A stretch of DNA of 64,000 bases from an uncultured Planctomycetia bacterium. Lineage in GTDB: Bacteria > Omnitrophota > Gorgyraeia > Taenaricolales > CAZCCH01. Every line of letters starts with the position of its first letter. The first letter of the stretch is position 1. This document shows, in pieces, positions 1 to 64,000 of the stretch. The stretch spans positions 17,519 through 81,518 of the forward strand of contig CAZCCH010000002.1 in NCBI GenBank assembly GCA_964497315.1, in the 5' to 3' direction. The notes under the pieces are model-generated. The model saw nothing but the letters and a program-made list of their open reading frames with translations, ran no database searches and was not told the DNA's origin. The position numbers were made by a program, and so were the translations under genes.

Positions 1-392
1 CCTGTGTGTTTTTGTATTAAGGCAATAGCCTTTTTATGTTTTATTGTAATCAATAATATATCTGGTAATTTTCTATATACTATGGCCTTTGCAAACTCAG
101 GGTGTTCAGCTAATAACTTATTACTCAAAACCTTTGTATCTATACTAAATATATTTACACCTTGATATAAACCACAAAATGAGAATTGTTTCTCTTCTTT
201 AGAAAAAGCTTTACCTATATACTCTATATGAGAAATTCCAAAAAAAGGGCTATTTAATAAAAATGTCTTAATTTGGTAAAATAAAAATAAACATACCCCT
301 AGAATTACAAGAATTGGGGCTAGGCGCTTTGCTAAAGGAATAGTACGCACAGATTTCAATGCTAGGGTAATCCTTTTTGTTGCCCAACCCAT
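1..392 (-). CDS. ftsQ: Cell division protein FtsQ, 5' part; the gene runs off the left edge of the window
   Basis: A minus-strand ORF starts at about 392 (MGWATKRITLALKSVRTIPLAKRLAPILVILGVCLFLFYQ...). It has an N-terminal TM segment then a POTRA-like region. It sits immediately downstream of ddl, as in canonical dcw clusters. It is below the ORF-track size cutoff because it is truncated by the window edge. Confidence 0.55.
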   Translation of the reverse strand, partial: MGWATKRITLALKSVRTIPLAKRLAPILVILGVCLFLFYQIKTFLLNSPFFGISHIEYIGKAFSKEEKQFSFCGLYQGVNIFSIDTKVLSNKLLAEHPEFAKAIVYRKLPDILLITIKHKKAIALIQKHT

Positions 393-411
393 ATTAAATT
401 TAAGCTTTTTC

Positions 412-1359
412 TTAAATTTCTTTTTTCTTAAGCGTCTTCTTGGCATTTTTTTTTAAACTCAACTCCACTAATTTTACACAAAGCTGGTTAAACTCAATCC
501 CTTCTGCCTTGGCAGCCTTGGGTAGTAAACTCAATTTCGTCAAACCAGGGATAGAATTAAGCTCTAAAACCCTTATTTGGCCGTCCTTCCCATAAATCAT
601 ATCTACCCTGGAAAAATCCTTGCAACCTAGCACCTTATGAGCAAGTAAGGCATACCTTTGTGCTAGCTTGTAAGCCTTCTTTGAAATAGGTGCGGGTACT
701 AAATACTCTGTTATGCCTCTTGTGTATTTTGCCTTATAGTCATAAAAGCTTCTTTTGGGTACTACTTTAATTACAGGTAGGGGCTTTTCATTAAGTATCC
801 CAACTGTTATTTCCGCCCCAGGGATGTATTTCTCTAAGATTATTCTTTCATCATATGAAAATGCCAATTCCAAAGCCTTTTTAAAATCTTTCTTTTTTCT
901 TACAATACTAAGGCCAATACTTGAACCTTCTAAGGCAGGCTTTATAACCATAGGGCATTCATGTATTTCATTAAAAGAGCTAGAGTTTTTCTTAGTTAAT
1001 ACTTTATACTCTGGAGTAGGAATTCCTGCCTTTAAAAAAATCCGCTTAGAGTCAATTTTATTTAAGGCTAAGCGGCTTGCCCTCACACCTGATCCGGTAT
1101 AAGGTATTCTCATTGACTCTAAAATAGTCTGCACTACCCCATCTTCACCGAATTTACCATGTAGCGCAATAAATGCAACTTCTATTTTTTCTTCAACTAA
1201 GTATCTTTGCCAATTATCAATAGCATCTATACATATTACATCAAATCCTGTATTTTTTAAAGCAGAATAAACTGCCTTTCCTGATTTAATAGAAATCTCT
1301 CTTTCATTTGAAGGCCCACCCATTAAGACTGCTATTTTTTTAGGTTTATTATTAATCAT
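412..1359 (-). CDS. ddl: D-alanine--D-alanine ligase
   Basis: 315 aa with an ATP-grasp fold. N-terminal KIAVLMGGPSNEREISIKSG and C-terminal LELNSIPGLT are typical of Ddl. It lies at the dcw cluster end. Confidence 0.9.
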   Translation of the reverse strand: MINNKPKKIAVLMGGPSNEREISIKSGKAVYSALKNTGFDVICIDAIDNWQRYLVEEKIEVAFIALHGKFGEDGVVQTILESMRIPYTGSGVRASRLALNKIDSKRIFLKAGIPTPEYKVLTKKNSSSFNEIHECPMVIKPALEGSSIGLSIVRKKKDFKKALELAFSYDERIILEKYIPGAEITVGILNEKPLPVIKVVPKRSFYDYKAKYTRGITEYLVPAPISKKAYKLAQRYALLAHKVLGCKDFSRVDMIYGKDGQIRVLELNSIPGLTKLSLLPKAAKAEGIEFNQLCVKLVELSLKKNAKKTLKKKEI

Positions 1360-2267
1360 TTTACTACTCTTACCTCTGGTTCAAGCCAAATTCCATGAAT
1401 GGACTTTACTTTCTTTTGAATAAGTCCTATGAGTTCTAGTACGTCAGAGGCCTTTGCATTGCCTGCATTTACTATAAAATTGGCGTGCGTATTTGAAACT
1501 TGCGCTCCACCTATTTTTTCTCCCTTAAGACCCGATAGCTCAATTAACTTACCAGCACTTTTCTGTGAGTCCTTGGGATTTTTAAATATGCAACCTGCAC
1601 TTAAATTCTTTAAATCCTGGCTGATGTGTTTTTCTTCTAGAAAATGCTTCATCCTCCTGGCTATTTTATCATTTGAATCTTTCTTTAAGGTAAGTTTTGC
1701 TTCTAAAATAATAAAACCATCTAAATTAGAACACCTATATCCAAATCTTAACGCATTTTTATCTATAAATTTAATATTCCCGTCATAGTCAATTACCTTT
1801 ACCTGCTCTATTGCATCGCCAATGGAACCAAAATTCCCACCAGCATTCATAAAAACAGCACCACCTAAGGTAGCCGGTATCCCTGTTAAAAATTCCAGCC
1901 CACAAAGCCCTGCTTCAGTAAGAAGTTCTAAGAGCCTGCGAAGGTATATGCCACATCCTGCGCAAACCTCCAAATCAAAAAACTTAACATATCTAAATAC
2001 TTCATTGTCTAAGCTTATTACTATACCCTCATAGCCTTTATCACCAACCAAAAGATTAGAACCTCTGCCGATAACAAAACTTTTAATTTCTTCTTCCTTG
2101 CAAAGTACCAAAATCTTTTTTAACTCATCTAAACTTGCCGGGGATACCCACGCAGAGCAAGGTCCACCAATACCAAATGAGGTATGTTGATAGAGGGGTT
2201 CATTGAATTTTATATCACCCTTAAAATCTTCTAAAATTTTGTTTTTCTTAAAAATCTCTTTAGGCAC
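1356..2267 (-). CDS. murB: UDP-N-acetylenolpyruvoylglucosamine reductase
   Basis: 303 aa with an FAD-binding domain (FGIGGPCSAW...GRGSNLLV) and the MurB C-terminal domain. It has a 4-nt overlap with ddl. Confidence 0.9.
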   Translation of the reverse strand: MPKEIFKKNKILEDFKGDIKFNEPLYQHTSFGIGGPCSAWVSPASLDELKKILVLCKEEEIKSFVIGRGSNLLVGDKGYEGIVISLDNEVFRYVKFFDLEVCAGCGIYLRRLLELLTEAGLCGLEFLTGIPATLGGAVFMNAGGNFGSIGDAIEQVKVIDYDGNIKFIDKNALRFGYRCSNLDGFIILEAKLTLKKDSNDKIARRMKHFLEEKHISQDLKNLSAGCIFKNPKDSQKSAGKLIELSGLKGEKIGGAQVSNTHANFIVNAGNAKASDVLELIGLIQKKVKSIHGIWLEPEVRVVK

Positions 2268-3642
2268 GTCCTTCTAACTCCTTTGCTAAATCATCGACAA
2301 TCCTGTTAATATTACCGGCCCCTAATATTAATACAGAATCTCCCTCTTTTACAATTCTAGAGATGTATCGCGTTATTTTATCTTTGGAAAGATACACAAC
2401 AGATTTATTTTTACCTAGAGTATCGACGCTATGACAAATGGTTTTACCATCAACCCCTTTTATTGGTTTTTCTCCTGCTGGATATATATCTGTTAGAATC
2501 AGGTGGTCACACAAGTTAAAGCATTTACCGAATTCTTCTTTTAATTGAAGTGTACGCGTATACCTATGTGGTTGAAACACAGATATTAACCTATTGGGTC
2601 TCCAAAGCCTTGCTTGCGCTAAGACTGACTCAATCTCTGTCGGGTGATGGGCATAATCTTCAACCAACATAACACCATTATAAGTGCCTTTTATTTGAAA
2701 ACGCCTCTTCACACCAGAAAAGCTCTCTAAAGATTTTTTTATTTCTTTAAAATCAACACCTATATCAATGGCTACTGCAATAGCAGCTAGGGCATTTCGG
2801 CAATTATGCTTACCTCCTAAGGGCAACTTTATCTCACCAAGCCTTTCACCTGATTTATAACAGTCAAATACAGTAAAGTCTTTTTGTAACTCTATATTGC
2901 CTGCTGAGATATCTGCTCCTTTATCCAAGCCAAAACTTACCTTCCTTCCATTAAAAGCCTTTAATAAAGAGTGCTTCTGTGGCTCGTCATACCAGTAGAT
3001 TAAACACCCATCTTGCTTTGTATTAGAGACATATTGGATAAATGCCTTTACTAAACCCTTTTTGTCTTTATGATAATCTAGGTGGTCTTCATCTAAATTT
3101 GTTACTACTGAATATGTAGGCCTTAATGCTAAGAATGAGCCATCGCTTTCATCAGACTCAGCAACTAAATAGTTTCCTTCTCCAAAGACTGCATTGCCAC
3201 CAAGGGAAGGTACCTCACCTCCCACAAGAATAGTTGGCTTTAAATCTGTACCTTTTAAAATAGTCCCTATCAAAGAAGTGGTTGTGGTCTTTCCATGGGT
3301 ACCAGCTATGGATATGCCTATTTTCTCATTCATCAGCCAAGCTAAAACCTCACCTCTTAAAGCTGTAGGTATTCCTAAGGTCTGTGCTGCTTGTATTTCA
3401 GGGTTATTCTTTCTTATGCAAGATGAGTAAATTACTAAGTCTAGAGGTTCTATGATATTAGTCTTTTTGTGTCCTATATAAATCTTAGCGCCTATTTTTT
3501 TAAGTTTCTCTGTAATAGAGCTTTCTTCTACATCAGAACCACTAACCAAAGCCCCCCTTTTTATAAGCACATAGGCTATAGCACTCATACCTATACCACC
3601 TATACCTATAAAATGAATTCTTTTATAATTTGAGTACTTCAT
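2260..3642 (-). CDS. murC: UDP-N-acetylmuramate--L-alanine ligase
   Basis: 460 aa. It has the IHFIGIGGIGMSAIA N-terminal Rossmann motif, the GTHGKTTT P-loop, and Mur ligase middle and C domains. Confidence 0.9.
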   Translation of the reverse strand: MKYSNYKRIHFIGIGGIGMSAIAYVLIKRGALVSGSDVEESSITEKLKKIGAKIYIGHKKTNIIEPLDLVIYSSCIRKNNPEIQAAQTLGIPTALRGEVLAWLMNEKIGISIAGTHGKTTTTSLIGTILKGTDLKPTILVGGEVPSLGGNAVFGEGNYLVAESDESDGSFLALRPTYSVVTNLDEDHLDYHKDKKGLVKAFIQYVSNTKQDGCLIYWYDEPQKHSLLKAFNGRKVSFGLDKGADISAGNIELQKDFTVFDCYKSGERLGEIKLPLGGKHNCRNALAAIAVAIDIGVDFKEIKKSLESFSGVKRRFQIKGTYNGVMLVEDYAHHPTEIESVLAQARLWRPNRLISVFQPHRYTRTLQLKEEFGKCFNLCDHLILTDIYPAGEKPIKGVDGKTICHSVDTLGKNKSVVYLSKDKITRYISRIVKEGDSVLILGAGNINRIVDDLAKELEGRA

Positions 3643-4714
3643 TAGCTAAATCCTCTGCTGCCTTCGGTCTTCCTAATGCCCTACTGGAACCCCTAAAACC
3701 TTCCAGCCTTTCTCTATCCTCCATAATGTCTGATAAAATACCTCTAATCGCATCCCCTGAGATTAGTCTATCTTCCAGTAAAAGGGCTGCTCCATTTTCA
3801 GAAAGAAGACTTGCATTTTTGCTCTGATGTTTATCTCCATGCGGATAAGGGACTAATATCGAGGCAAGCCCCAGAGAGGTCAATTCTGCAATAGTTGTAG
3901 CTCCAGAACGTGCAATTACCAAATCAGAAGCAGCGTAAGCCTCACCTATCCTGTCAAGATACGGCAGGATGCGCCCTGAGGTATTATATTTTTTGTATTC
4001 ACTGCTTACAGAATCAAAATCAGACTTTCCAGTAAGGTGAACGAACTGTAAATTATCATTATTTTTAGAAGAGGAAAAAAATTGCATAACTGCCTGGTTT
4101 ATAGAATGCGCACCAAGGCTGCCACCCATAACTAAAACAGTAAACTTATTCTCTTTTAAACCAAGCCTTGTTATTGCATCATGTTTATCTGTGTTTAAAA
4201 TCTCATCTCTTATGGGGTTTCCTGTAAAGATGGCCTTTTTCTTACTATGCGGGGATAAGGTTTTAATCGTCTGTGTAAAACTTACTGCAATCTTTGTTAC
4301 AAAGGAGGCGCAAAACCTATTTGCTCTTCCCAAGGTTACATTCTGCTCATGAATGAGTGTCTTAACTTTAAGAAACCATCCAGCTAAAACAATAGGTGCT
4401 GAAGCGTAACTACCGAACCCTACTACAAAATTAGGTTTAAAATCATGCAAAATCTTAAGTGAAGTAAAAAAAGATATAAAAGACCTTATAAAAAACAAAA
4501 TGTAGCCTAAATTTACACCATGAGGCATAGGTCCAGCACTAATCATCTTAAATGAAAAACCTTCCCTTTTTATTAATCCCTCAAGTGCGGCTTTACGCCT
4601 TGATGAAATTACAAATAAGACTTCTGCGTCTTTTTTCTTAAGTTCGCGTGCGAGTGCCAGGCCAGGAAAAAAATGTCCTCCGCTACTGCCGCATGCTATT
4701 ATGGCCTTTAACAC
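3623..4714 (-). CDS. murG: Undecaprenyldiphospho-muramoylpentapeptide beta-N-acetylglucosaminyltransferase
   Basis: 363 aa GT28. It carries the CGSSGGHFFPGLALA N-terminal motif and the MGGSLGA donor-binding motif. Confidence 0.9.
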   Translation of the reverse strand: MLKAIIACGSSGGHFFPGLALARELKKKDAEVLFVISSRRKAALEGLIKREGFSFKMISAGPMPHGVNLGYILFFIRSFISFFTSLKILHDFKPNFVVGFGSYASAPIVLAGWFLKVKTLIHEQNVTLGRANRFCASFVTKIAVSFTQTIKTLSPHSKKKAIFTGNPIRDEILNTDKHDAITRLGLKENKFTVLVMGGSLGAHSINQAVMQFFSSSKNNDNLQFVHLTGKSDFDSVSSEYKKYNTSGRILPYLDRIGEAYAASDLVIARSGATTIAELTSLGLASILVPYPHGDKHQSKNASLLSENGAALLLEDRLISGDAIRGILSDIMEDRERLEGFRGSSRALGRPKAAEDLANEVLKL

Positions 4715-5802
4715 TATAAACCTTTCCTCCTTGCTATATTTAACAGGAGTCCTACAGACATCATATTCATTGCAAGGGATGTTCCTCCATAGCTGATAAA
4801 TGGTAAAGGTAATCCTTTTGTAGGAAGCATTCCTGTAGTAACCCCGATATTTACAATAGTTTCAAAGGCAATCTTGACAACTAATCCTAAAGCCAAAAGC
4901 TTACCAAATAAGTCCCCGGCTTTAAGTGCAACCTTAGCACCATGCCAAATAAATATGGTAAAAATTATAATCACACTAAGCGTCCCCAGTAAACCTAACT
5001 CTTCGCCTATAATAGAAAATATAAAATCAGTGTGCGATGCTGGAAGGTAAAATAGTTTCTGCTGGGATTTGCCTAAGCCTACACCTATCAATCCACCCAA
5101 ACCTAATGCCAGGAAGGATTGTATTATTTGAAAACCTGTACCCCTTGGATCAAGCCAGGGATTTAAAAATGCCATCATCCTAGCTTTTCTATAAGGTACG
5201 CTAAAGACTAAAAAATAAAGCACTGGAATTGACACCAAGACACAACTTGTAATATGTTTTAAATTAATCCCGGCAGCAAAATATAAAACAAATGCCACAA
5301 ATATTACTACTACAGAGTTTCCTAAGTCAGGTTGTACAAGAATAAGCCCAGCTACTAGTAATGTTGTAATGGCAGCAGGTAAAAACCCAAAGAAAAAATC
5401 CTTCAGCCTTTCCTGCCTCCTGCTAAAAAAATCTGCAAGATAAATTATTAATACAACCTTAGCAAATTCAGCAGGCTGAAAACTAAACCAGGCAATTTTT
5501 AACCACCTCCTTGCACCACCTGCCTCAATCCCAATATAAGGAACTAATACTAAACCCAAAAGCACTATACTAAATAAATATCCAAATTTCACAAAAAGCT
5601 TAAGCTTTTGATAATCAAAACTCATTACTAAAAAACTTAAAATAAGTCCTATTGCAAGATAAAGCAGGTGTTTTTTCAAGAAAAAGGTACTATCACCAAA
5701 TTTTTCACTAGCATATATGGCACTTGAGCTATAAATCATGACTATGCCAATACACAAAAGAATAGTTGTTGTAATTAAAATTACTATCCGTGTTCTGCGC
5801 AT
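4714..5802 (-). CDS. ftsW: Peptidoglycan glycosyltransferase FtsW (SEDS family)
   Basis: 362 aa polytopic membrane protein in the SEDS family. It sits between murD and murG. Confidence 0.85.
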   Translation of the reverse strand: MRRTRIVILITTTILLCIGIVMIYSSSAIYASEKFGDSTFFLKKHLLYLAIGLILSFLVMSFDYQKLKLFVKFGYLFSIVLLGLVLVPYIGIEAGGARRWLKIAWFSFQPAEFAKVVLIIYLADFFSRRQERLKDFFFGFLPAAITTLLVAGLILVQPDLGNSVVVIFVAFVLYFAAGINLKHITSCVLVSIPVLYFLVFSVPYRKARMMAFLNPWLDPRGTGFQIIQSFLALGLGGLIGVGLGKSQQKLFYLPASHTDFIFSIIGEELGLLGTLSVIIIFTIFIWHGAKVALKAGDLFGKLLALGLVVKIAFETIVNIGVTTGMLPTKGLPLPFISYGGTSLAMNMMSVGLLLNIARRKGL

Positions 5803-7163
5803 TTTACCTTTAATTTTAAACTTTCTACTGCCTTTTTAAACACTCTTCCCCTGTCTTTAAAGTCCTCAAACATATCAAAGCTGGCACACATTGGCGAGAG
5901 CAAAACCTCATCAGGGGCTTTAGCAAGTTCGTGTGCTTTACTAACCGCCTCTTCTAAGGAGCTACTCTCATAAACCTGGACTAAATCTCCCAAAGAAGCC
6001 TTTATCTTTTTTCTTGCCTCACCTATTAATAAAAGTGTCTTTACCTTTTCTTTTACAATATTCCTAATGGTGGAAAAATCAACTTGTTTATCTCTCCCGC
6101 CAGCAATTAATACAACCCTACTACTGCAACTCTCCAAGGCCTTTCTTGTAGCATCTGGGGTCGTAGACTTCGAATCATTTATAAACCTTACACCTTCTAA
6201 TTCTAGTATAAATTCATTCCTGTGCTCAAGCCCTTCAAAACTACTCAAGCCTTTCTTTATATATTCCTTCTCAATACCCAGTAAACTAGCCGCTAAAGAG
6301 GCTGCTAAAGCATTTCCTAAATTATGGGGTCCTTTTATCTTTACATCCTCAATTCTACATAAGCTCTTGCATTCACCTTGCGCTTGAATAAAAAGCTCTT
6401 TTTTATCAATAAAAGCAGTTTTGTTGTGTGTTTTTCTTGTAAAATATAAAATGTTGGAGTTTATTTTTACCTTTGGGTTTTGAAGTATCGGATCATCGAA
6501 ATTCAATATTGCAAAATCTCTTGATGTCTGATTGTGGAATATATTAAATTTGGCCTCTATGTATTCATTGAAGTTTTTATGTCTATCAAGGTGATTTTGT
6601 GTGGCATTTAGAAAAATCGCTATATGGGGTCTAAATTTATCAATCCTAGAAAGTTGAAAAGAACTCACTTCTAAAATCACTATTGTGTCTTTATCTAAGT
6701 CTAAAACCTGCCTGCTGAAGGGGTTTCCGATATTTCCAAGGAGAACAGTCCTTTTCTTCGCACAGGCTGTGATGTGTGCTAGTAAAGACACTGTAGTAGA
6801 TTTACCATTTGTCCCTGTTACGGCTACAATAGGAGATTTACAATACCAAAAAGCAAATTCCACTTCATCGATAATTTCTATATTGTTTTCCTTTGCTATC
6901 CTTATTGCAGGGTTACTATCCCCTACGCCAGGGCTTGCAATAATTAAATCTTGAGTCTTTATTAAATCGTGAGTATCTAAACCTAATTCAACATCAACAC
7001 CTATTTTCTGCAAACTGGCTCTTTTTTGTCTTAAAAGCTCATTATCGCAAGCATCTATTGCCTTAACATGTGCCCCGAGTCTACATGCAAGCTCTGCTGC
7101 TGCATAACCGCTTTTTCCAAGACCAATTATTGTAATTTTTTTATCTTTAATATCTTTTTCCAT
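5784..7163 (-). CDS. murD: UDP-N-acetylmuramoylalanine--D-glutamate ligase
   Basis: 459 aa. It has ITIIGLGKSGYAAA at the N-terminus, the GTNGKSTT P-loop and a Mur ligase C domain. Confidence 0.9.
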   Translation of the reverse strand: MEKDIKDKKITIIGLGKSGYAAAELACRLGAHVKAIDACDNELLRQKRASLQKIGVDVELGLDTHDLIKTQDLIIASPGVGDSNPAIRIAKENNIEIIDEVEFAFWYCKSPIVAVTGTNGKSTTVSLLAHITACAKKRTVLLGNIGNPFSRQVLDLDKDTIVILEVSSFQLSRIDKFRPHIAIFLNATQNHLDRHKNFNEYIEAKFNIFHNQTSRDFAILNFDDPILQNPKVKINSNILYFTRKTHNKTAFIDKKELFIQAQGECKSLCRIEDVKIKGPHNLGNALAASLAASLLGIEKEYIKKGLSSFEGLEHRNEFILELEGVRFINDSKSTTPDATRKALESCSSRVVLIAGGRDKQVDFSTIRNIVKEKVKTLLLIGEARKKIKASLGDLVQVYESSSLEEAVSKAHELAKAPDEVLLSPMCASFDMFEDFKDRGRVFKKAVESLKLKVKCAEHG

Positions 7164-7171
7164 TTTTTACA

Positions 7172-8260
7172 TTAACGTAACTTTAATGTTGCAAGGCTTA
7201 CTAAAGCTAAAATTACTGCAATTATCCAAAATCTAACTATCACCTTTGACTCTGACAAGCCCTTTAGCTGAAAATGGTGATGTATGGGAGCCATTAAAAA
7301 GGGTCTCCTGCCTCTAAATTTAAAAGAGGCAACTTGTATTATTACAGAAAGAGCCTCTACGACAAATATTCCACCTGCTAAGAGCAGCAATAGCTCTTTT
7401 TTTATCAAAACAGCAACTATGCCAATAGCACCGCCTAACGATAAAGAACCTGTGTCCCCCATAAAAACTTGAGCTGGATGAGAGTTGTACCATAAAAATC
7501 CCATAGTTGCCCCAAGCATGGCCGCACAAAACACAGACAATTCTCCAACGCCAGGTACATACGTTATAAAAAGATAATTACTAAAAATGCTATTACCTGC
7601 AATATAGCTTAATACGCAAAATGTAAATGCAACCATTGCCGTACACCCTACAGCTAAACCATCTAAGCCATCGGTGATATTGACTGCATTAGATGAACCA
7701 ACGATTACAAGGACGCAAAACAGCACAAAAAAAGGTCCAAGGTTAATTACCAAGTCCTTCAGAAACGGCAACTCTAACTGTGTTGAAAATTCCGGATTTA
7801 GATAAAGGTATGTACCTATGCTTACGGCCAATATTAACTGCCCAAAAAACTTTGCAAATAAAGATAATCCCTTAGAGCGCTTTTGTATTAACTTCAGGCA
7901 ATCATCAATAAACCCTACAAGACCTAACCACACTGTAGAGGCAAGGACTAAAATGACATATTTATTTGTTAAGTCCGACCAAAGCAGTGTTGTAATAACC
8001 AAAACAGCTAATATTAGAATTCCACCCATTGTTGGAGTGCCTTTTTTATCCTTATGAAGCTCATAGAGCTGTTCTGTGTGTTTCTTACGGATGTATTCAC
8101 CTATATCAAGAAAAGAAAGCATTTTTATAAACACAGGCCCTAAGATGATACTAAGTATAAGGGCTGTTACACTGGCCATAGCAGCCCGAAAGGTTATATA
8201 TCTAAATACATTAAAACCAAACCATAAATCTTTTAACGGGTAGAATAAGTGGTAAAACAT
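7172..8260 (-). CDS. mraY: Phospho-N-acetylmuramoyl-pentapeptide-transferase
   Basis: 362 aa polytopic membrane protein with the MraY signature motifs NAVNITDGLDGLA and HHHF. Confidence 0.9.
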   Translation of the reverse strand: MFYHLFYPLKDLWFGFNVFRYITFRAAMASVTALILSIILGPVFIKMLSFLDIGEYIRKKHTEQLYELHKDKKGTPTMGGILILAVLVITTLLWSDLTNKYVILVLASTVWLGLVGFIDDCLKLIQKRSKGLSLFAKFFGQLILAVSIGTYLYLNPEFSTQLELPFLKDLVINLGPFFVLFCVLVIVGSSNAVNITDGLDGLAVGCTAMVAFTFCVLSYIAGNSIFSNYLFITYVPGVGELSVFCAAMLGATMGFLWYNSHPAQVFMGDTGSLSLGGAIGIVAVLIKKELLLLLAGGIFVVEALSVIIQVASFKFRGRRPFLMAPIHHHFQLKGLSESKVIVRFWIIAVILALVSLATLKLR

Positions 8261-9618
8261 TCTAGTGCTTGCTCCATTTTAATTGCCCTTGAACCCTTTA
8301 TTAACACTACATCCTTGGGCTTAACTATTTTTAACAATAACCTCCCTGCTTCAGTAGAATTCTCACAATGCAAAACTGACTTAAGGTCCATCCCTGCCTT
8401 TAGTGCTGCCTGCACTGCCTCTTTAGATAATTCTCCTACTCCAATAAATATATCTATTGAGTTTTCAGCAGCCTCTTTTCCTACGTGGTGGTGAAAATAC
8501 GCAGAGGCCTCACCCAATTCCAGCATATCCCCACTAACAAGAATTTTACGTCTGTCTTTAAACCCACTCAATGTAGAAATCGCAGATTTCATTGATTTGG
8601 GGTTTGAATTATAGCAATCATTAATTATTAAAATATCCTTTACCTCTAATAATTGCATACGCATCTGTGGGGATTTAAAACTTGCTAAGGCCTCTAGAGC
8701 CTTTGGGATATCAATGTCAAATTCAGATGCTACTGCTATGGCACAAAGGGCATTATAGATATTATGTTCTGCTAGTATATTTATCCTTGCCTTGAATTTA
8801 TCATTCACCAAAAATTCAAAACCATCTTCTTTGCTTTTAATCTCACTCGCTGAAAAATCACATTCTGGCCTTAAACCAAATGTCTTTGACCTGCATTTGG
8901 ATAAATGAAAAAGGTCAGCAAGCATAGGATCATCACCATTCCATATAGCAAGATCTTGCTTTTCAAAATCAGTAAATATAGCAGACTTCTCCTGATAAAC
9001 TGTCTGTAGGTCTTTTAAAAACTCTAAGTGGCTTGGGCCTATATTTGTTATTATGCCTATATTGGGTTTTGCTATTTTTGCAATCTCCCTTATCTCCCCA
9101 GGGAAGTTAGTCCCCATCTCTAACACACAGGCTTGATGTTTGGAATTTAATTTAAGAAGCGCTAAAGAGATTCCTATTAAATTATTCTGTGTCCCTGGTG
9201 TCTTTAATACATTGAGTTTTTCAGAAAGAATAGAGGCAATTAAATCTTTAGTAGTTGTCTTCCCATTTGAACCTGTAATGCCCACAATGGGAATATTGAA
9301 TTTCTTTCTATGAAAACCTGCTAAATTACCTAGAGCATTATAGGTATTTGAGGCAGCTATCAAGAAGAATGGTCGTTGGTTATTGAAATCAGCTACTTTG
9401 CTTAGCTTGTCTTCTGAGATAATACATCCAGCAGCACCTTTTTTTAGGGCCTCATTAAGAAAATCATGTCCATTGAATACTTTGCCTTCTATTGCTAGAA
9501 AGACCTCCTCAGGCATAATAGTACGTGTATCAATGGAAATCCCATAGGAACCTGTACTGGATGATTTCTTTATCAATTTGGCATCCGTTGCCTTTAGTAT
9601 GTCTTCAACTGTAAACAT
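8233..9618 (-). CDS. murF: UDP-N-acetylmuramoyl-tripeptide--D-alanyl-D-alanine ligase
   Basis: 461 aa with the GITGSNGKTTTK P-loop and Mur ligase domains. It sits between murE and mraY. Confidence 0.9.
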   Translation of the reverse strand: MFTVEDILKATDAKLIKKSSSTGSYGISIDTRTIMPEEVFLAIEGKVFNGHDFLNEALKKGAAGCIISEDKLSKVADFNNQRPFFLIAASNTYNALGNLAGFHRKKFNIPIVGITGSNGKTTTKDLIASILSEKLNVLKTPGTQNNLIGISLALLKLNSKHQACVLEMGTNFPGEIREIAKIAKPNIGIITNIGPSHLEFLKDLQTVYQEKSAIFTDFEKQDLAIWNGDDPMLADLFHLSKCRSKTFGLRPECDFSASEIKSKEDGFEFLVNDKFKARINILAEHNIYNALCAIAVASEFDIDIPKALEALASFKSPQMRMQLLEVKDILIINDCYNSNPKSMKSAISTLSGFKDRRKILVSGDMLELGEASAYFHHHVGKEAAENSIDIFIGVGELSKEAVQAALKAGMDLKSVLHCENSTEAGRLLLKIVKPKDVVLIKGSRAIKMEQALECFTTYSTR

Positions 9619-11018
9619 GATTTAGTTACCCTGTAATCATCAAATGGAATTCTTTTATTCTTCAATACCTGATAGTTCTCATGACCTTTGCCTGCTATAA
9701 GAACACAATCATCCTTTTTGGCTGTGTCAATAGCCTCTTTTATTGCCTGTCTTCTATCTAATATAACCTTGTGTGCATCTGATGAGTCTATACCAACTAA
9801 AATCTCATCAACTATAGATTCTGCAGATTCTGTCCTTGGATTGTCATTTGTTATAAAAACCATATCGGAAAGTTCACTGGCAGCCTTACCCATCTTAGGC
9901 CTTTTGGACTTATCCCTGTCTCCACCACAACCAAAGACAGTAAGAATTCTCCCCTTACATATTTCACGAAGGGATGATAGGACATTTCTCAAGGCATCTT
10001 CTGTATGTGCATAGTCAATGAAGACTGAAAAAGGCTGACCGCATACTACTTGCTGCAACCTCCCAGGAACAATTTTTAGGCCTTCTATGCCTTTTTTAAT
10101 GTGTTTAAGGCTTATATCTTGACTTAGGCTACATGCTATGGCTGCTAGTATGTTATAGATGTTGTGCCTGCCGAAAAGTGCGCTTTCTATTTCTACTTCT
10201 CCCTTTATCGTATCCACAGTCAAGCTTAAACCTCCAAGGTGGGTACGGACATCCTTTAGGTTTACATCTGCTTTTTTAGATATAGAATATGTAAACCTCT
10301 TACAGGAAATCTCTTTAAAAAGTGTCCTACCAAAATTATCATCTATATTTAATATTGCAAAAGAATGTTTTGGAAGATTCTTGAAAAGCTTAGCCTTGGT
10401 ATCTTTATAATCCTGCATTGAGTTATGGTAATCTAGGTGCTCTCTTGTTATATTAGTAAAAACTGCACTATTAAATTTTAGGCCCTCTATCCTGCCCTGA
10501 TGTATCGCATGTGAAGAAACTTCCATTACAACTGAATCCGCACCTTTATGGGCCATAGTATTTAAAAAGGAATGCAATTCTAAAACTCCGGGTGTTGTGT
10601 TTTTCGCCTCAATAGAATGAGTTTTAAATCTATAATTTATAGTTCCTATTACACCGGGATTAAAATGCGCCTCTTTTAATATAGACTCAATTAAATAAGA
10701 AGTGGTAGTCTTGCCATTGGTGCCGGTAATGCCTATTAATTTTAAGTTAGTTAAGCCTTCTTTGTAGAAGTTTTTAGCTAATTTAACTAAAGCTTTCCTT
10801 GTATCTTTTACAACAATTTTTTTTACATCCTTACTACAAGGAAAGTCTTTCTCTGCTACTATGCACCTAGCACCATTTTGCATTGCTTCTTGTATAAAAT
10901 CATGACCATCTAAAGAATTACCTTTGATAGCCACGAACATAAAACCTTCCTTTATGTCCTTGGAATTACAGCTTATACCTTGTATCTCTAAATTTTTTAT
11001 TAAGTTATCAATCTTCAT
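9594..11018 (-). CDS. murE: UDP-N-acetylmuramoyl-L-alanyl-D-glutamate--2,6-diaminopimelate (or L-lysine) ligase
   Basis: 474 aa with the GITGTNGKTTT P-loop, a Mur ligase fold and a DNPR-containing C domain. Confidence 0.9.
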   Translation of the reverse strand: MKIDNLIKNLEIQGISCNSKDIKEGFMFVAIKGNSLDGHDFIQEAMQNGARCIVAEKDFPCSKDVKKIVVKDTRKALVKLAKNFYKEGLTNLKLIGITGTNGKTTTSYLIESILKEAHFNPGVIGTINYRFKTHSIEAKNTTPGVLELHSFLNTMAHKGADSVVMEVSSHAIHQGRIEGLKFNSAVFTNITREHLDYHNSMQDYKDTKAKLFKNLPKHSFAILNIDDNFGRTLFKEISCKRFTYSISKKADVNLKDVRTHLGGLSLTVDTIKGEVEIESALFGRHNIYNILAAIACSLSQDISLKHIKKGIEGLKIVPGRLQQVVCGQPFSVFIDYAHTEDALRNVLSSLREICKGRILTVFGCGGDRDKSKRPKMGKAASELSDMVFITNDNPRTESAESIVDEILVGIDSSDAHKVILDRRQAIKEAIDTAKKDDCVLIAGKGHENYQVLKNKRIPFDDYRVTKSCLQLKTY

Positions 11019-11124
11019 ATTAAGATCATTTAGGTTGCTTTAAAGATTTATAAATTCTTTACTAAGCACTTAAACCACAAATTTTCTTTTGTATCATTAT
11101 TTTAAAAACTTATAATACCGATGA

Positions 11125-12798
11125 TTACTTCGATTCTAGATAAGCAATAGATTCTTTAACAACATTTCCAAACGCAGGAGCTGCTACTAAACTTGCATAA
11201 TAAAAAGGTCTTGGTTCATCTACAATAACTATAACTGAAATCAAGGGATCATCGGCAGGTGCAAACCCTACAAATGAACTAATAAATTTAGAATGCGAAT
11301 ACCTGCCATCTTTAGCTACCTTCTGAGCAGTTCCTGTCTTGCCTGCTACGGGGTAACCTTCTATCTTAGCATTTTTCCCGGTACCTCTTTCAACAACACC
11401 TGTTAGAATACCAGTCAATTCTATCGCTGTTTTTCTATCTAGGACCCTTCTAACATAAAAGGTCTTAAAAGACTTTATTAGACCCCCTTTATCATCTATT
11501 ATGCGATCAACCATATAAGGCCTTACCATAACCCCTCGATTGGCTATCGCTGAAACCGCACAAACCATCTGCAAGGCAGTTACGGCTACTTCCTGCCCCA
11601 TTGGTATGGCACACATAGAAAGCCTTGACCAATCCTCAGGCTTCCTGATCATACCAATAGCCTCACCAGGTAAGTCAATACCAGTCTTCTCACCAAAACC
11701 ATAGGTTTTTATATAATTATATAGGTTTTTTTGACCCAAGTGTTGTGCGGCCTTTATGGTGCCTATATTGCTTGAGACTTCTATGATTTCAAAAAAATTC
11801 AACCAGCCATGAGGTTTATGATCATGCAAGGTATGACGGCCTATCTTGTATGCCCCGTTTTCACAAAAGATCTTTTCTTGTGGGTCTATTGAGTCTAAAT
11901 CTAAGATTGCTGAGGCAGTAATAACCTTAAAAACAGAACCAGGCTCATACATGTCAGTTATAGCCCTATTACGCCTGGACTCTGACTCTGATCTTTCAAA
12001 TATGTTCGGATCATAGGTAGGCCTATTGGCCAAGGCTAGTATTTGACCATTTCTTGGATCCATAGCGATAATAGTTGCTGCCTTTGGACTAAAATCCTCA
12101 TAAATTCTATCTAATTCAGTTTCTACAATGTGTTGTATTGCCTCATCTATGGTAAGAACAATATTATGCCCCTCAACTGCAGGTACAAAGTTTTGCTGCA
12201 TAAAAACCAATTCCCGCAGCTTTGCATCCCTCTTTGTAATCTTAAAACCTGGTTGTCCTTTTAAGAATTCATCATAGACAAGTTCTATACCTTCTAGGCC
12301 AACATTGTCCAATCCTGCAAAGCCTAATACATGTGAGCCTAATTCGCCATTTGGGTATACCCTCTTAGGTTCTTTTATTACCCCAAAAGCCCTAGGGTTT
12401 AGCTTGGTTATTTCTTTAGAGATATCATCAGATGTCTTTCTCTTTAGCCAAACAAATGAAGCATCCTTTGTAAGTCTTCGTAAAACCTCAGCTTCCTTCA
12501 TGTCCAAAATCTTAGATAATTCTCTACTTGTAAGCTGGGGGTCTTTTATTCTTTTAGGATTTACGTAAACAGAGTCCATATTTAGGCTAGTTGCAAAAAT
12601 GCGCATGTTCCTATCATAGATATCTCCCCTTTTAGGTTCTGTACGTACCATCATGCTATGCTGCTTATTAGCAACATCGCAAAGATAGTCTGATCTAAGC
12701 AACTGAATATAAAAAAGGCGTACAGTCAAGCAAGAAAGTACGCCAAAAAGAAAAACAAAAATCAAACAGGCCCGTTTGTTGTAGGAGAGTCTGCCCAT
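11125..12798 (-). CDS. ftsI: Peptidoglycan D,D-transpeptidase FtsI (class B PBP)
   Basis: 557 aa. It has an N-terminal TM anchor, a PBP dimerisation domain and a transpeptidase domain (SVFK active-site motif, KTGTA). Confidence 0.9.
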   Translation of the reverse strand: MGRLSYNKRACLIFVFLFGVLSCLTVRLFYIQLLRSDYLCDVANKQHSMMVRTEPKRGDIYDRNMRIFATSLNMDSVYVNPKRIKDPQLTSRELSKILDMKEAEVLRRLTKDASFVWLKRKTSDDISKEITKLNPRAFGVIKEPKRVYPNGELGSHVLGFAGLDNVGLEGIELVYDEFLKGQPGFKITKRDAKLRELVFMQQNFVPAVEGHNIVLTIDEAIQHIVETELDRIYEDFSPKAATIIAMDPRNGQILALANRPTYDPNIFERSESESRRNRAITDMYEPGSVFKVITASAILDLDSIDPQEKIFCENGAYKIGRHTLHDHKPHGWLNFFEIIEVSSNIGTIKAAQHLGQKNLYNYIKTYGFGEKTGIDLPGEAIGMIRKPEDWSRLSMCAIPMGQEVAVTALQMVCAVSAIANRGVMVRPYMVDRIIDDKGGLIKSFKTFYVRRVLDRKTAIELTGILTGVVERGTGKNAKIEGYPVAGKTGTAQKVAKDGRYSHSKFISSFVGFAPADDPLISVIVIVDEPRPFYYASLVAAPAFGNVVKESIAYLESK

Positions 12799-12813
12799 AT
12801 TCGTTTTAACCTC

Positions 12814-13185
12814 TTACTGGTTCGCTTCTGCCTCGGAGCTTAAGCTTAAAAACGCCAGTAGGTTTGAAAAAGGATTTGTATTTTTAAGTTCAGTAGGTGA
12901 CGGTATTACTGATTTTTCTTTGGCCAGAATAATTGTCTTTTTATTATTAAGACATGAAAAGTCACTTTTCTCTGCTAAAAGAAGAGTTTGCTTGAGATTT
13001 TGGGGACTTTCTAGGCTAGCAACATTATATAACAATCCTTGCCTTTGGTCAAGGGCCTGGGTAATGGAAAGTTCTTGGTGCTGTATTTGATAACTTACCT
13101 TGGCAATTTCAACCTGCTGATGCACCAAAATCAAAGATATAGAGGTGATAAGTGCGATGATTACGAAAATCCTAGCTAGATTCAT
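12814..13185 (-). CDS. ftsL: Cell division protein FtsL-like (small bitopic membrane protein)
   Basis: 123 aa with a single N-terminal TM segment and a coiled-coil region. It sits between rsmH and ftsI, the canonical FtsL slot. Confidence 0.5.
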   Translation of the reverse strand: MNLARIFVIIALITSISLILVHQQVEIAKVSYQIQHQELSITQALDQRQGLLYNVASLESPQNLKQTLLLAEKSDFSCLNNKKTIILAKEKSVIPSPTELKNTNPFSNLLAFLSLSSEAEANQ

Positions 13186-13205
13186 TGTCCACCTCCATTA
13201 AAAGT

Positions 13206-14096
13206 TTATAAAGCCATAACTGCTCTTAACATGCCACTGCGCGCCCTTGGATTTTGCTTCACCTCCTCCCATGCAGGCCGTATCGGTTTCTTGGTAAGTA
13301 TCTCTACAACTCCTAGTTGTGAAAATTTTTTAAATCTTTGCTTTACAATCCTGTCTTCTAAGGAATGAAAACTAATTATGCAAACACGCGCTCCGGGTTT
13401 TAAGAATTTAGATATCTTATCTAACCCAGCCTCTAATGCTGCTAATTCTTGATTGACGGCTATCCTAAGTGCTTGAAATGTCCTAGTTGCAGGATGAATC
13501 TTTCCCCGTCTGGAACCTCTGTATGGAATTGAGCGCATTATTAAATCCCTTAGCTGAATTGTCGAATCAATGGGGGCTATCTTTCTTTGCTGAACTATTT
13601 TTCTTGCTATGCGCCTGTGCCATCTTTCCTGGCCAAATTTAAACAATATCTGATCTAATTCTTGTTCTGTTAGATAATTTACGAAATCATAGGCACATAA
13701 TTTTGTTTTTAATCTATCGAAGCGCATATCCAGGGGGCTTTCTTGTTGAAAGCTAAAACCACGTTCTGGATCCTCTAGTTGCTCTGAAGAAAGTCCCAAG
13801 TCAAAGAGTGCACCATCTATTTTTTGTATGCTTAGTTTTTCTAAAACTTTATCAACGTTACGAAAATCTTCATGGATAAACTCACAACGTTTAGAAAACT
13901 TTGATAATTTTTTTCTTGTTCTCTCTAGGGCATTTTTATCTCTATCTATACCAATAAGCTTACCTTCCTCACCAATAAGCTCTAGAATCCTTTCACTATG
14001 CCCACCGCTGCCTATCGTGCAGTCGACGATTATATTGCCCTTCTTTGGATTTAGTATGCTTAAGATTTCTTTACACATAACTGGTATATGACCCAT
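13206..14096 (-). CDS. rsmH: 16S rRNA (cytosine1402-N4)-methyltransferase RsmH (MraW)
   Basis: 296 aa with the GHIPVM start, the CTIGSGGHS SAM-binding motif and an FDLGLSS motif. Confidence 0.9.
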   Translation of the reverse strand: MGHIPVMCKEILSILNPKKGNIIVDCTIGSGGHSERILELIGEEGKLIGIDRDKNALERTRKKLSKFSKRCEFIHEDFRNVDKVLEKLSIQKIDGALFDLGLSSEQLEDPERGFSFQQESPLDMRFDRLKTKLCAYDFVNYLTEQELDQILFKFGQERWHRRIARKIVQQRKIAPIDSTIQLRDLIMRSIPYRGSRRGKIHPATRTFQALRIAVNQELAALEAGLDKISKFLKPGARVCIISFHSLEDRIVKQRFKKFSQLGVVEILTKKPIRPAWEEVKQNPRARSGMLRAVMAL

Positions 14097-14107
14097 AAAC
14101 CTTATTG

Positions 14108-14548
14108 TTATTCTAGCTCCATTAATCTCTCAGCAGTTTCCTCAAAGGTTTCCTTGTTCGATTCATAAAACTCAAGCCAGCGTTCCTTTGCCCAAACTTC
14201 AATCCTATTTGAAACACCTACGATCATTACATCACGCTTGATGTTGGCAAATTGTTTTAAGTAAGTAGGCATAAGTATTCTTCCTTGTTTGTCACACGTT
14301 AATTCACACGCACCGGAAAAATACATCCTGTTAAACTTCCTGGCTTCTTTTTTGGTAAAAGACATTGCCTTGAATTTTTGTTCTTGTGTTTTCCACTCAT
14401 CTTCTGTAAATAAAAAGAGGCAGCCATCTAATCCCCTAGTAATATAGAATTTCTCTACATAGTGCTCTTTAAACACCTGCCTCAGTTTTGAGGGGATTAT
14501 CAATCTGCCTTTTCTATCTATATTATGTTCATATTCACCATAAAACAT
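14108..14548 (-). CDS. mraZ: Transcriptional regulator MraZ
   Basis: 146 aa made of two tandem MraZ repeats (DxxxR-containing). It is the first gene of the dcw cluster. Confidence 0.9.
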   Translation of the reverse strand: MFYGEYEHNIDRKGRLIIPSKLRQVFKEHYVEKFYITRGLDGCLFLFTEDEWKTQEQKFKAMSFTKKEARKFNRMYFSGACELTCDKQGRILMPTYLKQFANIKRDVMIVGVSNRIEVWAKERWLEFYESNKETFEETAERLMELE

Positions 14549-14602
14549 ATTAACCTGCCTCGCAAAAAACTTTTTTAATGTCTATCAAAATCTAGGGAAA
14601 AA

Positions 14603-14691
14603 ATATGGATGCGCCCTATTTAATTTATGCGACGTATGCCGCTATTTTTAGCCTCCCCGACAAAGGCAAATTGTATTGGGCGCATCCATAT
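14603..14691 (-). promoter_or_regulatory. 14-bp perfect inverted repeat in the mraZ 5' leader
   Basis: The arms ATATGGATGCGCCC (14603-14616) and GGGCGCATCCATAT (14678-14691) are separated by a loop of about 61 nt. They lie between the Pmra/MraZ boxes and the mraZ start codon. Confidence 0.4.
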
Positions 14692-14700
14692 GGATTTTCT

Positions 14701-14728
14701 CCACTTCGCTCCACTTTGCTCCACTTAC
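14701..14728 (-). promoter_or_regulatory. MraZ operator: three GTGG direct repeats with 10-bp periodicity
   Basis: The minus strand reads GTGGAGCAAAGTGGAGCGAAGTGG. This matches MraZ boxes (AAGTGG-type direct repeats spaced one helical turn). It lies immediately downstream of the predicted -10 element. Confidence 0.65.
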
Positions 14729-14735
14729 ATATCCA

Positions 14736-14764
14736 AGTATATACAATTATGTTTACTTTGTCAA
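14736..14764 (-). promoter_or_regulatory. Sigma70-type promoter of the mraZ/dcw operon (Pmra)
   Basis: The minus strand reads TTGACA (14764-14759), a 17-nt spacer, then TATACT (14741-14736). It lies upstream of the MraZ boxes and the mraZ start. Confidence 0.55.
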
Positions 14765-14870
14765 GAGAAAAATTCAACTTTTTTTTGTGTATACTATATA
14801 GTGTGGTCTTTGGGAAGTGTTATAGGAATATTTTGTGGTGGGGTGAAAAAAAATAATTACAGAAAATAAA

Positions 14871-15211
14871 AAGGAGTAGGTTCGATAAGCCGAATTCTGT
14901 CGTGGATGGTCATCTGTCTTGCCTCAAACGTTACCATTTGAGGTCGTCTCTTTTAATAAAGAGGTAGCAGCCTACCCGGAACTTTTCTAACGGTGCGGGT
15001 AGCACCTCGTCCCCTATTTGGCCTTGCTCCGCGTAGAGATTGCCTCGTTTCACCCAAATTTGCAAAGCAAATTCGACTCGTCTCTGTGGCTCTAATCCGT
15101 CCGCCACTCTTTGTGGCGGAGGTGGGTGTTACCCACTACGCTACCCTGTGGAGTCCGGACTTTCCTCCCTACCCCTTATGGGGTAAGGCGACCATCTCAA
15201 ACCTACTCCTT
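14871..15211 (-). ncRNA. rnpB: RNase P RNA (bacterial type A)
   Basis: The minus strand contains the universally conserved GGAGGAAAGTCCGGACTCCACAGGG (P4 region). It also has GGAGCAAGGCCAAATAGGGG, GGGTAGGCTGC and GACCATCCACGACAGAATTCGGCTTATCG, which match the E. coli rnpB conserved blocks. A P1 helix forms between AAGGAGTAGGTTT at the 5' end and GAACCTACTCCTT at the 3' end. Confidence 0.85.
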
Positions 15212-15652
15212 AGATAAATTTATAGGTGCATTTGAAGTTGCTTTTTTCTTGGTTTCTTTTATTGCCTTAGTTGCCAGTTTATCTGCACCTTTATTTTTAT
15301 CTCTTGTTATATGAAAGATCCTAACTTCTTCAAAACCCTTAGCAAGATAAAGTATCTTTTCATACAAAGGTTTTAAATTAGAATTCTTAACCTTGTATTC
15401 TTTGTTAAGTTGTTTAGCCAATAATTCACTGTCTGTATTAATATGAACTGACTCTGCTTTTAATGTGCTTGCTTCTTCTAATGCGCATATTGCAGCAGTA
15501 TATTCAGCGATGTTGTTTGTTGTCTCTCCTACATACTTTGAGATATTTTTTAATACTTGACCTGAAGTGCTACATACAATTACCCCAATGCCTGCAGGGC
15601 CTGGGTTTCCAGAGGCTGCTCCATCTATATAAATAGTAAGTTTTTTTGAAGT
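15203..15652 (-). CDS. rnhA: Ribonuclease HI
   Basis: TIYIDGAASGNPGPAGIGVIV...TNNIAEYTAAI...HINTDSELLAKQL...RDKNKGADKLA is a canonical RNase H type 1 fold with DEDD catalytic residues. The ORF track starts it at 15712, but a start at MTSKK (15652) better fits the family and avoids overlap with the upstream gene. The stop codon lies inside the rnpB P1 helix. Confidence 0.8.
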   Translation of the reverse strand, partial: TSKKLTIYIDGAASGNPGPAGIGVIVCSTSGQVLKNISKYVGETTNNIAEYTAAICALEEASTLKAESVHINTDSELLAKQLNKEYKVKNSNLKPLYEKILYLAKGFEEVRIFHITRDKNKGADKLATKAIKETKKKATSNAPINLSKE

Positions 15653-15654
15653 CA

Positions 15655-16404
15655 TTAACTGCTCGCTGGTTGTTCGGTATCGTCTTTTTCTAGATATAAA
15701 ATCCTGGTGCAATTCTCACATATAATTATACTATTGCGTAGTTTTATTTCATTAATAACCTGAGGCGGTAAATTCATATGACACCCCTGACAGGCATGCC
15801 CTTCTGCTGAAACCAAAGCAAGACCATCTTTATTCTTCAATACCCTCTCATATTTAGCAAGAATGGATTTTTCGATCCCAGGAGTCATCGTTTCCCTTTG
15901 AGCATTAAGCTGCGTAAGGTTTTTTTCGATATCAGCAAGCTTAAGCTTTACTTCTTCTCCCTTGACCTTTAATTCTTTTTCCTTTTCTGTTACGCCTTGC
16001 TTTACATCATCTATTTCTTTTTTAGCTTTATCCTGCTCTTCCATCATCAGAAGGATTTCTTCTTCAAGGACAGAATTGTCTGCCTTTAGACCTTCTATCT
16101 CTTTTTGCATTGCAGTGTATTCTTTATTCGTCTTTATCTGAAAAAGTTGGGTTTGTAACTTTTTAATATTCTCTTCTTTTGAGGCTAAATCAATTTCCTT
16201 ATCTTTTCTTTTTACCTGCAAGGCCTTTAAATCATCCTCTGCATCTTTAATCTTTAGCTTTTCTTCTTCTGCGATTTCCTTCAATTTCTCAAACATTCTA
16301 GGTATCTCTTCTTTCTCTCTACACAATGCATAAATCTGCGTATCTATTTTCTGTAAGTTTATGAGAGTACCTATTTGAGATGAATAGTCAATTTGTTCTT
16401 TCAT
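15655..16404 (-). CDS. Zinc-ribbon coiled-coil protein (COG1579/DUF164-like)
   Basis: 249 aa with a long coiled-coil followed by a C-terminal CxxC...CxxC zinc ribbon (HACQGCHMNLP...CENC). Confidence 0.7.
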   Translation of the reverse strand: MKEQIDYSSQIGTLINLQKIDTQIYALCREKEEIPRMFEKLKEIAEEEKLKIKDAEDDLKALQVKRKDKEIDLASKEENIKKLQTQLFQIKTNKEYTAMQKEIEGLKADNSVLEEEILLMMEEQDKAKKEIDDVKQGVTEKEKELKVKGEEVKLKLADIEKNLTQLNAQRETMTPGIEKSILAKYERVLKNKDGLALVSAEGHACQGCHMNLPPQVINEIKLRNSIIICENCTRILYLEKDDTEQPASS

Positions 16405-16414
16405 ATTTAACTAT

Positions 16415-16490
16415 GGTGGGCAATAGAGGATTCGAACCTCTGACCTCGTGCATGTGAGGCACGCGCGCTAACCGACTGCGCCAATTGCCC
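16415..16490 (-). tRNA. tRNA-Val (anticodon CAC)
   Basis: The reverse complement folds as GGGCAAT/ATTGCCC acceptor, GCGC/GCGC D-stem, CGTGC-CTCACAT-GCACG anticodon arm, AGAGG-TTCGAAT-CCTCT T-arm, and encoded CCA. It is 76 nt. Confidence 0.9.
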
Positions 16491-16508
16491 CTATAAATAG
16501 AATAACTA

Positions 16509-16583
16509 TGGTGGGCCCAGAAGGATTTGAACCTCCGACCAAGTGATTATGAGTCACCTGCGCTACCGCTGCGCTATGGGCCC
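16509..16583 (-). tRNA. tRNA-Met, elongator type (anticodon CAT); tRNA-Ile2(LAU) cannot be excluded
   Basis: The reverse complement folds as GGGCCCA/TGGGCCC acceptor, GCGC D-stem, GGTGA-CTCATAA-TCACT anticodon arm and GGAGG-TTCAAAT-CCTTC T-arm, with encoded CCA. It has no 3xGC anticodon stem, so it is not the initiator. Confidence 0.85.
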
Positions 16584-16640
16584 ATTTAGTAGTGTTTCAG
16601 TAAAATTGGATTATACCAGATTTAGGTAGGGTTGTAAAGG
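16547..16640 (-). repeat. Direct repeat copy 1: tRNA-Met 5' half plus its promoter, duplicated at 21478-21562
   Basis: About 90% identity to 21478-21562. The second copy lacks 11 nt (CCGCTGCGCTA) in the D-arm. Confidence 0.85.
16610..16638 (-). promoter_or_regulatory. Sigma70 promoter of the tRNA-Met/tRNA-Val operon
   Basis: The minus strand reads TTTACA (16638-16633), a 17-nt spacer, then TATAAT (16615-16610), about 25 nt upstream of the tRNA-Met 5' end. Confidence 0.7.
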
Positions 16641-16647
16641 GGGATTT

Positions 16648-16932
16648 TTAGTGTCTTTTGGTGTTTTCGTAGTTCTTTCTTAAAATCCTGATAAATCTAA
16701 TAAGAAGATAAAGAGGGTAATAAATAAATGCTAGCCTGACACCAGCACCAAAAAGCAAAGCAGACATTTTATTATCAAAATAAGGATATGGGTTTTTTAA
16801 AAAGATCTTTGTGAAGTATTCAAAGTGATGTCCTGTTGGAACAGCTATCCATACAAGTGCAATGCTAACAACCATAGCAGCAAAAACAATATAAGCTTCT
16901 CTTTTTATGATTCTTTTTAGTTTTTTATCCAT
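16648..16932 (-). CDS. Small hypothetical membrane protein (two predicted TM helices)
   Basis: 94-aa ORF with host-like low GC and two hydrophobic segments. I recognise no family. Confidence 0.45.
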   Translation of the reverse strand: MDKKLKRIIKREAYIVFAAMVVSIALVWIAVPTGHHFEYFTKIFLKNPYPYFDNKMSALLFGAGVRLAFIYYPLYLLIRFIRILRKNYENTKRH

Positions 16933-16991
16933 TTAAACACTTCCTTATGCAATATTATACTGCTACAAGGATATGGAAGTCAAGGTAGGTA

Positions 16992-19900
16992 TTATGCTCC
17001 TGTTTTTGTTTCTTTATGGGACTTTAGCTCTTCAAGGAGTTGTAGTGTTTCTTCTGTGATATAGTGAATTTCATCAATAAATGCAGGTAGAGTTCTTAGC
17101 TCTGTAGCAATAAGTCTAATTAAGATTAAACCTCTTCTGCGTAATTCTTCGGCTGCTTGCTCAATAGTTTCACAAAGAATAACAAGCTCATATCCTAGGG
17201 CTGCATTTAATATATCAACATCTCCTTTAAGATGTGCAGTGTCTCCTGTTATGGCAATTGTTGTACCTTTAGGTAGTTCTAGGTCTTGTAGTGCAGGTAG
17301 AATGTTTTCACCAAGGGGTGATTCTATTATTAGACCTGTGGATAGGTTTTTAAAGTCACCAAATAGGCTTTCAGCGAAGCGACTCAACAAGCCTTTTATC
17401 TTAGAAACCAATAACTCTGTTACCTTATTACATGCTTCATCAATACCTTCTAGCTCCCTATACCGTTCAGCCTCAGCTCCGTCCATGCCCATAGATGTCA
17501 GTATCGTTTTTATCTGTGGATATCTTTTTCTGACTTCCTTTGCTAATTTCGGACCTGCCTCGCTATCAATTTTACCGGTTTCTTCATCTAGCATATTTAA
17601 ATCTGCTACCATTAAGTGAGGAAGTATTTCTAATTCATCTAATTTCCTTAATGCATCTTGTGGGTTAACTGTCTCAATAACCTTATATCCTTCTTTAGTA
17701 AAACCTCTTACTAATCTCTCTCTCTGATCTCCATCATCTTCTACTAAAAGAATTCTTATAGGTTGTGCTCCATCCTGCTCAGTGAAGCGGGGTCTTTCTC
17801 CAGCTAACCGCTGTTCCGACCTTTCTATGCTGGCGAAAGGTCCATATTCTACATCTAACGGATTTACCTTACCTTTTATCTCACTAAATCTGGTCTCATT
17901 TTCTTCTCTTGGTACTTTTATGGATGGGGGTTCGTTGTTAGGAAAAGGTAAGGGCCAGATGAACCCAAGGTCGTAGAATAATTGCCTTGCCTCATCAGGC
18001 ATAAGGTATTTTAAATATACATATGCTTGAGAATCACCGCCTCCTTTTACACACTGACCGGAAAAGAATTCTGGGACAAAACTCCTCAATCCAGAGGCCA
18101 AAAGTACCATGTCGTTAACTACTATGGCATGAGAGAGCGACGTATATGCAGACCCAAAATGCCTATTATCTTTTGAAGTCTCGTATATAACTTCCAATAA
18201 ACGTCTGAACTTATCTGGGTATTTTTTAGATGATAACGCAATGCAATCGTGAAGTATTTCGTGAAGAATAATCCAGTCAATGTCAATTCCGCCTACCACA
18301 ACAACCCTTTGAAAGGGTCGTCCAAATTCCTTTTCTAAATACTCAAATGACTCCTTATTATGGGTATCGTCTCTGTTTATATATACCGCGGTACTAATAA
18401 TACCCATGGCGTCATATTTTGACAATAACCGCAGAATTTCCTTACAAATTGTTTCGTCTACAATCACCATTAGTCCTGGCTCCAAAAAACCCTCCCTAAC
18501 AATTCCTGTCGGCAAAAACTCCTCAGCCGCAAACAACCTTCTTGCCTTAGTAGTGCTGTGCATTCGCTCGCCGGTTTTTAAATGGTCCTGTCCAGAGCTA
18601 TTACTTTCTGAAAACCTGGCTTCTGCTTCTCGTGCCCTCTCTATTTTTTCATTATCATTCTGCTCAGTGAAGCGGGCCCTGCAGACAAATAATCGCCATT
18701 TGTCTAAAGATATTTCCGGAACTTCAACTATGGGCCTTTCACTATCAGTGTCATTTTCAGTCCTTTCTTTAAACCAGATGCTGCCAAGGACATGGTCTAT
18801 CACCGGTTCTATAGGTACCTCTACCCTTTCAGATTCATTTTCAGGTGAGAAAACTACTGCAGTAGAAATACCTCGATCTTGTTTGTTTCTTAACCAGGTA
18901 ACTACAGTTTGTTTTCTATTATATTCATCACTGGCCATCTCATTTAAATGCTCCACAAGAGACTTCACCAAGTCTACCTCGTGATACTCTACGCCTTCCT
19001 CCTCTATCAATAGCTCTTTAAAAACCTGTTCGGTAGTGGCATCTATAGTCATTCCCAACTCCGTTCTCCTTTTAAAAGCCGCCTTAACGTACTCCATTAC
19101 CAAATCAGGATCTATACCATCATCATCTGCCAATCTTCTTCTAAAATTCTGCAGATAAAACGCGAAGTTCACAATCTCTGCTAAGCTTGGCCTATCAATC
19201 TCTGCCTTATGTAAGGCTCTCCTAATCTTCATTAGTTCGTCTAAGCGTTCAGCTTCTATATCCCATTCTCCATCTAATACATCTTCGAATGATTCTTTGG
19301 CGCGGACATTGCAGGCCTGAACCATTCCCCATGCTGCCTTCATTCTTACTGAAGAATGATTACTTTTATCTTTAAAGATTTCCTCCATGGCTTCATAGCC
19401 ATCATCCTCAAAACGGGCTAACGTATATGCAGCGTGCACATGTTTAGAAGAAGGTGTTAAAAGATGCCCTCTCATAAACTGTACTATTTCTTGAGCTATC
19501 TCCCTCTCTCTCCTGAGCATGGTTAAGGCCTCTGCAGCAAAAAGGGCTACATTTGCATTCCGGCCCACAGCTGCCCTTTTTAAGGCTTCCAGGGAACTGG
19601 GGTCACCTATATAACCTAAGGCTTCAGCTAGCCTGTAACGAAAGTCATCGATTCTTTCAGGCTTGGGCGTATCAGGTTCGTAAGAAGAAATGAGCGCTTC
19701 ATTCAGATGAGGTGCTACTGCAACGCCCTTTCTGACAAAAGAGGACATTGCCTCATGTTGAACATGCGCACTCCTATGGGCCAAGCACCTAAGCAATAAT
19801 CTGAGGGCTTCTTGGTCATCATATCCAGCTACAGTTCTCACAGCTGACACTAATGTGTCTGAATCGCCAGCACCTTCTGCTACAAGAGCTGCAATTGCCA

Positions 19901-21128
19901 ACTCTCGTTCACCATCCTGCTCAGTGAAGCGGGCGGGGGATTTGGTGAAATCTAACATATCATGCGCCTTCGGTGCTGGCGCCTTATCTTTATATCCCAC
20001 AATTCCCTTAAGATAAAACCAACCGTCGCAGCGATCAAGCCCATCTTGGACATGAGTCCAATTACCGCTACGCCCATACCTTTCTCTCTTTATTTTGGTC
20101 AGACCCTTCAGAATACCCTTCAGCGTATTCCCGTTACCTAAAGGTGCAAAATTCTCTCGGAGCATATTATATAATAATTCCGCTGGAATGTGTGTTTCGT
20201 CCTTAGGGGCTGCCTGACGTAATCTCTCAACCTCTGATCTGTCGATCAGGCCCAGCAAAAATAATCCTCTCAATGTATAAATCGCTGTGCTTGCGCTGCG
20301 CTTACACTCATCAAAGTCTAAATCTGCCCCATAACAGTCAGAAAAAGTCCTCATGACAAAAATGTTTGGGGTCTTGGTTGTAATTTCGTAGCCTCTAAAA
20401 TGCTGCTCAGCTATTTTTCTCTGAATATTGACAAGCTCTATTATTTTACCGCGTTCTCTTCTGGAGGGATCGACATACAAGGCGTATATGTCAATTCTAG
20501 AATCTTCCTCACAAATACCAATGGTCTGTTCAAAAACATAGGGTGCTTCTGCCTTTAATTTTCTGGTGGCGAAATACGCAAAGCTATCTATCGGCATACG
20601 AACCCAATTTGTCTTAAGCAACCTCTCTAAGGGTGCGACTCTCAGACGAATTATAGCAGGTTCGGCATGCCAATACAGCAACACGATATCCTGATCGTCT
20701 AATTCCTTTTCTTCTTGTAATTCCCTTAATGCTTCTCTGACATCCTTGCCCGGCCTTACGGCCAATTCTGCCTTGGGGTTTAACGATTTGTATAGCTTTG
20801 AGCCACGGCCCCCTAACCAAAAACTCGCCTCTACTCTACCTTCCAAAATTGCTTTCTTCTCCCCTAAACTCTCAGCCGTGATAGTGGGGGGATGTTGAGG
20901 TGGACTTGTAGAGTTTTCAATTTTTTGCTCTAGCTGTTCTCCCTGGTTTGGCCGATCTCCTTCCGTAAACCTTGCAGCTAGTTCTCTTGTAAGCTCTTTA
21001 TCTTTTGCTGTGGTATCAGGCCTGAGGGTCTCTTTGGAAGGGGATGCAAGAATATAGTCTACCCCTATCAGTGACATTGTAAATGCCACAAGTAGACATA
21101 ATGATATTATTTTCTTAGTATAGTTCAT
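16992..21128 (-). CDS. Giant multi-domain protein of unknown function. It has an N-terminal signal or anchor, a possible GNAT-like module, PBS-lyase/HEAT repeats, an HExxH-containing module and a C-terminal CheY-like receiver domain plus a conserved about 130-aa C-terminal domain.
   Basis: 1378-aa uninterrupted ORF with GC about 50-53%, against about 40% in the flanking DNA. Hydrophobic N-terminus (KKIISLCLLVAFTMSLIG). HEAT-like repeats (EALGYIGDPSSLEALKRAA). HEILH motif. REC-like signature IRILLVEDDG...MVADLNM...KTILTS. The motif [AP]RFTEQDG recurs three to four times in-frame. Confidence 0.85.
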   Translation of the reverse strand: MNYTKKIISLCLLVAFTMSLIGVDYILASPSKETLRPDTTAKDKELTRELAARFTEGDRPNQGEQLEQKIENSTSPPQHPPTITAESLGEKKAILEGRVEASFWLGGRGSKLYKSLNPKAELAVRPGKDVREALRELQEEKELDDQDIVLLYWHAEPAIIRLRVAPLERLLKTNWVRMPIDSFAYFATRKLKAEAPYVFEQTIGICEEDSRIDIYALYVDPSRRERGKIIELVNIQRKIAEQHFRGYEITTKTPNIFVMRTFSDCYGADLDFDECKRSASTAIYTLRGLFLLGLIDRSEVERLRQAAPKDETHIPAELLYNMLRENFAPLGNGNTLKGILKGLTKIKRERYGRSGNWTHVQDGLDRCDGWFYLKGIVGYKDKAPAPKAHDMLDFTKSPARFTEQDGERELAIAALVAEGAGDSDTLVSAVRTVAGYDDQEALRLLLRCLAHRSAHVQHEAMSSFVRKGVAVAPHLNEALISSYEPDTPKPERIDDFRYRLAEALGYIGDPSSLEALKRAAVGRNANVALFAAEALTMLRREREIAQEIVQFMRGHLLTPSSKHVHAAYTLARFEDDGYEAMEEIFKDKSNHSSVRMKAAWGMVQACNVRAKESFEDVLDGEWDIEAERLDELMKIRRALHKAEIDRPSLAEIVNFAFYLQNFRRRLADDDGIDPDLVMEYVKAAFKRRTELGMTIDATTEQVFKELLIEEEGVEYHEVDLVKSLVEHLNEMASDEYNRKQTVVTWLRNKQDRGISTAVVFSPENESERVEVPIEPVIDHVLGSIWFKERTENDTDSERPIVEVPEISLDKWRLFVCRARFTEQNDNEKIERAREAEARFSESNSSGQDHLKTGERMHSTTKARRLFAAEEFLPTGIVREGFLEPGLMVIVDETICKEILRLLSKYDAMGIISTAVYINRDDTHNKESFEYLEKEFGRPFQRVVVVGGIDIDWIILHEILHDCIALSSKKYPDKFRRLLEVIYETSKDNRHFGSAYTSLSHAIVVNDMVLLASGLRSFVPEFFSGQCVKGGGDSQAYVYLKYLMPDEARQLFYDLGFIWPLPFPNNEPPSIKVPREENETRFSEIKGKVNPLDVEYGPFASIERSEQRLAGERPRFTEQDGAQPIRILLVEDDGDQRERLVRGFTKEGYKVIETVNPQDALRKLDELEILPHLMVADLNMLDEETGKIDSEAGPKLAKEVRKRYPQIKTILTSMGMDGAEAERYRELEGIDEACNKVTELLVSKIKGLLSRFAESLFGDFKNLSTGLIIESPLGENILPALQDLELPKGTTIAITGDTAHLKGDVDILNAALGYELVILCETIEQAAEELRRRGLILIRLIATELRTLPAFIDEIHYITEETLQLLEELKSHKETKTGA
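17771..17791 (-). repeat. Intragenic 21-bp direct repeat encoding PRFTEQDG (copy 1 of 3)
   Basis: CATCCTGCTCAGTGAAGCGGG is identical to 19913-19933 and differs by one nucleotide from 18657-18677. Confidence 0.8.
18657..18677 (-). repeat. Intragenic 21-bp direct repeat encoding RARFTEQ (copy 2 of 3)
   Basis: CATTCTGCTCAGTGAAGCGGG matches the other two copies at 20 of 21 positions. Confidence 0.8.
19913..19933 (-). repeat. Intragenic 21-bp direct repeat encoding ARFTEQDG (copy 3 of 3)
   Basis: CATCCTGCTCAGTGAAGCGGG is identical to copy 1. Confidence 0.8.
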
Positions 21129-21201
21129 AGAAATGGGATATCCTGCCTTTGTCTTAAGTTAAAATAAAGTATAGCATAAGATTACCCCAAATGCAAGGCT
21201 A

Positions 21202-21260
21202 AAAATCTAGATTTTGTTTTTATTAACAATATTGAGATATAGTGTGTTAATGGGTGGGGC
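21202..21260 (-). promoter_or_regulatory. Conserved upstream module P1 of the 1378-aa gene: putative sigma70 promoter plus perfect 14-bp palindrome AAAATCTAGATTTT
   Basis: A block of about 55 bp (ATCTAGATTTTGTTTTTATTAACAATATTGAGATATAGTGTGTTAATGGGTGGG) is conserved almost identically upstream of the 858-aa gene at 24291-24345. In gene orientation it reads TTAACA, then about 18 nt, then TTAATA, followed by the palindrome. Confidence 0.5.
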
Positions 21261-21400
21261 AAAAGATATAGTGAGCTAGGTGGTGGGGTATCCTCAAAAT
21301 AGTGGTAGAGGGGTACAATTTGTAACAATCCTTATAAAAGCGGTAGGGGTACCCTTAGTGTCCATATAGGTTGTCCATACTACATTAAAATTGGTTAAGA

Positions 21401-21457
21401 CAAAAAAACTCCTTAAGTCCTTTAGAAATAATGTATTTATAAAGAATATAAGGAGTT
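21401..21457 (-). terminator. Hairpin plus T-tract (rho-independent terminator-like) downstream of the 858-aa gene and the pseudo-tRNA
   Basis: On the minus strand AACTCCTTA pairs with TAAGGAGTT as a 9-bp stem around a large AT-rich loop, followed by TTTTT. Confidence 0.45.
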
Positions 21458-21477
21458 ATAAAAACTTACTTGGTCGG

Positions 21478-21562
21478 TTTATGAGTCACCTGCGCTATGG
21501 GCCCAGTTAATAGGGTTTCAGTGAAATTGAATTATACCAGATTTAGGTGGGGTTGTAAAGGC
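21478..21562 (-). repeat. Direct repeat copy 2: truncated pseudo-tRNA-Met (5' half to the anticodon loop, D-arm deletion) plus an intact copy of the tRNA promoter
   Basis: It retains TTTACA-17-TATAAT (21559-21531) and GGGCCCATAGCGCAGGTGACTCATAA. Sequence diverges after the anticodon loop. The 3' half, T-arm and CCA are absent. Confidence 0.85.
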
Positions 21563-21631
21563 GGAAATATTGCCTGTGGTAAGAAAAATCCATTTGCTTT
21601 TCTTGCTAAAAAGAGATAGGGTGTAGGCGGT

Positions 21632-24208
21632 TTATATAGCTCTTGCAGCTGCTTCAAAAGCATCCATTAGGCGTCTTTCATCTTTAGGAGGATACTGTAT
21701 GCCTATTGTATCTATCATGGCTTTAAGCCATTGTGCAATAGCTGTATAGTTACGCTCTATAAGGGGTATTATTTCAATATTAGCTATTTGTTTAAGCTTT
21801 TGTGTGGTATAAAGAAGGAATTTTGGTCTGGCATTGGGGAGTTTTTCTTTTATGTATCTAGTTAGTCTATTCACTAATTCTCCTATAGCAGCTATAGTAT
21901 TACCTTCATATTCTTCTAAGCTTACTACAATTGCTCCAGCAGCAAAACGTGCTGCTTCTTTTTTAGTATTGACTAAAAATGCAAGAGGTGCTTCAGTGAA
22001 GTGTGCTCCTAAAATAGCTAGTTCCTTAGCATCTGTGCAGTCTAGGATACCAACATTTGGTCTTGAGATGTTTGGCGTTGCTTTGTATTGGAAGTCTATT
22101 TTGTTTAGGGTGTTTGTTATTTCAGTGAAGCGGGAAGATATGTGTTCCGAAGCTGCTACTCCAGCAAAGAAATCAAGCACCTTAGAGCGGCTATTTGGAT
22201 GTTGCTGTCCAGGTATCTCATCTTCTCTTCCAAGTATCCACTTAGCAAAGGCATCTGCAAGGCTGAATGCTCTTCCTTGCTTTACAGCAGCTTCAGGAAG
22301 AAGTTCACTTGCATAGTCTTGCATGTAATAAGGAACTCCCTCTCTGGAGTAATCACCTGATAAAATTGCTCCTGCCAACTGCACATCTTCTGGGACTACA
22401 CCGCTTCCTTCATTCCAAATATGAAAGCCTATTCTACAGGCAAAATTTTCCGGTGTCATGCCTTTATAAACATCTGCTGTTCTTGAGCTGGGAGGGTAGA
22501 GCCGTCGTTCTCCAGGCTTATATGGAACTAAAGCTAATCGGCTTACAAAATATGTATTAATTCTTCCTACAATATCTTGAAGTGGTTTCGTTTCATCATC
22601 AGAAAGACCGGCTTCAGCCGCAGCCTGTGGGACATAAAACACTCCAAAAGGATTCCTGGCGATATCCGCTAAGTTCTGTGCTGAAGCTTGGTTAAATCCT
22701 TCACAATCTTCAATGGCATCAATTGCCCCAGTTGCACGAGTAGGTGATTCGGCCATTAGTGCTGCCACGGCATCCCGTAAAGCAGTGCGGTCACCTTCAG
22801 CAACTTCAATCCCTTCTCTTTTAGTAAAATCAGAAATAACTCTACGTACCAAAGAGGCTGTATTCGGTTCATGTTGTTCTAGGGTGGTGTAGCTTCCTTC
22901 TGCAAAGCGGGTAGGGGTCACATCAATCCATTCAGTTGTGTCAAACGGCTGACTGCCTTCCTCCCGACCAAGATAAATATGGAAACCTACACCAGCCCCC
23001 CTTGTTGATACACTTAAATCCCCGGACACAAACTCTGATGGTGATTCTTTAGAAAAACCTACGCTTATATCTCCGCAATGTTTGATTTCACCTCTTTGTA
23101 ATTCCCCTTTAACCTTATCAGCATTTGCTAATATTCTAAGAAAATCTTCTCGATACGTTGTAAATAATAAACTAGTTGGATCTAAGCTAAAAAAAGCTAC
23201 ACCGTCATCATCTAGCTGTTCTCCAAACCGTTTATCTGGGTAATTAACACTAAATCCTACATCTGGTACATCAGGATTGAAAGCCTGCCGGATTTGAACC
23301 ACAATTCTAGTTCTATTAAAATTTATCCAAGCCCTTGGACCATAGAATTCACGTCCTCCAATCCTCTCGATCTCCTCTAATATTCTGGTAGCTACTGCTA
23401 CTTGCACCTCAGGTGATAGCCTTTCAGCTGGTTTAGCTTCAGGAGGGGTTTGCTCGGACTGAGCACCAGCAAGTTCTTTAATAAAGTCATCAGCTATTGC
23501 CATTCTTTCAGCATCAAGATCAGGTGTGCTACGTAGAGCCCTTAAAGTAGCTAAAGCTTTTTCTTTCTGGCGCAGTTCAAGTTGGACTACTGCCAAGTGC
23601 AACCTAGAATCAACAACCACATTCATTGACTCAGAATGCGATGAGCTCCTAGCAACTTCAATAGCCTTCTCAAAAGCATCAGCAGCTCTTTGTGAGTCAT
23701 TAGATTCTGCATGAATTCTACCAATGCATCTATTGGCTTCCGCAAGAGCAAATATGAGCTTTGGGCTCAATCTGTCCTCTCCAAACAACCGACTACCTAA
23801 TTCGTCCGCTGCAGTTAAGGCTTCTAGGGCTTCTTCATTGTCCTGATATTCCATATAACGTCCTTCTTTTGCTCTAAAAAGAAGGCGTCCCCTTGTAAAG
23901 TGGGCCTCCATAAGATGTGGTTCAGAAAGATCTCCCATATTAATAGCTTCATCAAAGAGCTCTATCGCTCTTCCATAGGATTCTACTCCTTCACTAGCTA
24001 AATCTTTGGCCATATCAAAGTAAGCTTCTGCATCTCGTGCTTTCCCATCATCCGCCCCTAATGCTTCTTCTCTAAACCTAGCTGCTATAGGAGTTTTCCT
24101 TGTCATAGGAGTCCTTAAAGCCCAGACATACTGTGACATTGTGGTATTAATAAACATACATACCACTAATAGTGCTATTATTTTGGTTAGGGATTTGTGG
24201 GATAACAT
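21632..24208 (-). CDS. Large secreted-type protein of unknown function, paralogous in its C-terminal domain and motifs to the 1378-aa protein. It has an N-terminal signal peptide and a TPR-like N-terminal region.
   Basis: 858-aa ORF with GC about 55%. Signal-like N-terminus (KIIALLVVCMFINTTMSQYVWA). RF[TA]E motifs are present (ARFREE, TRFAEG, SSRFTEITN). The C-terminal roughly 120 aa align with the 1378-aa protein C-terminus: SRFTEITNTLNK...ILGAHF aligns with SRFAESLFGDFKNL...ALGYEL. Confidence 0.85.
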   Translation of the reverse strand: MLSHKSLTKIIALLVVCMFINTTMSQYVWALRTPMTRKTPIAARFREEALGADDGKARDAEAYFDMAKDLASEGVESYGRAIELFDEAINMGDLSEPHLMEAHFTRGRLLFRAKEGRYMEYQDNEEALEALTAADELGSRLFGEDRLSPKLIFALAEANRCIGRIHAESNDSQRAADAFEKAIEVARSSSHSESMNVVVDSRLHLAVVQLELRQKEKALATLRALRSTPDLDAERMAIADDFIKELAGAQSEQTPPEAKPAERLSPEVQVAVATRILEEIERIGGREFYGPRAWINFNRTRIVVQIRQAFNPDVPDVGFSVNYPDKRFGEQLDDDGVAFFSLDPTSLLFTTYREDFLRILANADKVKGELQRGEIKHCGDISVGFSKESPSEFVSGDLSVSTRGAGVGFHIYLGREEGSQPFDTTEWIDVTPTRFAEGSYTTLEQHEPNTASLVRRVISDFTKREGIEVAEGDRTALRDAVAALMAESPTRATGAIDAIEDCEGFNQASAQNLADIARNPFGVFYVPQAAAEAGLSDDETKPLQDIVGRINTYFVSRLALVPYKPGERRLYPPSSRTADVYKGMTPENFACRIGFHIWNEGSGVVPEDVQLAGAILSGDYSREGVPYYMQDYASELLPEAAVKQGRAFSLADAFAKWILGREDEIPGQQHPNSRSKVLDFFAGVAASEHISSRFTEITNTLNKIDFQYKATPNISRPNVGILDCTDAKELAILGAHFTEAPLAFLVNTKKEAARFAAGAIVVSLEEYEGNTIAAIGELVNRLTRYIKEKLPNARPKFLLYTTQKLKQIANIEIIPLIERNYTAIAQWLKAMIDTIGIQYPPKDERRLMDAFEAAARAI

Positions 24209-24290
24209 ACTACCTGCCTTTGTCTTATAGAGGTTTTTGAGTTATTTTTAGTAAGTATACCATAAGATTAGCAAAAAAGCAAGGGTAAAT

Positions 24291-24345
24291 ATCTAGATTT
24301 TGTTTTTATTAACAACATTGAGATGTAGTGTGTTAAGGGGTGGGA
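24291..24345 (-). promoter_or_regulatory. Conserved upstream module P2 of the 858-aa gene, homologous to P1 with an ATCTAGAT palindrome core
   Basis: See the P1 entry. Identity with 21206-21260 is over 90%. Confidence 0.5.
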
Positions 24346-24381
24346 TTCTAAGAAACTCTTAAGTCGCTAAATAAAAAAGGG

Positions 24382-26130
24382 TTAGAACACCTTCTCTTCT
24401 GCTAGGGTTACATCAAGAAAGCTCTTTAATCTGCGACTTCTGGTAGGATGTCTTAATTTCCTTAATGCCTTGGCTTCTATTTGCCTTACTCTTTCTCTTG
24501 TTACGTTGAATATACTGCCCACTTCTTCTAATGTCCTTGGATAGCCATCGCCTATACCAAATCTAAGCCTAATGACCTTCTTTTCCCTGTCTGTTAAGGT
24601 ACCTAAGACATTTTCCATTTGTTCTTTAAGCATGCTATAGGCAGTGGCATTGGCAGGTGAAATAGCCTTTTTGTCTTCTATAAAATCACCAAAATGTGTA
24701 TCGCCTTCATCCCCAATAGGGGTTTGCAAAGATATAGGCTCTTGGGCAATTTTTAAAATACCCCTTACTTTCTCAACAGGCATGCGCATTTCATAAGCTA
24801 TTTCTTCTGGCGTAGGTTCCTTACCATTCTCTTGCACTAACATCCTTGAGACCCTGATAAGCTTATTTATCGTCTCTGTCATATGGACCGGGATACGAAT
24901 TGTCCTTGCTTGGTCGGCTATGGCCCTGGTTATGGCTTGCCTGATCCACCAAGTGGCATAAGTAGAAAATTTATAACCCCTTTTATACTCAAATTTTTCT
25001 ACCGCCTTCATTAAACCAATATTACCTTCCTGTATTAAATCTAGGAATGTTAAACCTCTATTCGTATATTTTTTTGCAATTGAGACAACAAGTCTTAAAT
25101 TTGCCTCTACAAGCTTCCTTTTAGACTTGTTGTAATGCACTTGTTTTCTTCTTACAAGCTTTAATTTCTGCTTTACTTTAGAGCGGGGTTCTCCTAGTTG
25201 TTCCTCAAGAGAGCGAACCTTTTTCTCTAATCTTTGTATCTTACCTCTTACCCTTCTTTTGCGCATACGCTCAATTTCTCTTTTTAGTTTCTCTATTTCT
25301 GCAATGTGCGCATATACATCGGATAACATCTCCTCTACTACCGAAATATTTAAATCTAATTCTTTTACAAGTTGTGCTATTGCAGCTTGTTTTCTTGTGC
25401 GCCTGAGTCTTTGGGTAACAGAAGATATTTTCCTGATAAGTTTACTTTTTTTAAATTTTATCTCGTCATTTATTACTTCATCTGGGTTGCAATTGCCATT
25501 TAAAACCTTATTGGCTACATTTAGGGATAGCTGTTTTGCAATTTTACATTCATATATAGATTCACGAAATACTTCTTCCTTGCTCTCAATATCCTTAGCT
25601 AGTTCTATTTCGGATTCTCGGCTTAAAAGTGGAATTTGCCCCATCTGCCTTAGGTACATCCTAACTGGGTCATCTAACTGAACTACCGGAGTAAATTGCT
25701 TTAATTGCCCTTTCGGTTCCGCTACAATATGAGGTCTCTCATTTTGCGTCTGTGTAGTAGCTTCTTCTGAAGAATCAACAACCTTAATCTTCTCATTACC
25801 AAGTATAACAAATACTTTATCTATTACCTTAGAAGAGATAATGTTTTCTGGTAAGATATCGTTTATCTGTTCATATGTCAGAAAACCCTTTTCATGACCT
25901 AAGCCAATCAATTTTTTAATATCCTTTGTGTGTTTTTGCTTTTTTTGGCTGCGTATTTTTTTGGTCTTTTTTCTAGGTTTTTTCACCGAAGATCTTGTTC
26001 TTTTAAAGGTTTTTTTGCCTTTAGAAACTTTTATTTTCTTGCCTTTTCTAGAAATCTTTATCTTCTTTCGCTTAAGAACTTTTTTCTTTGGCTTCTGTCT
26101 CTTTTTTCTGGATAGTTTCTTTCTTTTCAT
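24382..26130 (-). CDS. rpoD: RNA polymerase primary sigma factor (sigma-70/RpoD) with an unusual Lys/Arg-rich N-terminal extension of about 70 aa
   Basis: Region 1.2 and a non-conserved region are present. Region 2.4 ([14 protein letters not shown]), region 3 and region 4.2 ([28 protein letters not shown]) are canonical. The N-terminus reads [32 protein letters not shown]... Confidence 0.9.
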
Positions 26131-27894
26131 CTAGGTCTTTCTCCCCTGGAATTTTTTCACTAATATGCTATATTTATTCACCAATACTGAAATTGTCTTT
26201 TCATCTTTTGTGTTTTGAGCCAAGCTGATCTCTTTTTGCAATTCTCGCAATTTTCTATTCATGTTGGTCTTTTCTATTGCCTTTATACAATCATCTAGGG
26301 TCTTTTTTCTATCTGAAGCCCCAACCATCTTTGTGCATATCTCAGGGACAATCTGACATAGAGATTCATCTTCTAAATTCGCTATCAGTTTACCTGGGCT
26401 AATTGAATCTGTCTTTTTTGATAATGTAAAAATTGCCTCTAGCAAAACCTTAAAATCTTCATCTTCGATTTCTGATATTTTGAGTTCTGATTTTGCATAT
26501 GCGATGAGTCGATTGTCTTCTAATAAGAGTCCTATGATCATCTGTTTAGCTACATCGAGGTTTGCCTGTTTGGATTCAAAAGAACTTTCTAAACCAGTAT
26601 ATGAATAGTCAGGCTTAACCTTCTTTAGCTCTGTCCACAAAGCAGTTTCATTTAGCTTCAAGTTTTCAGCCAGCCTTTTTATATATTCTGATTTTAAAAT
26701 GGCATTTGGTACTTTTGCAATAGTGGGTAACATCTCAGCTGTAACCTTGGTTTTACCCTCTGGGGTGTTGAGGTCGAACCTTGAAATCAAGAGGTCAAAC
26801 TTGTAGTCAAAAAGTGTTTTCGCCCTATCTACTACTTGCAAAAATTGTTCTGGGCCTTTTTCTTTAACAAAGGTATCTGGATCATGGCCCTTAGGTAAAC
26901 TTACAACTTTAACGCTTAAACCTTCGGTTAATGCAATATCCAAACCTCGTAAAGTCGCTCGTTCACCTGCCTGGTCAGCATCAAAAACCATTGCTATATT
27001 CTTTGAATACCTCTTTAATAACCTTACATGTTCAATCGTCAAGGCAGTACCTAGTGAGGCTACTACATTTTTGATGTCAGATTGGTAAAGTGCCAGAAAA
27101 TCAAGGTAGCCTTCTACAATAATTACTAAATCTTTTTGTTTTATATGGTCTTTTGCAAAGTTCAGTCCATATAAATGACGCCCCTTACTAAAAACCTTAG
27201 TCTCTGGGGAATTCACATATTTAGGTAAAGATTTATCCAATACCCTTGCCCCAAAACCTATCACAGAACCCTTTGCATTAAATATTGGAAATACTATCCT
27301 ATTACGAAATCTATCGTAATGTGTACCATCTCTTCCTGGTAAAATAAGCCCTGCTTTCTCAAGGGCATTTCGTTTAGTACCATTCTTTGTAGCATGTGAC
27401 AAGAAGGCATCCCAGGAATTGGGTGCATACCCTATCTTTAATTCTGCTACGGTTTCTTCTTTTACTCCCCTTTGCTTTAAATACTGCAAGGCCTTCTTAC
27501 CGTATTCCATTTTAAGCAAACCATAATGGTAAAACCCTGATGCCGTCTGGTTCGCAGAGTAGATATTTGTCACCTCTGATTGCGAAGAGTCAAAAGAGGT
27601 GCTTTTTCTTGGTATTTCCACACCTGCCTTTTGAGCCAAAAGCTCCGCTGCCTCTGTAAATTCTAATCTTTCATATTTCATCAAAAAGTTAAAGGCATTC
27701 CCACCCATACCGCATCCAAAACAATGGTAAATCTGTTTATCAGGACTAACAACAAAAGAAGGGGTCTTCTCATTATGAAAAGGACAACGTGCCTTAAAGT
27801 TTCTTCCGGCACGTTTTAAGGGGATATAGCTTGAGATTATCTCAACTATATCAGTCCTATCTAAAATTTCATCAAGTGTTGTTTGTGGAATCAT
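26131..27894 (-). CDS. dnaG: DNA primase
   Basis: 587 aa. N-terminal CHC2 zinc finger (CPFHNEKTPSFVV...CFGCG), a TOPRIM domain (IIVEGYLD...DADQAG) and a C-terminal helicase-interaction region. It is immediately upstream of rpoD, the classic macromolecular-synthesis operon arrangement. Confidence 0.9.
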   Translation of the reverse strand: MIPQTTLDEILDRTDIVEIISSYIPLKRAGRNFKARCPFHNEKTPSFVVSPDKQIYHCFGCGMGGNAFNFLMKYERLEFTEAAELLAQKAGVEIPRKSTSFDSSQSEVTNIYSANQTASGFYHYGLLKMEYGKKALQYLKQRGVKEETVAELKIGYAPNSWDAFLSHATKNGTKRNALEKAGLILPGRDGTHYDRFRNRIVFPIFNAKGSVIGFGARVLDKSLPKYVNSPETKVFSKGRHLYGLNFAKDHIKQKDLVIIVEGYLDFLALYQSDIKNVVASLGTALTIEHVRLLKRYSKNIAMVFDADQAGERATLRGLDIALTEGLSVKVVSLPKGHDPDTFVKEKGPEQFLQVVDRAKTLFDYKFDLLISRFDLNTPEGKTKVTAEMLPTIAKVPNAILKSEYIKRLAENLKLNETALWTELKKVKPDYSYTGLESSFESKQANLDVAKQMIIGLLLEDNRLIAYAKSELKISEIEDEDFKVLLEAIFTLSKKTDSISPGKLIANLEDESLCQIVPEICTKMVGASDRKKTLDDCIKAIEKTNMNRKLRELQKEISLAQNTKDEKTISVLVNKYSILVKKFQGRKT

Positions 27895-28850
27895 TTCTTC
27901 CTTCTTACCCTATTAAAACCTGAACAGGTAATAATATCCAAAGTTGTCTTTTTTTGCAGTTGGTCTAAAAATAAATTTAACCCAAGCGCATCACTTGAGA
28001 TATGACCTGCTATCACAACATTAATATGCTCTCTATTAACACTTTTAAAATGACCCTCACTTAAATGCATCGCAACAATTGTATCAATACCTGCCTGGGA
28101 AAGCCTTGCAAATACATCCTTTGAACCTTCAGTGCCTCCGGTCATATCTACAAATATCTTACCTGCCTTATTTTTTTCATTGCCTGCAATAACCTTAGGT
28201 CCTGACTTTTGTAAAATGGCAGATTTATATTCTGGAATTGCCTCTAAGATACGCAGTATATCTCCCACTTTCTTTGGCCTTTTAGTATCCATTAGTTTCT
28301 GAATGTAGTTATTTACAAAATTATCCGTTGGAGTATGCATGCAAATAAGAGGAATCCCCAAAAGTCTAGCTGCATCAACGGGACGCTCGAAATTACCAGG
28401 GGAAACTTTTCTTTCTACCTCTTTTATTCTCTCCTTCATTAAAGACTCTGCTACATCCTTTGTTATGCCGTGTGCTTTTAATACCTCTGTTTGCATATCC
28501 ATAACTTCATAAAACCCTGCCCGTGCCTTGCCAATTGGATGGTGAGATATAATCAAATCTATTTTTTTCCCTGCCTGCTTCAATCTATCTGCTAAAAGAA
28601 TTTCAGAGACCTCTATGTCAATTCCAACCATGCAAGCTTCTATGCGTGTTTGTTTTTTCCCGTGCAAAATCCTAGTGTCGCTATAAGGATTAGTTAAATT
28701 TTCTTTGTCGAAATTTTGTTTTTGTTTCTTTGTGAGTTTTGCGAAAGATTTTCTTTGTTGGTTTAAATATTTTTGGACTCTTTTCTTTCCTCTTGGATCT
28801 TTTTCTATACCTAATCTTATAGCCAATTTATAAATCTCATTTAATGTCAA
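27891..28850 (-). CDS. NIF3 (YqfO/YbgI) family dinuclear metal-centre protein
   Basis: 319 aa with the IISHHP motif and a NIF3 fold. It has a 4-nt overlap with dnaG. NIF3 genes commonly sit upstream of the dnaG-sigA operon in Firmicutes-like arrangements. Confidence 0.7.
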   Translation of the reverse strand: MTLNEIYKLAIRLGIEKDPRGKKRVQKYLNQQRKSFAKLTKKQKQNFDKENLTNPYSDTRILHGKKQTRIEACMVGIDIEVSEILLADRLKQAGKKIDLIISHHPIGKARAGFYEVMDMQTEVLKAHGITKDVAESLMKERIKEVERKVSPGNFERPVDAARLLGIPLICMHTPTDNFVNNYIQKLMDTKRPKKVGDILRILEAIPEYKSAILQKSGPKVIAGNEKNKAGKIFVDMTGGTEGSKDVFARLSQAGIDTIVAMHLSEGHFKSVNREHINVVIAGHISSDALGLNLFLDQLQKKTTLDIITCSGFNRVRRKK

Positions 28851-28929
28851 CGATTACCTCCTTTTGCTTTGAAAACACCTCAAGAAATGCACGGTAAGAT
28901 CTTTTAGGATGAATGAAGTCTAACCAATA

Positions 28930-29427
28930 CTATAAATTGAGACCTTCTGGCTGAATCCTGTTAATTAAAGAATACAGATTTGAAGAAAATTTTACAAAAT
29001 AACGACCTGAAAAAGATTTTAGCTCAATGGACTCTGAAATATATTCAGAGGGTATCTGCTGCAATAAGACAACAATAAAACTTGCTATAATAGCTCCTTT
29101 AAGTAAACCGCAGACTGCTCCACCTATGCTATCAAAATTGGCTGTAAAACTAAGCTGCATTACCTTGCGTGTAAACGAACCCAATACTTTAAATAATGCT
29201 ATACCTAATAGTAATATAACTATAAAACAAACGGCATTTGAGATAGGCTGAGGTATTGAGGTATTAAGTGTTAATATATCACCTAATCGCTCATAATAAT
29301 AAAAAGAGGCAAATCCAGAAACTATCAGGCCTAAAAACCTAAATAGCTCCATGGAAAGGCCTCTTCTAAAACCAATATAACTACTTCTAATCAAAACTAT
29401 TAGGGCGATTAAATCAAACCAATTCAT
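28930..29427 (-). CDS. CvpA family (colicin V production-like) membrane protein
   Basis: 165 aa with four TM segments. The N-terminal pattern WFDLIALIVLIRSSYIGFRRG is typical of CvpA. Confidence 0.65.
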   Translation of the reverse strand: MNWFDLIALIVLIRSSYIGFRRGLSMELFRFLGLIVSGFASFYYYERLGDILTLNTSIPQPISNAVCFIVILLLGIALFKVLGSFTRKVMQLSFTANFDSIGGAVCGLLKGAIIASFIVVLLQQIPSEYISESIELKSFSGRYFVKFSSNLYSLINRIQPEGLNL

Positions 29428-29851
29428 GGACTTTTTAAATTTTTTTAATTACGAAAATCGCCAAGAGTATATCATATAAAATACTATTTGTCAAGGGCAC
29501 CACTAATAAAAAAAGCATACCTTTCATACATAAAGCTGTGCGTTTCTTCGTACTGGGGTATGCCACATTGCAAAAATAAAAAGATGTGGTTTTTTACTTA
29601 GCTAAAGGCGAATCATCAGTTTTACACTGAAGTTTTCGTCTATAGGCCAGTACCCCCATAAGGGCAACTATTAAAACTACTCTAAGTAGACCTATCATGT
29701 TACTACCCTCCTACTTATATAACGCTCGTTTTTGTAAAATATTACATTTTACATTAATAGTATAGCACAAAAAACGCAAAATGTCAAGGTTTGAAAACTT
29801 AATTTTTGTTTAACTAACGTATTATAACTACTTATAAAACATAGAGTTACA

Positions 29852-31774
29852 TTATTCAAATGATATGAGTAATTTTATTTTCTGTTCTGACTGATCTATT
29901 TGTTCTGAAAAGGCAAAAAATGGGGCAGACTCTTCAATGCATTGCAAGGCAAGATCCCCTGCAAGTGTATTATCTTCTTTGATAATTACAGGCTTTTCCT
30001 TTAGGTTTCCATCAGGCTCAATTACAAAAGACAATAATACTTCACCTTTTGTTGTTGAGTCTGAATAGTTTTTTCTCAATGTATGAAAGATCTTTTTCCT
30101 TACAGAAGTACAATAATCCGGTTGCTGTAATTTTGCTAATGTAGATTCTAAAAGCGCCTCCCTTCCTCCTTTGACAGGTGCTTGGGCAGGTGTTTTCTTG
30201 GAAGGCTTCTTTTTATCCTTAGACCTAACAAGGCTACGAATACCTCCATTGATACTAGCTTCTTTTTCAGTTAGAGGAATACCTGTTAAAGATTTATCAC
30301 CAGTTATAACATGTGGTGTAAGAAGTATGACTACTTCCTTTTTTGTCTTTGTGTCATCTATGCTTTGAAACATTTTTCCCAACACTGGTATATTAGATAA
30401 AAAAGGAATTCTTTTGGTAGTTTTGTCTTGTTTATCCTTAATCAATCCTGCGATTATTATGCTATTGCCATCTTTGACTAGGACAGTAGTCTCCGCCTCT
30501 GTAGTTGAAACAACAGGAATTTGATTGCCTTCTGCAGTAGTATAGGGAGTACCTGTAGAGCTAACCTCCGGCCTTATCTTCATTGTAACAAAACCCTCTT
30601 CATTTATTGTTGGGGTAACATAGAGTTTTACACCTACATCAACAAATGTCACCTCTTCAGCTGTGGTGGTGGCCTCGTCGCTGGAGACCACAGACTTTGT
30701 AGCGTAAGGTTCTCTTGTACCTATCAATATCTTTGATTCCTGATTATTTACTGCTGTTATCTTTGGAGCAGACAAAGTATTAACATCGCCTATCGTGCTA
30801 AGCAATTCTAAAAACGCAGAATACTCATCTTCAGCGCCTGCTGTGGTACCGCCAGTCATGGTCCCCACCTTTAACACGCCGCTCTTACTTAAATCCAGGC
30901 TTAACTCTTGCCTGAAACTAACATACTTTGTAACGAAATAATCCCAGTCAATGCCCATCTGGAAGCGATCTGATAAATTGACCTCTAAAATTTTTGCTTC
31001 AATAAGTACCTGTAGATCTTTCTGGTCAATTTCTTTTAGGACACTTGCAATCTCTTCTAATTTTACTGGGGTATCTTTTACTACAATCTTATTTGTACGC
31101 TCATCAATGCTGGCATCTCCTAAGTTTTTGGTAAGCATCTCTGTTACCTTAGACAAAATATCTTCTGCCTTTGAATATTTTAAGGTAAATACCTTTGTTT
31201 GAGTCAATATGTCTATTTGGCTTAAAATCTGTTCCATTTCGGCTATCCTAGAGGGCACATCATCTATCATAATGGTATTTGATGCTTCATCTGCCACTAC
31301 TCTTCCTAAGTCAGTCTTAATTTGGCTAAGGGCCTTGCTGGCATCTACTGCGCTTGCATGTTTAAGTTTTATAATCTTAAGTTGCTTTTTACTATGGAAG
31401 CGTTCCCCATATAAAAGCTCATAGTCTCTATCTGTCATTACGTTTATTATGTTACCCCTTTTTTCATATGCAAGGCTGTTAGCAGCTAGAATAAGCTCTA
31501 AGGCATCCCATACATCCACATCCTTTAAAAATATTGTTACCCGCCCTGTAACATTTCTACCTGCTACTATGTTTAGGCCACTTTTCATAGAGATAATCTT
31601 TAAGACATCCAAGATGTCCATTCCCTTTATATCTAGTGAGATCTTCACTTCTGAAACCGGCCTTGTCTGTTTGGGTAGAGGAATCACCTCTTGAGAAAAG
31701 GCTACATTAGCCATAAAGGTAAATATTACAATGCAAATTGTTATTTTAATATTCCACTTATTCATTTCATCCAC
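29852..31774 (-). CDS. gspD: Type II secretion system secretin (GspD) with a C-terminal TonB-C-like extension
   Basis: 640 aa with a signal peptide and N0/N1-type domains. The secretin C-domain reads GNSIIIAGLIKD...IPFLSNIPVLGKMF...VVILLTPHVI. After a Lys-rich linker the last roughly 110 aa (GEVLLSFVIEPDGNLKEKPVIIKEDNTLAGDLALQCIEESAPFFAF) match the TonB C-terminal domain pattern. Confidence 0.8.
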   Translation of the reverse strand: MDEMNKWNIKITICIVIFTFMANVAFSQEVIPLPKQTRPVSEVKISLDIKGMDILDVLKIISMKSGLNIVAGRNVTGRVTIFLKDVDVWDALELILAANSLAYEKRGNIINVMTDRDYELLYGERFHSKKQLKIIKLKHASAVDASKALSQIKTDLGRVVADEASNTIMIDDVPSRIAEMEQILSQIDILTQTKVFTLKYSKAEDILSKVTEMLTKNLGDASIDERTNKIVVKDTPVKLEEIASVLKEIDQKDLQVLIEAKILEVNLSDRFQMGIDWDYFVTKYVSFRQELSLDLSKSGVLKVGTMTGGTTAGAEDEYSAFLELLSTIGDVNTLSAPKITAVNNQESKILIGTREPYATKSVVSSDEATTTAEEVTFVDVGVKLYVTPTINEEGFVTMKIRPEVSSTGTPYTTAEGNQIPVVSTTEAETTVLVKDGNSIIIAGLIKDKQDKTTKRIPFLSNIPVLGKMFQSIDDTKTKKEVVILLTPHVITGDKSLTGIPLTEKEASINGGIRSLVRSKDKKKPSKKTPAQAPVKGGREALLESTLAKLQQPDYCTSVRKKIFHTLRKNYSDSTTKGEVLLSFVIEPDGNLKEKPVIIKEDNTLAGDLALQCIEESAPFFAFSEQIDQSEQKIKLLISFE

Positions 31775-31799
31775 CCCCTTGAAAAACTATAAATCTTTT

Positions 31800-32495
31800 T
31801 TATAATGACAAAAATATACTTTGATCCTCAAAGGTAAGTTTAACCCTACCATTTGCTATTTCCTCAACAGTCATATCATTAATGCTATCACCTACTTGTA
31901 AGAAAAAACTCTTATTCGTCTTTGAATCTTCAATTATAGCCTGCTGTGGTTCATCTGTCATAATACCTAGTAGTTTTAAATCTTTAGATAAATCTCCGAT
32001 TTTTATCTTTGGTTCTGTCTTTACTTGCTTGGGTCTTTCTGCAATTAAGGGTTTAAAAAGTTGCCTTGCCTTAATCTGTTCTGAATAATAGCTAAAAGGC
32101 TTCTTCTCTGTTATTAAAGTATCTGTATGTTTAGAGAAATCGGATATTCTCCTTGTTACTAATCCTTCCTGGGTTGTAACCTCCGAAACAGCTGCGAGGT
32201 TTTCCTTTTTAGACTTTGAAAAACGAGCATGGTTTATTGCCAAGCTCAGCAGTGTAATTGCAAACATAATACAGAATGCAACCAATAGTATTTTGTTTGT
32301 AAAAAGATGCCAATCAAAATTTTCTGGGAGTTTTTCAATTCTTGCCGCTTTTTTAGGTGGGCTTTTTTGTTTTTGTTCAGGCTGTGGCTTTGGTTTTGGT
32401 TTAGCAGCTTGGGTTTCTTTAGCCTTGCCTGCAGCTGCCTTTGAACCTTTTATTAATCTCAATAATTTTTCTTCAGGGCTTAAGCTTCTTTCCAT
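31800..32495 (-). CDS. GspB/ExeB-like or PilP/GspC-HR-like secretin-interacting protein
   Basis: 231 aa. Basic Pro/Lys-rich N-terminal region, a single TM segment and a C-terminal beta domain resembling the 62744-63268 product (AII.D...VGD.I.D..V.EI..G.V.L). It lies between the exeA-like gene and the secretin gene. Confidence 0.4.
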   Translation of the reverse strand: MERSLSPEEKLLRLIKGSKAAAGKAKETQAAKPKPKPQPEQKQKSPPKKAARIEKLPENFDWHLFTNKILLVAFCIMFAITLLSLAINHARFSKSKKENLAAVSEVTTQEGLVTRRISDFSKHTDTLITEKKPFSYYSEQIKARQLFKPLIAERPKQVKTEPKIKIGDLSKDLKLLGIMTDEPQQAIIEDSKTNKSFFLQVGDSINDMTVEEIANGRVKLTFEDQSIFLSL

Positions 32496-32516
32496 TTTTG
32501 TATTCTGCCTTTTTGT

Positions 32517-33383
32517 TTAATCTGGTTGGGTCATGACTATGCGTTTATATTGATCTTGATCCCAACCTTGTTTTAACTCTTCTACTATTAAATCTGAAAT
32601 TATCTTCTCATCTACAAAATCCTGTCCTTTCATTACTATTGTCTCAAGGGCATTATGACAAAGTATTGATATCCTGCGCGGATAACCCTGGGTATGTCTG
32701 TATATGAGTTTTACTGCACTCTCTGAGAAAAGTTGCTGACTGCTTCCATAACCTGCCTGGCGCAATCTAAAATTTATCATTTCCTTTGTTTCGTTTTCAT
32801 CTAAAGGATTTATAATATACTTTAGGCTAATTCTATCTACAAAGTTCCTTATCTTTCTAATCCTTGGAAACAGTTCCATCTGAGCCATAAGGACTAACTG
32901 AAGAAGTTTATATTCATTAGTCTCATAGTTAAGTAGGGTCCTTAATGCTTCCAACATAGACGGTTTTAGTTTCTGACCTTCATCAATTAATAACACTATA
33001 GTTTTATTTTCATCAACGCCTTTTTGGAATAGATGCCTTTCTATAGCTTCTTTATAATCTAGGGTTGACCTGTATAAGGGTGTTACCCCAAACATCCTTG
33101 CTAGGCTTGACCAAAATTGGAATTCAGACTTATAGCTGGGATCTAAAATCATATGAAATACAAAATCAGGTTCGCTGTTGAATGCCTGCAGGAGCCTTCT
33201 GGAGAGAGTAGTCTTACCTGTACCAACGTCTCCTAATACAACATTTAAGCCTCTTCTAAGTCTTATTGAGATTTCCAACCTATGGAGTGCGGAATCATGT
33301 CCTGAGGAACGATAGAAAAATTCAGGGTCAGGACTTGTAGAAAAAGGTTCTTTTTCTAGGTTTAATATTTTATAGTAGCTCAT
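32517..33383 (-). CDS. ExeA/GspA-like AAA ATPase, short form lacking the peptidoglycan-binding domain
   Basis: 288 aa with Walker A GDVGTGKTT and Walker B LLIDEGQ. It is in the COG3267 family. Confidence 0.7.
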   Translation of the reverse strand: MSYYKILNLEKEPFSTSPDPEFFYRSSGHDSALHRLEISIRLRRGLNVVLGDVGTGKTTLSRRLLQAFNSEPDFVFHMILDPSYKSEFQFWSSLARMFGVTPLYRSTLDYKEAIERHLFQKGVDENKTIVLLIDEGQKLKPSMLEALRTLLNYETNEYKLLQLVLMAQMELFPRIRKIRNFVDRISLKYIINPLDENETKEMINFRLRQAGYGSSQQLFSESAVKLIYRHTQGYPRRISILCHNALETIVMKGQDFVDEKIISDLIVEELKQGWDQDQYKRIVMTQPD

Positions 33384-33603
33384 TCTTTAAGGTCTCTTTT
33401 ATCTCTTTAATGGATTTCTTCTCCAGTCTTAATTTTCTTATCTTCTTAAGTAATTCCACAGTGGCATCATCAAAATATCTAAAATTAGTCTCATTGCTTC
33501 TTCCGATTTCTTTAATCAAACCTATTTTTAAGTAATACTTTAGTGTATATATAGAGTATCCAGTAAGTCCTGCTAAATCCTTAATTAGATAAATGTTTCG
33601 CAT
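33370..33603 (-). CDS. Mini MerR-family HTH DNA-binding protein
   Basis: 77 aa (IKDLAGLTGYSIYTLKYYLKIGLI is a MerR-type helix-turn-helix). It overlaps the exeA-like start by 14 nt. Confidence 0.55.
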   Translation of the reverse strand: MRNIYLIKDLAGLTGYSIYTLKYYLKIGLIKEIGRSNETNFRYFDDATVELLKKIRKLRLEKKSIKEIKETLKNELL

Positions 33604-33763
33604 AGGCTCTTATTCCTGTACTCTCTAAGTAGATAGTATATAATTATTCTGCTCTCTATGTAGAGAGTGAACTATATTCAAATATAGCAAATTCCTTAGT
33701 AATTGTCAAGTAAAATTTCATAATGAGGTGATTTAAAAGGGGTTAGAAAAATGGAAGGTATTC

Positions 33764-34300
33764 TTAATCAAGGGTAATTTTATTTGCAAGGAGGGTAACT
33801 TTAAGCGAGTCCTTTGTTCCGCTTTTGGCATTTAACTCTAAAAATTCCACTCTAAGTATCTGCTTAGAGTGCTGCAATTTATAAAGAAATTCTACTAGCT
33901 TTTCAATAGAACCCTGAGAATCTATCTCAACTGTATACTTTTTGTAAAAGGCTGACTTTGTCACAGGCAGGGGTTTCATACCAAGAATATGTACATTTGC
34001 TCCTCTTGCGAGGGTTTCGATTTCGCTAAAGAGCTTGGCCATCTGTTCTTCCTGAGAACCCCCCTCTGCTGCCATTATCGCAGAAAGCCCTTGGAATCTT
34101 TGGGTTATCTCCTCTTTCTGTCTTAACAGCCTTAAGCCTTTCTCTAAACTCAATCTTTTTACAGTGACTTCTTTGTTTACCTGTCTCCACTGTGTTATTA
34201 TCGGTTCCAAAATGAAGGCATAAACCAAACTAGTAAACAATAATGCTACAGTACATATAAGTATTAACCGTTCTCTTTTTGAAAGTGTTGGAATCATCAT
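33764..34300 (-). CDS. gspM: T2SS protein GspM / PilO-like
   Basis: 178 aa with an N-terminal TM segment and a coiled-coil region. It sits downstream of gspL in the operon. Confidence 0.55.
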   Translation of the reverse strand: MMIPTLSKRERLILICTVALLFTSLVYAFILEPIITQWRQVNKEVTVKRLSLEKGLRLLRQKEEITQRFQGLSAIMAAEGGSQEEQMAKLFSEIETLARGANVHILGMKPLPVTKSAFYKKYTVEIDSQGSIEKLVEFLYKLQHSKQILRVEFLELNAKSGTKDSLKVTLLANKITLD

Positions 34301-34326
34301 GGTTAATGATCTCTTTGCATGACTTG

Positions 34327-35805
34327 TTATTTAGTCAAAGGGCAATTAATCTGAAAATCAGTAATTTCCTCTGCCTCTACTCTCCTCTTATTGGCATAAC
34401 GCAATTTTACTTTTTGAAAATGTGCTGATTTTTCTAAAATAGTTACAAATTTAAAAACATCTGACATAGTTTTTGAAGCACCCCTTAAGGTAACAGACTT
34501 TCCTTCCTCAAAGCTAAACTTCCCTAATGAAATCTCAGGAGGAACTATTTTATATAATTCAGCTAATATCTCAAGGCATGTCCCTTCTGGCCCTAGTCTA
34601 TGTTCTATCAATTTTACTCTTTCCTGCATTTTCTCTATGCGTTTGGCGACGGGTGCAACCTTTTTTAAACTATCCTTGAGACTTCCAAGTTCTAGTTTTC
34701 TGTAATAAAAACTGCTAAATAAACTGATTAATAAAAAGGTTAAGACTAAACCTGACAATACAGCTGTCCTGATAAATTTTAAACGTAAATCTGCTATTGC
34801 CTTCTTATCTTTTATAGCCTTTGGCAAAAGGTCAATGCTTAAATTATCATCTAAGGCACACCCTAAAGCAAAAGAAAGTGAAAATTCTGATGATTTCAAG
34901 CTATTGCTATCTGTTTGTGCTCTTTGGGAAACAGAAAGATTTTGTAAAGGAGCTAAAATTTCTACAGGCCGGCTGAGTTCCTTTAAAAAGACGTCCTTCA
35001 GTGAGTTAAGAAAAGCATTTGCTCCTGTTAGAAATATCTTTGTTGTGGAGGTATCAGTATCGTGTTGCTTTTCATAAGCAGTTAAAGTCCTTAATACCTC
35101 CTCTTTTAAATCCCTCTGCCAGTTTTCCAATGGTCTATGAGGTCCTACTGATATAGACCTACTCATCACAAGACTGGCTGCCTCAAAAATTCCTATCTCA
35201 CAAGATAGTGAATCTATGTTAAGTAAGACTATTGTTTCGTTTCTTAAGGAAAGTTTTTGTTTTTTTCCAACCTGCATGAACCAATGCCATAAGGTTTCCG
35301 AACTAATCCTTACTGCCTCTGGAATTAAATCTGCATTTTTTAATATCTCAAGATGCCTTGTTACAACATCCTGATGGACCATGACTAATAATAAATCAGA
35401 AAAACCTTTTTCATCTGAGGCTATCATTCTAAAATCTGTTATTATTTCTTCTTTCGGAAAAGGTAATTGTCTGGCTGCCTGGATGTTAATCATGCCTTCT
35501 ATTTCTGACTCTTCTGTGGAGGGTAACTTTAAAAATCTTACAGTAGCTGCATACCTGGGTATAAAGGTAATGCAATAACGAGTATCTATATTATTTTCCT
35601 TTATGAGTTCTTTAAGGATATCGGAAATCTGTTTATCTTGCGAGGTCTTTGTTGCCTCATCTTCTGTTGTGCGTGGTATCTTTTTAACTATAAATCTTTT
35701 TATAACCTTCTGAGTGGAGAAATGTTCTACTTCAATTATCCTTACCCATTCACCTGAGATATCGATACCTGTTACTATTTTTTTTGCACTAATATTAAAA
35801 TTCAC
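34327..35805 (-). CDS. gspL: T2SS protein GspL (PilM-like cytoplasmic actin-fold domain, TM segment, PilN-like periplasmic domain)
   Basis: 492 aa. The N-terminus reads VTGIDISGEWVRIIEV, typical of PilM/GspL. A TM segment lies at about residue 355 (LSGLVLTFLLISLFSSFYY). Confidence 0.7.
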   Translation of the reverse strand: MNFNISAKKIVTGIDISGEWVRIIEVEHFSTQKVIKRFIVKKIPRTTEDEATKTSQDKQISDILKELIKENNIDTRYCITFIPRYAATVRFLKLPSTEESEIEGMINIQAARQLPFPKEEIITDFRMIASDEKGFSDLLLVMVHQDVVTRHLEILKNADLIPEAVRISSETLWHWFMQVGKKQKLSLRNETIVLLNIDSLSCEIGIFEAASLVMSRSISVGPHRPLENWQRDLKEEVLRTLTAYEKQHDTDTSTTKIFLTGANAFLNSLKDVFLKELSRPVEILAPLQNLSVSQRAQTDSNSLKSSEFSLSFALGCALDDNLSIDLLPKAIKDKKAIADLRLKFIRTAVLSGLVLTFLLISLFSSFYYRKLELGSLKDSLKKVAPVAKRIEKMQERVKLIEHRLGPEGTCLEILAELYKIVPPEISLGKFSFEEGKSVTLRGASKTMSDVFKFVTILEKSAHFQKVKLRYANKRRVEAEEITDFQINCPLTK

Positions 35806-35807
35806 TT

Positions 35808-36896
35808 TTATTGCTCCTGCCAGGCTAGTACTTTATACTCACCTTCTTTATCAAACTCTAATACAGCCATTATTTGCTTAAGGGCTCTATCTACCTCAGC
35901 GCGTGCTTCTACCCTGAATGTATCTGATGCTACATCTAACAAGGTTTTTCCTTTATCCCTTAATGCTTGAAGTCTTTGCCATTCAATTGAGGTGGCACCG
36001 AGGTATGGATCAGGTGTCCATTTTTCATCAAGATTTTTGGTTTCAATTATACCTTCTCCCTGCGAGTCCAATATAACCTCTGTGCCTTTTATGAACCATC
36101 TATCATCGCTAGTACCTACTTCTCCATCATTTCCGGTTCTATATTTCACTATTTTTTCAGCTAATTCCGGTAAAGCTTCTCCTATAGCAGCAGATAGAAC
36201 CTCCTCTGGTGCTGTATTTATATTAAGTTTTCCATCTCCGTAGACAGTTATAAAATTAGCAATGTCAGATAAAATCTCCTCACTTACTCCTCTAACTAAG
36301 AGAAGCTCTTCGATGCAGTCAAATGGTGCATTTTTGCAGCTATAAGCAACATCCTGGCTCTGATAATATATATCCTCCGCACCAAAGGAAACTTTTGTAT
36401 CAGGATCAGAACTAACCTGACTATCCTCATCCCGCCAGTCAATGATACTTGCTGCTATTTGCTTTGCTTCTAGTTCTGATGTTCCCTTTACTTTTAAAAA
36501 AGCCTCAAGCAGCTTAAAATCAGCCTTGTTTATATTTATTTTTGATTTTTCATCCATCAAGCCATATAGGGTAACAAATTCCTGTTGCCCTAAAACATCA
36601 TAGCTTACTGTAAATTTCCCTGCACCAAGAGAAAAATCTTTCAATTGTTCGTTATTCGCCCAGGATTCATTTAATGCATCTACTTGGTAAGAAACTTTTT
36701 CTTTTAATTCTTTTTGTTTTTCAAAGGCAGCTCTTTTTAAAGCTGCCTTTGCCAGATTAAATGCTTTTAACCTATCAGAATGAAATCCGGAAATCTTAAC
36801 ATCCATAGATATGCGTTGACCTAAACTCACAGCAAATATAGTTAAGATCGAAAGTATCCAAAGTGATACGATTAAAATAGATCCTCTCTGTCTCAT
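35808..36896 (-). CDS. gspK: T2SS minor pseudopilin GspK
   Basis: 362 aa. N-terminal RGSILIVSLWILSILTIFAV hydrophobic segment, with the size and position expected for GspK. Confidence 0.7.
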   Translation of the reverse strand: MRQRGSILIVSLWILSILTIFAVSLGQRISMDVKISGFHSDRLKAFNLAKAALKRAAFEKQKELKEKVSYQVDALNESWANNEQLKDFSLGAGKFTVSYDVLGQQEFVTLYGLMDEKSKININKADFKLLEAFLKVKGTSELEAKQIAASIIDWRDEDSQVSSDPDTKVSFGAEDIYYQSQDVAYSCKNAPFDCIEELLLVRGVSEEILSDIANFITVYGDGKLNINTAPEEVLSAAIGEALPELAEKIVKYRTGNDGEVGTSDDRWFIKGTEVILDSQGEGIIETKNLDEKWTPDPYLGATSIEWQRLQALRDKGKTLLDVASDTFRVEARAEVDRALKQIMAVLEFDKEGEYKVLAWQEQ

Positions 36897-37504
36897 GTCT
36901 CTTGACTCACCTCTTCTGCGCCAATAACACCTGTTGGTATTATAACATATTTTGTAAATGTAACATCAGGCTTTAAAATAATTGTTATCCTAACACCCTT
37001 TGGGGCCTTTTCTTTAGGAAGCCATGCTCCCTGCCAAAAGAAGCTACCTTCAACATCTTCGCTCTTATAGCGGTATTCCAAATTTAAGCTCTTTACATTT
37101 TGAATTAGTTCTTCTGACGCACTCTCTGTGCCGCCCTCACCTAGCAAGGCCTTCAAATCTTTTTGATGTCTCATTAATTTATCATCTTCTAAATAATATC
37201 TGACTTTATAAATATTTCCAAACGCTGATTTTTTCTGTAGCGGGGGGCTTGCAAGCAAAACAAATCCCATTTCTTTGGCTTGGCCTTCAAAAATCCATTT
37301 ATCACTTGCTAGGCTATTGCGCAATTCGTTAGCCATCAATTCAAGCGTTACTCGCGCATCTTGATAAAGGCAGCTTGAGCTTTCAGTCTTTTTCCATGCT
37401 AGCATGCCTGTCGTAAAACACGAATAAACAGCTATGGCCACCACTGAAAAAATAACTACGGCAATACACAGTTCTATAAAAGTAAACCCTTTTCTGTTTT
37501 TCAT
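36893..37504 (-). CDS. gspJ: T2SS minor pseudopilin GspJ
   Basis: 203 aa with a prepilin-type N-terminus (KGFTFIELCIAVVIFSVVA). Confidence 0.7.
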   Translation of the reverse strand: MKNRKGFTFIELCIAVVIFSVVAIAVYSCFTTGMLAWKKTESSSCLYQDARVTLELMANELRNSLASDKWIFEGQAKEMGFVLLASPPLQKKSAFGNIYKVRYYLEDDKLMRHQKDLKALLGEGGTESASEELIQNVKSLNLEYRYKSEDVEGSFFWQGAWLPKEKAPKGVRITIILKPDVTFTKYVIIPTGVIGAEEVSQET

Positions 37505-37869
37505 CTTTTTAAATACGTAACCACATCTAAATCATGCAATTTTTCAGCTCTTTCCCATGCAACAGTAAGTGTAACTTCATTTAAGCTTGCATCTTCTAAG
37601 GCTTTAGATTTTAAAACCCAAGAATAATCTTTGTATCCTTCACCGAAATCCCCGCTTTGTACCTCTGTTTCTAAAATTTCGCCTGTTTCAAGCTGGAACA
37701 TTTTTGCCTCAATTAGACTACTTGCTATTATATAGTCTTGTGAAACCCTCGCTGCATCTATGATGCTAAAAAAAGAATTTAAGGTCAGAGTAATACCCAA
37801 AGATAAAACAGCCACAGCTACCATGGCCTCAAATAGCAAAAATCCTTTATTCTGTGATAATTTTAACAC
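37501..37869 (-). CDS. gspI: T2SS minor pseudopilin GspI
   Basis: 122 aa with a prepilin-type N-terminus (KGFLLFEAMVAVAVLSLG). Confidence 0.7.
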   Translation of the reverse strand: MLKLSQNKGFLLFEAMVAVAVLSLGITLTLNSFFSIIDAARVSQDYIIASSLIEAKMFQLETGEILETEVQSGDFGEGYKDYSWVLKSKALEDASLNEVTLTVAWERAEKLHDLDVVTYLKR

Positions 37870-38311
37870 TTCCCCTTGGTCCTTTTGTGGTTAGCTTATT
37901 AGTTTTTCCGTTCACATTGGTTAATGAAATATTTACTTTATCAGAGCTGCCATCAGGGTAGAAAGATATATGTGGTGATTTACTAAATATGGTTATCTCT
38001 CTTGGCAAAAAATACACCTTTCCAAACTTTCCTTCTACATCTTCGAATTCTCTATCCTCCTTAGAGCTTAACTTCAACCTATTAAGCCAGTATCTATTTT
38101 TATCTACATCTAAGTTCAGTCTATAGGGAGACCTTTCAATAATGGCTCGTTGTCGTGCGTACCTAGCAAGAGAAACTATGCCTTGCGAAGAAGTTGTAAG
38201 TTGAATATCACTAAAAGTTCTTCTAAACAATGGTATTGAAAGACCTGCTAATATACCTATGATAGCAGTCACTAACATTAACTCGATAAATGTAAATCCC
38301 ACCTTCCTCAT
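37847..38311 (-). CDS. gspH: T2SS minor pseudopilin GspH
   Basis: 154 aa with a prepilin-type N-terminus (GFTFIELMLVTAIIGILAGLSIP). Confidence 0.7.
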   Translation of the reverse strand: MRKVGFTFIELMLVTAIIGILAGLSIPLFRRTFSDIQLTTSSQGIVSLARYARQRAIIERSPYRLNLDVDKNRYWLNRLKLSSKEDREFEDVEGKFGKVYFLPREITIFSKSPHISFYPDGSSDKVNISLTNVNGKTNKLTTKGPRGSVKIITE

Positions 38312-38751
38312 TCAACAGACCCTACTTCCTCCCAATTTGTTATATCATCTCCACCACCATCAGCACCATCAGGTCCATAGGAATAAAGGTCATAATCGCT
38401 TACATTGTGTCCCCCAGGAGACTTATAAATATAGGGCCTCCTCCATGGATCAAGGGGCTTTTTCTTTAAATAAGGTCCGTTCCAATTTGTTGGAACTGGT
38501 GATGAGGAAGGTTTGCGCAAAAGGGCATCTAGGTCCTGTTCTGTAGTAGGATAGTTTCCATTGTCTAATTCATACAAGTCTAAAGCCAAGGCAATGCTAG
38601 CTTCAATATCTGCACGTGCCGCTGAAGAGCGCGCCTGCTCAGACCTACCTGCTAACCTTGGAACTACCATAGCTACTAAAATACCAATTATTACCACAAC
38701 CAACATAAGTTCAACTAATGTAAATGCTCTCCTATTCATAGCTACCTCCAA
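38308..38751 (-). CDS. gspG: T2SS major pseudopilin GspG
   Basis: 147 aa. RAFTLVELMLVVVIIGILVAMVVPRL plus the GspG box (ARADIEASIALALDLYELDNGNYPTTEQ). Confidence 0.85.
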   Translation of the reverse strand: MEVAMNRRAFTLVELMLVVVIIGILVAMVVPRLAGRSEQARSSAARADIEASIALALDLYELDNGNYPTTEQDLDALLRKPSSSPVPTNWNGPYLKKKPLDPWRRPYIYKSPGGHNVSDYDLYSYGPDGADGGGDDITNWEEVGSVE

Positions 38752-38752
38752 A

Positions 38753-39970
38753 TTATCTAGCCAAAAGGTTAATTTGAAATATTGGCAAAAGCATTGATAT
38801 CACTATAAACCCAACGATTGCACCTAACATTAATATCATAATTGGCTCAAGCAAGGAAGTCAAAGTTTTTACAGCTCTACCTACATCCCTTTCATAGGTA
38901 TCTGCTACCTTTAACAAAACCTTCTCAAGCTGACCACCCTTTTCTCCAATATGCACCATATTGGTTACAAAGGTGGGAAAAATGGGATTTATTTTTAAAG
39001 ATGCTGAAAAATCAGCTCCATCAGCAACTTCTTTTGCTATCCTTTCTAAATCTTGTTTTAAGACTTCATTTTCTATTGTTTTTGCAGCTACATCAAGTGC
39101 TTTTAATATCGGAACGCCATTAGCCAATAATGCTCCAAGCGTTCTTGTAAATCTTGCAATTTCTGCCTTTTTAACAATAGGTCCTATTAGAAAAAGCGAC
39201 ATCTTTACTCTGTGTAAAATCAGCCTACCTTCTTTAGTAGAAATCCTTCTTTTTATTATAAATCCTACGATTGCTGCCACTGCTGCAATTAACCACCAGA
39301 AATTTATCAAAAAATTACTAATACTAACTAAAAGAGCAGTAGGTAAAGGTAGGACTTGACCCATATCTTCAAACATAGACACAAGCCTTGGGATTACAAA
39401 TATCAAAAGTACTAAGACAGTCCCAAGCCCCACAAACCCCATAAGGGATGGATAAGCCAAGGCAGAACGTACCTTTGTCCTCAAATCATCTTCTGCTTCT
39501 GTAAAGTCTGCGAGCCTATCTAAAACAGGGGCTAATATCCCTCCCACCTCACCTGCTTTGACCATAGAAACATAAAGATTAGAAAAAACCTTTGGGTGCT
39601 TATTTAAAGCCTCTGAGAAATTACCACCGTCTTTTACAAAATCTGCCATGCTGGATGTAATAATCTTTAGTTCTCTATTTTCTACTTGCTGACTTAATAC
39701 CTCAAGTGCACTCAGTATTGTGAGTCCTGAACCTAAAAGGTCTGATATCTGCCTGGTGAATACTGCCAAATCCCTGTATCCAACCCTGTGTTCAAATCTT
39801 GAAAGAGGTGTTTTTCTCTCTTTTTCTTTCTGGTGCTGTTCTTTGATTTCCATAGGATATAGTCCGGATGATTCCAACTTCAACAAGGCCTGTGCTTGTG
39901 TTTCAGCTTCAACAACACCATTTACTATTTGCTTAGGACCTTTTTTTGCTTTATAGAAAAATTTTGGCAT
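38753..39970 (-). CDS. gspF: T2SS inner-membrane platform protein GspF
   Basis: 405 aa with two GspF/PilC repeats and three TM segments. Confidence 0.85.
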   Translation of the reverse strand: MPKFFYKAKKGPKQIVNGVVEAETQAQALLKLESSGLYPMEIKEQHQKEKERKTPLSRFEHRVGYRDLAVFTRQISDLLGSGLTILSALEVLSQQVENRELKIITSSMADFVKDGGNFSEALNKHPKVFSNLYVSMVKAGEVGGILAPVLDRLADFTEAEDDLRTKVRSALAYPSLMGFVGLGTVLVLLIFVIPRLVSMFEDMGQVLPLPTALLVSISNFLINFWWLIAAVAAIVGFIIKRRISTKEGRLILHRVKMSLFLIGPIVKKAEIARFTRTLGALLANGVPILKALDVAAKTIENEVLKQDLERIAKEVADGADFSASLKINPIFPTFVTNMVHIGEKGGQLEKVLLKVADTYERDVGRAVKTLTSLLEPIMILMLGAIVGFIVISMLLPIFQINLLAR

Positions 39971-39976
39971 TTACTT

Positions 39977-41689
39977 TTAAGCCTCGCTCACCCTGGCAAC
40001 TTCACCTATTGTAGTTAGACCTCTGTTAACTTTATCTAGACCATTTAGCCATAACGTAGATATACCCAGTTCAATAGCCTTTTGCTTAATCTTGTCTGCA
40101 GAAACACGCTTTAAGATTAATTCTCTAATGGGTTCTGTTATTATTAAAAATTCATATATGCCGGTTCTTCCTTTGAAACCTGTAAATTTACACTCTTGAC
40201 ACCCCTTACCTTCATAAAACTCCATTTTTGATAAATCACCAATTCTTTTAGTTAATTCATGTTCTCTTTCAAGTTCCTGCAGTAACTCTTTAGAAGGTGC
40301 TACCTTCTGTTTGCATTTTTCACAAATTAACCTGACAAGCCTCTGAGCTATTATGCACTCCACAGAAGAAGCTACTAAAAATGGTTCAATACCCATATCC
40401 AAAAGCCTAGTGACTGCCCCTGAGGCATCATTGGTATGAAGTGTTGAGAACACAAGATGCCCTGTTAGGGCTACCCTTATTGTAATCTCTGCCGTCTCAA
40501 AGTCTCTGACCTCGCCAATCATCATTACATCTGGGTCATGGCGCAGCATAGAGCGTAATCCTTGTGCGAATGTGAGATTTATCTTAGGCATTATTTGAAT
40601 CTGCGTAATGCCTTTAATTTGATATTCAATAGGATCTTCTATTGTAATAATCTTCTTTGTTGCATCATTTATTTTAGTAAGACAAGCATAAAGAGTAGTT
40701 GTTTTTCCACTTCCAGTAGGACCTGTAACAAAGATAATGCCATGTGGCTTTTTAATCATTTGCTCAAGAATAGATAAATCACTCTTGGAAAGCCCCAGCT
40801 TCTCCAAGCTATACAACATTCCACTTGTAAGAATTCTTATATCAACACTTTCACCATGAGGGGTAGGAAGTGTTGAAACCCTCAAATCTAGGACAGCATC
40901 ACCAATTCTTACTTTAATCCTTCCATCTTGCGGTAGGCGACGTTCTGCTATATTAAGGCCTGCCATAATCTTTATCCTTGAAACAATGGCAGGCTGAAAG
41001 TATTTAATTGTATGCGGTATGGCCGTATCATAAAGAACACCGTCCACCCTATATCTCACCCTTGACTCATCTTCAAAAGGCTCTATGTGAATGTCTGTTG
41101 CCCTCTCCTTATAGGCTTGTAAGAGCAGTTGATTAACAAATGTCACTATTGATGCATCTTCAGCCATCTCCTTTATATCTTCAGTAGCAGTAGAACTCAA
41201 GGTCAATTCTTCCTTGCTTGCTGCCTCATCTATAATCTTCTCAATGGTATCAGCACCTATGCCATAATAACGCCTTATGGCATCTAAAATATCATTTTCA
41301 CCGGCTAATACAGGCTTTATTTCAAAACCCAGAAGGAGCTTTATATCATCTAAGGTATGGATATCCATAGGATTGGCAACTGCAATGGTTAAGACATTTG
41401 CTTCCTGAGATATCGGGATTAATTTATAGTGGCAGGCAAACTTGGCGGGAACCTTCTCTATCAATGATGGTTCAATGTGTGTATTTTCTAGCCTTACATG
41501 AGGAATGTGTAATTGCTCAGAAAGTACTGGTAATAATTTCTCTTCTGTCAAAAATCCTAGTTTGACTAACGTACTTCCTAAAAACTGGCCGGTAGTTGCT
41601 TGTTCTTTTAAAGCAACTTCTAATTGCTCATTACTGATTAAACCCTTCTGAACAAGTACTTGGCCTAAAAGTAAATTATCTTTAGGCAT
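39977..41689 (-). CDS. gspE: T2SS assembly ATPase GspE with an N-terminal MshEN-type domain
   Basis: 570 aa with Walker A GPTGSGKTT, Asp box, Walker B, His box and a tetracysteine motif (CEKC...CQEC). The N-terminus LLGQVLVQKGLISNEQLEVALKEQ matches the MshEN c-di-GMP-binding motif. Confidence 0.9.
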   Translation of the reverse strand: MPKDNLLLGQVLVQKGLISNEQLEVALKEQATTGQFLGSTLVKLGFLTEEKLLPVLSEQLHIPHVRLENTHIEPSLIEKVPAKFACHYKLIPISQEANVLTIAVANPMDIHTLDDIKLLLGFEIKPVLAGENDILDAIRRYYGIGADTIEKIIDEAASKEELTLSSTATEDIKEMAEDASIVTFVNQLLLQAYKERATDIHIEPFEDESRVRYRVDGVLYDTAIPHTIKYFQPAIVSRIKIMAGLNIAERRLPQDGRIKVRIGDAVLDLRVSTLPTPHGESVDIRILTSGMLYSLEKLGLSKSDLSILEQMIKKPHGIIFVTGPTGSGKTTTLYACLTKINDATKKIITIEDPIEYQIKGITQIQIMPKINLTFAQGLRSMLRHDPDVMMIGEVRDFETAEITIRVALTGHLVFSTLHTNDASGAVTRLLDMGIEPFLVASSVECIIAQRLVRLICEKCKQKVAPSKELLQELEREHELTKRIGDLSKMEFYEGKGCQECKFTGFKGRTGIYEFLIITEPIRELILKRVSADKIKQKAIELGISTLWLNGLDKVNRGLTTIGEVARVSEA

Positions 41690-41692
41690 ATA

Positions 41693-43006
41693 TTATCTCC
41701 CTATAAGAGCTAAATTATCATAAATAAAGGGCTTTGTCAATCGCACAATAGATCCAAAGGTTGCACTTTCAGTCACCTTTGTTATTTTAACTGGTACTAT
41801 CTGGTTTATCGAATTCTTTTCTGCCGCAAATGAAACCTCAATATATGTATCTGTATAGCCTGAATACAAGTTATTCTTCTTATCTTTCATTTTGTGTATT
41901 AAAACCGGGAGAGTCTTACCGAGAAATTTATTTCTGTATTCAAAAGAACTTTTTCCTGTAACTTCCTTCATTTTAACCAATCTTTTTTTCATTACATTAC
42001 GAGGTGTCTGGTCTTTCATATTAAAGGCTTCTGTCCCTTCTCTTTGGCTATAACGAAATATATGAGATCTACCTGGTGCAATCTTTTTGATAGCCTTTAT
42101 TGTATTTTCAAAAGCAAACTCACTCTCTCCAGGAAAACCTATCATGACATCTGTTGTAATTGCAATATCCGGGATAAATTCTCTGGCCTTTTTTACTTTC
42201 TTAAAAAATTCACTTGCAGTATACCTTCTATTCATCCGATGCAAAATTTCATCATCGCCACTTTGAAGTGGTATGTGTAAATGTGGACAGATTTTTTTAG
42301 AATCTGCTATTTTTTTTAATAAGTCTTCTGTTACATAAATTAACTCAATAGAGCTTAAGCGAATTCTTTCAAGGCCTTGTATTTTTTCTAAGTCCGACAA
42401 TAATCCAACTAAGTCGGGCTTGTATGCACCTAAACATATACCACACAAAACTATCTCTTTAAAACCATTTTGTACAAGTATTTTTACTTCTTCGACAATA
42501 TCCTTACCTGGCCTGCTTTTTGATTTACCACGCACTAAGGATACCTTACAGTAAGAACATTTGTTATTACACCCATCTTGAATTTTAACAAATGCCCTTG
42601 TATGTCCTGAAAAGTTGGTTATATGTTTGCGGGAATTAGATTTTGGGCTAAGGCTTATTGCTTGATTATCGCAAAGACTATTAACGATTTTTACAATGTT
42701 ATCTTTTTGTAAATTTTCGACTATTGCATTAACTCCAGGAATTTTTAAAATTTCCTCTTTGTCTTTTTCAACGTAGCAACCAGTAACAATAACTGCCTTT
42801 GGGTCTTTAAAGGCGCATTCTCTAATTAAGCTCTTTGATTTACTATCTGCCTTTGCTGTGACAGTACAAGTATTTATAATATAAATATCAGCGTCATCTT
42901 CTATATCAGTTTCTTTAAACCCAGCTGATAGCAAAAGTTCTCGCATGGCTTGAGTTTCATACTGGTTGACTTTGCAACCTAAGGTAAAAATTTGAAAGTT
43001 TTTCAT
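41693..43006 (-). CDS. MiaB/RimO-family radical SAM methylthiotransferase (MtaB-like) with a C-terminal TRAM domain
   Basis: 437 aa. N-terminal MTTase domain (IFTLGCKVNQYET), radical SAM CxxxCxxC (CNNKCSYC) and a C-terminal TRAM region. Confidence 0.8.
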   Translation of the reverse strand: MKNFQIFTLGCKVNQYETQAMRELLLSAGFKETDIEDDADIYIINTCTVTAKADSKSKSLIRECAFKDPKAVIVTGCYVEKDKEEILKIPGVNAIVENLQKDNIVKIVNSLCDNQAISLSPKSNSRKHITNFSGHTRAFVKIQDGCNNKCSYCKVSLVRGKSKSRPGKDIVEEVKILVQNGFKEIVLCGICLGAYKPDLVGLLSDLEKIQGLERIRLSSIELIYVTEDLLKKIADSKKICPHLHIPLQSGDDEILHRMNRRYTASEFFKKVKKAREFIPDIAITTDVMIGFPGESEFAFENTIKAIKKIAPGRSHIFRYSQREGTEAFNMKDQTPRNVMKKRLVKMKEVTGKSSFEYRNKFLGKTLPVLIHKMKDKKNNLYSGYTDTYIEVSFAAEKNSINQIVPVKITKVTESATFGSIVRLTKPFIYDNLALIGR

Positions 43007-43041
43007 ATCACTTAAAAACTCTGGCTTTTCCCCTTATTAGA

Positions 43042-43070
43042 TTGACAGGAAGTAGCTTTTCTTGTAGAAT
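43042..43070 (+). promoter_or_regulatory. Near-consensus sigma70 promoter driving the plus-strand glycosylation cluster
   Basis: TTGACA (43042-43047), a 17-nt spacer, then TAGAAT (43065-43070). An AAGGAG RBS precedes the ATG at 43147. Confidence 0.65.
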
Positions 43071-43146
43071 GTCTATAGTGTTATTTTATCAATATTCTAT
43101 CATAAAATATAGTTAATAGCAAAATATTTAAGAAAAAGGAGAACTA

Positions 43147-44325
43147 ATGAGTTTTTCTTCAAAAAGCAATTCAGGGCAAATTGAAGTTTCTGTAGTAATG
43201 CCTTGTTTAAACGAAGCTGATTCAGTGGGAATTTGTATTGAAAAAGCCATTGAGGGCCTTAAGAAAGCTGGCGTTAGTGGAGAAATCATAGTAGTAGATA
43301 ATGGTTCTACTGATAATTCTATCCAAATAGCTAATTCTAAAGGTGCTAGGGTAATAAAAGAACCTATAAAGGGTTACGGAAGTGCTTATATAACAGGTAT
43401 TAGACATGCTAAAGGAAAATATGTGGTTATGGGTGACGCTGACGACAGTTACGATTTTACCCAAATAGAAAAATTTTTAAAACCCTTGCAAAAAGGCTCT
43501 GATCTCGTCATGGGGTCAAGGCTTAAAGGTGAAATACTCAAGGGTGCTATGCCTTGGACACACCGCTATATTGGAAACCCTTTCCTCACCAGCTTCCTGC
43601 AATTTCTATTCCACACAAAGGTATCTGATGCTCACTGCGGAATGCGTGCCTTTAGTAAAGAGGCATTTGATAAAGTTGGGTTTAAAACCAAAGGTATGGA
43701 GTTTGCCTCAGAGATGATAGTTAAAGCCTTGCGAGCTGGTCTAAAAATTAAAGAAGTACCTATTAAATACCATCCGCGTAGAGGTAAATCTAAGTTAGTT
43801 CCTATGGAAGATGCCTGGCGGCATATGCGTTTTATGCTCCTTTTTAGTCCAACGCACTTATTTCTGCTTCCGGGGCTATTTTTATTTATCTTGGGCATAA
43901 TAGGGTTAATAGCATTATTGCCTGGACCGCTGCCTCTTGGATTTCATAAATACGATATACACTTTATGATAATGTCTAGCCTGATGACCATATTGGGTTT
44001 TCAGGTTATAAATCTAGGGTTTTATGCTAAGGTATTTTCCTTCCAAGAAGGTTATATTAAGCTTAGTGAAGACAGAGTTGTAAGTTTTCTTTCTAAAATA
44101 TTCAATTTAGAAAAGGGATTATTGATAGGTCTTTTAATTCTTTTGGCTGGATTAGGAATTAATATCTTTATCTTATGGAAATGGATCCTATCAAATTTTG
44201 GAGAACTTTTCGAAGTAAGACGTGCCCTATTTGCATTAACTCTTATGGTTATAGGCACGCAAACCATTTTTTCTTCTTTTTTCTTAAGCCTATTGGGAGT
44301 TGAACATTTTGAAACAGAAAAATAA
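43147..44325 (+). CDS. GT2 polyprenyl-phosphate glycosyltransferase (DPM1/ArnC/GtrB-like) with a C-terminal four-TM domain
   Basis: 392 aa. The GT-A fold has VVMPCLNEA...VVDNGSTD...DADDS (DxD). Confidence 0.8.
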   Translation: MSFSSKSNSGQIEVSVVMPCLNEADSVGICIEKAIEGLKKAGVSGEIIVVDNGSTDNSIQIANSKGARVIKEPIKGYGSAYITGIRHAKGKYVVMGDADDSYDFTQIEKFLKPLQKGSDLVMGSRLKGEILKGAMPWTHRYIGNPFLTSFLQFLFHTKVSDAHCGMRAFSKEAFDKVGFKTKGMEFASEMIVKALRAGLKIKEVPIKYHPRRGKSKLVPMEDAWRHMRFMLLFSPTHLFLLPGLFLFILGIIGLIALLPGPLPLGFHKYDIHFMIMSSLMTILGFQVINLGFYAKVFSFQEGYIKLSEDRVVSFLSKIFNLEKGLLIGLLILLAGLGINIFILWKWILSNFGELFEVRRALFALTLMVIGTQTIFSSFFLSLLGVEHFETEK

Positions 44326-45652
44326 CAATTTAATTTCAAGCATTCTACCTATTGTTCTAATCCTCCTTTTTGCTTTCTTTCTCAGAATCCCCACCTTTTG
44401 GCTTTCACACACAAACTATGATGAAATGGCATATCTTAGCCTAGCCTTAAAATTAGATAAATTCGGATTTAAAGACTTTAACAATACATATAATTTACGG
44501 AACGTTGATATTATGCGCACGAGGAATCTCGGCGGGCCCTTTTCTTCAGAAAAAGAAATGGGTAACATATTAACTGGTTCAGGGGTAACTTATGAAGCCA
44601 AATCACCTAACCACCGCCCACCTTTATTTAGTTATCTATTGATGCAATCTCATCGTTTTTTTCTTAAAGATAGGCCGTACTTAGTAGCGAATAAAAATCT
44701 CAGTCTAAAATCTCCATTTTTAGTGCAATTGCACGCAGTAATTATTCCTCTGATTTTTAGTCTTGCTCTTATCTTTTTTACATACCTTCTAGGTAAACAC
44801 TTATTTTCACAAAAGGTAGGGGTGTATGCGGCACTATTCATGAGCTTATCTCCAATTGATTTATTGGTTTCTCAAAGGGTTTGGGCTGGAGATCTTCTTG
44901 CATGCCTTACCACGCTAGCTGTTCTTTTTTACTGGCTTGGCTTGAAGAAAAATAAAGTGATTTTTTCTATTTTAGCTGGAATCTCAGTGGGGTTAGCTAT
45001 ATCTACTAAGATGACTGGTATGTTTGCAATAATTGCAATTCTTTCCTTTCATATCTGGCGCACTAGAGGAGAATGGTTAAGATTTAATTTAAAACCTTTA
45101 TTCTTAGATAGGCATATTATCAGTTTATTGCTAGCAGCATTCTTGACCTCAGGCCCCTGGCTTTACATCTATTACGAAGGAAGAATCCCTTTCATTCAAA
45201 CATCAGCAAAAATTCCTACGGGTTCTTTTGAAAAACTAACTCCTTGGCTAAGTTTTACTGCTACCAGACCCTGGTATATGTATTTAATAAATCCTGTAGT
45301 CCAACTGCCTGTATTTATTTTTGCCTACTGGATATTTGCCGAAGCATTCTTCAAGAAGAAACAAAATGATGGAAGCATGCTATTGTTTTTTTGGTTTTTA
45401 ACAACAGTTTTTGTGCTTTCCTTCTTGGTCTCTTGGAGTGAATTAAGGTATCTGCTACCTACATATCCATCATTGGCTATCTTAGCAAGTAAATACTTAT
45501 TACAGCTCTACGATTATTTAGAAAAATACTTAAAGACATGGAGCATGCAATTGTTGTTCATTGTCTTAATGCTACTAAATGGATATCAAGCCCTTAGGTT
45601 GGCAATTCCGCTTATAGTTGCCAGAGCTATTGCAATTCCTATTCCATTTTAA
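44300..45652 (+). CDS. GT-C family glycosyltransferase (PMT / ArnT / GT39-GT83-like)
   Basis: 450 aa polytopic membrane protein with an extracytoplasmic first-loop acidic motif (YDEMAY), typical of polyprenyl-P-sugar-dependent GT-C enzymes. Confidence 0.7.
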   Translation: MNILKQKNNNLISSILPIVLILLFAFFLRIPTFWLSHTNYDEMAYLSLALKLDKFGFKDFNNTYNLRNVDIMRTRNLGGPFSSEKEMGNILTGSGVTYEAKSPNHRPPLFSYLLMQSHRFFLKDRPYLVANKNLSLKSPFLVQLHAVIIPLIFSLALIFFTYLLGKHLFSQKVGVYAALFMSLSPIDLLVSQRVWAGDLLACLTTLAVLFYWLGLKKNKVIFSILAGISVGLAISTKMTGMFAIIAILSFHIWRTRGEWLRFNLKPLFLDRHIISLLLAAFLTSGPWLYIYYEGRIPFIQTSAKIPTGSFEKLTPWLSFTATRPWYMYLINPVVQLPVFIFAYWIFAEAFFKKKQNDGSMLLFFWFLTTVFVLSFLVSWSELRYLLPTYPSLAILASKYLLQLYDYLEKYLKTWSMQLLFIVLMLLNGYQALRLAIPLIVARAIAIPIPF

Positions 45653-45680
45653 GCTTCGACCATTTTTTAACAAAAATCAA

Positions 45681-47036
45681 ATGAAAGTATTACTGGTTAA
45701 TCCTCCACCGGAACAAATAATAGAACCATGGGATGAACTCGCTTATCCGCATTTGGGCTTAGCTTATTTAGCCGCTTTTTTAAAGAAAAATGGCGTAGGT
45801 GTTTCAATTATAGATGGCAAATTTGAAAAATTAAATATTGATCAAATAGCGGAAAAAACAAAGCGCATCTCTCCTGACATAATTGGCATTACAGCAATGA
45901 CTAATTATATAAAAGCATCTGCATGTATGGCTAAAAGGTTAAAAGAAATATTTCCCGATGCTGCTTTTTTAGTTGGTGGCGCGCACCCAACGGCGTTACC
46001 TACGGAAACATTGAGGGAATTTCCAGTTTTTGATTTGGCCATAATGGGCGAAGGGGAAAAAACTTTATTTGAAATTGCTGAATCCAAATCTAATCAGTGG
46101 CATTCAATTCAAGGGATAGCATATAAAAAAAGTGGGACAATAACTCAAAATTCTGCTCGTGAAAAAATTGAAGATTTAGATTCTTTACCCTTTCCGGCCT
46201 GGGATATCTTGCCCCGTGCAAAAACATATCCTTTAATAACTTCAAGGGGGTGTCCTTTTAGGTGTATTTTTTGCATGAGATTGCATGGCAATAAAATACG
46301 CTTGCGTACCACAAGCAACGTATTACAAGAAATGGAAATTTTAGCTGAAGAATATGGTGTCCGGCATATTCCTATAATGGATGAAATATTCACTATTAAT
46401 AAAGATAGAGTTTCAGCAATCTGCAACTCCATGATTACTGAAGGGTTAAATAAAAAACTTACATGGGGTGTAAATTCAAGAGTCACTGGAATTAGTCTTG
46501 AAATGTTTAAAAAAATGCATGAAGCAGGTTGTAGAAAAATAGATTTTGGAGTAGAGTCAGGAAATAATGAAATTTTAAAAATGATTGATAAAGGAATTAC
46601 TACAAAAGATGCTATATCGGCCGTTAAATTGGCTAAAAAAGCACGCATAAAAACTCATAGTTTATTTATCTTAGGTCACCCCCATGAAACTCAAAAAACA
46701 ATTCAGGATACTACCAAATTGATCGTCAAATTAAATACTACTTATTTATCTGTAGGCATTATGGTTCCTTATCCGGGTACAAAGGTATATGAAATGGCCA
46801 GGGCCGGTTTAGGTGGCTATCAAATAATGAGTCGTGATTGGAATGATTATAATAAACAAATAGGAAATGCCTTAGAACTAAAAAATTTAAATAGAAAAAC
46901 GCTAGAGAGGCAGCAGGTTATTTCTTATCTTAAATTCTATTTGTGTAATTTTAGGTTAATAGGTTTACTTAAATTTTTGCTTTCGTATAGAAAGGCGGCT
47001 TATTTCTATCTGAAGAATAAGCTATTGAGGATATAA
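45681..47036 (+). CDS. B12-binding (cobalamin-dependent) radical SAM protein
   Basis: An N-terminal B12-binding domain (MKVLLVNPPP...GITAMT...GGAHPT) is followed by a radical SAM core (CPFRCIFC). The likely start is the MKVLL at 45681 rather than the track start at 45618. Confidence 0.8.
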   Translation: MKVLLVNPPPEQIIEPWDELAYPHLGLAYLAAFLKKNGVGVSIIDGKFEKLNIDQIAEKTKRISPDIIGITAMTNYIKASACMAKRLKEIFPDAAFLVGGAHPTALPTETLREFPVFDLAIMGEGEKTLFEIAESKSNQWHSIQGIAYKKSGTITQNSAREKIEDLDSLPFPAWDILPRAKTYPLITSRGCPFRCIFCMRLHGNKIRLRTTSNVLQEMEILAEEYGVRHIPIMDEIFTINKDRVSAICNSMITEGLNKKLTWGVNSRVTGISLEMFKKMHEAGCRKIDFGVESGNNEILKMIDKGITTKDAISAVKLAKKARIKTHSLFILGHPHETQKTIQDTTKLIVKLNTTYLSVGIMVPYPGTKVYEMARAGLGGYQIMSRDWNDYNKQIGNALELKNLNRKTLERQQVISYLKFYLCNFRLIGLLKFLLSYRKAAYFYLKNKLLRI

Positions 47037-47040
47037 ATAA

Positions 47041-47964
47041 ATGCCAACGATATTTTCCATTATTATTCCTGTAAAAAATGGAGAGAAAACTATAAAAAAA
47101 TGTATAGATTCGCTGTTAAATCTAGATTGCGAAAATTTTGACATACTTGTGGTTGACGATGGTTCAAAGGATAACACTTTAAAAATTTTAAAAGATTACA
47201 CGAAAAAGATAAAGCTTATTACTGTAGATAAAGTTGGTCCATCTAGAGCAAGAAATTTAGCTGTAACGCACGCGGATGCGCAATATATTGCTTTTACAGA
47301 CAGTGATTGTACTGTAGATAAAAATTGGGTAAAAGAACTATTTAAGGGTTTTGAACTATTTCCCGATGCTGTTGCTTGTGGGGGAATTCAAAAATTACCA
47401 AAAGATGCCACAGAATTTGAAAAAAGGGTTTTTTTATTTATGAAAAAAACGGGGTTCGTTTCTGATTATATGCGAACAGCAAAGGACAATAGCATTGTAG
47501 AGGTAAAACACAATCCCTCCTGTAACGTCATGTATAAAAAAGATGTATTTTTAAAAGAAGGTGGTTTCTTAGAAAATTTATGGCCGGGGGAAGATGTGGA
47601 ATTAGATCATCGCTTGATAAAAAATGGACATAAGTTAATTTTTAACCCTAAGGCTGTGGTTTTTCATCACCGTCCTAAAAATCTGAAATCGTTTCTAAGG
47701 ATGATGGATAGATATGGTTGGGCTCAAGGTTTTCTGGTAAAAAAATACGGAATCTTCAGAAGGGTTCATTACGTGCCTTTGGTAAGTTTAGTTGCTTCTA
47801 TTGTTGTCTTAGTTGGTCTGTTTTTAAAGCTTTGGGGCATACCATTACTTTTAGTGCTTAGTTTGCTTTTGCTATTTAGATTTGATTTCCACCTTGCTCT
47901 TCTGGCTCTATTGGGCCTTTTCTTGTGGCAGAAGGGTTTTTTAAAAGGATTTATTAATACTTAA
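47041..47964 (+). CDS. GT2 glycosyltransferase with a C-terminal TM region
   Basis: 307 aa. FSIIIPVKNGEKTIKKCIDSLL...VVDDGSKD...DSD matches a GT-A fold. Confidence 0.8.
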   Translation: MPTIFSIIIPVKNGEKTIKKCIDSLLNLDCENFDILVVDDGSKDNTLKILKDYTKKIKLITVDKVGPSRARNLAVTHADAQYIAFTDSDCTVDKNWVKELFKGFELFPDAVACGGIQKLPKDATEFEKRVFLFMKKTGFVSDYMRTAKDNSIVEVKHNPSCNVMYKKDVFLKEGGFLENLWPGEDVELDHRLIKNGHKLIFNPKAVVFHHRPKNLKSFLRMMDRYGWAQGFLVKKYGIFRRVHYVPLVSLVASIVVLVGLFLKLWGIPLLLVLSLLLLFRFDFHLALLALLGLFLWQKGFLKGFINT

Positions 47965-47970
47965 AACATT

Positions 47971-48714
47971 ATGAAAAACAAAAAGGGTCATTATTCTTAT
48001 TGGGCGAATGCTCTAGAACTACCTCTCTATTCAAAAAAATTAAAATATTGGGGTGAAATGTCATACCTAGCAATGTTAAAAGAGGCCATAACGACAATAG
48101 AGGGTATATCATTATTGGAAATAGGCCCTGGAAAAGGGTACTTCGCAGAAAAGGCAATTGAAAGGGAAATTGATTATTATTCTATCGAAAGATCTGAAAT
48201 TCTAGTTGAGGAGTTATTGCGGAAAAATATAAATGTAATACGTGGGGATGCTTCAATTGTAGATGAAAATATCTTTAAGGATAAAAAGTTTGATGCAGTA
48301 TACCTATCTCATGTCATAGAACATTGCGATACAAGAAAGGAAGTTGAAAACTTAATAAAAAAATGTAGGGGTTGGTTGAAACCAAATGGCTACATTATGA
48401 TAAATGCTCCTAATGTCTTAAGTTATAAATTTGATTTTTGGATATCGGACTATACCCATAATTTTGTTACTACACCTCTTAGAGTAAAAAATTTATTACT
48501 AGATAATGAGTTCGAGCCTCTTTACGAACAAAGAACAGTTTTTGGTCTAAGAAATATTATATTGAGAAAATTTGCAGGTTGCTTATTCTTTCTTTGTCCT
48601 AATGCTATCTTAGATAGAATTGGAAGAATTTTTATGCCAAAAGGAGGAGAAGCTGGCTTTTCTATCTACGGACATGAAAACTTCACCATTATTGCCAAAA
48701 GGATGGAAAAATGA
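47971..48714 (+). CDS. Class I SAM-dependent methyltransferase
   Basis: 247 aa with motif I LLEIGPGKGYFAE. Confidence 0.7.
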   Translation: MKNKKGHYSYWANALELPLYSKKLKYWGEMSYLAMLKEAITTIEGISLLEIGPGKGYFAEKAIEREIDYYSIERSEILVEELLRKNINVIRGDASIVDENIFKDKKFDAVYLSHVIEHCDTRKEVENLIKKCRGWLKPNGYIMINAPNVLSYKFDFWISDYTHNFVTTPLRVKNLLLDNEFEPLYEQRTVFGLRNIILRKFAGCLFFLCPNAILDRIGRIFMPKGGEAGFSIYGHENFTIIAKRMEK

Positions 48715-49436
48715 AAACAAAAGAAGATAATTATGATATAACTTTAAACGAAATCGCATGGCTTCGTAAACCCATGGAAAAAATTCTTAAGAAAATCCAA
48801 AAATATGATTTTATTACCCCGAACTTACTAACTACTCTCTCCTTTGTCTTCGCCTTGATAGCTGCTATATTATTTCTATTGCCAGGCGACTCACGATTAG
48901 CCTTTGGTGCAGCACTGATTATTATTTCATATTTATTAGATTGTGCTGATGGAAGATTGGCGCGTTTGAAAAAGATGGAGTCAAGTTTTGGTTTTTGGTT
49001 TGATAGAATAACTGATCAGATAAAGCTTTCGCTTTTAATTTTATGTCTTGGCATGCGAGCTTATTTCATAGATTTCGCAAGTATTTCTATTTTAATTTTT
49101 AGTGCATTTGTGGTGGTAATTCAACTTGTTAAAGAATTTAATTGGGCGCTATTTGAAATTTTTCTACTCAAAAATAAACCAAAAACAGATTATGGCAAAT
49201 TCATACTGGATAATATAAACATTAAATTTACTAAGCAGACTTTAATAAAGCGGGTTTCTTTTCACATTGTTAGAATTTTGGCTTTTTTGCATTATGAGCA
49301 AATTTTTGTACTAAGCATATTCCCTTGTATCATAAAACCTGAGGCAACCATTTACATCTATGGTATTTTATCCTTAATTTCTCTTATAGGTAGAATTTCA
49401 ATATACGCAAAATTACTTTTAAAAAACAATGCATAA
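48711..49436 (+). CDS. CDP-alcohol phosphatidyltransferase family protein
   Basis: 241 aa membrane protein with the signature D-x2-D-G-x2-A-R...D-x3-D (LLDCADGRLARL...FDRITD). Confidence 0.8.
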   Translation: MKTKEDNYDITLNEIAWLRKPMEKILKKIQKYDFITPNLLTTLSFVFALIAAILFLLPGDSRLAFGAALIIISYLLDCADGRLARLKKMESSFGFWFDRITDQIKLSLLILCLGMRAYFIDFASISILIFSAFVVVIQLVKEFNWALFEIFLLKNKPKTDYGKFILDNINIKFTKQTLIKRVSFHIVRILAFLHYEQIFVLSIFPCIIKPEATIYIYGILSLISLIGRISIYAKLLLKNNA

Positions 49437-50169
49437 AAACCCCATAGCTATAATTCTAGCTGCAGGTAAAGGTATCAGGTTGCAGCCTCTTACGAAAGAA
49501 ATACCGAAACCTCTTATTGAGGTAAACAATGTCCCTATTTTATTTCATACCCTTGAGTGTTTAAAAAAATTAAAAATAGACAAGTGTATTATCGTAGTTG
49601 GATATAAAGCAAAGCTGTTTCAAGAATTGGTAGATAGTAAATATAAACATGATATAGATATTACCTATATTACAAATAAAGATTTTGATAAAACTAACAA
49701 CATGTATTCATTGTGGCTTGCAAGTGATTATCTCAGTAACAACGATTGCATATTAATCGAAGCTGATGTCTTGTTTGATTATAAAATATTGAGTTCTTTG
49801 GATTTTCGTAATCCAACTTCTTTTTGGTTGGTAGATAAATTTAAAGAAAATATGAACGGGGCCCTCCTCATAACAGATAAAACTGGTAAAATTGAAAAAA
49901 TTAAAATAGTAAGAGAAAAATTACTGGAATATAAAAACAACTATTATAAGTCCATTGGTATATTAAAAATTAAAAAAGATTTGGGTAAAAAACTTTCTGC
50001 ATGGTTAAATAAAGAAGTAACGGCTAATAATAAAAATATTTACTATGACCTGGTAATTGCAAAATATTTAAAAGAAGCAAACCTATTTGTAAAATACATA
50101 AATAATCTCAAGTGGTGGGAAATAGATGACGAAAGTGATTTGAAATACGCGCAAAAATTATTTAAGTAA
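49429..50169 (+). CDS. Nucleotidyltransferase (sugar or phospho-alcohol cytidylyl/nucleotidyl transferase, LicC/IspD-like)
   Basis: 246 aa. AIILAAGKGIRLQPLT is the NTP-transferase glycine-rich loop. Confidence 0.75.
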   Translation: MHKNPIAIILAAGKGIRLQPLTKEIPKPLIEVNNVPILFHTLECLKKLKIDKCIIVVGYKAKLFQELVDSKYKHDIDITYITNKDFDKTNNMYSLWLASDYLSNNDCILIEADVLFDYKILSSLDFRNPTSFWLVDKFKENMNGALLITDKTGKIEKIKIVREKLLEYKNNYYKSIGILKIKKDLGKKLSAWLNKEVTANNKNIYYDLVIAKYLKEANLFVKYINNLKWWEIDDESDLKYAQKLFK

Positions 50170-50173
50170 AAAA

Positions 50174-51028
50174 ATGGACGTCCTAAATTATAAAAAAGTC
50201 AAAGAGTTCTGGGAAAATAGATATAAAAGGATAAATGTAGCGGGTGATTTATATCTAGCAAACCTATCTGACAATATTCCCCTACAAGCTATATATAAAG
50301 ATAAGCTGGAAAAACAAATTATAAGCAATAAAGTTTATTTAACTAAAGATATGGATGTATTAGACCTTGGATGCGGAACAGGGAGAATGGCATTGTTTTT
50401 TGCCAAGAAATGCAAACATGTAACAGCTATTGATTTTTCTGCAAATCTTTTAAAGATAGCCGCTAATAAGATAAAAAGTATGGACTTAGACAATATTAAA
50501 TTAATTCAACAATCTATTGCTAATTTTCACAGTAATCACAAATTCGATATTATTTTCATTGGAGGCGTATTGTCCTTTCTGAATGATATAGATGTAGAAA
50601 ATGTAGTGCGCAATATTAAAGATATGCTAAAAGAAAACGGGAAATTGATAATAAGAGATTCTCTTCGTTGGAGAAAAAGATGTGTTTTAAAAGAAAAATT
50701 TATAAATAATTTTAAAGATGATTACAGTATAATATATAGAACAATAGGAGAAATTAAAAGGGTTTTTAAAAAAAATACATTCTATTTAAACTCGGAAAGC
50801 AGCTTAGCTGTTTTCCCTTTCATGGGATTGTACCATTATCCAATAAGGTTAATAGCTGGAAAAAGCAAAATCTATTCCAAATTATCTAAAATCTATTTTG
50901 GGTTAGTCTATCGTTTTATTCCTTATATCCGCTGCTATAAAAATATGAGATTCTATAAAGTGATTTCTTACCTGCTTAATAGGTACGATCAAAGGTTTTT
51001 TATATATTTCCTAAAAAATAGACCCTGA
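50174..51028 (+). CDS. Class I SAM-dependent methyltransferase
   Basis: 284 aa with motif I VLDLGCGTGRMALFFAKK. Confidence 0.75.
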   Translation: MDVLNYKKVKEFWENRYKRINVAGDLYLANLSDNIPLQAIYKDKLEKQIISNKVYLTKDMDVLDLGCGTGRMALFFAKKCKHVTAIDFSANLLKIAANKIKSMDLDNIKLIQQSIANFHSNHKFDIIFIGGVLSFLNDIDVENVVRNIKDMLKENGKLIIRDSLRWRKRCVLKEKFINNFKDDYSIIYRTIGEIKRVFKKNTFYLNSESSLAVFPFMGLYHYPIRLIAGKSKIYSKLSKIYFGLVYRFIPYIRCYKNMRFYKVISYLLNRYDQRFFIYFLKNRP

Positions 51029-51034
51029 AAATCA

Positions 51035-52273
51035 ATGAGAGATACAAAAAATAATTTCTTGCTTCTTCCATCACTATATTTAATATGTTCTAGAATCTCC
51101 TTAGCTATATCTGGTGTATTATTTTGGTGCTTAGCAGCGCGCATTTATTCAATAGAAGATATAGGATTAGGGGCAGCTTTAATCTCAGTCTCTTCTCTTA
51201 TTATCTTTATCTCCTCTCTAGGCATTGCGCCTACTTTTGTAAGATTCCTGCCTCAAAAAGAAAACAAGGGTAAACTATTAGGTACCTTCTTTGGCCTTTC
51301 ACTGTTCTTGTTGGTTGTACTTTGTGTAATATTTCTCATGAATTCAAGTTTCTTTTTACCTAAGGTTGATTTTCTAAAAACTTCCTTTTATCCTTTTGTT
51401 TTCTTTGTTTTTGTTTTATCTATGCAAATTTTTCACACATTGGATAGTGTCTATACAGCCTTTAATGTAACCTGGTTGGTATTATTTAAAAATGTTATTC
51501 AAAATTTCTTAAAGATTGGCTTGCTTCTTTCGCTCTTCTCCTTAGGTAGCTTTGGCATTTTCTCCTCTAATTGTTCAGCAGCAATAGTAGCTATTTTAAT
51601 ATCTGTTATTTATTTTATTAAAAAACATCCATCAATTAACTTTAAACTAGGAATAGACATTTCTGTTCTAAAAAAGCTTCTTCCTTTTTCTTTGACAAAT
51701 TTTTTGAATTCAGCTTCCTTGTATCTTCCTGGAATGGTTTTTCCCATTATCATAATCTCCGCATTTTCACAAAGAGAAGCTGGATTGTTTTACATACCCT
51801 GGATGATATTTCTTACTTATTGCAGTTTTATCACTTCAGTCAATAATATATTTTTAATGAAAGCTTCATATGGCGAAAATATTAAAAAGTTACTTAAAAA
51901 AACAATCGCATTTTCTTTTGCATTGGGACTTGTGGGATTCTTAATTTTTACTATCTGGGGAAATAAGATTCTTCTTATATTTAAGGAAGATTTTTCTCAA
52001 AATTCCCTTATGACTCTAAAGCTTCTTTTTTATTCCATATTCTTTTTTATTATTAACCAGATTTATATTACAATTCTAAATATCAATGAAAAAATACTAA
52101 AATTAGGGATAATTACTTCTTTAATAATCATAAGTATAATTATCTTTACTATAATATTGTTGCCTACAATGAAAACAGAGGGCATGGCATTGGCTTGGTT
52201 AGTTGCCAATCTTATAGGAAGCATTTATGTCTTTGTGGATTTTTTAATTACAGGTAGGAAAATGTTAAAATAG
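51035..52273 (+). CDS. MOP-superfamily oligosaccharide flippase (Wzx-like)
   Basis: 412 aa with 12 or more TM segments and polysaccharide biosynthesis protein architecture. Confidence 0.7.
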   Translation: MRDTKNNFLLLPSLYLICSRISLAISGVLFWCLAARIYSIEDIGLGAALISVSSLIIFISSLGIAPTFVRFLPQKENKGKLLGTFFGLSLFLLVVLCVIFLMNSSFFLPKVDFLKTSFYPFVFFVFVLSMQIFHTLDSVYTAFNVTWLVLFKNVIQNFLKIGLLLSLFSLGSFGIFSSNCSAAIVAILISVIYFIKKHPSINFKLGIDISVLKKLLPFSLTNFLNSASLYLPGMVFPIIIISAFSQREAGLFYIPWMIFLTYCSFITSVNNIFLMKASYGENIKKLLKKTIAFSFALGLVGFLIFTIWGNKILLIFKEDFSQNSLMTLKLLFYSIFFFIINQIYITILNINEKILKLGIITSLIIISIIIFTIILLPTMKTEGMALAWLVANLIGSIYVFVDFLITGRKMLK

Positions 52274-52979
52274 CCACTGTAGCAATGGCTGCTGTATCGC
52301 ATTTTAGAACTGTAGGACCTAAAGAAACTAATTTACAACCTTCCTTTTTTGCTAATCCCATTTCCGACGGACTAAAATCCCCCTCCGGTCCAATAAACAA
52401 TGCCATGCTGGATATTTTTGATTTTGGTAATACACTCTTTAAATCCTTTGTTTCTTCATCAAGGCAGGCTATAAGTTTCAAAGGGTGATTTTTTACCGAC
52501 TTTAAAGCAGTTTTAAAGCTTGTAATATTTTCAATCTTAGGGATATCCCACCTTCCGCATTGCTGTGAAGCCTCTATTGCGATTTTATTCCAACGCTTTA
52601 AGCGAAGTACCTTCTTGGCCTCATTTAGCTTTACAATGGTTCTTTCTGTCTGAATAGGTATAACAATACTCACTCCTAGCTCGGTTGTCTTCTGTATTAT
52701 ATAATCCATTTTATTCTGCTTTGGTACAGCACAAACCAAAGTAATCTTTGGTAGGTTTAAAGGTAATACCTTTCTAACTGATTTAACCCTTACCCTGGCT
52801 TCCCTAGGGGAAATCTTCTCAATAATGCCAACGAACTCTTTTCCTTTGCCATTAAAGGCAACTATGCTATCACCTTCCTTCAGCCTCATTACATCCTTTA
52901 TATGATGAAACCTGTTTCCTGAGATTATAATGGTTGAGTCGTTAACTATGGATTCTGGGGTAACGTAAAATCTACTCAT
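52248..52979 (-). CDS. rsmE: 16S rRNA (uracil1498-N3)-methyltransferase RsmE
   Basis: 243 aa with a PUA-like N-terminus (RFYV...GNRFHHI) and a SPOUT C-terminal domain (GPEGDFSPSE). Confidence 0.85.
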   Translation of the reverse strand: MSRFYVTPESIVNDSTIIISGNRFHHIKDVMRLKEGDSIVAFNGKGKEFVGIIEKISPREARVRVKSVRKVLPLNLPKITLVCAVPKQNKMDYIIQKTTELGVSIVIPIQTERTIVKLNEAKKVLRLKRWNKIAIEASQQCGRWDIPKIENITSFKTALKSVKNHPLKLIACLDEETKDLKSVLPKSKISSMALFIGPEGDFSPSEMGLAKKEGCKLVSLGPTVLKCDTAAIATVAILTFSYL

Positions 52980-54460
52980 TCTTCACCAAAAATACATGCA
53001 GAAAAGATAAAAATCTCAGCATTTTTCTTCCAAGCATCAGCAGGCAGACCTGCCTTGTTGCAGGTATGCGCAAGAAACTCATCCCTATTCCAATCATATT
53101 CTGTAGCTACCTGCGGTAAGAGCAAACCTGAATAAAATCCTTTTCTAATCAAGATACCATGCGTACCAACTTTAATCTTTTCTACATCTTGAATCTTTTC
53201 CAACTCAGATAAAACAGAAATTTCTATTTTTAACTCATCAAGCTCTTCAGCTCCTACCGCAGGAAACCTTGGATCACCGCTTGAAGACTGTATTGCCATC
53301 TCAGCTATAGTATCACATAAAGGCTTATCAGCTATTATGCGACCAATGCACCCTCTAAGGTTTCCATTTTTTTTAATAGTTACAAAGGCACCTTTTTTTG
53401 TAAGTAAAACAGGGTCTTTTTCCTTAAACTTTACTCGCTTTCCTGTTTTAATATAAGTTTCCATAGATTCTTTGGCTATCTTTAATATTCTTGCCTTTTG
53501 AGCTTCTGTTAACATCATTCCTCCTTCGGTATTTTTAAAAGCGGGGCTTTCTGATTGAGGCTCGGGTATTGATGTCTTTTTATAAACAACGGCACTAACA
53601 TAGCCAACAACTTGCCTTTTATCGCCCGTAATATCACCTGAGTTCGCATAATTGAGCACTTCGATATCTTTAGCCCCTATTTTCTCTGCTAACATGAGCG
53701 TGCAAGTAACCGGTGCATATCCACAACAGGGCTGATCTTTAAAAACCCCTCTTTGGAAGATCTCTTTATACTTAAACTCTTTTATTAGATTAATGGTTTC
53801 TGCATCTTGCGTGACTGCTTGGTTATAGCTTTTATAATGAGATAAATCTGTGCTTGCTATAATAACTATATCTTCTCTCTTTGATAATACGTCTAATAAA
53901 ATATCAGAAAGAATATTACAATCTTCATAGTTTGGGTTACCAAAAACAACAGGAACAATTTTAACATCAGGTATTACCTTTTTTAAAAAAGGTAATTGAA
54001 GCTCCAGGGAATTCTCACCTTCAAATACTTCTTTAGAAAACTTTATCCTTTCTGATTTTGATATCATTAAATCAGCTAATTCTTCATCTATTTCAAGATC
54101 TCCCAGCGGAGTAATAAATTCACTAGTCTTATAAACTGAGATACCATCATAATGCTTCCTATGGCTAAATCCTAATATAATAGCTGTTTCTATCTCTTTG
54201 TGTGACAATAAGTTATAGCCATAAGCAGCTACTGCACCTGAAAACATAAGGCCTGCATGTGGAGAGATTATAGCAATTATTTTACCTTCAACTGTGGGTA
54301 CAGTGGCTGAATTTAGGTAGCTGTCAAGTTGCTTATTGAGTGTTTTTTTATTGGAAGGATACCAGTTACCTGCCAAATCTGCTTTTTTAGATTGGGCCAG
54401 GGCTTGGCTATTAAAAAGAATTAAAGACATACACAAGAATACTATAAATTTTGTGCGCAT
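52976..54460 (-). CDS. Signal-peptide-bearing fusion: MEMO1-family (AmmeMemoRadiSam system protein B) domain plus AMMECR1 (protein A) domain
   Basis: 494 aa. Sec signal MRTKFIVFLCMSLILFNSQALA. The Memo region has IISPHAGLMFSG and STDLSHY. The AMMECR1 region has GAFVTIKKNGNLRGCIGRI. Confidence 0.75.
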   Translation of the reverse strand: MRTKFIVFLCMSLILFNSQALAQSKKADLAGNWYPSNKKTLNKQLDSYLNSATVPTVEGKIIAIISPHAGLMFSGAVAAYGYNLLSHKEIETAIILGFSHRKHYDGISVYKTSEFITPLGDLEIDEELADLMISKSERIKFSKEVFEGENSLELQLPFLKKVIPDVKIVPVVFGNPNYEDCNILSDILLDVLSKREDIVIIASTDLSHYKSYNQAVTQDAETINLIKEFKYKEIFQRGVFKDQPCCGYAPVTCTLMLAEKIGAKDIEVLNYANSGDITGDKRQVVGYVSAVVYKKTSIPEPQSESPAFKNTEGGMMLTEAQKARILKIAKESMETYIKTGKRVKFKEKDPVLLTKKGAFVTIKKNGNLRGCIGRIIADKPLCDTIAEMAIQSSSGDPRFPAVGAEELDELKIEISVLSELEKIQDVEKIKVGTHGILIRKGFYSGLLLPQVATEYDWNRDEFLAHTCNKAGLPADAWKKNAEIFIFSACIFGEE

Positions 54461-54494
54461 GGTAAATGAGAGATTTTTTGGTTTTTAGAGGCCT

Positions 54495-54568
54495 TGGTGG
54501 AGCCACCGGGAGTCGAACCCGGAGCTCATCCTTGCGAAGGATGCGTTGTCCCATTCAACTATGGCCCC
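54495..54568 (-). tRNA. tRNA-Ala (anticodon CGC)
   Basis: The reverse complement is GGGGCCA...TGGCTCCACCA, with the G3:U70 identity pair, anticodon arm CATCC-TTCGCAA-GGATG, T-arm CCGGG-TTCGACT-CCCGG and encoded CCA. Confidence 0.8.
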
Positions 54569-54569
54569 G

Positions 54570-55640
54570 TTATTTCTTTTTAAAGGCTTCTGTTAATGAA
54601 ACCAGTTCTTCACTATTTGAGGAGCGACGCATAGCCTCATCCCAGGAAATCACATGGTTTAAGTATAATTCTGCCAATGATTGGTTCATCGTGCTCATGC
54701 CGTATTTTTTTCCTGTTTGAATACATGTATAAATCTGAGGGAGGCTATTTTCTCTGATGAGGCTTCTTATGGGAGGGGTTACAGTCATTAACTCATAAGC
54801 AAGAGCCCTTCCTCCATCCTTGACCTTGGGTATTAACTGCTGTGAAGCAACGCCTATTAGAGCCATAGACAGCTGAACCCTGATCTGTTGCTGTTGGTAG
54901 GGTGGGAAAACATCTATAATTCGGTTAATTGTATGAGTGGCATCTATTGTATGCAGGGTAGCTAAAATAAGATGACCTGTCTCAGCTAAAGTTAAAGCTG
55001 TATGAATTGTATCTAAGTCTCTCATTTCTCCAATCATGATTATGTTTGGGTCTTGCCTAAAAACCCTGCGTAAGGCTTCAGCAAAAGAATGCGTATCTGT
55101 GCCTACCTCTCTTTGGTCTATAGTGGCCTTGTTATGCTTGTGTAAATATTCAATTGGATCTTCAATTGTAACTACATGGCAGGGTCTGTGTTCATTTATA
55201 TATTTTATCATAGCTGCTAGTGTCGTGGACTTTCCACTTCCAACAGCACCTGTAACCAAAAATAAACCGCTGTGCTTTAGGCAAAAATCCTCTATTAGAT
55301 TTGGCAGACCTAATTCTTTAAAACTCGGTATATTAAACGGTACAAGCCTTATACTCATAGCTACGCAATTACGCTGCATATATAAATTAATACGGAATCT
55401 ACTTAAACCCGAAATCCCGTATGAAAAATCTAATTCTTTTGCTTTTTCAAACTCTTCTATCTGTTTTTCTGTCAAAATCGAGTATGCCAATTCCCTTGCC
55501 TGTTCTACACCTAAAGGCTTTTTTGTTCCAGAAAATTCCAAAATACCATCTACCCTAAGTTGCGGAGGAATCCCTGTTGTGATGTGTAAATCTGATGCAT
55601 CGCGCTTCACCATCTCTTTTAATAATTCTAACATTTGCAT
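54570..55640 (-). CDS. pilT: Type IV pilus retraction ATPase PilT
   Basis: 356 aa with Walker A GAVGSGKST, the AIRNLIRE-like motif (IRSLIRENS) and a His box. Confidence 0.9.
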   Translation of the reverse strand: MQMLELLKEMVKRDASDLHITTGIPPQLRVDGILEFSGTKKPLGVEQARELAYSILTEKQIEEFEKAKELDFSYGISGLSRFRINLYMQRNCVAMSIRLVPFNIPSFKELGLPNLIEDFCLKHSGLFLVTGAVGSGKSTTLAAMIKYINEHRPCHVVTIEDPIEYLHKHNKATIDQREVGTDTHSFAEALRRVFRQDPNIIMIGEMRDLDTIHTALTLAETGHLILATLHTIDATHTINRIIDVFPPYQQQQIRVQLSMALIGVASQQLIPKVKDGGRALAYELMTVTPPIRSLIRENSLPQIYTCIQTGKKYGMSTMNQSLAELYLNHVISWDEAMRRSSNSEELVSLTEAFKKK

Positions 55641-55763
55641 TTTATCTATATCCTCCTTTTAATAAAAAACACGAATTTCACGGTTTTTATTTTCATAAGA
55701 CATATTTGTTTCTTCTTTGTCTTGGGAGCAAATAAATTTTCCAACAATCCGTGTAATTCGTGC

Positions 55764-56639
55764 CTAATGCGGAAGGGCCAATACTATTCTCTCGCCCCAA
55801 ACTGTGGGCAGAATTGACACTTCAACATTCACTATAGCATCTTGACATGCAGCAAGTTTTATCTTAAATCTGCCATCTTGTAAAACATTTCTGCATGATG
55901 AATCCAGCACTGATAAATATTTTATCCTGCTTGTTACGGAAGTCAATATGGACTTAGAATACGCTCCTATTTGTTCAAGGCCTTGGCCTATACGGAAAAA
56001 AATCTTTAGATGGGCCTCCCCTGGCTGAATGTGGACAGCTTTCGCATTATCCCTGTAAGCCCTCTCTAGGAGCAAATTAATAAATGAAACAGCAAATGCT
56101 AAATTCTTCTCACCCTTTTTACCCCAAGCTGCGTCTAGCTCGGGCTTCGCCGTAGTCTCAATGGAGTCTAAGGAAGATTTTTGCTGAAGTTCTGTTTCGT
56201 AATAGTCAGTAATATATCGTTTAATTTGATTTTTTGAGCATACTATAATTACTATTCGGCACTTTGTAACCTTTGAAAGCGAATCTGCAGCTGTAAAATC
56301 AAGAGGATCGGACATCGCTACATGGAGAGCAGTTTCTTCTTTTCGTATTGGGAACACATTATGCCTTTTGGCCAAACTAGCAGGAACTAAACTTATAGCC
56401 TCTGGTGAAATCCTGTTAAAACCATCTAAATTTAAAAATGGAAAATTAAGATATGAGGCCAAGAATGAGGCAAAATCTTCATCTTTTAAAAAGCCTAGTT
56501 TTACGGTTATTTCACCGAGAGGTTCTTTTTCCGGGACCTTTCTTTGATAGTGCAAGGCCTCTTTTAGCTGCTCTTCTGTAATTAAATCAGCATCTAAAAG
56601 ACTCTGTCCTATAGGTTTTCTAACTACCATAACTATCAC
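55764..56639 (-). CDS. Standalone MshEN / GspE-N-terminal domain protein (putative c-di-GMP receptor)
   Basis: 291 aa. The N-terminus has two MshEN-type motifs: IGQSLLDADLITEEQLKEALHYQ and LGEITVKLGFLKDEDFASFL. There is no ATPase domain. Confidence 0.6.
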   Translation of the reverse strand: MIVMVVRKPIGQSLLDADLITEEQLKEALHYQRKVPEKEPLGEITVKLGFLKDEDFASFLASYLNFPFLNLDGFNRISPEAISLVPASLAKRHNVFPIRKEETALHVAMSDPLDFTAADSLSKVTKCRIVIIVCSKNQIKRYITDYYETELQQKSSLDSIETTAKPELDAAWGKKGEKNLAFAVSFINLLLERAYRDNAKAVHIQPGEAHLKIFFRIGQGLEQIGAYSKSILTSVTSRIKYLSVLDSSCRNVLQDGRFKIKLAACQDAIVNVEVSILPTVWGERIVLALPH

Positions 56640-56664
56640 ACCCTTGTAAGTCTATATATTTAAA

Positions 56665-57096
56665 TTATGGCTGTGTTACTACACCTGTTTCGTCAATCTG
56701 AAACGTCCCACCACCAAAACCAGGGTTGCTGGCTATATCAGGTGTGGCTACTGATGTAAACTGTACTGCAGTTGAGCTTGGTATAGAAAATATATAATAA
56801 TCATTAGTGGCATTTGGGTCTTCATCTAAGTATTCACCTAAGCCATCAGCTGCAAAATTACCACAAAAAGCATCGCTATCTACATGATGCATCTTCTGTG
56901 CGTTGTAAATTAACTCAAGTGTAACCCGTGCCCGCTTTTCCCTGGCGTAGTCTACTGATTTCTCATAAGCAGGCATAGCAATTGTAGCCAATATACCAAT
57001 AATGACTATTACTATCAACAGCTCCATTAGGGTTAAACCTTTGAAATTTCGCAAAGGCTTAAAGCCCGCCCTGAAAACCCCAATGACCATCTTCAT
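56665..57096 (-). CDS. Type IV pilin-like protein (prepilin N-terminus)
   Basis: KGLTLMELLIVIVIIGILATIAMP. The true start may be internal, because the track start overlaps the upstream pilin gene. Confidence 0.7.
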   Translation of the reverse strand: MKMVIGVFRAGFKPLRNFKGLTLMELLIVIVIIGILATIAMPAYEKSVDYAREKRARVTLELIYNAQKMHHVDSDAFCGNFAADGLGEYLDEDPNATNDYYIFSIPSSTAVQFTSVATPDIASNPGFGGGTFQIDETGVVTQP

Positions 57097-57484
57097 CTAA
57101 TGTAACGTTATAGTCTTTTGTATATAGGTCTTTAGCTTCACTACCATCGGCTGCACTTGTATTTTCTGTCTTTCTTACCGCCCTAAGGGCAAAGTAGCCA
57201 TCCCCTGCATTGAATACTGAGTATTCAAAATAATAATCTGTATCATTATTTAGAGGAAAATCTGCTACGAGGTAACCTGTGTCCCCGGTATAGACAGTAC
57301 CCTGGGTTTCAGTAAGATAGAGTTCCTGTGCAACCCTTATCTGGCCAAGTATGGTCCTGGCTTCTGCTTGCTTTGCCTTCTCAACCATTTTACTATATTG
57401 AGGAACTGCAATGGTAGCCAAAATACCTATAATTATAACTACTATAAGAAGCTCTACTAGGGTAAAACCCTTCTTGTTATGCAT
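57059..57484 (-). CDS. pilA: Type IVa pilin (PilA-like)
   Basis: MHNKKGFTLVELLIVVIIIGILATIAVPQY is a class III signal peptide plus a conserved N-terminal helix. Confidence 0.85.
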   Translation of the reverse strand: MHNKKGFTLVELLIVVIIIGILATIAVPQYSKMVEKAKQAEARTILGQIRVAQELYLTETQGTVYTGDTGYLVADFPLNNDTDYYFEYSVFNAGDGYFALRAVRKTENTSAADGSEAKDLYTKDYNVTLDEDGHWGFQGGL

Positions 57485-57534
57485 TAGCCTTCCCTTATCA
57501 TTTTATAATGAATATTTAAAAAACTCGTACTAAA

Positions 57535-57942
57535 TCAATAAGGTCCTTCAAACTTCCAATCACCATCGTGCTCTAATACGACATTGTATGCGTTTCCATC
57601 ATATTTGATCTTGCTGGGACCCACAACCTTTCTCGTGGCAACTGCATTCCAAACCGTACCATTGGCACCTGCTAAAGTATATATAAAATAAAAATCATTC
57701 TCACCAGCACCAGGTGCATGCACAGCTAAATTACCCACGTCTATTGCGTAGTTACTGTTTGCGTGTTCCATTTTATACAACTCTTGTGCAGTTCTAATTG
57801 AACCGAGTATACGCCTGGCCTCTGCCTGCTTTGCCTTTTCCATCATCCTTGCATACTGCGGAACTGCAAGGGTTGCTAAAATACCTATGATTATAACTAC
57901 TATAAGAAGTTCCACTAGGGTAAAACCTTTCTTGTTTAACAT
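57535..57942 (-). CDS. pilA: Type IVa pilin (PilA-like), paralogue of the 57059-57484 gene
   Basis: MLNKKGFTLVELLIVVIIIGILATLAVPQY. The 5' roughly 70 nt are about 90% identical to 57059-57484 at the DNA level. The C-termini are divergent. Confidence 0.85.
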   Translation of the reverse strand: MLNKKGFTLVELLIVVIIIGILATLAVPQYARMMEKAKQAEARRILGSIRTAQELYKMEHANSNYAIDVGNLAVHAPGAGENDFYFIYTLAGANGTVWNAVATRKVVGPSKIKYDGNAYNVVLEHDGDWKFEGPY

Positions 57943-58080
57943 TTCCTTCCTCCTCCTTTGTTTTTATATCTCCTTACTTATTCTAAGTTCTTATTAATAT
58001 AACACTTATCATATACTATAATAACATTATTCTTTTCTAGGCCTTCACCTCCTCTCATTATTATACACTGTGACAGTTTT

Positions 58081-58110
58081 ATTTTACCAAAATCACCCTG
58101 TAATTGTCAA
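58081..58110 (-). promoter_or_regulatory. Sigma70-like promoter upstream of the pilin genes
   Basis: The minus strand reads TTGACA (58110-58105), an 18-nt spacer, then TAAAAT (58086-58081). An AGGAGG RBS precedes the pilin ATG at 57942. Confidence 0.45.
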
Positions 58111-58138
58111 GCGAAGAATTTTCTCCTAAGTGCAACAA

Positions 58139-59353
58139 TTACATGGTTGTTGTAGCAATTTTGAATATTGGTAAATACATAGCTGCTACTAAGATGCCTA
58201 CTGTTCCACCCATAACTATCAAAAGCATTGGCTCAAATGAAGCAGTAAGCCTGTCAACAAATGTACCCATTTGGTCTTGGTAATACTTAGCGACTCTATC
58301 CAACATATCGCTCAGCTTACCTGTTTCTTCCCCCACGCTAATCATCTGTGTAACCACCGTTGGAAAAACACCACTTGCCTCAAGTGGTTCAGATATTGTC
58401 TTACCATCTTTAACTTGTTGCTTTACATCTTCTAATACGTTTTCTACGACCTTGTTTCCTACTACCTTGGCTACTATATCTAAAGCAAACAATATAGGGA
58501 TGCCACTTTTTACCAATGTGGCAAGACCGTGTGAAAAACGCTCTATTACTATTGCCTGCATCAATGAACCAAACACAGGAATATGTAGTTTAAGCCTATC
58601 AAACTGTAACCTGCCTGCCTTGGTTGCTATAAGCTTACGGAATAAAAACCCCGAAGCTATAACCCCACCTAAACCTAAGAGAAAATACTTCCTCATTAAA
58701 ATGCTAAATGTTAAAACTCCTTGAGTGAGTGCAGGCATTTGAATATCAAAACCCTCATATATTTCTCCAAACATAGGAATTATCTTTAAGGTAAAAATTA
58801 AGATAGCCCCAACGCAGACAACCAGCAATATAATAGGATAAACAAGTGCTGACTTAATCCTTTTTTGAATCATGCCACTTGTCTCAAGATAGCTTGTTAA
58901 CTGCTCAAAAACAGGTGCCAATTGTCCGCTGGTTTCACCGGTTTGGACAAGATTTACCCAGAGCGAGCTAAATACCTTTGGGTGCTTGGCAATTGCCTCA
59001 TGCAGAGAAAGGCCTCCTTCTATATCTTTGCGCATTTGCTCTGTAGCAAGATATAGCGGTTTTGAACTTACCTGGCCTGTCATTATGTTTAAACTCTTAA
59101 GAAGTGTCACACCGGCATTTAAAAGAGTGGCCATTTGGCGACTAAAGGCCGCAAGCTCATCTGTCGTCAACTTCGACTTTAACTTCCTTTTTACCGTCGT
59201 AGCCTTTTGTTTTTTAGTCTCTGGATTTATTGTTACTACCACAAGACCCTTCTTTTGTAAAATAGACAAAGCTGTATCTAGGTCTACTTCTTCGACTGTT
59301 CCTTTTACAACCTTTCCATCTTTGTCTTTGGCGTTATAAGCAAATTTGGCCAT
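58139..59353 (-). CDS. pilC: Type IV pilus platform protein PilC
   Basis: 404 aa. It is a paralogue of the gspF gene at 38753 and has two GspF repeats. Confidence 0.85.
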   Translation of the reverse strand: MAKFAYNAKDKDGKVVKGTVEEVDLDTALSILQKKGLVVVTINPETKKQKATTVKRKLKSKLTTDELAAFSRQMATLLNAGVTLLKSLNIMTGQVSSKPLYLATEQMRKDIEGGLSLHEAIAKHPKVFSSLWVNLVQTGETSGQLAPVFEQLTSYLETSGMIQKRIKSALVYPIILLVVCVGAILIFTLKIIPMFGEIYEGFDIQMPALTQGVLTFSILMRKYFLLGLGGVIASGFLFRKLIATKAGRLQFDRLKLHIPVFGSLMQAIVIERFSHGLATLVKSGIPILFALDIVAKVVGNKVVENVLEDVKQQVKDGKTISEPLEASGVFPTVVTQMISVGEETGKLSDMLDRVAKYYQDQMGTFVDRLTASFEPMLLIVMGGTVGILVAAMYLPIFKIATTTM

Positions 59354-59368
59354 TTTCTTCTCTCCTTT

Positions 59369-61069
59369 TTATCCTTCGTATGCCGCTGATAGCACTTCCT
59401 CTAATGAAGTAACGCCTTCTTCTACCTTCTTGATGCCTGATTGAAAAAGACTCTCCATGCCCTCTTCGCAAGCTACCTTTTTTATACTACTGGCAGGTTC
59501 CCCCTTATAAATAAGATCTCGTATTTTCTCATTTATTGTCAAAATCTCATATATACCCATTCTACCCTTATAGCCTGTCTGCCTACAAGTTTCACACCCT
59601 TTGGCTTTAAAAATCGTTTTTGCCTTTAAGTTGTAATTCTTCACTTCTTCTTCGCTGGGCTGATATTCTACCTTGCACTCAGCACAAAGCTTCCTAATTA
59701 ACCGCTGTGCAACTACCATGAGTATAGAAGAACCTAATAAAAACGGCTCAATACCAAAATCCACTAGTCTTGTTACGGCACTGGGTGCATCATTAGTGTG
59801 CAGGGTAGACAAAACAAGATGTCCTGTTAATGCCGCCCTTACGCATATCTCAGCGGTTTCTAAGTCTCTGACCTCTCCTACTAATATAATATCCGGGTCC
59901 TGTCGCAAGGATGTGCGAAGGCCGCTGGCAAATGTCAACCCTATCTGGGGTTTAACCTGTACTTGATTTATACCTTCGAGTTTGTATTCTACCGGGTCTT
60001 CAATTGTGATGATGTTTTTGTCTGGTTTTGCAATTTCTAAGAGTGTGGCATAAAGTGTGGTGCTTTTTCCACTCCCCGTGGGACCAGTTATAAAAATAAG
60101 TCCATATGGCTTAACTGCAGCAGACCTATAGCGCGTTAAATTTTCTTTAGCAAAGCCCATATCTTCAAGCGTTAACATTATAGAACTTTTATCTAAAATT
60201 CTTATAACTACCTTCTCCCCTGTTATGGTTGGCATAGTAGAAACCCTAAAATCTATTGATTTATTATGCATCTTTACAGTAAAGGAACCATCCTGTGGAA
60301 GACGTTTTTCAGCTATATCTAATTTTGATAAAATCTTAATTCTTGATATTAAAGGATGTACCATTTGTTCTGCGGGAGGGGGAATTTCACATAGTTTTCC
60401 ATCTATCCTGTATCTTAGCTTCATCTTTCGTTCAAAAGGCTCTATATGTATATCACTCGCCCCTGACTTTATTGCCTCCATAAGAATCAAATCAACAAGT
60501 TTTTTAATAGGTGCTGTTTCTGCTTTGGCCATTATTTCATCTAACTTGGCCGTTTCTTCAGTTTTTTCCCCTTCACCTGCAGCTAAGTCATAGGATTTAT
60601 CAACCGCTTCTTTTAGTAAATCTTCCTCACCATAAAAAGTATCTATGGCCTTTCTAATGTCTGCCTTTATGGCTATTACAGGATTTATCTTGCATTTGGT
60701 GAGGTTTTTTATATTATCTATTAATACAATATCATATGGATCTGCTAAAACAAGAGTCAATGTATTACCTTCTCTGGATAATGGTAAAACTAAATTGGCT
60801 CTGGCCACTTCTGCAGGTACAAGTCTCTCAAGGCCTTGCTCCGTTTTAGGAGTCATTAGTCCTTTTTCTAAGGACATATATGGTATTTCAAGCTGCATGG
60901 CTAAGGTTTCAACAATATCCTTCTCAGTCAAAATACCCATTTCTACTAATAAATCACCTAAGGGCTTTTTTTCTCTTTTTTGCCTTGCTAGGGCTTTATC
61001 TAATTGTTCCTGGGTAACTAAATTTGACTTTAGCAATAACTCACCCAGACGCATACCAGATCTTTTCAT
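59369..61069 (-). CDS. pilB: Type IV pilus assembly ATPase PilB with an N-terminal MshEN domain
   Basis: 566 aa with Walker A GPTGSGKST and a tetracysteine motif (CAEC...CETC). The N-terminus RLGELLLKSNLVTQEQLDKALARQ matches the MshEN motif. Confidence 0.9.
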   Translation of the reverse strand: MKRSGMRLGELLLKSNLVTQEQLDKALARQKREKKPLGDLLVEMGILTEKDIVETLAMQLEIPYMSLEKGLMTPKTEQGLERLVPAEVARANLVLPLSREGNTLTLVLADPYDIVLIDNIKNLTKCKINPVIAIKADIRKAIDTFYGEEDLLKEAVDKSYDLAAGEGEKTEETAKLDEIMAKAETAPIKKLVDLILMEAIKSGASDIHIEPFERKMKLRYRIDGKLCEIPPPAEQMVHPLISRIKILSKLDIAEKRLPQDGSFTVKMHNKSIDFRVSTMPTITGEKVVIRILDKSSIMLTLEDMGFAKENLTRYRSAAVKPYGLIFITGPTGSGKSTTLYATLLEIAKPDKNIITIEDPVEYKLEGINQVQVKPQIGLTFASGLRTSLRQDPDIILVGEVRDLETAEICVRAALTGHLVLSTLHTNDAPSAVTRLVDFGIEPFLLGSSILMVVAQRLIRKLCAECKVEYQPSEEEVKNYNLKAKTIFKAKGCETCRQTGYKGRMGIYEILTINEKIRDLIYKGEPASSIKKVACEEGMESLFQSGIKKVEEGVTSLEEVLSAAYEG

Positions 61070-61081
61070 AGTTTTTTCCTT

Positions 61082-62680
61082 TTAATGCATATCGGCTTTT
61101 ACATTAAGAAGCTCTGTCTTAATCGCCAACTCATGAGGCGAAATAGGAAGCTCTTGCTCTCTTGCAAACATGTTTAATTCCCCCTTGGCTGTTTTTCCTA
61201 AAGAAGGTAATAAATCTAAGGTGGCCTTTTTTACCTTACCGAGATCTAAGCCAAACTCAGGTCCAAAATCTCTAACTACTTCACTTTCATCTTCTACTAT
61301 ATATGTAGTAATAAAGATTACTATTTCTGAATCATCTTTATCTTTTGATTCACTTTGAAAAATTTTTCCTAAAACCGGTATATCACCCAAAATCGGTACT
61401 TTTCTTTTTGTGATGCTATCCGAAGTAGCAATAAGACCTGCGATGACTATTGTCTCTCCATTTTTCACCATAACAGTAGTCTTTGCATAGCGCTTCTGTG
61501 GATCATAGAATCCGCTAATAGCAGCTGCCTTAACCCTTGAAACTTCAGGCTCTATTGTCATGGTTATATACCCATCTTTATTTATATGGGGGGTTACTTT
61601 AAGAGTTGTACCGACCTCATATCTCTCTGCCGCTTCTGTAGCCTGCGTCATGCCCTCTCCTGCAATTTGAATAGTAGAAGTAGCCACAGCCGCATCCTGG
61701 GTAATCCTCATCTCTGCAGTCCTGTTATCAAGCGTTAGGAGTCTGGGTCTTGCCAGGTATTCTGTGTTTGCATCTGTTAGTATAGCGCGAAAAACACCTG
61801 TAAATGAAGCCAGAGACAAAGTCGCCATTGTAACAGTAGGACTAGCACCTTTTAAAAGACTTTCTTTAAAAGGAAAATGTGTCGAACGCGCTGGCCCAGT
61901 ATATGTACCCATCTGACCTGTACCTGAACCCCAGTCTATCCCAAGATTGTTTAAAGTATCAACGGATACCTCTAGAATTTCCGCAGCTATTAATACCTGC
62001 GGGGTCTTAATGTCTAGCTTGCTAATCATTTCTTCTATCATTGGAAAGCGACTCGGGACATCGGTTATGATAAGGCTATTTGTGCGTGAATCAACAACTA
62101 TCTTGCCATTCTCTGTTAAAAGTTCTTCCAAGACAGCATCTATTGCCTTTTCCTTTCCTCCCATACCTTCTGTCTTCGCCCCTGAAACCGTAGCATAAGC
62201 CATTTTATATATTCGGGTTTCAGTCTCTACTGCGGGTTCACTCGTTGCCTTTAGATAAAAGATATTGCTTCCTTCGGGCTGTTCGTAGGTAAGTTTATTT
62301 GCCCTCAAAATTGCATTCAATGTATCACCAACGCTAACGCTATCTAGGTATAAAGTAACTGTCCGATTCTCTATCTCTTCTGAAGCTACGAAGTTTAGCC
62401 CTGACTCTTGTGAAAATATCTTCAGCAATTGCTTAAGAGGAATATCTTGCAGGTCCATAGATATCCGCGGTTCGGTTTCCTTGGCACTAGAGACCTCTGT
62501 TTCTAACTGTCCTTTTGGGGATAGTGTTACTTCCGGTGGGATTTTTTCACTCTGAGGTAAACATAACGCAGATATACAAAAAACCTGCGTGAACACAACT
62601 GCCATAATACAACTTATTAACCTATAACTCAAATGCCCCCCACGACCCATTTTCCCAAGAAATAATTCTTTCTTTTTCAT
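61082..62680 (-). CDS. pilQ: Type IV pilus secretin PilQ
   Basis: 532 aa with a signal or anchor sequence and the secretin C-domain GETIVIAGLI...VPILGDIPVLGKIFQ...IVIFITTYIV. Confidence 0.85.
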   Translation of the reverse strand: MKKKELFLGKMGRGGHLSYRLISCIMAVVFTQVFCISALCLPQSEKIPPEVTLSPKGQLETEVSSAKETEPRISMDLQDIPLKQLLKIFSQESGLNFVASEEIENRTVTLYLDSVSVGDTLNAILRANKLTYEQPEGSNIFYLKATSEPAVETETRIYKMAYATVSGAKTEGMGGKEKAIDAVLEELLTENGKIVVDSRTNSLIITDVPSRFPMIEEMISKLDIKTPQVLIAAEILEVSVDTLNNLGIDWGSGTGQMGTYTGPARSTHFPFKESLLKGASPTVTMATLSLASFTGVFRAILTDANTEYLARPRLLTLDNRTAEMRITQDAAVATSTIQIAGEGMTQATEAAERYEVGTTLKVTPHINKDGYITMTIEPEVSRVKAAAISGFYDPQKRYAKTTVMVKNGETIVIAGLIATSDSITKRKVPILGDIPVLGKIFQSESKDKDDSEIVIFITTYIVEDESEVVRDFGPEFGLDLGKVKKATLDLLPSLGKTAKGELNMFAREQELPISPHELAIKTELLNVKADMH

Positions 62681-62743
62681 TTTGCATCATCCTTTCTTTA
62701 GGTTTTTTCTTGGTGGCCAGGTCGGGAGCTGACCAGTTCAAAC

Positions 62744-63268
62744 CTATTCTTTAACTTCGATTAAAAACTTTTTTCCTTTATATAAAAACCATGCTCCTCC
62801 TTTGACTATTTCTAAAACTTCAGCATCGTGTGTCTTTTCACCTATGTGATAGATATTATTATCGATAATGATAGCAGGGCTCTTGCCACCCCAAACTATA
62901 CTCTTAATTGCTATTGGTGGTGGGGTCACCACTACTTCTTCTTTAATAATTGGTTCAGGCTCAGGGATAACTTCAGTTTCTCTTGCATAAAACTTGGCCT
63001 TCAACGCAGATGGTATATCGAAGGCATTTTTACCTTCTTGTTGTGCATAATTATATCTAGGGTATTTGATATCTTTCCGTTTTGGCAGTTGTGCAGTAAG
63101 GGCCTTTGGTAATGTTCTTACTGCCGCAGAACCCTTTGTGGGACGTCTCATTTTTTTCCCTTTAAAAAGAATATTTTTTACAAAAGATAAGGCAAAAAGA
63201 GTTGCTAGAGCAATTACTGCGATTTGCTGTATTTTCTTTTTATCTAATTTCTTTGGCATCTCTACCAT
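62744..63268 (-). CDS. PilP-like pilus assembly lipoprotein or membrane protein
   Basis: 174 aa with an N-terminal TM segment, a Pro-rich linker and a C-terminal beta domain similar to the 31800-32495 product C-terminus. It lies immediately upstream of pilQ. Confidence 0.45.
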   Translation of the reverse strand: MVEMPKKLDKKKIQQIAVIALATLFALSFVKNILFKGKKMRRPTKGSAAVRTLPKALTAQLPKRKDIKYPRYNYAQQEGKNAFDIPSALKAKFYARETEVIPEPEPIIKEEVVVTPPPIAIKSIVWGGKSPAIIIDNNIYHIGEKTHDAEVLEIVKGGAWFLYKGKKFLIEVKE

Positions 63269-63284
63269 AGTTTAAAACCTGTCT

Positions 63285-63920
63285 TTAAGCAACAAAAAAT
63301 CCTTTAAATACAATAACTGCTTCAACCCAAACCTGTCGCCTCCATTTGCTAAGCTCTTCATGCGACATTTCCTGCTTAGTGCGAAACTTCTTATTGCCAC
63401 TTTGCAATTCTTCCATAAGAGATGAATTTATATTCAAACGCTCAACCTCTATAAACTCTCTCTGACTTTCTAGTAAGCTTAAAAACTTACCTAAATCATG
63501 ATAGGCGGACTTGCAGCTTATTTTACATCTAAGATATGTGTATTCACCGGATACAACCGGACTATACGACTCTATTGATTCTATTTTAACGCCCGTCTTC
63601 GCTGCTTGTTGGGTTACCGCAGAGACAAGCCAATCAGTTTTGGCAAAAGGAGCGCTACGTGAACGGTAAGTCTGAATTTCTCTGCGAAAATTTCCTATAC
63701 TATCTACGAGATGATTTATCTGTTGTTGTTTTTTGATTTCAATCTGCAAAGAACTTATTTTTGCCTTTCCTGGTTTATAGATAAGGTTAAAGGCTATAAT
63801 GAATGTCAATAGCGCAATAATACCAATGATCAGAAACTTCTTGCCCTTAATCTGCGTTAGCTTTGCAATATTTATATTTATATCACCGAGTTTTATATTG
63901 TCTATCATTCTATCACGCAA
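63285..63920 (-). CDS. PilO-like pilus assembly protein
   Basis: 211 aa with a TM segment (FLIIGIIALLTFIIAF) and a coiled-coil. It sits in the PilO slot of a pilMNOPQ-type arrangement. Confidence 0.5.
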   Translation of the reverse strand: MRDRMIDNIKLGDININIAKLTQIKGKKFLIIGIIALLTFIIAFNLIYKPGKAKISSLQIEIKKQQQINHLVDSIGNFRREIQTYRSRSAPFAKTDWLVSAVTQQAAKTGVKIESIESYSPVVSGEYTYLRCKISCKSAYHDLGKFLSLLESQREFIEVERLNINSSLMEELQSGNKKFRTKQEMSHEELSKWRRQVWVEAVIVFKGFFVA

Positions 63921-64000
63921 ATAATTTTAAATTGCCGAATCTTCACACCGCTAAAAGTAGACTGAGTAACTGATTCTAATTTGATTTCTTTAAACCCTTC

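Follow-up and report, generated by a model that had tools for sequence, protein, structure and literature searches.

Two large genes between rpoD and tRNA-Met in an Omnitrophota bacterium: candidate members of a mosaic family with recurring RFxE junctions

Two large co-oriented open reading frames, of 1378 and 858 aa (proteins 1 and 2), stand between rpoD and tRNA-Met in the genome of an Omnitrophota bacterium, identified as such by its RpoD, whose best matches are Omnitrophota MAGs (55–63% identity). What they encode and how they came to occupy this site is the question addressed here. An earlier note on this DNA, which had reported both frames correctly, called them giant (at 1378 and 858 aa they are large rather than giant) and viewed them as compositionally foreign cassettes captured or duplicated at the tRNA locus. 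Positions are those of the window, i.e. the whole 64-kb stretch of DNA that was analysed.

Insertion between rpoD and tRNA-Met

The main features of the locus are:

16509–16644, minus strand: genuine tRNA-Met gene and promoter (tRNA 16509–16583, promoter 16610–16638), called as tRNA
16648–16932, minus strand: ORF94, downstream of protein 1, encoding a small hydrophobic protein and having a promoter-like site of its own at 16954–16983
16992–21128, minus strand: protein 1 gene (leader, module 1, HEAT, HExxHD, receiver, C-terminal domain A)
21400–21457, minus strand: terminator-like hairpin and U7 run after the tRNA fragment (fold energy −22.5 kcal/mol, z = −2.7)
21479–21565, minus strand: pseudo-tRNA, a copy of the tRNA-Met promoter (TTTACA-17-TATAAT) and of tRNA positions 1 to ~38, not called as tRNA
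21632–24208, minus strand: protein 2 gene (leader, TPR-containing module, module X, C-terminal domain B)
29852–41689: T2SS-like cluster

In 33 related loci (9 from genomes and 24 from metagenomes) tRNA-Met lies ~4–230 nt after rpoD, and a CT398-like gene starts 324–1058 nt after the end of rpoD; here the corresponding distances are 7,798 and 7,978 nt. The two-gene 7.8 kb interval is absent from all 33 of these loci, in which rpoD directly precedes tRNA-Met, indicating that the interval is a lineage-specific insertion and bearing out the accessory character claimed earlier. The gene pair would have entered an otherwise conserved rpoD / tRNA-Met / tRNA-Val / CT398-like block.

A GC content of 50–57% had been claimed for the two genes, but the measured values are 42.0% (protein 1) and 41.7% (protein 2) versus 36.8% for the whole window, with 50% the highest value among 300-nt windows. 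The GC excess of both genes sits in codon positions 1 and 2, while GC3 is native (0.358 and 0.267, within or at the edge of the 0.26–0.35 range of the neighbours) and the tetranucleotide pattern is host-like. The distinct amino-acid bias reported previously is real, A, E, R and D being elevated and K and I reduced relative to neighbouring genes. The compositional difference of the two genes is one of amino-acid composition, not of foreign third-position GC.

We regard it as quite improbable that a foreign mobile element integrated twice, site-specifically, at tRNA-Met and brought in both cassettes. Genomic islands of this kind are lineage-specific DNA that lies alongside a tRNA gene and is bordered by a partial tRNA repeat, and the present interval resembles them in lying beside tRNA-Met, in being missing from all related loci examined and in being flanked by a partial tRNA-Met copy. 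The deviating amino acids and codon position 1/2 GC could reflect slow amelioration after arrival from a GC-richer donor, and relatives of the modules occur on contigs of 49–53% GC. Against such an origin, no integrase, recombinase or transposase turned up within the interval or among the window genes that were compared with Pfam (genes at 12.8–16.4 kb being covered by precomputed Pfam hits), a search for viral relatives found none, and GC3 and tetranucleotide pattern are those of the host. Furthermore, elements that carry an integrase restore the tRNA by duplicating its 3' part, whereas here the promoter and 5' part are duplicated, and the promoter block of these genes also precedes two genes at an unrelated locus without a tRNA.

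Each unit had been thought to carry a tRNA-Met promoter/5'-half copy; one such copy exists (91% identical to 16569–16644, with an 11-nt internal deletion), and the supposed second is the genuine tRNA-Met gene. Tandem duplication explains this structure better than mobile-element capture: the pair would most likely have expanded by duplication of the stretch between a point slightly upstream of the promoter block and the tRNA-Met anticodon loop, which would leave a promoter and 5'-tRNA pseudo-copy behind. The repeat junction carries a micro-inversion, likewise unlike tRNA islands, and the overall structure agrees with tandem duplication.

A four-gene family and its modules

Consistent with the earlier view, neither protein could be placed in a described family by profile searches or by searches of 5.8 × 10⁹ proteins. 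A word-indexed search of the latter leaves both proteins, and likewise L84_B, as orphans; besides itself, protein 1 had one significant but weak match, a histidine kinase aligned over 5% of the query at 36 bits, and the sole relative of protein 2 was P0004. The only family relatives are P0004/L84_A and L84_B, encoded in tandem at a second locus that putatively belongs to the same genome as the rpoD/tRNA-Met locus, their contig co-occurring with the present one in two independent assemblies (same samples). Common to all four genes are a Sec-type leader, RFxE at module boundaries and a private promoter block, found in the window at:

21167–21258, minus strand: block before protein 1, with AAAATCTAGATTTT, TTGCAT-17-TATACT and a TG extension
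24253–24344, minus strand: block before protein 2, sharing 89% identity over 92 nt with the block before protein 1

The block is predicted to be of sigma-70 type and is restricted to the four family genes (2 window sites versus 0 expected; none in 173 unrelated loci). The proposal of a shared regulatory module therefore holds for the family, with a block of 92 nt in place of the ~55 bp first given; the operator-like palindrome attributed to both copies is perfect before protein 1 only and degenerate in the other three family promoters. ORF94 follows protein 1 only, and no small gene occurs consistently downstream across the family.

Protein 1 comprises the following parts:

20973–21128, minus strand: leader, residues 1–52, with KK, a 17-residue hydrophobic stretch, DYILA↓SPS and ETLRP (sequence reading)
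20961–20975, minus strand: leader-type RFxE, AARFTE, codons AGG TTT
19932–20960, minus strand: module 1, residues 57–399, an undescribed domain, possibly with a GNAT-like core
19920–19934, minus strand: junction PARFTE, residue 400, GCC CGC TTC ACT GAG
18678–19919, minus strand: HEAT-repeat module, ~residues 404–817 (Pfam HEAT_2 46.2 bits, HEAT_PBS 29.3 bits in a segment search)
18663–18677, minus strand: junction RARFTE, residue 819, GCC CGC TTC ACT GAG
18606–18620, minus strand: secondary RFxE, EARFSE, residue 838, AGG TTT
17943–18524, minus strand: HExxHD module core, residues 869–1062, putative zincin-like fold of an undescribed family
18246–18263, minus strand: HEILHD motif, residues 956–961
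17880–17894, minus strand: secondary RFxE, ETRFSE, residue 1080, AGA TTT
17778–17792, minus strand: junction RPRFTE, residue 1114, CCC CGC TTC ACT GAG, 22 nt identical to the residue-400 copy
17385–17777, minus strand: receiver (CheY-like) domain (Pfam Response_reg 33.4 bits, cut-off 30.2; NCBIfam response-regulator matches)
17370–17384, minus strand: junction LSRFAE, residue 1250, AGT CGC TTC GCT GAA, opening C-terminal domain A
16995–17369, minus strand: C-terminal domain type A, 33–38% identical to the L84_A counterpart

The HEAT repeats and receiver recognised previously both score above Pfam gathering thresholds, and the receiver keeps the canonical phospho-acceptor residues (DD at 1131–1132, Asp1176). 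Module 1 has 11 distant relatives, in variable positions within other multi-domain proteins, and its GNAT hints are weak. The HEILH motif noted earlier is present at residues 956–960, in a module without a sequence-level match in Pfam or the PDB; its fold match to lethal factor/PPEP is moderate, with Foldseek not significant, and we consider it a putative anthrax-lethal-factor-like zincin whose third zinc ligand was not located. HExxHD is invariant in the module and its relatives, which sit in proteins without RFxE, as do distant relatives of the family modules generally; within the family, only protein 1 contains the module.

Protein 2 comprises, besides its TPR matches (below the Pfam gathering score):

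24068–24082, minus strand: leader-type RFxE, AARFRE, AGG TTT, where 89% DNA identity to L84_A ends
22898–22912, minus strand: junction PTRFAE, ACC CGC TTT, where L84_A DNA identity starts
22136–22897, minus strand: module X, ~residues 438–691, 80% nt and 61% aa identity to L84_A
22121–22135, minus strand: junction SSRFTE, TCC CGC TTC ACT GAA, opening C-terminal domain B, where L84_A DNA identity ends
21635–22120, minus strand: C-terminal domain type B, 26–27% identical to the L84_B counterpart

A homologous C-terminal domain in proteins 1 and 2, as once suggested, was not recovered (nothing by BLASTP; hhalign E = 0.058). Instead, the C-terminal domain of L84_A resembles that of protein 1 (33%) and that of L84_B resembles that of protein 2 (26%).

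RFxE junctions and module exchange

The recurring motif at module boundaries, already recognised in the earlier note, is strongly enriched: RF.E occurs 11 times in the 2,238 aa of proteins 1 and 2 versus 0.72 expected (Poisson P = 3 × 10⁻¹⁰); elsewhere in the six-frame translation of the 64 kb, RF[TSAR]E occurs only once. The four family proteins hold 18 copies, which sit in polar, Pro-rich linkers ~10–50 residues before each recognisable domain. The junction peptide is [APST]-R-F-[TSA]-E and its DNA NCC-CGC-TTC-NCN-GAR; all four sites of CCCGCTTC in the 64 kb fall in these two genes, in frame (0.64 expected). Codon choice at junctions departs from family-wide usage, with CGC in 9 of 10 (10% family-wide, P = 9 × 10⁻⁹), TTC in 9 of 10 (24%, P = 2 × 10⁻⁵) and a preceding NCC in 9 of 9 (20%, P = 5 × 10⁻⁷). 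Internal junctions form a distinct class of rare codons, NCC CGC TTC, with 17–22 nt identical in three protein 1 junctions, and the four leader copies use AGG/CGT TTT. As leader copies give the same peptide from AGG TTT, selection also acts at the peptide level, and the RFxE peptide is probably a linker recognition or processing element.

The leaders of L84_A and protein 2 share 89% nt identity, which ends at AGGTTT. Similarity resumes between L84_A residues 663–956 and protein 2 residues 430–725 (61% aa, 80% nt), where DNA identity jumps from background to 70–97% exactly at CCCGCTT (window 22911) and drops back right past the next TCCCGCTTC (22134–22120). Because the breakpoints are sharp and the nucleotides are more conserved than the peptide demands, we infer recombination at the junction: mutually unrelated modules would each be preceded by an in-frame RFxE junction, and paralogues would have swapped them through recombination at the junction DNA. 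With the junction as the point of module exchange, the family becomes a shuffling set of module combinations. We therefore think it somewhat probable that the two genes belong to a lineage-restricted, four-gene mosaic family of Sec-exported multi-module proteins swapped by recombination at the RFxE junction. All the evidence for this reading comes from four genes of a single, essentially clonal population. The breakpoints could also have arisen if modules were fused once and then diverged at unequal rates. The locus showed no structural variants, and the strain variant of protein 1 has just one residue changed, so that no recombinant was caught in the act.

It is possible, if doubtful, that the modules were once separate exported genes fused in frame, with internal RFxE copies as leftover leaders that play no role in recombination or processing. 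Leader and internal motifs are the same peptide in the RFxE family, relatives often carry such genes in tandem arrays, and a parallel exists in another lineage, in which ALAPxS.F follows the signal peptide: all three genes of a tandem array there start with a signal peptide and ALAPxS/CLAPKS, and the motif recurs at an internal junction of P0006 (SALAPQSEF), beyond which the sequence matches P0008 after the same motif behind its signal peptide. However, independent relics should resemble leaders and vary, whereas the internal NCC CGC TTC copies differ from all four leaders and three protein 1 junctions share the long identical stretches given above. Paralogue identity also flips precisely at both flanks of module X, so that later exchange is needed beyond one old fusion.

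Export, processing and comparison with known systems

In all four family proteins the N-terminus has a basic n-region, then a hydrophobic core and an AxA-like site (for example VWA↓L, AWA↓L, AWS↓Q), signal peptides being judged by eye and hydropathy only (maximum in protein 1, 2.64 at residues 7–21). Their leaders share [DEQ]Y.[WL][AS] followed by LR(T)P and end in [IL]AARFxE. The most likely role is an extracytoplasmic one, as multi-domain effectors or surface proteins, a setting in which a canonical receiver domain is unexpected. That receiver with its full set of phospho-acceptor residues, the HEAT and TPR repeats typical of cytoplasmic scaffolds, and the 17 hydrophobic residues of protein 1, long for a signal peptide, would suit membrane-anchored scaffolds facing the cytoplasm in two-component signalling. 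We consider this very unlikely, since all four proteins have Lys/Arg ahead of the hydrophobic stretch and an AxA-like site behind it, which predicts an N-in orientation with the bulk exported; moreover, no histidine kinase or output domain was found in or beside the proteins.

No known secretion, toxin or adhesin domains were detected in the family proteins. In CdiA (VENN) and Rhs (PxxxxDPxGL) polymorphic toxins, downstream modules are swapped at a short in-frame motif where allele identity breaks, and the RFxE motif similarly marks a swap point in coding DNA conserved enough for recombination. CdiA and Rhs have one junction, a single C-terminal toxin with a cognate immunity gene and dedicated export (CdiB, T6SS), whereas an RFxE protein has as many as five junctions; no toxin domain was recognised in this family, its genes are not regularly followed by a small gene, and export apparently runs through a plain Sec leader. 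MARTX toxins carry several unrelated effector modules in one exported polypeptide, mosaic between strains and with Leu-containing linkers. The RFxE family likewise strings together unrelated modules in a mosaic repertoire, with inter-module processing possible, but its proteins are 3–5 times smaller, no RTX repeats, cysteine protease domain or T1SS were found, and a motif defined in both peptide and DNA forms the junction.

A further reading, which appears unlikely, is that the proteins are exported polyproteins cut at RFxE, either by a different protease or by the HExxHD module working both in cis and in trans. RFxE lies in polar, Pro-rich linkers ahead of domains, is kept across different codons and also stands behind the signal peptide, where a shared maturation site would be expected; protein 1 contains the invariant-HExxHD module with its putative lethal-factor/PPEP-like fold, and PPEPs cut repeated short motifs in proteins encoded adjacent to them (PMC8610288). 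Large Omnitrophota proteins have been suggested to undergo cleavage after translation (bioRxiv 10.1101/2023.11.21.568195). On the other hand, the module is missing from three of the four family proteins, its relatives are found in proteins that have no RFxE, its fold match to peptidase M34/ATLF-like zincins (lethal factor, PPEP-1/2/3) is moderate, and a third metal ligand was not located. PPEPs are, in addition, free-standing Firmicutes enzymes (PMC8610288), unlike a module embedded in multi-domain proteins of uncultivated bacteria.

Giant genes of Omnitrophota encode signal peptides and mostly unannotatable sequence, with cleavage of the products suspected, and have T2SS-like loci nearby (bioRxiv 10.1101/2023.11.21.568195), and the present genes share their phylum and these traits. 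The giant proteins are ~10–60 times longer than proteins 1 and 2 and directly follow the secretion locus, and no shared domains were found. The nearby T2SS-like cluster pointed out in the earlier note, for which proteins 1 and 2 would be candidate cargo, is one of two T2SS/T4P-like clusters in the window, and CvpA, NIF3, dnaG and rpoD separate it from the genes for proteins 1 and 2.

An insertion into the rpoD/tRNA-Met block

The two large genes are co-oriented and lie between rpoD and a tRNA-Met gene, in an interval that holds just protein 1, protein 2 and the small neighbouring ORF94, with the following layout.

Features of the rpoD/tRNA-Met interval
16414-16490: tRNA-Val, after tRNA-Met
16509-16583: tRNA-Met, the genuine gene
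16648-16932: ORF94, a hydrophobic ORF of 94 aa between protein 1 and tRNA-Met
16992-21128, minus strand: ORF of protein 1, 1378 aa
21479-21565: copy of the tRNA-Met promoter and tRNA positions 1 to ~38, after protein 2, 91% identical to the genuine locus
21632-24208, minus strand, co-oriented with protein 1: ORF of protein 2, 858 aa

The adjoining RpoD (24382-26130) shares 55-63% identity with RpoD of Omnitrophota MAGs, and in nine Omnitrophota genome loci rpoD is followed within ~4-150 nt by tRNA-Met, tRNA-Val and a CT398-like gene. In the window, 7,978 nt separate the end of rpoD from the start of the CT398-like gene; in 24 more metagenome loci, namely those containing both flanking genes, this gap measures 324-1058 nt and always includes tRNA-Met. 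The insert is absent at rpoD/tRNA-Met in 33 of 33 related loci and, because these keep rpoD close to tRNA-Met, the 7.8 kb are a lineage-specific insertion into a conserved block. Seven further Omnitrophota loci, which have other genes after rpoD or are too short, contain no motif-rich ORF. A 100% identical locus is also found on a 114.5-kb JGI contig and in other assemblies; strain variants are clonal, differing by one substitution with an identical arrangement on every contig, and ORF94 is present wherever the locus is. Scanning metagenomes with the CT398-like flank gene returned no close relative (best identity 51%), so intermediate states of the locus are not visible. The Omnitrophota genome locus with P0009, one of the distant proteins sharing modules with protein 1, is interrupted by a run of N.

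Integrase-type insertion is unlikely, since no integrase, recombinase or transposase was found in the interval or in any scanned window gene, and none of the three interval ORFs carries an integrase domain. At the far end no directly repeated tRNA 3' part was found; the repeat consists of the promoter and tRNA positions 1 to ~38. With no integrase and the wrong part of the tRNA repeated, capture by a mobile element at the tRNA locus, where an earlier note on this DNA had suggested two captured or duplicated cassettes, is not supported. That note had also placed a tRNA-Met promoter/5'-half copy behind each gene. One such copy exists, after protein 2, and the supposed second is the real tRNA-Met gene. 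The copy has an 11-nt deletion between two GCGCA repeats and is not called as a tRNA by ARAGORN or Rfam, whose matches comprise two tRNAs only.

The proposed upstream block common to both genes was borne out, spanning 92 nt at 89% identity (21167-21258 vs 24253-24344). Divergence is thus alike for both repeated elements, at 89% identity for the promoter block and 91% for the tRNA promoter/5' part, and the truncated tRNA-Met copy lies upstream of the intact gene. At the duplication junction there is a micro-inversion (21469-21479 vs 16536-16545), in which CTCATAA is followed by ACCGACCAAGT, the reverse complement of tRNA positions ~41-50. A tandem duplication that began shortly before the promoter block and ended at the tRNA-Met anticodon loop would yield exactly the observed layout and may be how the locus arose, the coding parts then having been replaced.

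Behind the copied tRNA promoter (TTTACA-17-TATAAT with a TG extension), which agrees with the consensus at 11 of 12 positions, comes a hairpin ending in a U7 run (z = -2.7). This terminator-like hairpin lies between promoter and gene and speaks against the promoter as driver of protein 1; the promoter probably gives rise to a short transcript only. ORF94 has no family match and a near-consensus promoter of its own, TTGACT-18-TATAAT (16954-16983). Promoter, 5' tRNA fragment and U7 hairpin (21400-21565, minus strand) could together give an orphan RNA of ~110 nt. Four to five direct repeats of the ACCCC[AT]CC type occupy 21235-21350, just upstream of the protein 1 promoter block, and a single copy of the element lies upstream of protein 2 (~24330-24345).

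The two genes had been described as compositionally foreign at 50-57% GC, which is wrong: they have 42.0% and 41.7% GC, the top 300-nt window reaches 50%, and the whole window has 36.8%. The amino-acid bias reported with it is real, with Ala, Glu, Arg and Asp raised and Lys and Ile lowered. GC3 is 0.358 in protein 1 and 0.267 in protein 2, within or at the edge of the 0.26-0.35 seen in 40 neighbouring genes, and GC1 (0.53-0.56) and GC2 (0.38-0.43) are raised in both. As GC3 is host-like and GC1 and GC2 are raised together with the amino-acid bias, the difference appears to be one of protein composition rather than a fresh foreign signature. Tetranucleotide usage of the genes correlates with that of the rest of the window at r = 0.855. 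Such a composition is compatible with functional constraint or with an old transfer after which the third positions ameliorated, and illustrates that a raised GC content can stem from the amino acids encoded and need not signal recent transfer. The window's real outlier in composition is a cluster at 43-52 kb (GC 0.28-0.33 over 46-52 kb); at 43147-52270 (plus strand, opposite to almost all else in the window) it encodes glycosyltransferases, a PMT-like transferase, a B12-radical SAM enzyme, methyltransferases, a CDP-alcohol phosphatidyltransferase and an NTP-transferase.

A four-member family and its modules

Word-indexed searches of 5.8e9 proteins returned for protein 1 itself and one weak histidine kinase match (36 bits, 5% of the query), and for protein 2 itself and P0004. 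The latter, here L84_A (true ORF probably 1129 aa), is encoded on a second contig in tandem with L84_B (1584 aa), which matches only itself. This second contig co-occurs with the window contig in JGI 3300009105 and ENA ERZ23499057, and its flanks resemble the window in composition (r = 0.945); it most likely belongs to the same genome. The family thus comprises four proteins of 0.9-1.6 kaa. Viral contigs contained no relative of protein 2.

A promoter-like block (AAAA-N3-AGAT-N-TT, a weak -35 and TGnTATACT) precedes all four genes, and its pattern, AAAANNNAGATNTT-N22-23-TATGNTATACT, occurs nowhere else in the window (two matches, zero expected) nor in 173 unrelated loci. At all four N-termini a basic n-region leads into a hydrophobic core and an AxA-like site ([DEQ]Y.[WL][AS]), after which come LR(T)P and [IL]AARFxE; the signal-peptide regions were judged by eye, with hydropathy maxima of 2.4-3.3. 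A few residues past the signal peptide, [ST/H]-L-R-[PLI] is found in protein 1 (residues 33-37), L84_B and the module-sharing proteins P0007, P0028, P0015 and P0017, and may be a wider leader signature of such exported proteins. Between the promoter block and the leader of L84_A (4614-4910 of its contig, L084) lie ~300 nt of AAAGGATAG[AG]C-like repeats, which are in frame with the ORF 4747-8136 and give it an odd basic N-terminal extension of 60 residues.

Pfam searches of the separate inter-motif segments (E up to 1) brought up nothing further besides HEAT and TPR; the proteins belong to no described family, as the earlier note had suspected. HEAT repeats are matched in segment 400-818 of protein 1 (HEAT_2, PF13646, 46.2 bits at a cut-off of 27.7; HEAT_PBS, PF03130, 29.3 bits at a cut-off of 20.9). 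Residues 1126-1225 match the receiver domain PF00072 (33.4 bits, cut-off 30.2) and several NCBIfam response-regulator models, and the receiver residues are canonical, with the acidic pair in LLVEDD (1131-1132), the phospho-acceptor Asp1176 in MVADLNM, and the conserved Thr/Ser and Lys in ILTSMG and CNKV. A receiver domain behind a Sec-type leader is unexpected.

An exhaustive phmmer search with residues 1-1113 of protein 1 against 1.84e9 cluster representatives (E <= 1e-3) gave 38 matches, of which 11 proteins contain module 1 (~residues 84-395) and 13 the HExxH module (~residues 869-1062), the remaining matches being HEAT repeats. Both modules occupy variable positions in proteins of 175-5800 aa, and one relative carrying such a module is annotated as from a Candidatus Omnitrophota MAG. 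Neither has a sequence match in Pfam or the PDB, and querying PDB sequences with each module alone, or with the profiles of both, returned nothing meaningful. Module 1 shows weak hints of a GNAT-like core, all at the same place. The HExxHD module was compared with zincin metallopeptidases of the M34/ATLF type (lethal factor, PPEP). Its H97, E98, H101 and D102 are invariant across 13 sequences, and the position ahead of FFSG, acidic in most of them, is occupied by Ser in protein 1. No peptidase-related Pfam family was found for this module at E <= 1, its Foldseek comparison with the PDB was not significant, and single-sequence AlphaFold2 of protein 1 residues 819-1378 gave no usable model (pLDDT 36.8). 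Module 1 and the zincin-like HExxHD module are defined here as two undescribed domain families.

RFxE junctions and the exchange of modules

Proteins 1 and 2 contain 11 copies of RF.E (0.72 expected, P = 3e-10) and the four paralogues 18, and six-frame translation of the window yields a single RF[TSAR]E elsewhere. The copies sit in polar, Pro-rich stretches ~10-50 residues before each recognisable domain, and a peptide spanning a junction reads KSPARFTEQDGER. RFTEQDG, as well as the motifs GGIDLR and ALAPQS described below, received no mention in the literature searched.

All four proteins are mosaics, related piecewise. L84_A and protein 2 have in common a leader (89% nt) and an internal module (61% aa, 80% nt), the C-terminal domain of L84_A is 33-38% identical (aa) to that of protein 1, and the C-terminal domain of L84_B is 26-27% identical (aa) to that of protein 2. 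Homology between the C-terminal domains of proteins 1 and 2, which the earlier note had assumed, is not demonstrable (hhalign E = 0.058). Aligned as DNA, protein 2 and L84_A rise from background identity to 70-97% exactly at CCCGCTT (window 22911) and return to background right after the next TCCCGCTTC (22134-22120), and their leader identity ends at the AGGTTT of the leader motif.

Two classes of motif copy can be distinguished by their codons. The junction copies (n = 10) read NCC-CGC-TTC, with CGC and TTC each in nine of ten and a preceding codon ending in CC in nine of nine; the residue before RF varies (A, P, S, T) despite the constant CC ending. Family-wide, CGC, TTC and NCC account for 10%, 24% and 20% of use (binomial P = 9e-9, 2e-5 and 5e-7, respectively), and allowing for shared ancestry (seven independent groups) the CGC bias has P = 6e-6. 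Three junctions in protein 1 have 17-22 identical nt in common, and each of the four CCCGCTTC sites present across the 64 kb is a junction (0.64 expected). Leader and 'secondary' copies (n = 8) encode the same peptide through AGG, AGA, CGG or CGT plus TTT, with CGC/TTC in none of the eight. Because other codons are used for the same peptide in these copies, R-F-x-E is taken to be under selection as a peptide. The extra nucleotide conservation is confined to junctions and the breakpoints point the same way, so that repeated recombination at the junction, by gene conversion or crossover, would be its simplest explanation. The reverse complement of the junction contains GAAGCGG, which resembles Chi; a genome-wide Chi-like site was rejected, as the 64 kb contain no further copy of the 8-mer. 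Thirteen single 17-nt junction matches in viral contigs were discarded as lying in unrelated phage genes of higher GC. Several of these chance matches (viral contigs L088-L100) lie in frame within a motif conserved in phage proteins, …PPVE…G[IL][AST]RFTEQ[AS]F.G…, unrelated to the family.

The main rival to recombination is gene fusion, which would leave the leader motif of a downstream gene inside the fused product. Distant module relatives lack RFxE and use other motifs with the same logic, and it is here that fusion finds its evidence as one source of internal motifs. In one group, ALAP[QKRP]S.F directly follows the signal peptide; it recurs internally in P0006, where the downstream sequence matches that found after the same motif, post signal peptide, in P0008. 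Tandem arrays of large genes recur among relatives, and at locus L104 of another lineage (474-14980, GC 0.49) three such genes all start with a signal peptide and ALAP[QKRP]S.F. However, fusion leaves unexplained both the separate codon class of the junctions and the later exchanges between paralogues. On balance we lean towards a mosaic family of exported multi-module proteins, in which modules would be exchanged between family genes at a conserved junction that keeps the reading frame. Among the strain variants and contigs of the locus no intermediate of such recombination turned up, since the population is clonal.

The L104 array, with P0005, P0006, P0008, P0011, P0014 and P0020, has one internal motif copy marking a gene fusion, and adjoins two CHAT (caspase-like) protease genes encoded in the other direction. 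The HExxH module of P0016 is flanked by GGIDLR (residues 891, 1250, 1302); flanking the HExxHD module or ending the protein, this motif is also found in P0009 (574) and P0027 (302), and may represent one more, third kind of junction or tail motif specific to a lineage.

Known modular systems and secretion context

The system is akin to known exported proteins of modular or polymorphic type, in which a demarcation motif sets off the modules. As in CdiA/Rhs polymorphic toxins, a motif marks the boundary of a variable module and RFxE coincides with identity breakpoints, an analogy in working with no homology. Unlike these toxins, the proteins contain no toxin family (Pfam, NCBIfam, PADLOC), no FHA or Rhs-YD repeats, CdiB or VgrG/PAAR occur in them or their neighbours, and in place of an immunity-gene layout a small ORF follows protein 1 only. 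RTX repeats and an autoprocessing cysteine protease domain, as in MARTX, are likewise absent (Pfam, NCBIfam). PADLOC gave no defence-system match; its one hit was weak and generic (HEAT-ARM, E = 2e-5, 20 bits), and the other four proteins had none. The earlier observation is confirmed in part and its interpretation supported in part, the genes being accessory, undescribed and modular with regulation in common. Neither the foreign-GC claim nor a mobile element's capture at the tRNA finds support.

That the zincin-like module within protein 1 cleaves at the motif would be an attractive, if unlikely, extension. It is more doubtful still, and in our estimation improbable, that RF[TS]E serves a dual purpose, with the NCC-CGC-TTC DNA core allowing whole modules to be excised, inserted and exchanged in frame, as 'in-frame cassettes', and the lethal-factor-like zincin cutting the exported polyprotein into separate effectors at the same place. 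If this were true, the analogous lineage-specific motifs ALAPxS.F and GGIDLR would extend the principle to modular exported proteins across Omnitrophota and their relatives as a design rule, and cleavage-site information for Omnitrophota giant proteins would follow. Should the motif be a recombination and/or processing site, it would provide a concrete rule for parsing modular proteins of the phylum and an example of new multi-domain effector assembly. With a junction motif at breakpoints and domain boundaries and an embedded candidate protease, the locus is a small tractable model.

Omnitrophota are widespread, uncultivated and thought to be host-dependent or predatory. Two secretion-related clusters lie in the window.

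Secretion-related clusters
29852-41689: T2SS-like cluster with GspD, an ExeA-like ATPase, PilM/N-type genes and GspK, J, F and E
54570-63920, minus strand: second T2SS/T4P-like cluster, preceded by tRNA-Ala (54495-54568)

The first has small ORFs where the remaining pseudopilins are expected, and is separated from protein 2 by CvpA, NIF3, dnaG and rpoD. The earlier note saw possible T2SS cargo in the two proteins, which would make them candidate substrates of either system. Large Omnitrophota genes have been reported to adjoin T2SS-like loci and their products are suspected to be cleaved; the large exported proteins are almost wholly unannotated (bioRxiv 10.1101/2023.11.21.568195). The second cluster comprises a PilT-like ATPase, small pseudopilin-sized ORFs, GspF, GspE, a secretin and a PilO/GspM-like gene, together with an apparently truncated GspE-like ORF (288 aa, MshEN plus the start of T2SSE).

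Follow-up and report, generated by a model that had tools for sequence, protein, structure and literature searches.

Three 21-bp repeats within a single open reading frame read, on the evidence of sequence, as coding copies of a lineage-specific motif that marks the junctions between protein modules, not as an isolated DNA element. The peptide, with the consensus [A/S/T/P]-R-F-[T/S/A]-E, rather than the 21-mer, is the conserved unit, because other copies of the motif use different codons. A fuller account, which has about an even chance of being right, is that the 21-mers code for this motif, the peptide is a probable junction or processing signal, and the joint is a point of in-frame exchange. 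The repeats lie in a 64,000-nucleotide stretch of DNA, here called the window, and the host of the three mosaic-protein genes that carry the motif is assigned, by sequence comparison, to an uncultured Omnitrophota bacterium. A flanking CT398-like protein is matched at 41-49% identity by proteins from Omnitrophota MAGs, some of whose records are labelled Planctomycetia, and the tRNA-Met / tRNA-Val / CT398-like gene order is conserved.

A pattern search of the window places CATCCTGCTCAGTGAAGCGGG on the + strand at 17771-17791 and 19913-19933 with 0 mismatches, so the 21 of 21 identity claimed for both sites is borne out. The third copy has one mismatch (CATTCTG...) and begins at 18656 (18656-18676); the 20 of 21 identity given in an earlier note on this DNA stands, and its start of 18657 is off by one. 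No match to the 21-mer appears in 100 sequence shuffles. Neighbouring copies are 885 and 1257 nt apart, both numbers divisible by 3, and all three copies are direct and in frame. Read on the minus strand they give CC CGC TTC ACT GAG CAG G/AAT G, or (A/P)RFTEQ(D/N), at residues 400, 819, and 1114 of the protein. The in-frame peptide RFTEQDG that had been reported for all three is found in two; the third reads RFTEQND. Copies 1 and 3 have 25 of 27 nt in common and no similarity further out, in agreement with the claim that the surrounding sequence is unrelated. A search for the 21-mer in other genomes, as the same note had proposed, found it in none of three DNA collections.

The repeats belong to gene1 (16992..21128, minus strand), an open reading frame whose translation is a 1378-aa mosaic protein. 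Its modules, delimited by Pfam and exhaustive HMMER homology limits, are an N-terminal hydrophobic leader, module A, HEAT repeats, an unknown module, an HExxHD module, a REC domain, and a C-terminal module. The leader, common to a giant gene described below, ends at an RFTE copy (20961..20972, minus strand; aa 53-56) encoded by AGG TTT ACG GAA, which confirms an N-terminal RFTE with other codons. Module A (19944..20864, minus strand; aa ~89-395) is uncharacterized but conserved and is found in other multi-module proteins too, with HMMER matches in P0006-P0009, P0011-P0013, P0015, P0018, P0021, and P0026. By HMMER, module A extends no further than aa 395 and the HEAT module begins no earlier than aa 408; copy 1 (19913..19933, minus strand; (A)RFTEQD(G), aa 399-406) falls at this junction. 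AF2 pLDDT is below 50 over aa 362-404, the first HEAT helix comes next, and Pfam places HEAT repeats at aa 495-544.

Copy 2 (18656..18676, minus strand; 20/21; (A)RFTEQN(D), aa 818-825) sits at the junction ahead of the HExxHD module, and the same linker holds a second motif copy, RFSE (18606..18617, minus strand; aa 838-841, AGG TTT TCA GAA). The HExxHD module, module C (17931..18539, minus strand; aa ~864-1066 by HMMER), is a folded, putative zinc peptidase: the H, E, H, and D of HExxHD are invariant across 12 homologues and AF2 pLDDT is 80. Foldseek against the PDB gives module C no significant fold match, and none to a known peptidase, and gene1, gene2, and the giant gene have no Pfam peptidase match. 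Another RFSE (17880..17891, minus strand; aa 1080-1083, AGA TTT AGT GAG) occupies the disordered linker behind module C. Copy 3 (17771..17791, minus strand; (P)RFTEQD(G), aa 1113-1120) follows a segment with AF2 pLDDT below 50 (aa 1069-1113) and directly precedes the REC domain (17454..17753, minus strand; aa 1126-1225), which matches Pfam PF00072 and NCBIfam response-regulator models. An RFAE (17370..17381, minus strand; aa 1250-1253, CGC TTC GCT GAA) marks the junction of the REC domain and the C-terminal module. The motif thus lies at the N-terminal edge of modules, flanked by HMMER and Pfam domain limits and with low-confidence linkers at both AF2-modelled junctions; the homology limits, the REC start, and these linkers confirm the proposal that the repeats sit at domain junctions. 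Downstream of gene1 there is only a 94-aa, membrane-protein-like ORF (16648-16932).

Gene1 contains the motif RF[TSA]E 7 times, gene2 contains it 2 times (besides a leader copy that reads RFRE and an HFTE at aa 736), and the giant gene 12 times (besides HFTE at aa 4255); it is absent from the other window ORFs of >=100 aa, from the 10 kb past the window end, and from the remaining ORFs over ~100 kb in all, and no motif-bearing orphan fragments occur in the window or the examined flanks. Likewise, CCGCTTCNCTGA is confined to the three family genes among 64 loci. GAAGCGG is found in the 64 kb 4 times on the + strand, all within joints, and 3 times on the - strand. With no over-representation or strand bias of GAAGCGG, and CCGCTTCNCTGA in family genes only, a genome-wide signal such as Chi, DNA uptake sequences, or REP finds no support here.

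Upstream of gene1 lies gene2 (21632..24208, minus strand; 858 aa), which has a leader, ARFRE, TPR repeats, RFAE, RFTE, and a C-terminal module in common with the giant gene. Its motif copies are RFRE at the leader (24068..24079, minus strand; aa 44-47, AGG TTT AGA GAA), RFAE (22898..22909, minus strand; aa 434-437, CGC TTT GCA GAA), and S-RFTE (aa 692-696), encoded by the joint CCCGCTTCACTGAA (22121..22134, minus strand). The degenerate copy that had been noticed near 22121 corresponds to TTCAGTGAAGCGGG at 22121-22134. Gene2 had been taken for a paralogue of gene1, but BLASTP finds no similarity between the two proteins; what ties gene2 to the gene1 family is only the motif, the architecture of the leader, and non-coding DNA, both upstream and downstream, that is ~90% identical. 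The conserved block upstream of gene1 (21167..21258, minus strand), a promoter or 5' leader region, is 89% identical to the one, likewise conserved, upstream of gene2 (24253..24344, minus strand) and akin to the sequence that precedes the giant gene.

The giant gene encodes 4377 aa and lies on the same contig, ~30 kb from gene1 and gene2. It provides several examples of homology that begins or ends at the motif. A 504-nt 3' module is common to gene2 and the giant gene with 88% identity by blastn, and the homology opens exactly at the gene2 joint; by blastp, gene2 aa 692-858 and giant aa 4211-4377 are 86% identical. The first ARF(T/S)E is the exact point where nucleotide homology between the gene1 and giant leaders stops. 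In the giant protein, modules 1016-1535 and 1536-2055 form a tandem pair of motif-to-motif repeats, each exactly 520 aa long, that align from residue 1, the R of RFSE, as does module 3093-3625. Module shuffling, one of the possibilities raised by the earlier note, is supported in that the joint bounds these duplicated or exchanged modules.

The leading account, in which the motif is a junction signal and exchange point, can be set out in two steps. In the first, the motif peptide would act as a junction or processing signal, most likely as a site for proteolytic maturation of a polyprotein. This role as a processing site is plausible from sequence features because both gene1 and the giant gene, the latter with HEILHGLGMQH (HExxHxxGxxH), contain embedded HExxH modules, and because Tat-type signals in three internal giant modules would work only if made N-terminal. 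TIGR01409 Tat-signal matches lie 38-42 aa past RFSE, above cut-off in modules M5 and M6 and 0.1 bit below it in M9. A parallel exists in another lineage: the mature part of P0009 corresponds to P0007 aa 552-1209, and ALAPQSEF starts the two, after the signal in P0009 and internally in P0007. In the second step, in-frame duplication, insertion, and exchange of modules would occur at the joint, or be tolerated only there, since this is the sole sequence common to otherwise unrelated modules. The identical 21-mers of gene1 would then be the youngest joints, whose synonymous sites have not yet diverged. Their identity may have arisen by copying as modules were joined or by short-patch conversion that homogenized them, although a 21-bp conversion tract is unusually short. 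Simple recent duplication of a joint plus its module is excluded as the source because the flanks lack homology. No relatives that carry the 21-mer, or that could be used to calibrate joint ages, were found. The junction-motif model leaves unaccounted for the family-wide retention of CGC and NCT at near-saturated synonymous sites.

Codon usage at the joints bears on how much of this conservation belongs to the peptide. In a genome of 36.8% GC, the 21-mers use rare codons (CGC.087, TTC.167, GAG.333, CAG.423). Given genome codon usage, the probability of this combination is 5.7e-4 per site, and three copies would agree on any combination with a chance of 6e-4, or ~1e-3 once family-wide codon bias is allowed for; nucleotide identity is therefore above what the peptide requires, as had been argued. 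These values weigh against pure peptide-level conservation with codon identity from chance or ordinary codon bias, which is already disfavored and quite improbable, even though the motif is clearly under peptide selection and its remaining copies vary synonymously. Such synonymous variation in homologous contexts, listed in the earlier note among findings that would count against its nucleotide-level readings, occurs across the family, as in the giant-gene RFTEQ copy (CGC TTT ACT GAA CAA). Still, among 19 internal motif copies, Arg is CGC in 15, compared with 8.7% genome usage (p = 3e-13), the wobble base of codon 3 is T in 16, while its first base varies (A10 / T6 / G3), and codon -1 has a final pyrimidine in 17. 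In internal joints a first codon position is less conserved than the wobble positions, and CGC / NCT retention continues even where the synonymous sites of paralogous modules are 71-95% randomized. Core genes have no CGY or NCT preference at conserved residues, and therefore the bias at joints is not a general accuracy effect. Copies within a gene are no more alike at free positions than copies in different genes (permutation p = 0.45), and all four combinations of TTC/TTT with ACT/TCT occur among joints, which argues against general homogenization and for site-specific constraint. These biases, together with homology breakpoints that coincide with the joint, favor a tentative alternative, rather unlikely overall: the joint itself may be a nucleic-acid-level element with the core C-Y-CGC-TTY-DCT-GAR, 21-22 nt in gene1, and peptide conservation partly a by-product. 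It could be a DNA site for dedicated or host recombination in the in-frame exchange of cassettes, or an RNA or codon-specific signal, such as one for protein binding or for a tRNA-dependent event during translation. However, the leader copies encode the same peptide with AGG TTT; C is never the first base of codon 3, which excludes Pro and indicates that peptide-level selection acts too; and the extension GAG CAG GAT GG is not kept in the giant RFTEQ copy. Moreover, the 21-mers have no significant RNA structure and none common to the copies, and the window contains no reverse-complement copy or complementary partner of the 21-mer or its 11-14-nt core, all copies being on the same strand.

Evidence on variants and machinery weighs against a recombinational role for the repeats at the DNA level. 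Independent assemblies of several samples (JGI, ENA, and NCBI) contain the same 4.1-kb gene1, in contigs of up to 114.5 kb. Across different samples and assemblers, five contigs are collinear, full length, and 100% or 99.99% identical (0-1 SNP), with no deletion or duplication variants, although rare variants may escape consensus assemblies. No recombinase, integrase, or RT match occurs among Pfam-annotated genes across ~100 kb, and no shortened relative was found among 5.8 billion proteins. The proposal of a recombination site for in-frame module deletion thus finds no support, and the same results count against the DNA-site variant of a nucleic-acid element. They also make it very doubtful that programmed or frequent deletion between the 21-mers, a form of phase variation, removes modules in frame and yields shorter isoforms in the population, as direct repeats spaced by multiples of 3 might suggest; efficient RecA-dependent recombination usually needs more than 21 bp. 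Finally, the repeats are as long as a k-mer size at which assemblies commonly start, so that k = 21 de Bruijn graphs might have joined a chimeric gene at the common 21-mer. The recurrence of gene1 in independent assemblies, its continuous ORF, and its consistent flanks leave this artefact a negligible chance.

Several known systems place short repeats or motifs at the borders of exchangeable segments. Repeats of 17 bp flank the vlsE cassettes of Borrelia, which are homologous variants with silent donor arrays. Gene1 resembles them in that exchangeable coding segments lie between short identical direct repeats, but no donor array was found here and the modules that the 21-mers separate are unrelated to one another. 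Viral polyproteins are processed at linker sites, and MARTX toxins are cut by their own cysteine protease domain. Both resemble this family in having unrelated modules in one ORF, flexible linkers with a recurring short motif between independently folding modules, and protease-like modules inside the same ORF, here putative; cleavage is known in those systems, whereas RF[TS]E is a candidate site rather than a known protease site.

The sfx sites of the R64 shufflon act as inverted repeats, and the tyrosine recombinase Rci is encoded next to them (PMC11852207). They too are short in-ORF DNA repeats at the junction of constant and alternative segments, and rearrangement preserves frame, but the 21-mers are all direct, with no recombinase nearby and no rearranged variants. 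A shufflon-type system is therefore rejected, there being no inverted repeats, no tyrosine recombinase by Pfam in ~100 kb, and no variants in the five consensus contigs.

Polymorphic toxins offer a closer likeness at the motif itself, with the CdiA VENN and Rhs PxxxxDPxGL demarcation motifs and orphan-module exchange (PMC3150448). In both cases, a short conserved peptide, itself encoded by conserved DNA, marks the exact point at which homology starts or stops, and modules are fused in frame at the motif, via recombination or deletion in the toxins and probably so here. However, polymorphic toxin motifs bound only the C-terminal toxin, whereas the motif here occurs up to 12 times per protein and bounds every module, and the modules are HEAT, TPR, REC, and HExxH rather than toxins. 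Pfam and NCBIfam find no VENN, Rhs, TPS, or T6SS domains in gene1, gene2, or the giant gene, only HEAT, TPR, REC, and Tat signal, and no immunity gene or orphan cassettes are seen in ~100 kb. Membership in CDI or Rhs systems is not supported: a homology-boundary motif is present, but no CdiA/TPS, Rhs/YD, or PT-VENN domain or C-terminal toxin.

Cleavage of long Omnitrophota proteins has been suspected, with no cut points or junction motif reported (West-Roberts et al. 2023 preprint, 10.1101/2023.11.21.568195). Those proteins likewise combine a hydrophobic leader at the N terminus with TPR, HEAT, and peptidase content, although the giant class exceeds 30,000 aa (10.1101/2023.11.21.568195) and the present family, at 858-4377 aa (1378, 858, and 4377), is far below it. 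The junction motif would provide the first concrete candidate points for the cutting or reshuffling of such long proteins.

The 21-mer CATCCTGCTCAGTGAAGCGGG occurs on the forward strand exactly at 17771-17791 and 19913-19933 and with one mismatch at 18656-18676. Sequence search thus locates the three near-identical 21-bp repeats that the earlier note had placed in one ORF; two of its three positions were right, and the third, given as 18657, was off by one. Among 100 dinucleotide-preserving shuffled controls, none contained a match. The coding sequence lies on the minus strand, where the ORF at 16992-21128 (gene1) specifies a 1378-aa mosaic protein, and the repeats read as CC CGC TTC ACT GAG CAG G/AAT G, giving (A/P)RFTEQ(D/N) at residues 400, 819, and 1114. 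Their spacings of 885 and 1257 nt place all copies in the same frame, as had been claimed, and their surroundings are indeed unrelated, since copies 1 and 3 are alike in 25 of 27 nt with no likeness beyond. A degenerate copy in the upstream neighbor gene2 (21632-24208, minus strand, 858 aa) was found at 22121-22134, and the N-terminal RFTE of gene1 does use other codons (AGG TTT ACG GAA). The genome has a GC content of 36.8%, and the 21-mer uses minority codons (CGC 8.7%, TTC 16.7%, GAG 33%, CAG 42%). Agreement of three RFTEQ sites at every codon has a chance probability of ~6e-4, and full identity of the three copies has P ~1e-3 once family-wide codon bias is allowed for, in line with the proposed nucleotide conservation beyond what the peptide needs. 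Looking for the 21-mer in other genomes, as the earlier note had advised, gave 0 matches in genome, metagenome, and viral collections.

Pfam matches in gene1 are limited to HEAT repeats (residues 495-544) and a receiver domain (REC, residues 1126-1225), and word-indexed searching against 5.8 billion proteins returned gene1 alone. Exhaustive HMMER searching splits it into independent modules, whose respective relatives occur in proteins built quite differently: module A (residues ~89-395), a HEAT module (residues ~408-640), and module C (residues ~869-1065), a putative zinc peptidase. The HExxHD motif of module C is invariant in 12 of 12 homologues at 25-37% identity, its predicted fold is confident (AF2, pLDDT 80), and comparison of the model with the PDB gave no significant match. 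The 21-mers were thought to mark domain junctions, and by HMMER and Pfam limits all three fall exactly between modules. In the AF2 models the pLDDT is <50 across residues 362-404, a stretch that stops at the first 21-mer and the onset of the initial HEAT helix, and across residues 1069-1113, a linker reaching the third 21-mer. Four more copies of R-F-[T/S/A]-E are present in gene1: at residue 53, closing the N-terminal hydrophobic leader; at residues 838 and 1080, in the linkers on both sides of module C; and at residue 1250, after REC.

RF[TSA]E occurs seven times in gene1 and twice in gene2, which also has the leader variant RFRE, and 0 times in the other ORFs of at least 100 aa in the six frames of the window. 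A third family member, encoding 4377 aa (the giant gene), lies on the same contig ~13 kb beyond the window start, at L061:13637 onward joined with L063 (stretches of contig outside the window). Its promoter region and leader (MNITNKYLKIISIILLVTFSMSLIGPEFALASSNPSRKTLRP...EMAARFSE) are homologous to those of gene1 (MNYTKKIISLCLLVAFTMSLIGVDYILASPSKETLRP...ELAARFTE), and it carries 12 junction motifs, 11 of them internal copies of [A/S/T]-R-F-[T/S/A]-E. Residues 692-858 of gene2 are 86% identical to residues 4211-4377 of the giant protein; the corresponding DNA block of 504 nt, 88% identical, begins exactly at CCCGCTTCACTGAA, upstream of which the two genes are not similar, and runs to the stop codon. 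Homology between the gene1 and giant leaders stops exactly at the first copy of the motif, GCTGCAAGGTTTA(CG/GT)GAAG. In the giant protein, modules 1016-1535 and 1536-2055, both exactly 520 aa long and 38% identical, can be aligned from their first residue, which is the R of RFSE; another paralogous module, 3093-3625, likewise aligns from this R. Because the gene2/giant block starts at the motif, leader homology ends there, and paralogous modules run from motif to motif, three independent sequence comparisons identify the motif as a module boundary. The earlier suggestions that the repeats delimit and shuffle modules are borne out to the extent that homology blocks of family members, including the gene2/giant and leader homologies, break at the motif. 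Searching proteins with a chimeric motif query and scanning metagenomes with the C-terminal module common to gene2 and the giant gene gave no matches, and whole-protein searches recovered only the gene itself.

A promoter-like block (TTGC..-17-TATACT/TATAAT) precedes gene1 (21167-21258), gene2 (24253-24344), and the giant gene (L061 ~13419-13481). It is 81-89% identical despite unrelated coding sequences, and on this likeness the family appears to be co-regulated. The giant gene comes straight after ftsQ, ftsA, and a 111-aa ORF at the end of a dcw cluster (L061 10914-13700: mraZ ... murC, murB, ddl, ftsQ, ftsA), in which no ftsZ was seen at the usual position. It contains TPR arrays and internal twin-arginine matches, at residues 1577-1595 and in two paralogous modules. 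Also within the window, a bacterial class A RNase P RNA (14869-15209, minus strand, 183 bits) lies between mraZ and an RNase H gene; a listed 169-aa ORF (15203-15712) shares a few bases with the 5′ end of this RNA, and the called gene is 150 aa. Two secretion/pilus clusters occupy 29852-41689 and 54570-63920. One, immediately upstream of the stretch with cvpA, NIF3, dnaG, rpoD, and gene2, is a T2SS-like operon with secretin, GspE, F, G, J, and K homologues and PilM/N/O-like proteins; the second is type IV pilus-like, and some of its pilins have weak ComP_DUS matches.

The flanking CT398-like protein shares 41-49% identity with proteins from Candidatus Omnitrophota MAGs, in which the order tRNA-Met, tRNA-Val, CT398-like gene is kept; none of these MAGs has an RF[TSA]E-rich gene at the locus. 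Gene1 was found again on contigs of several JGI, ENA, and NCBI assemblies, 100% identical to the window or one SNP apart, which excludes an assembly artifact; the source metagenomes are JGI 3300009105, 3300009127, and 3300009405 and ENA ERZ23499057 and ERZ23499079. The sole polymorphism among five contigs from different samples is T>C at window position 19559, inside gene1, and the population is otherwise clonal across 7-24 kb. The tRNA-Met promoter (TTTACA-17-TATAAT) and the 5′ half of tRNA-Met are duplicated downstream of gene2 (21479-21565 versus 16547-16644, minus strand) at ~91% identity; the partial copy has an 11-nt deletion and breaks off after the anticodon loop. These direct repeats of ~100 nt bracket gene1 and a 94-aa ORF (16648-16932) resembling a membrane protein, an arrangement that suggests arrival of gene1 by segmental duplication or insertion beside tRNA-Met.

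What is conserved at the joint can be read at the peptide or the nucleotide level. RFTEQ of the giant gene is written CGC TTT ACT GAA CAA, and the Phe, Glu, and third-residue codons vary in other copies. Given this synonymous variation, sequence comparison indicates that the conserved unit is the peptide and that the 21-mer as such is particular to gene1. The Phe and Glu wobbles are free, and all four combinations of TTC/TTT with ACT/TCT at adjacent bases are present. Among 19 internal copies, Arg is CGC in 15 and CGT in 2 (p = 3e-13 versus genome usage), codon 3 ends in T in 16 with a free first base (A10, T6, G3, giving T/S/A), and a pyrimidine ends codon -1 in 17; all three leader copies use AGG TTT. 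Residual ancestry does not account for this bias, as old paralogous modules keep ancestral synonymous codons at only 5-29%; conserved arginines elsewhere in these modules swap freely between AGR and CGN, and the joint CGC and TCT are kept in three of three. Selection for translational accuracy or optimal codons is contradicted by core dcw genes, whose conserved Arg and Thr/Ala/Ser/Pro residues have no CGY or NCT enrichment, and general homogenization within a gene by the finding that copies of one gene are no more alike than copies from different genes (permutation p = 0.45) and by the presence of all four TTC/TTT with ACT/TCT combinations. Given this unexplained wobble constraint, a less probable rival reading is that the joint nucleotides are themselves functional; wobble-base conservation of this kind within a linker, if functional, would be an uncommon example of selection acting on nucleotides.

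Several nucleic acid roles are disfavored. The RNA element raised in the earlier note finds no backing in folds of 81- and 33-nt windows, which give z values of -1.1 to -2.4 and no common structure, and no antisense or complementary partner of the repeats exists within the window. A Chi-like site (GAAGCGG, the reverse complement of C-CGC-TTC) has neither a genome-wide excess nor an orientation bias. A DNA-uptake-like signal, an idea prompted by the ComP_DUS-like pilins nearby, is rejected by confinement of the core to three family genes. Programmed deletion between repeats is likewise disfavored: the five near-identical consensus contigs display no structural variants at gene1. Pfam-annotated genes across ~100 kb include no match to a recombinase, integrase, or reverse transcriptase. 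At the protein level, the joint as inspected by eye departs from a prepilin-peptidase motif (G|FTLIE): position -1 is R, not G, Glu stands at +3 instead of +5, and the sequence that follows forms no hydrophobic helix. Sequence inspection also found no consistent in-frame start codon for internal translation downstream of it.

The favored reading takes the motif as a processing or junction signal, on three grounds: a single ORF holds unrelated modules (HEAT, TPR, REC, HExxH), both gene1 (HEILHD) and the giant gene (HEILHGLGMQH, with metzincin-like spacing) include embedded HExxH modules, and internal twin-arginine signal matches follow RFSE by 38-42 aa in three paralogous giant modules. With TIGR01409 (cut-off 16.7 bits), modules M5 and M6 score 18.9 and 20.9 bits and M9 falls just below at 16.6 bits. 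An internal Tat-type signal would make sense only once the N terminus of its module is freed. In-frame duplication or exchange would occur at the joint, or survive selection nowhere else, because the joint is the only sequence common to unrelated modules; the three identical 21-mers would be the joints most recently created or converted. A stronger combined proposal, which we consider improbable, holds that RF[TS]E provides the actual cut points at which long Omnitrophota ORFs are divided into separate proteins and that the joint nucleotides (C-Y-CGC-TTY-DCT-GAR) are selected, as an in-frame cassette-exchange site or a codon-specific co-translational signal. If so, cutting at RF[TS]E would make internal Tat-type signals N-terminal, and a dedicated joint would let the organism assemble and reassemble its polyproteins from a library of modules.

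The extremely long multi-domain proteins of Omnitrophota and related uncultured bacteria may work whole or cut; for Omnitrophota giant proteins, cleavage is suspected with cut points unknown (10.1101/2023.11.21.568195). Lying at every module boundary, after the leader, and ahead of internal Tat-type signals, the motif offers testable candidate cut points as well as a rule for dividing long ORFs before structure prediction. Homology breakpoints at the joint also illustrate a way for modules to be joined in frame into bacterial mosaic proteins.

Some multi-module proteins of other lineages that are homologous to gene1 modules have junction motifs of their own. P0009 opens with ALAPQSEF after its signal peptide, and P0007 has the same 660-aa block inside, opening at an internal ALAPQSEF; codons vary at this motif and at the GGIDLR junction motif of P0017. 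In L060 (GCA_964583365.1, CAZOWS010000290.1, 5351-15529), large genes of 1209, 1074, and 1121 aa stand in tandem. Each of the three encodes a signal peptide and then HALAPQSxF, one has a further ALAPQSEF at an internal fusion junction, and directly upstream are two genes for CHAT (caspase-like) proteases. By analogy, this is a comparable leader/junction-motif system with a candidate protease. P0017 (L059 2548-6495, 1315 aa), an HExxHD module homologue, has three copies of GGIDLR(R/K/D)I, the last C-terminal, and P0010 shares this ending. C termini in -AA or -FA (...GVAA, ...EDAA, ...EQAA, ...LQTFA) are frequent in the homologous proteins P0006, P0007, P0009, P0013, P0015, P0021, and P0022, and may be a common C-terminal signal or degron.

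The closest analogues are CDI/Rhs toxins, with their VENN and PxxxxDPxGL demarcation motifs, at which orphan modules fuse in frame (PMC3150448); unlike these, the gene1 family lacks TPS, Rhs, and toxin domains in Pfam and NCBIfam scans. Further analogues are multi-effector toxins and polyproteins that undergo processing, although cleavage at RF[TS]E is only a proposal here. The sfx sites of the shufflon inside pilV (PMC11852207) also invite comparison, but the gene1 repeats are direct rather than inverted and no recombinase accompanies them among the Pfam-annotated genes. Given these differences in defining features, we describe RF[TS]E as a module-junction motif of mosaic Omnitrophota proteins that is lineage-specific and multi-copy.

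Follow-up and report, generated by a model that had tools for sequence, protein, structure and literature searches.

The stretch of DNA analyzed here (the window) is a 64,000-nt piece of contig CAZCCH010000002.1, and all coordinates are positions within it; L-numbers (L003 to L094) designate the other Omnitrophota genomes or loci compared. The genes of interest are all on the minus strand, in the order dnaG (26131-27894), rpoD (24382-26130), p858 (21632-24208, with its stop codon at 21632), an orphan fragment (21400-21565), p1378 (16992-21128), p94 (16648-16932), tRNA-Met(CAT) (16509-16583; 72.5 bits), and tRNA-Val (16414-16490), followed by genes for a CT398-like protein, RNase H, and RNase P RNA. 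The orphan fragment thus has p858 as its upstream neighbor, and two protein genes, referred to below as cargo, between it and the intact tRNA genes. The larger encodes a 1378-aa protein with a signal peptide, HEAT repeats, and a receiver domain; no homologue of it was found among 5.8 billion proteins, and its only Pfam matches are to HEAT and Response_reg. The smaller, with a promoter (TTGACT-18-TATAAT) at 16954-16983 on the minus strand, encodes a hydrophobic 94-aa protein which by the appearance of its sequence looks membrane-embedded, and which has no Pfam match. The only p858 homologue is a single partial paralogue, at another locus.

The fragment includes the upstream member of a direct repeat, designated T1 (21479-21565, minus strand): a displaced promoter, leader, and 5' half of a tRNA-Met gene, 4.9 kb upstream of the intact tRNA-Met(CAT) gene and on the same (minus) strand. 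The downstream member, T2 (16547-16644, minus strand), consists of the promoter, leader, and 5' half that are now part of the intact gene. Over 76 nt (16569-16644 and 21490-21565) the two are 91% identical, and on the far side of an 11-nt gap identity is 100% over another 19 nt (16547-16565 and 21479-21497); in all, they differ at seven positions and by one 11-nt indel. Each has a sigma-70-type promoter, TTTACA and TGgTATAAT with a 17-nt spacer (21531-21559 in T1 and 16610-16638 in T2, minus strand), with both hexamers identical between copies, 11 of the 12 consensus positions matched, and an upstream TG (extended -10). Substitutions between the copies cluster in the leader, at five of 26 positions vs. 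one of 55 in the promoter and tRNA (Fisher p = 0.012). This clustering fits gene conversion; it also fits divergence of T1 and T2 while both were functional genes in different genomes.

The tRNA part of T1 (21479-21504, minus strand), GGGCCCATAGCGCAGGTGACTCATAA, is 26 nt long and occurs once in the window, with 0 occurrences expected by chance. It represents tRNA positions 1-38 less 11 nt of the D arm, ending CTCATAA, and identity to the tRNA stops at position 38, the last base of the anticodon loop. The original prediction, made from the letters alone, had described a second intact promoter copy (TTTACA-17-TATAAT) followed by tRNA positions 1 to about 37, running through the anticodon loop and lacking 11 nt of the D arm. 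The promoter, the deletion, and the extent through the loop are all as described, but the break comes after position 38 rather than at about 37. In the intact gene the missing 11 nt are flanked by two AGCGCAG direct repeats, which would make this a typical slippage deletion, and among the fragments compared it is confined to the window copy. That T1 is a pseudo-tRNA agrees with the gene-finding results: it is not called as a tRNA by ARAGORN, nor by the Rfam tRNA model (E up to 1). Two simple origins for the repeat were rejected. A degenerate complete second tRNA gene is ruled out by the undetectable forward 3' half (775 of 2000 shuffles score as well), and a simple tandem duplication by the unrelated sequences upstream of the two copies and the sharp repeat boundary.

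Directly past the break is a conserved sequence (21344-21478, minus strand; nhmmer 93 bits, E = 1.7e-26), which will be called the arm and is a putative attL arm of P' type. It is about 140 nt long and homologous in five lineages (the window, L083, L088, L092, and L094) whose cargo differs. Searches with an arm profile (nhmmer) yield one match per locus, always directly 3' of the fragment. The window arm is the most divergent of these. Aligned to that of L083 it has a Smith-Waterman score of 67, vs. 23.3 +/- 3.9 for dinucleotide shuffles (0 of 1000 as high), and the L083 and L088 arms are 86.7% identical over 135 nt. At the distal end are two direct TGGACA(C) repeats (21358-21377, minus strand), whose distance from the break is 101-132 nt in the four arms for which the sequence reaches this point; in L092 the first copy is TAGACA. 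The arm ends sharply after this pair, and the cargo beyond is unrelated. Arm identity among genomes is 0.70-0.92, compared to 0.73-0.82 for the conserved part of rpoD at the nucleotide level, while other intergenic DNA of these lineages cannot be aligned; the arm is therefore under constraint. The direct-repeat pair is its most conserved feature, and from the sequence would be typical of protein-binding DNA. In L085-L087 the distal part of the arm is found without the fragment, and in L085 the TGGACAC motif pair stands alone.

Two features of the arm are peculiar to the window. One is the decamer CCGACCAAGT (21468-21477, minus strand), which begins one base past the end of tRNA identity and is an exact inverted copy of tRNA positions 40-49; only five of 2000 shuffles score as well. 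The reverse-complement segment originally noticed at this point is therefore genuine, but specific to the window: in the arms of relatives it is replaced by ACGAACTTAGAG, ACGGCTTTGAGA, and similar strings, so local inversion is not a defining feature of the junction. The other is a hairpin (21407-21457) followed by U7 (21400-21406, minus strand), both made of arm sequence. The 9-bp stem and U-tract originally noted are present; the 9 bp are the outer stem of a structure with 21 pairs in all, at -18.2 kcal/mol (z = -4.6). A stable hairpin leading directly into a U-tract is what is expected of a rho-independent terminator, and a scan with a terminator consensus missed this one because its stem has fewer than three G-C pairs. 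Most likely it would terminate p858 transcripts, and most simply it would serve as terminator for the orphan promoter as well. It is not conserved in relatives, with 50.5% of alignment cells paired vs. 48.8% in shuffles; at this near-shuffle level, hairpin and U-tract are best regarded as a local innovation within the arm.

The same junction is present in at least four other lineages (L083, L088, L092/L093, and L094), all with the promoter and tRNA positions 1-38, broken exactly after CTCATAA, and with AC as the bases next to the break in every case. The rpoD genes of the clade carrying this construction are 64-67% identical to that of the window. The fragment matches the genome's own intact gene at 38 of 38 positions in L083, L088, and L092, and an intact tRNA gene follows the cargo wherever the contig extends to it. 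In L083, some 1.5 kb separate the fragment from the intact gene downstream, a Fic gene that starts 166 nt past the break lies in this interval, and the repeat is 125 nt long and 93.6% identical. In L088, the same 38 nt are upstream of an NYN gene and an 89-aa ORF; in L092/L093, an NYN gene and five small ORFs follow the fragment, with 97% identity between the repeat copies over 117 nt; in L094, the fragment is present and the contig stops just after it. Insertion lengths are 1.36 kb for L083, 1.51 kb for L088, and 4,834 bp for the window. The small ORFs that occupy the position of p94 in L088 and L092 have no detectable homology to it. The fragments of L083 and L088 are likewise not called as tRNA, and there is no Rfam match in either.

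In L083 and L092, the upstream copy has a longer native context (a complete hairpin or a long structured leader) and the downstream copy starts abruptly, which fits T1 as the resident and T2 as the incoming copy. The extent of the repeat upstream of the tRNA varies by genome (0, 61, 79, or 87 nt). T1 and T2 have lineage-specific D-loop variants in common, such as GGTCAGAG in L092. In all the upstream copies examined (window, L083, L088, and L092), the promoter hexamers are intact.

Uninterrupted sites were also found. The order conserved in the phylum is rpoD, tRNA-Met(CAT), tRNA-Val, CT398-like, RNase H; in L003 and L009-L013, tRNA-Met comes directly after rpoD, and many genomes are alike in this. 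In the closest relative found (L061/L062; rpoD 74% identical to the window's), a 78-aa ORF comes after rpoD, and behind it a tRNA-Met gene that matches the window's at every one of its 75 nt and is preceded by a TGGACT-17-TATACT promoter; p858, p1378, and p94 are all missing. L061-L064 have neither the fragment nor the arm, and their tRNA is identical to the window's. With none of p858, p1378, p94, and the fragment in the closest relative, the content of the window between rpoD and the tRNA must be lineage-specific.

If these are insertions, they do not carry the means of their own mobility. No integrase or transposase gene is found in the 4.8-kb insertion or in the three other complete insertions (L083, L088, and L092); there is no recombinase among the window ORFs of at least 170 aa that were tested, and no integrase or transposase remnant in or near the insertion. 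Since no complete insertion has a recombinase gene, the elements are not autonomous. Scans of viral contigs yielded no match to the fragment, junction, or arm, and BLAST searches of phage and plasmid collections none to the arm. No free or circular form was thus encountered in viral, phage, or plasmid collections, which speaks against the insertion reading. A 17-mer promoter pattern had 16 matches in viral contigs, judged to be about chance for a collection of that size.

Taken together, T1 and the arm are probably the attL-like left junction of a 4,834-bp insertion in the tRNA-Met(CAT) gene. A tRNA gene with an end fragment in the same orientation, broken in the anticodon loop, and with empty sites in relatives, is the textbook footprint of an integrated element. 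The inserted segment would run from 21478 down to 16645 on the minus strand, entering directly after the anticodon loop. The incoming DNA would bring its own promoter, leader, and tRNA 5' half (T2), which would join the resident 3' half so that the tRNA gene keeps working, while the resident promoter and 5' half (T1) would be pushed upstream as an orphan. Insertion of this sort has to supply a promoter, because the promoter lies on the displaced 5' side, and the repeat contains exactly that. It would belong to the rare "mirror-image" or 5'-fragment insertion class. That T2 came in with the insertion is inferred by analogy with L083 and L092, in which it is T1 that has the longer native context. 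The arm, with its two TGGACAC repeats, may be a recombination arm, which by analogy with trans-mobilized integrase-less elements could be serviced by a site-specific recombinase encoded elsewhere, and the likeness of T1 and T2 could be kept up by gene conversion or homologous exchange. The copy in the window resembles a decaying fossil, with its D-arm slippage deletion and most divergent arm; part of that arm would have turned into the hairpin and U7, which would stop transcripts from both p858 and the orphan promoter. An integration scar at the anticodon loop was one of two explanations first offered for the fragment, with an empty site in relatives as a proposed check. It has fared well: the identical break and a homologous arm accompany different cargo in four lineages, and the site is empty in L061-L064, L003, and L009-L013.

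The arrangement was compared to criteria used in the Islander survey of genomic islands. The window has a full tDNA and a cognate fragment in the same orientation on the same replicon; the fragment is a 5' end located upstream of the tDNA, although "damaged" by the internal 11-nt deletion; and the crossover is at a recognized sublocation, the anticodon loop, in the window, L083, L088, L092, and L094. Islander filters also require a tyrosine integrase gene inside or overlapping the island, and a length of 2-200 kb (PMC4383910). The window insertion passes the length filter, and those of L083 and L088 fail it. With no recombinase in cis, none has the required integrase, which counts against the insertion reading. 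Two further expectations for a site-specific element hold: the site is unoccupied in relatives, and independent insertions have a conserved end sequence beside the crossover. The sequence right of the break, however, is unlike the tRNA's own right half-site, contrary to a classical tyrosine-recombinase attP core.

The main rival to site-specific insertion is homologous recombination or gene conversion, with an old scar kept and reshuffled by these processes in place of a trans-encoded recombinase. There could have been a single ancient partial duplication or insertion in an ancestor of this clade, involving no dedicated recombinase, whose cargo was afterwards swapped by ordinary homologous recombination, with the arm and fragment providing homology at one end and the tRNA gene at the other. 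The locus would have persisted as a hot spot for recombination, T1 would be kept intact through conversion from the tRNA gene, which is under selection, and recombination between T1 and T2 would generate the "empty" sites. Such a history would account for the lack of a recombinase in cis anywhere, for repeat extents that differ from genome to genome as conversion tracts would, for arm divergence that roughly follows host rpoD divergence, and for the clustering of T1/T2 substitutions in the leader. The D-loop variants common to T1 and T2 also favor it, since they are more easily produced by homologous exchange than by strict crossover in a 7-nt loop. It offers no function for the arm, however, and conservation near the level of the rpoD core needs one; also against it are the sharp end of the arm after the TGGACAC pair in every genome, and partial arrangements that resemble discrete recombination products (the distal arm without the fragment in L085, the promoter without fragment and arm in L094). 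As a complete explanation it is considered unlikely, but common variants, varying repeat extent, and the promoter module that p1378 has in common with p858 (described below) point to homologous exchange playing at least some part.

A more ambitious version of the insertion hypothesis would make the promoter, 5' half, and arm a conserved chromosomal docking and expression site of one Omnitrophota clade, at which a trans-acting recombinase inserts and exchanges small integrase-less cassettes at the anticodon loop. The cassettes would include toxin-like genes (Fic and NYN) and, in the window, a giant secreted protein, and the whole would resemble an integron or an IMEX, but with a tRNA gene as its base. 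This is speculative, and on present evidence distinctly unlikely. A more remote variant is that the T1-arm transcript may itself take part in the reaction.

Compatible with insertion, but unlikely in its own right, is the idea that the orphan promoter is kept to drive the cargo, as the integron promoter Pc drives its cassettes. In its favor, L083 has no other obvious promoter or terminator between the break and the Fic gene, and the intact hexamers of the upstream copies in the window, L083, L088, and L092 are as it would predict. In the window itself, however, T1 and p1378 have a strong terminator between them and p1378 has a promoter module to itself, and the NYN genes of L088, L092, and L094 have their own promoters (TTGACA/TTGATA...TATACT).

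The other explanation first offered was a gene for a tRNA-derived small RNA. A transcript of about 125 nt (roughly 21524 to 21400, minus strand) from the orphan promoter is plausible from the sequence, and as a functional RNA it would consist of the tRNA 5' half plus arm, ended by the hairpin and U7, and act in trans, for example by way of its 10-nt complementarity to tRNA-Met positions 40-49. The near-consensus promoter is intact, a strong terminator follows, the antisense decamer is exact, fragment and arm are conserved in five lineages, and the 26 tRNA bases that remain are free of substitutions, vs. five of 26 positions substituted in the leader (Poisson p of about 0.03). Comparison among lineages argues otherwise. 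RNAalifold runs with three and five homologues yielded no conserved structure, with covariation terms of +2.34 and +0.36 giving no support; the terminator hairpin and antisense decamer are confined to the window, as is the D-arm deletion; the window terminator would cut the RNA short before the best-conserved blocks of the arm; conservation in the arm is strongest in its direct-repeat pair, a feature typical of protein-binding DNA; and neither fragment nor arm has an Rfam match in the window, L083, or L088. A functional small RNA gene is thus improbable, and any RNA of about 125 nt is probably a by-product rather than the product of a conserved gene. An assembly or duplication artefact, suggested at the outset as a way in which the prediction might fail, has nothing in its favor beyond the existence of a repeat and can be dismissed: four further assemblies, made from different samples with different pipelines, show it unchanged (0-1 mismatch across 10-22 kb), T1 and T2 differ at seven positions and an 11-nt indel, and homologous junctions occur in unrelated metagenomes. 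The assemblies of this organism are all nearly clonal (1 SNP in 10 kb) and hence uninformative about variation within the population.

A partial tRNA gene is in general an ordinary footprint of integrated mobile DNA. Element integration produces them widely (PMC9897764; PMC4383910), and tDNA fragments are the standard island signature used by Islander, in whose collection 2083 of 3919 islands are anticodon-centered and 159 of 3919 are bounded by a 5' fragment, a type required to be upstream of the tDNA (PMC4383910). The latter are the closest counterparts of the window insertion, with an intact tRNA and an upstream 5' fragment in the same orientation, a break in the anticodon loop, a restored gene, and empty sites; they differ in that here there is no integrase, the cargo is tiny (1.4-4.8 kb), and the repeat runs past the tRNA into the promoter. 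Integrases of the pTN3-like archaeal elements use the tRNA 5' half, the rebuilt tRNA being expressed from the element promoter, a situation found "seldom" in bacteria (PMC8371274). Here as there, the 5' half is the common segment and the tRNA is transcribed from an element-borne promoter after integration; but those are archaeal plasmids and viruses with their own integrase, whose promoter the tRNA uses, in the present case a bacterium is the host, an integrase is lacking, and the element promoter is a copy of the tRNA's own.

Integrase-less elements mobilized in trans include CIMEs and the Xer-exploiting IMEXs such as CTX-phi. These resemble the insertions described here in having att-like repeats at their boundaries, no recombinase of their own, and small cargo. 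Their targets are ICE att sites or dif, however, rather than a tRNA anticodon loop, and in the present case a helper acting in trans is conjectural. The integron, with its attI site, Pc promoter, and cassettes, is similar in outcome only, with a fixed docking site by a strong promoter and variable small cargo; there is no intI or attC here, and most cargo genes have their own promoters. In the dusA-specific islands the 5' end of the target gene is restored. They integrate at the 5' end of their target gene (PMC4482086), which makes them similar with respect to position; they differ in that the gene codes for a protein and always has a dedicated integrase next to the insertion.

What is new here is a conserved integrase-less "5'-fragment" insertion module at a tRNA anticodon loop, in at least five Omnitrophota lineages, with changing cargo. 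It is unusual in three respects: the 5' half is duplicated along with the promoter, a class that makes up about 4% of catalogued islands and is described as seldom found in bacteria; there is no integrase in any complete insertion examined; and the same junction and arm recur, with cargo that differs, in deep lineages of an uncultivated phylum. Discovery of a trans-acting recombinase would make this a new cassette-capture site at a tRNA gene, and a source of parts for target-specific recombination. A practical consequence for annotation and for small RNA hunts is that spurious "tRNA-half" transcripts are to be expected at such sites, since the fragments carry an intact strong promoter.

The origin of the cargo in the window may have been partly local. 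A promoter module upstream of p1378 (M2; 21167-21258, minus strand) is 89% identical to one upstream of p858 (M1; 24253-24344), and with p858 as a "resident" gene this implies that the cargo was at least partly assembled in place, which weighs against the insertion reading. From their sequences p858 and p1378 appear to be family relatives, but the possibility that they are simple paralogues was ruled out: the promoter module and an N-terminal leader are all that they have in common. M2 is also 75-78% identical to the upstream regions of two genes in L055, p1060 and p1584. From the sequence and repeat analysis, three degenerate "CCCC-box" repeats of about 30 nt each lie upstream of M2 (21262-21343, minus strand), and the start of M2 itself is a fourth.

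The tRNA-type promoter and leader of L094, one of the Omnitrophota loci sharing the tRNA fragment and arm, run straight into the upstream region of its NYN gene (5960-6060). This is the layout of a second such locus, L088 (10350-10640), minus exactly the tRNA 5' half and arm, and this block of about 185 nt thus acts as a discrete unit. The right (far) ends of the insertions in L092, L088 and L083, all of which share the fragment and arm, carry repeated motifs: a GGGGACAGGTT...AACCTGTCCCC hairpin in L092 (about 10640-10690), two copies of TGTCCCC in L088 (about 11775-11815), and four of CTGTGACA in L083 (19368-19411). The L092 hairpin also adjoins the distal arm in L085, a locus in another Omnitrophota genome (7490-7540). 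These right-end motifs may be protein-binding sites, the counterpart to the left arm's TGGACAC pair. In three lineages (L088 about 10650-10700, L092 8150-8200, L094 6100-6145) a conserved hairpin and T-run (CCCCGTGTGACTTCCCGAAAGGGCTCATGCGGGG TTATTTTTT) directly precedes the start codon of NYN and could be an attenuator-like leader.

GC-rich inserts of about 135-215 nt, without ORFs, are found behind tRNA-Met or tRNA-Val in several Omnitrophota genomes. Each lies between two exact copies of the tRNA 3' end, which begin in the T loop (L009 9079-9124/9223-9268; L010 3069-3096/3283-3310; L006 9577-9599/9740-9762; L061, the closest relative, 11757-11782/11957-11982; L083 about 19741-19761/19900-19920). 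They have a GCGCCGAGCGA...GAGGAAAAGCG-like sequence in common, gave no match to Rfam, and look like a miniature, integrase-less family aimed at the T loop.

The window tRNA at 16509-16583 has a CAT anticodon and lies just downstream of rpoD, like ileX in E. coli. Its ARAGORN label, “Met”, may be wrong, because its anticodon arm appears closer to tRNA-Ile2 (lysidine) than to elongator tRNA-Met. The spacer from tRNA-Met to tRNA-Val is only 18 nt in the window; in several relatives it contains 100-350 nt of sequence rich in hairpins, for example GATCCTGAGC...GCTTCAGGATC (L061 11540-11699; also downstream of tRNA-Met in L005, L008 and L085).

The window proteins p858 (21632-24208) and p1378 (16992-21128) belong, together with p1060 and p1584 of another locus (L055 4954-8136 and 8305-13059), to a mosaic family whose members are very large secreted proteins. 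Common to all four are a ~90-nt promoter module (24253-24344 and 21167-21258 in the window), a signal peptide, a leader of the form “...LRP...AARF(T/S)E”, and multiple RF(T/S)E motifs, corresponding to the DNA repeat TCAGTGAAGCGGG; outside these they are almost unrelated, and a search among 5.8 billion proteins returned no homologue of p1378. Four tandem ~30-nt “CCCC boxes” (GTACCCCTACC, GTACCCCTCTACC, ATACCCCACCACC, GCCCCACCC; 21262-21343, minus strand) precede the p1378 promoter module, and just one (24330-24344) that of p858; these may be operator or arm-type sites.

Elsewhere in the window, two 169-nt direct repeats, 78% identical and 458 nt apart (57317-57485 and 57775-57943), lie between type II secretion/pilus genes, in a region with no long ORFs, and may be tandem small pilin-like genes.
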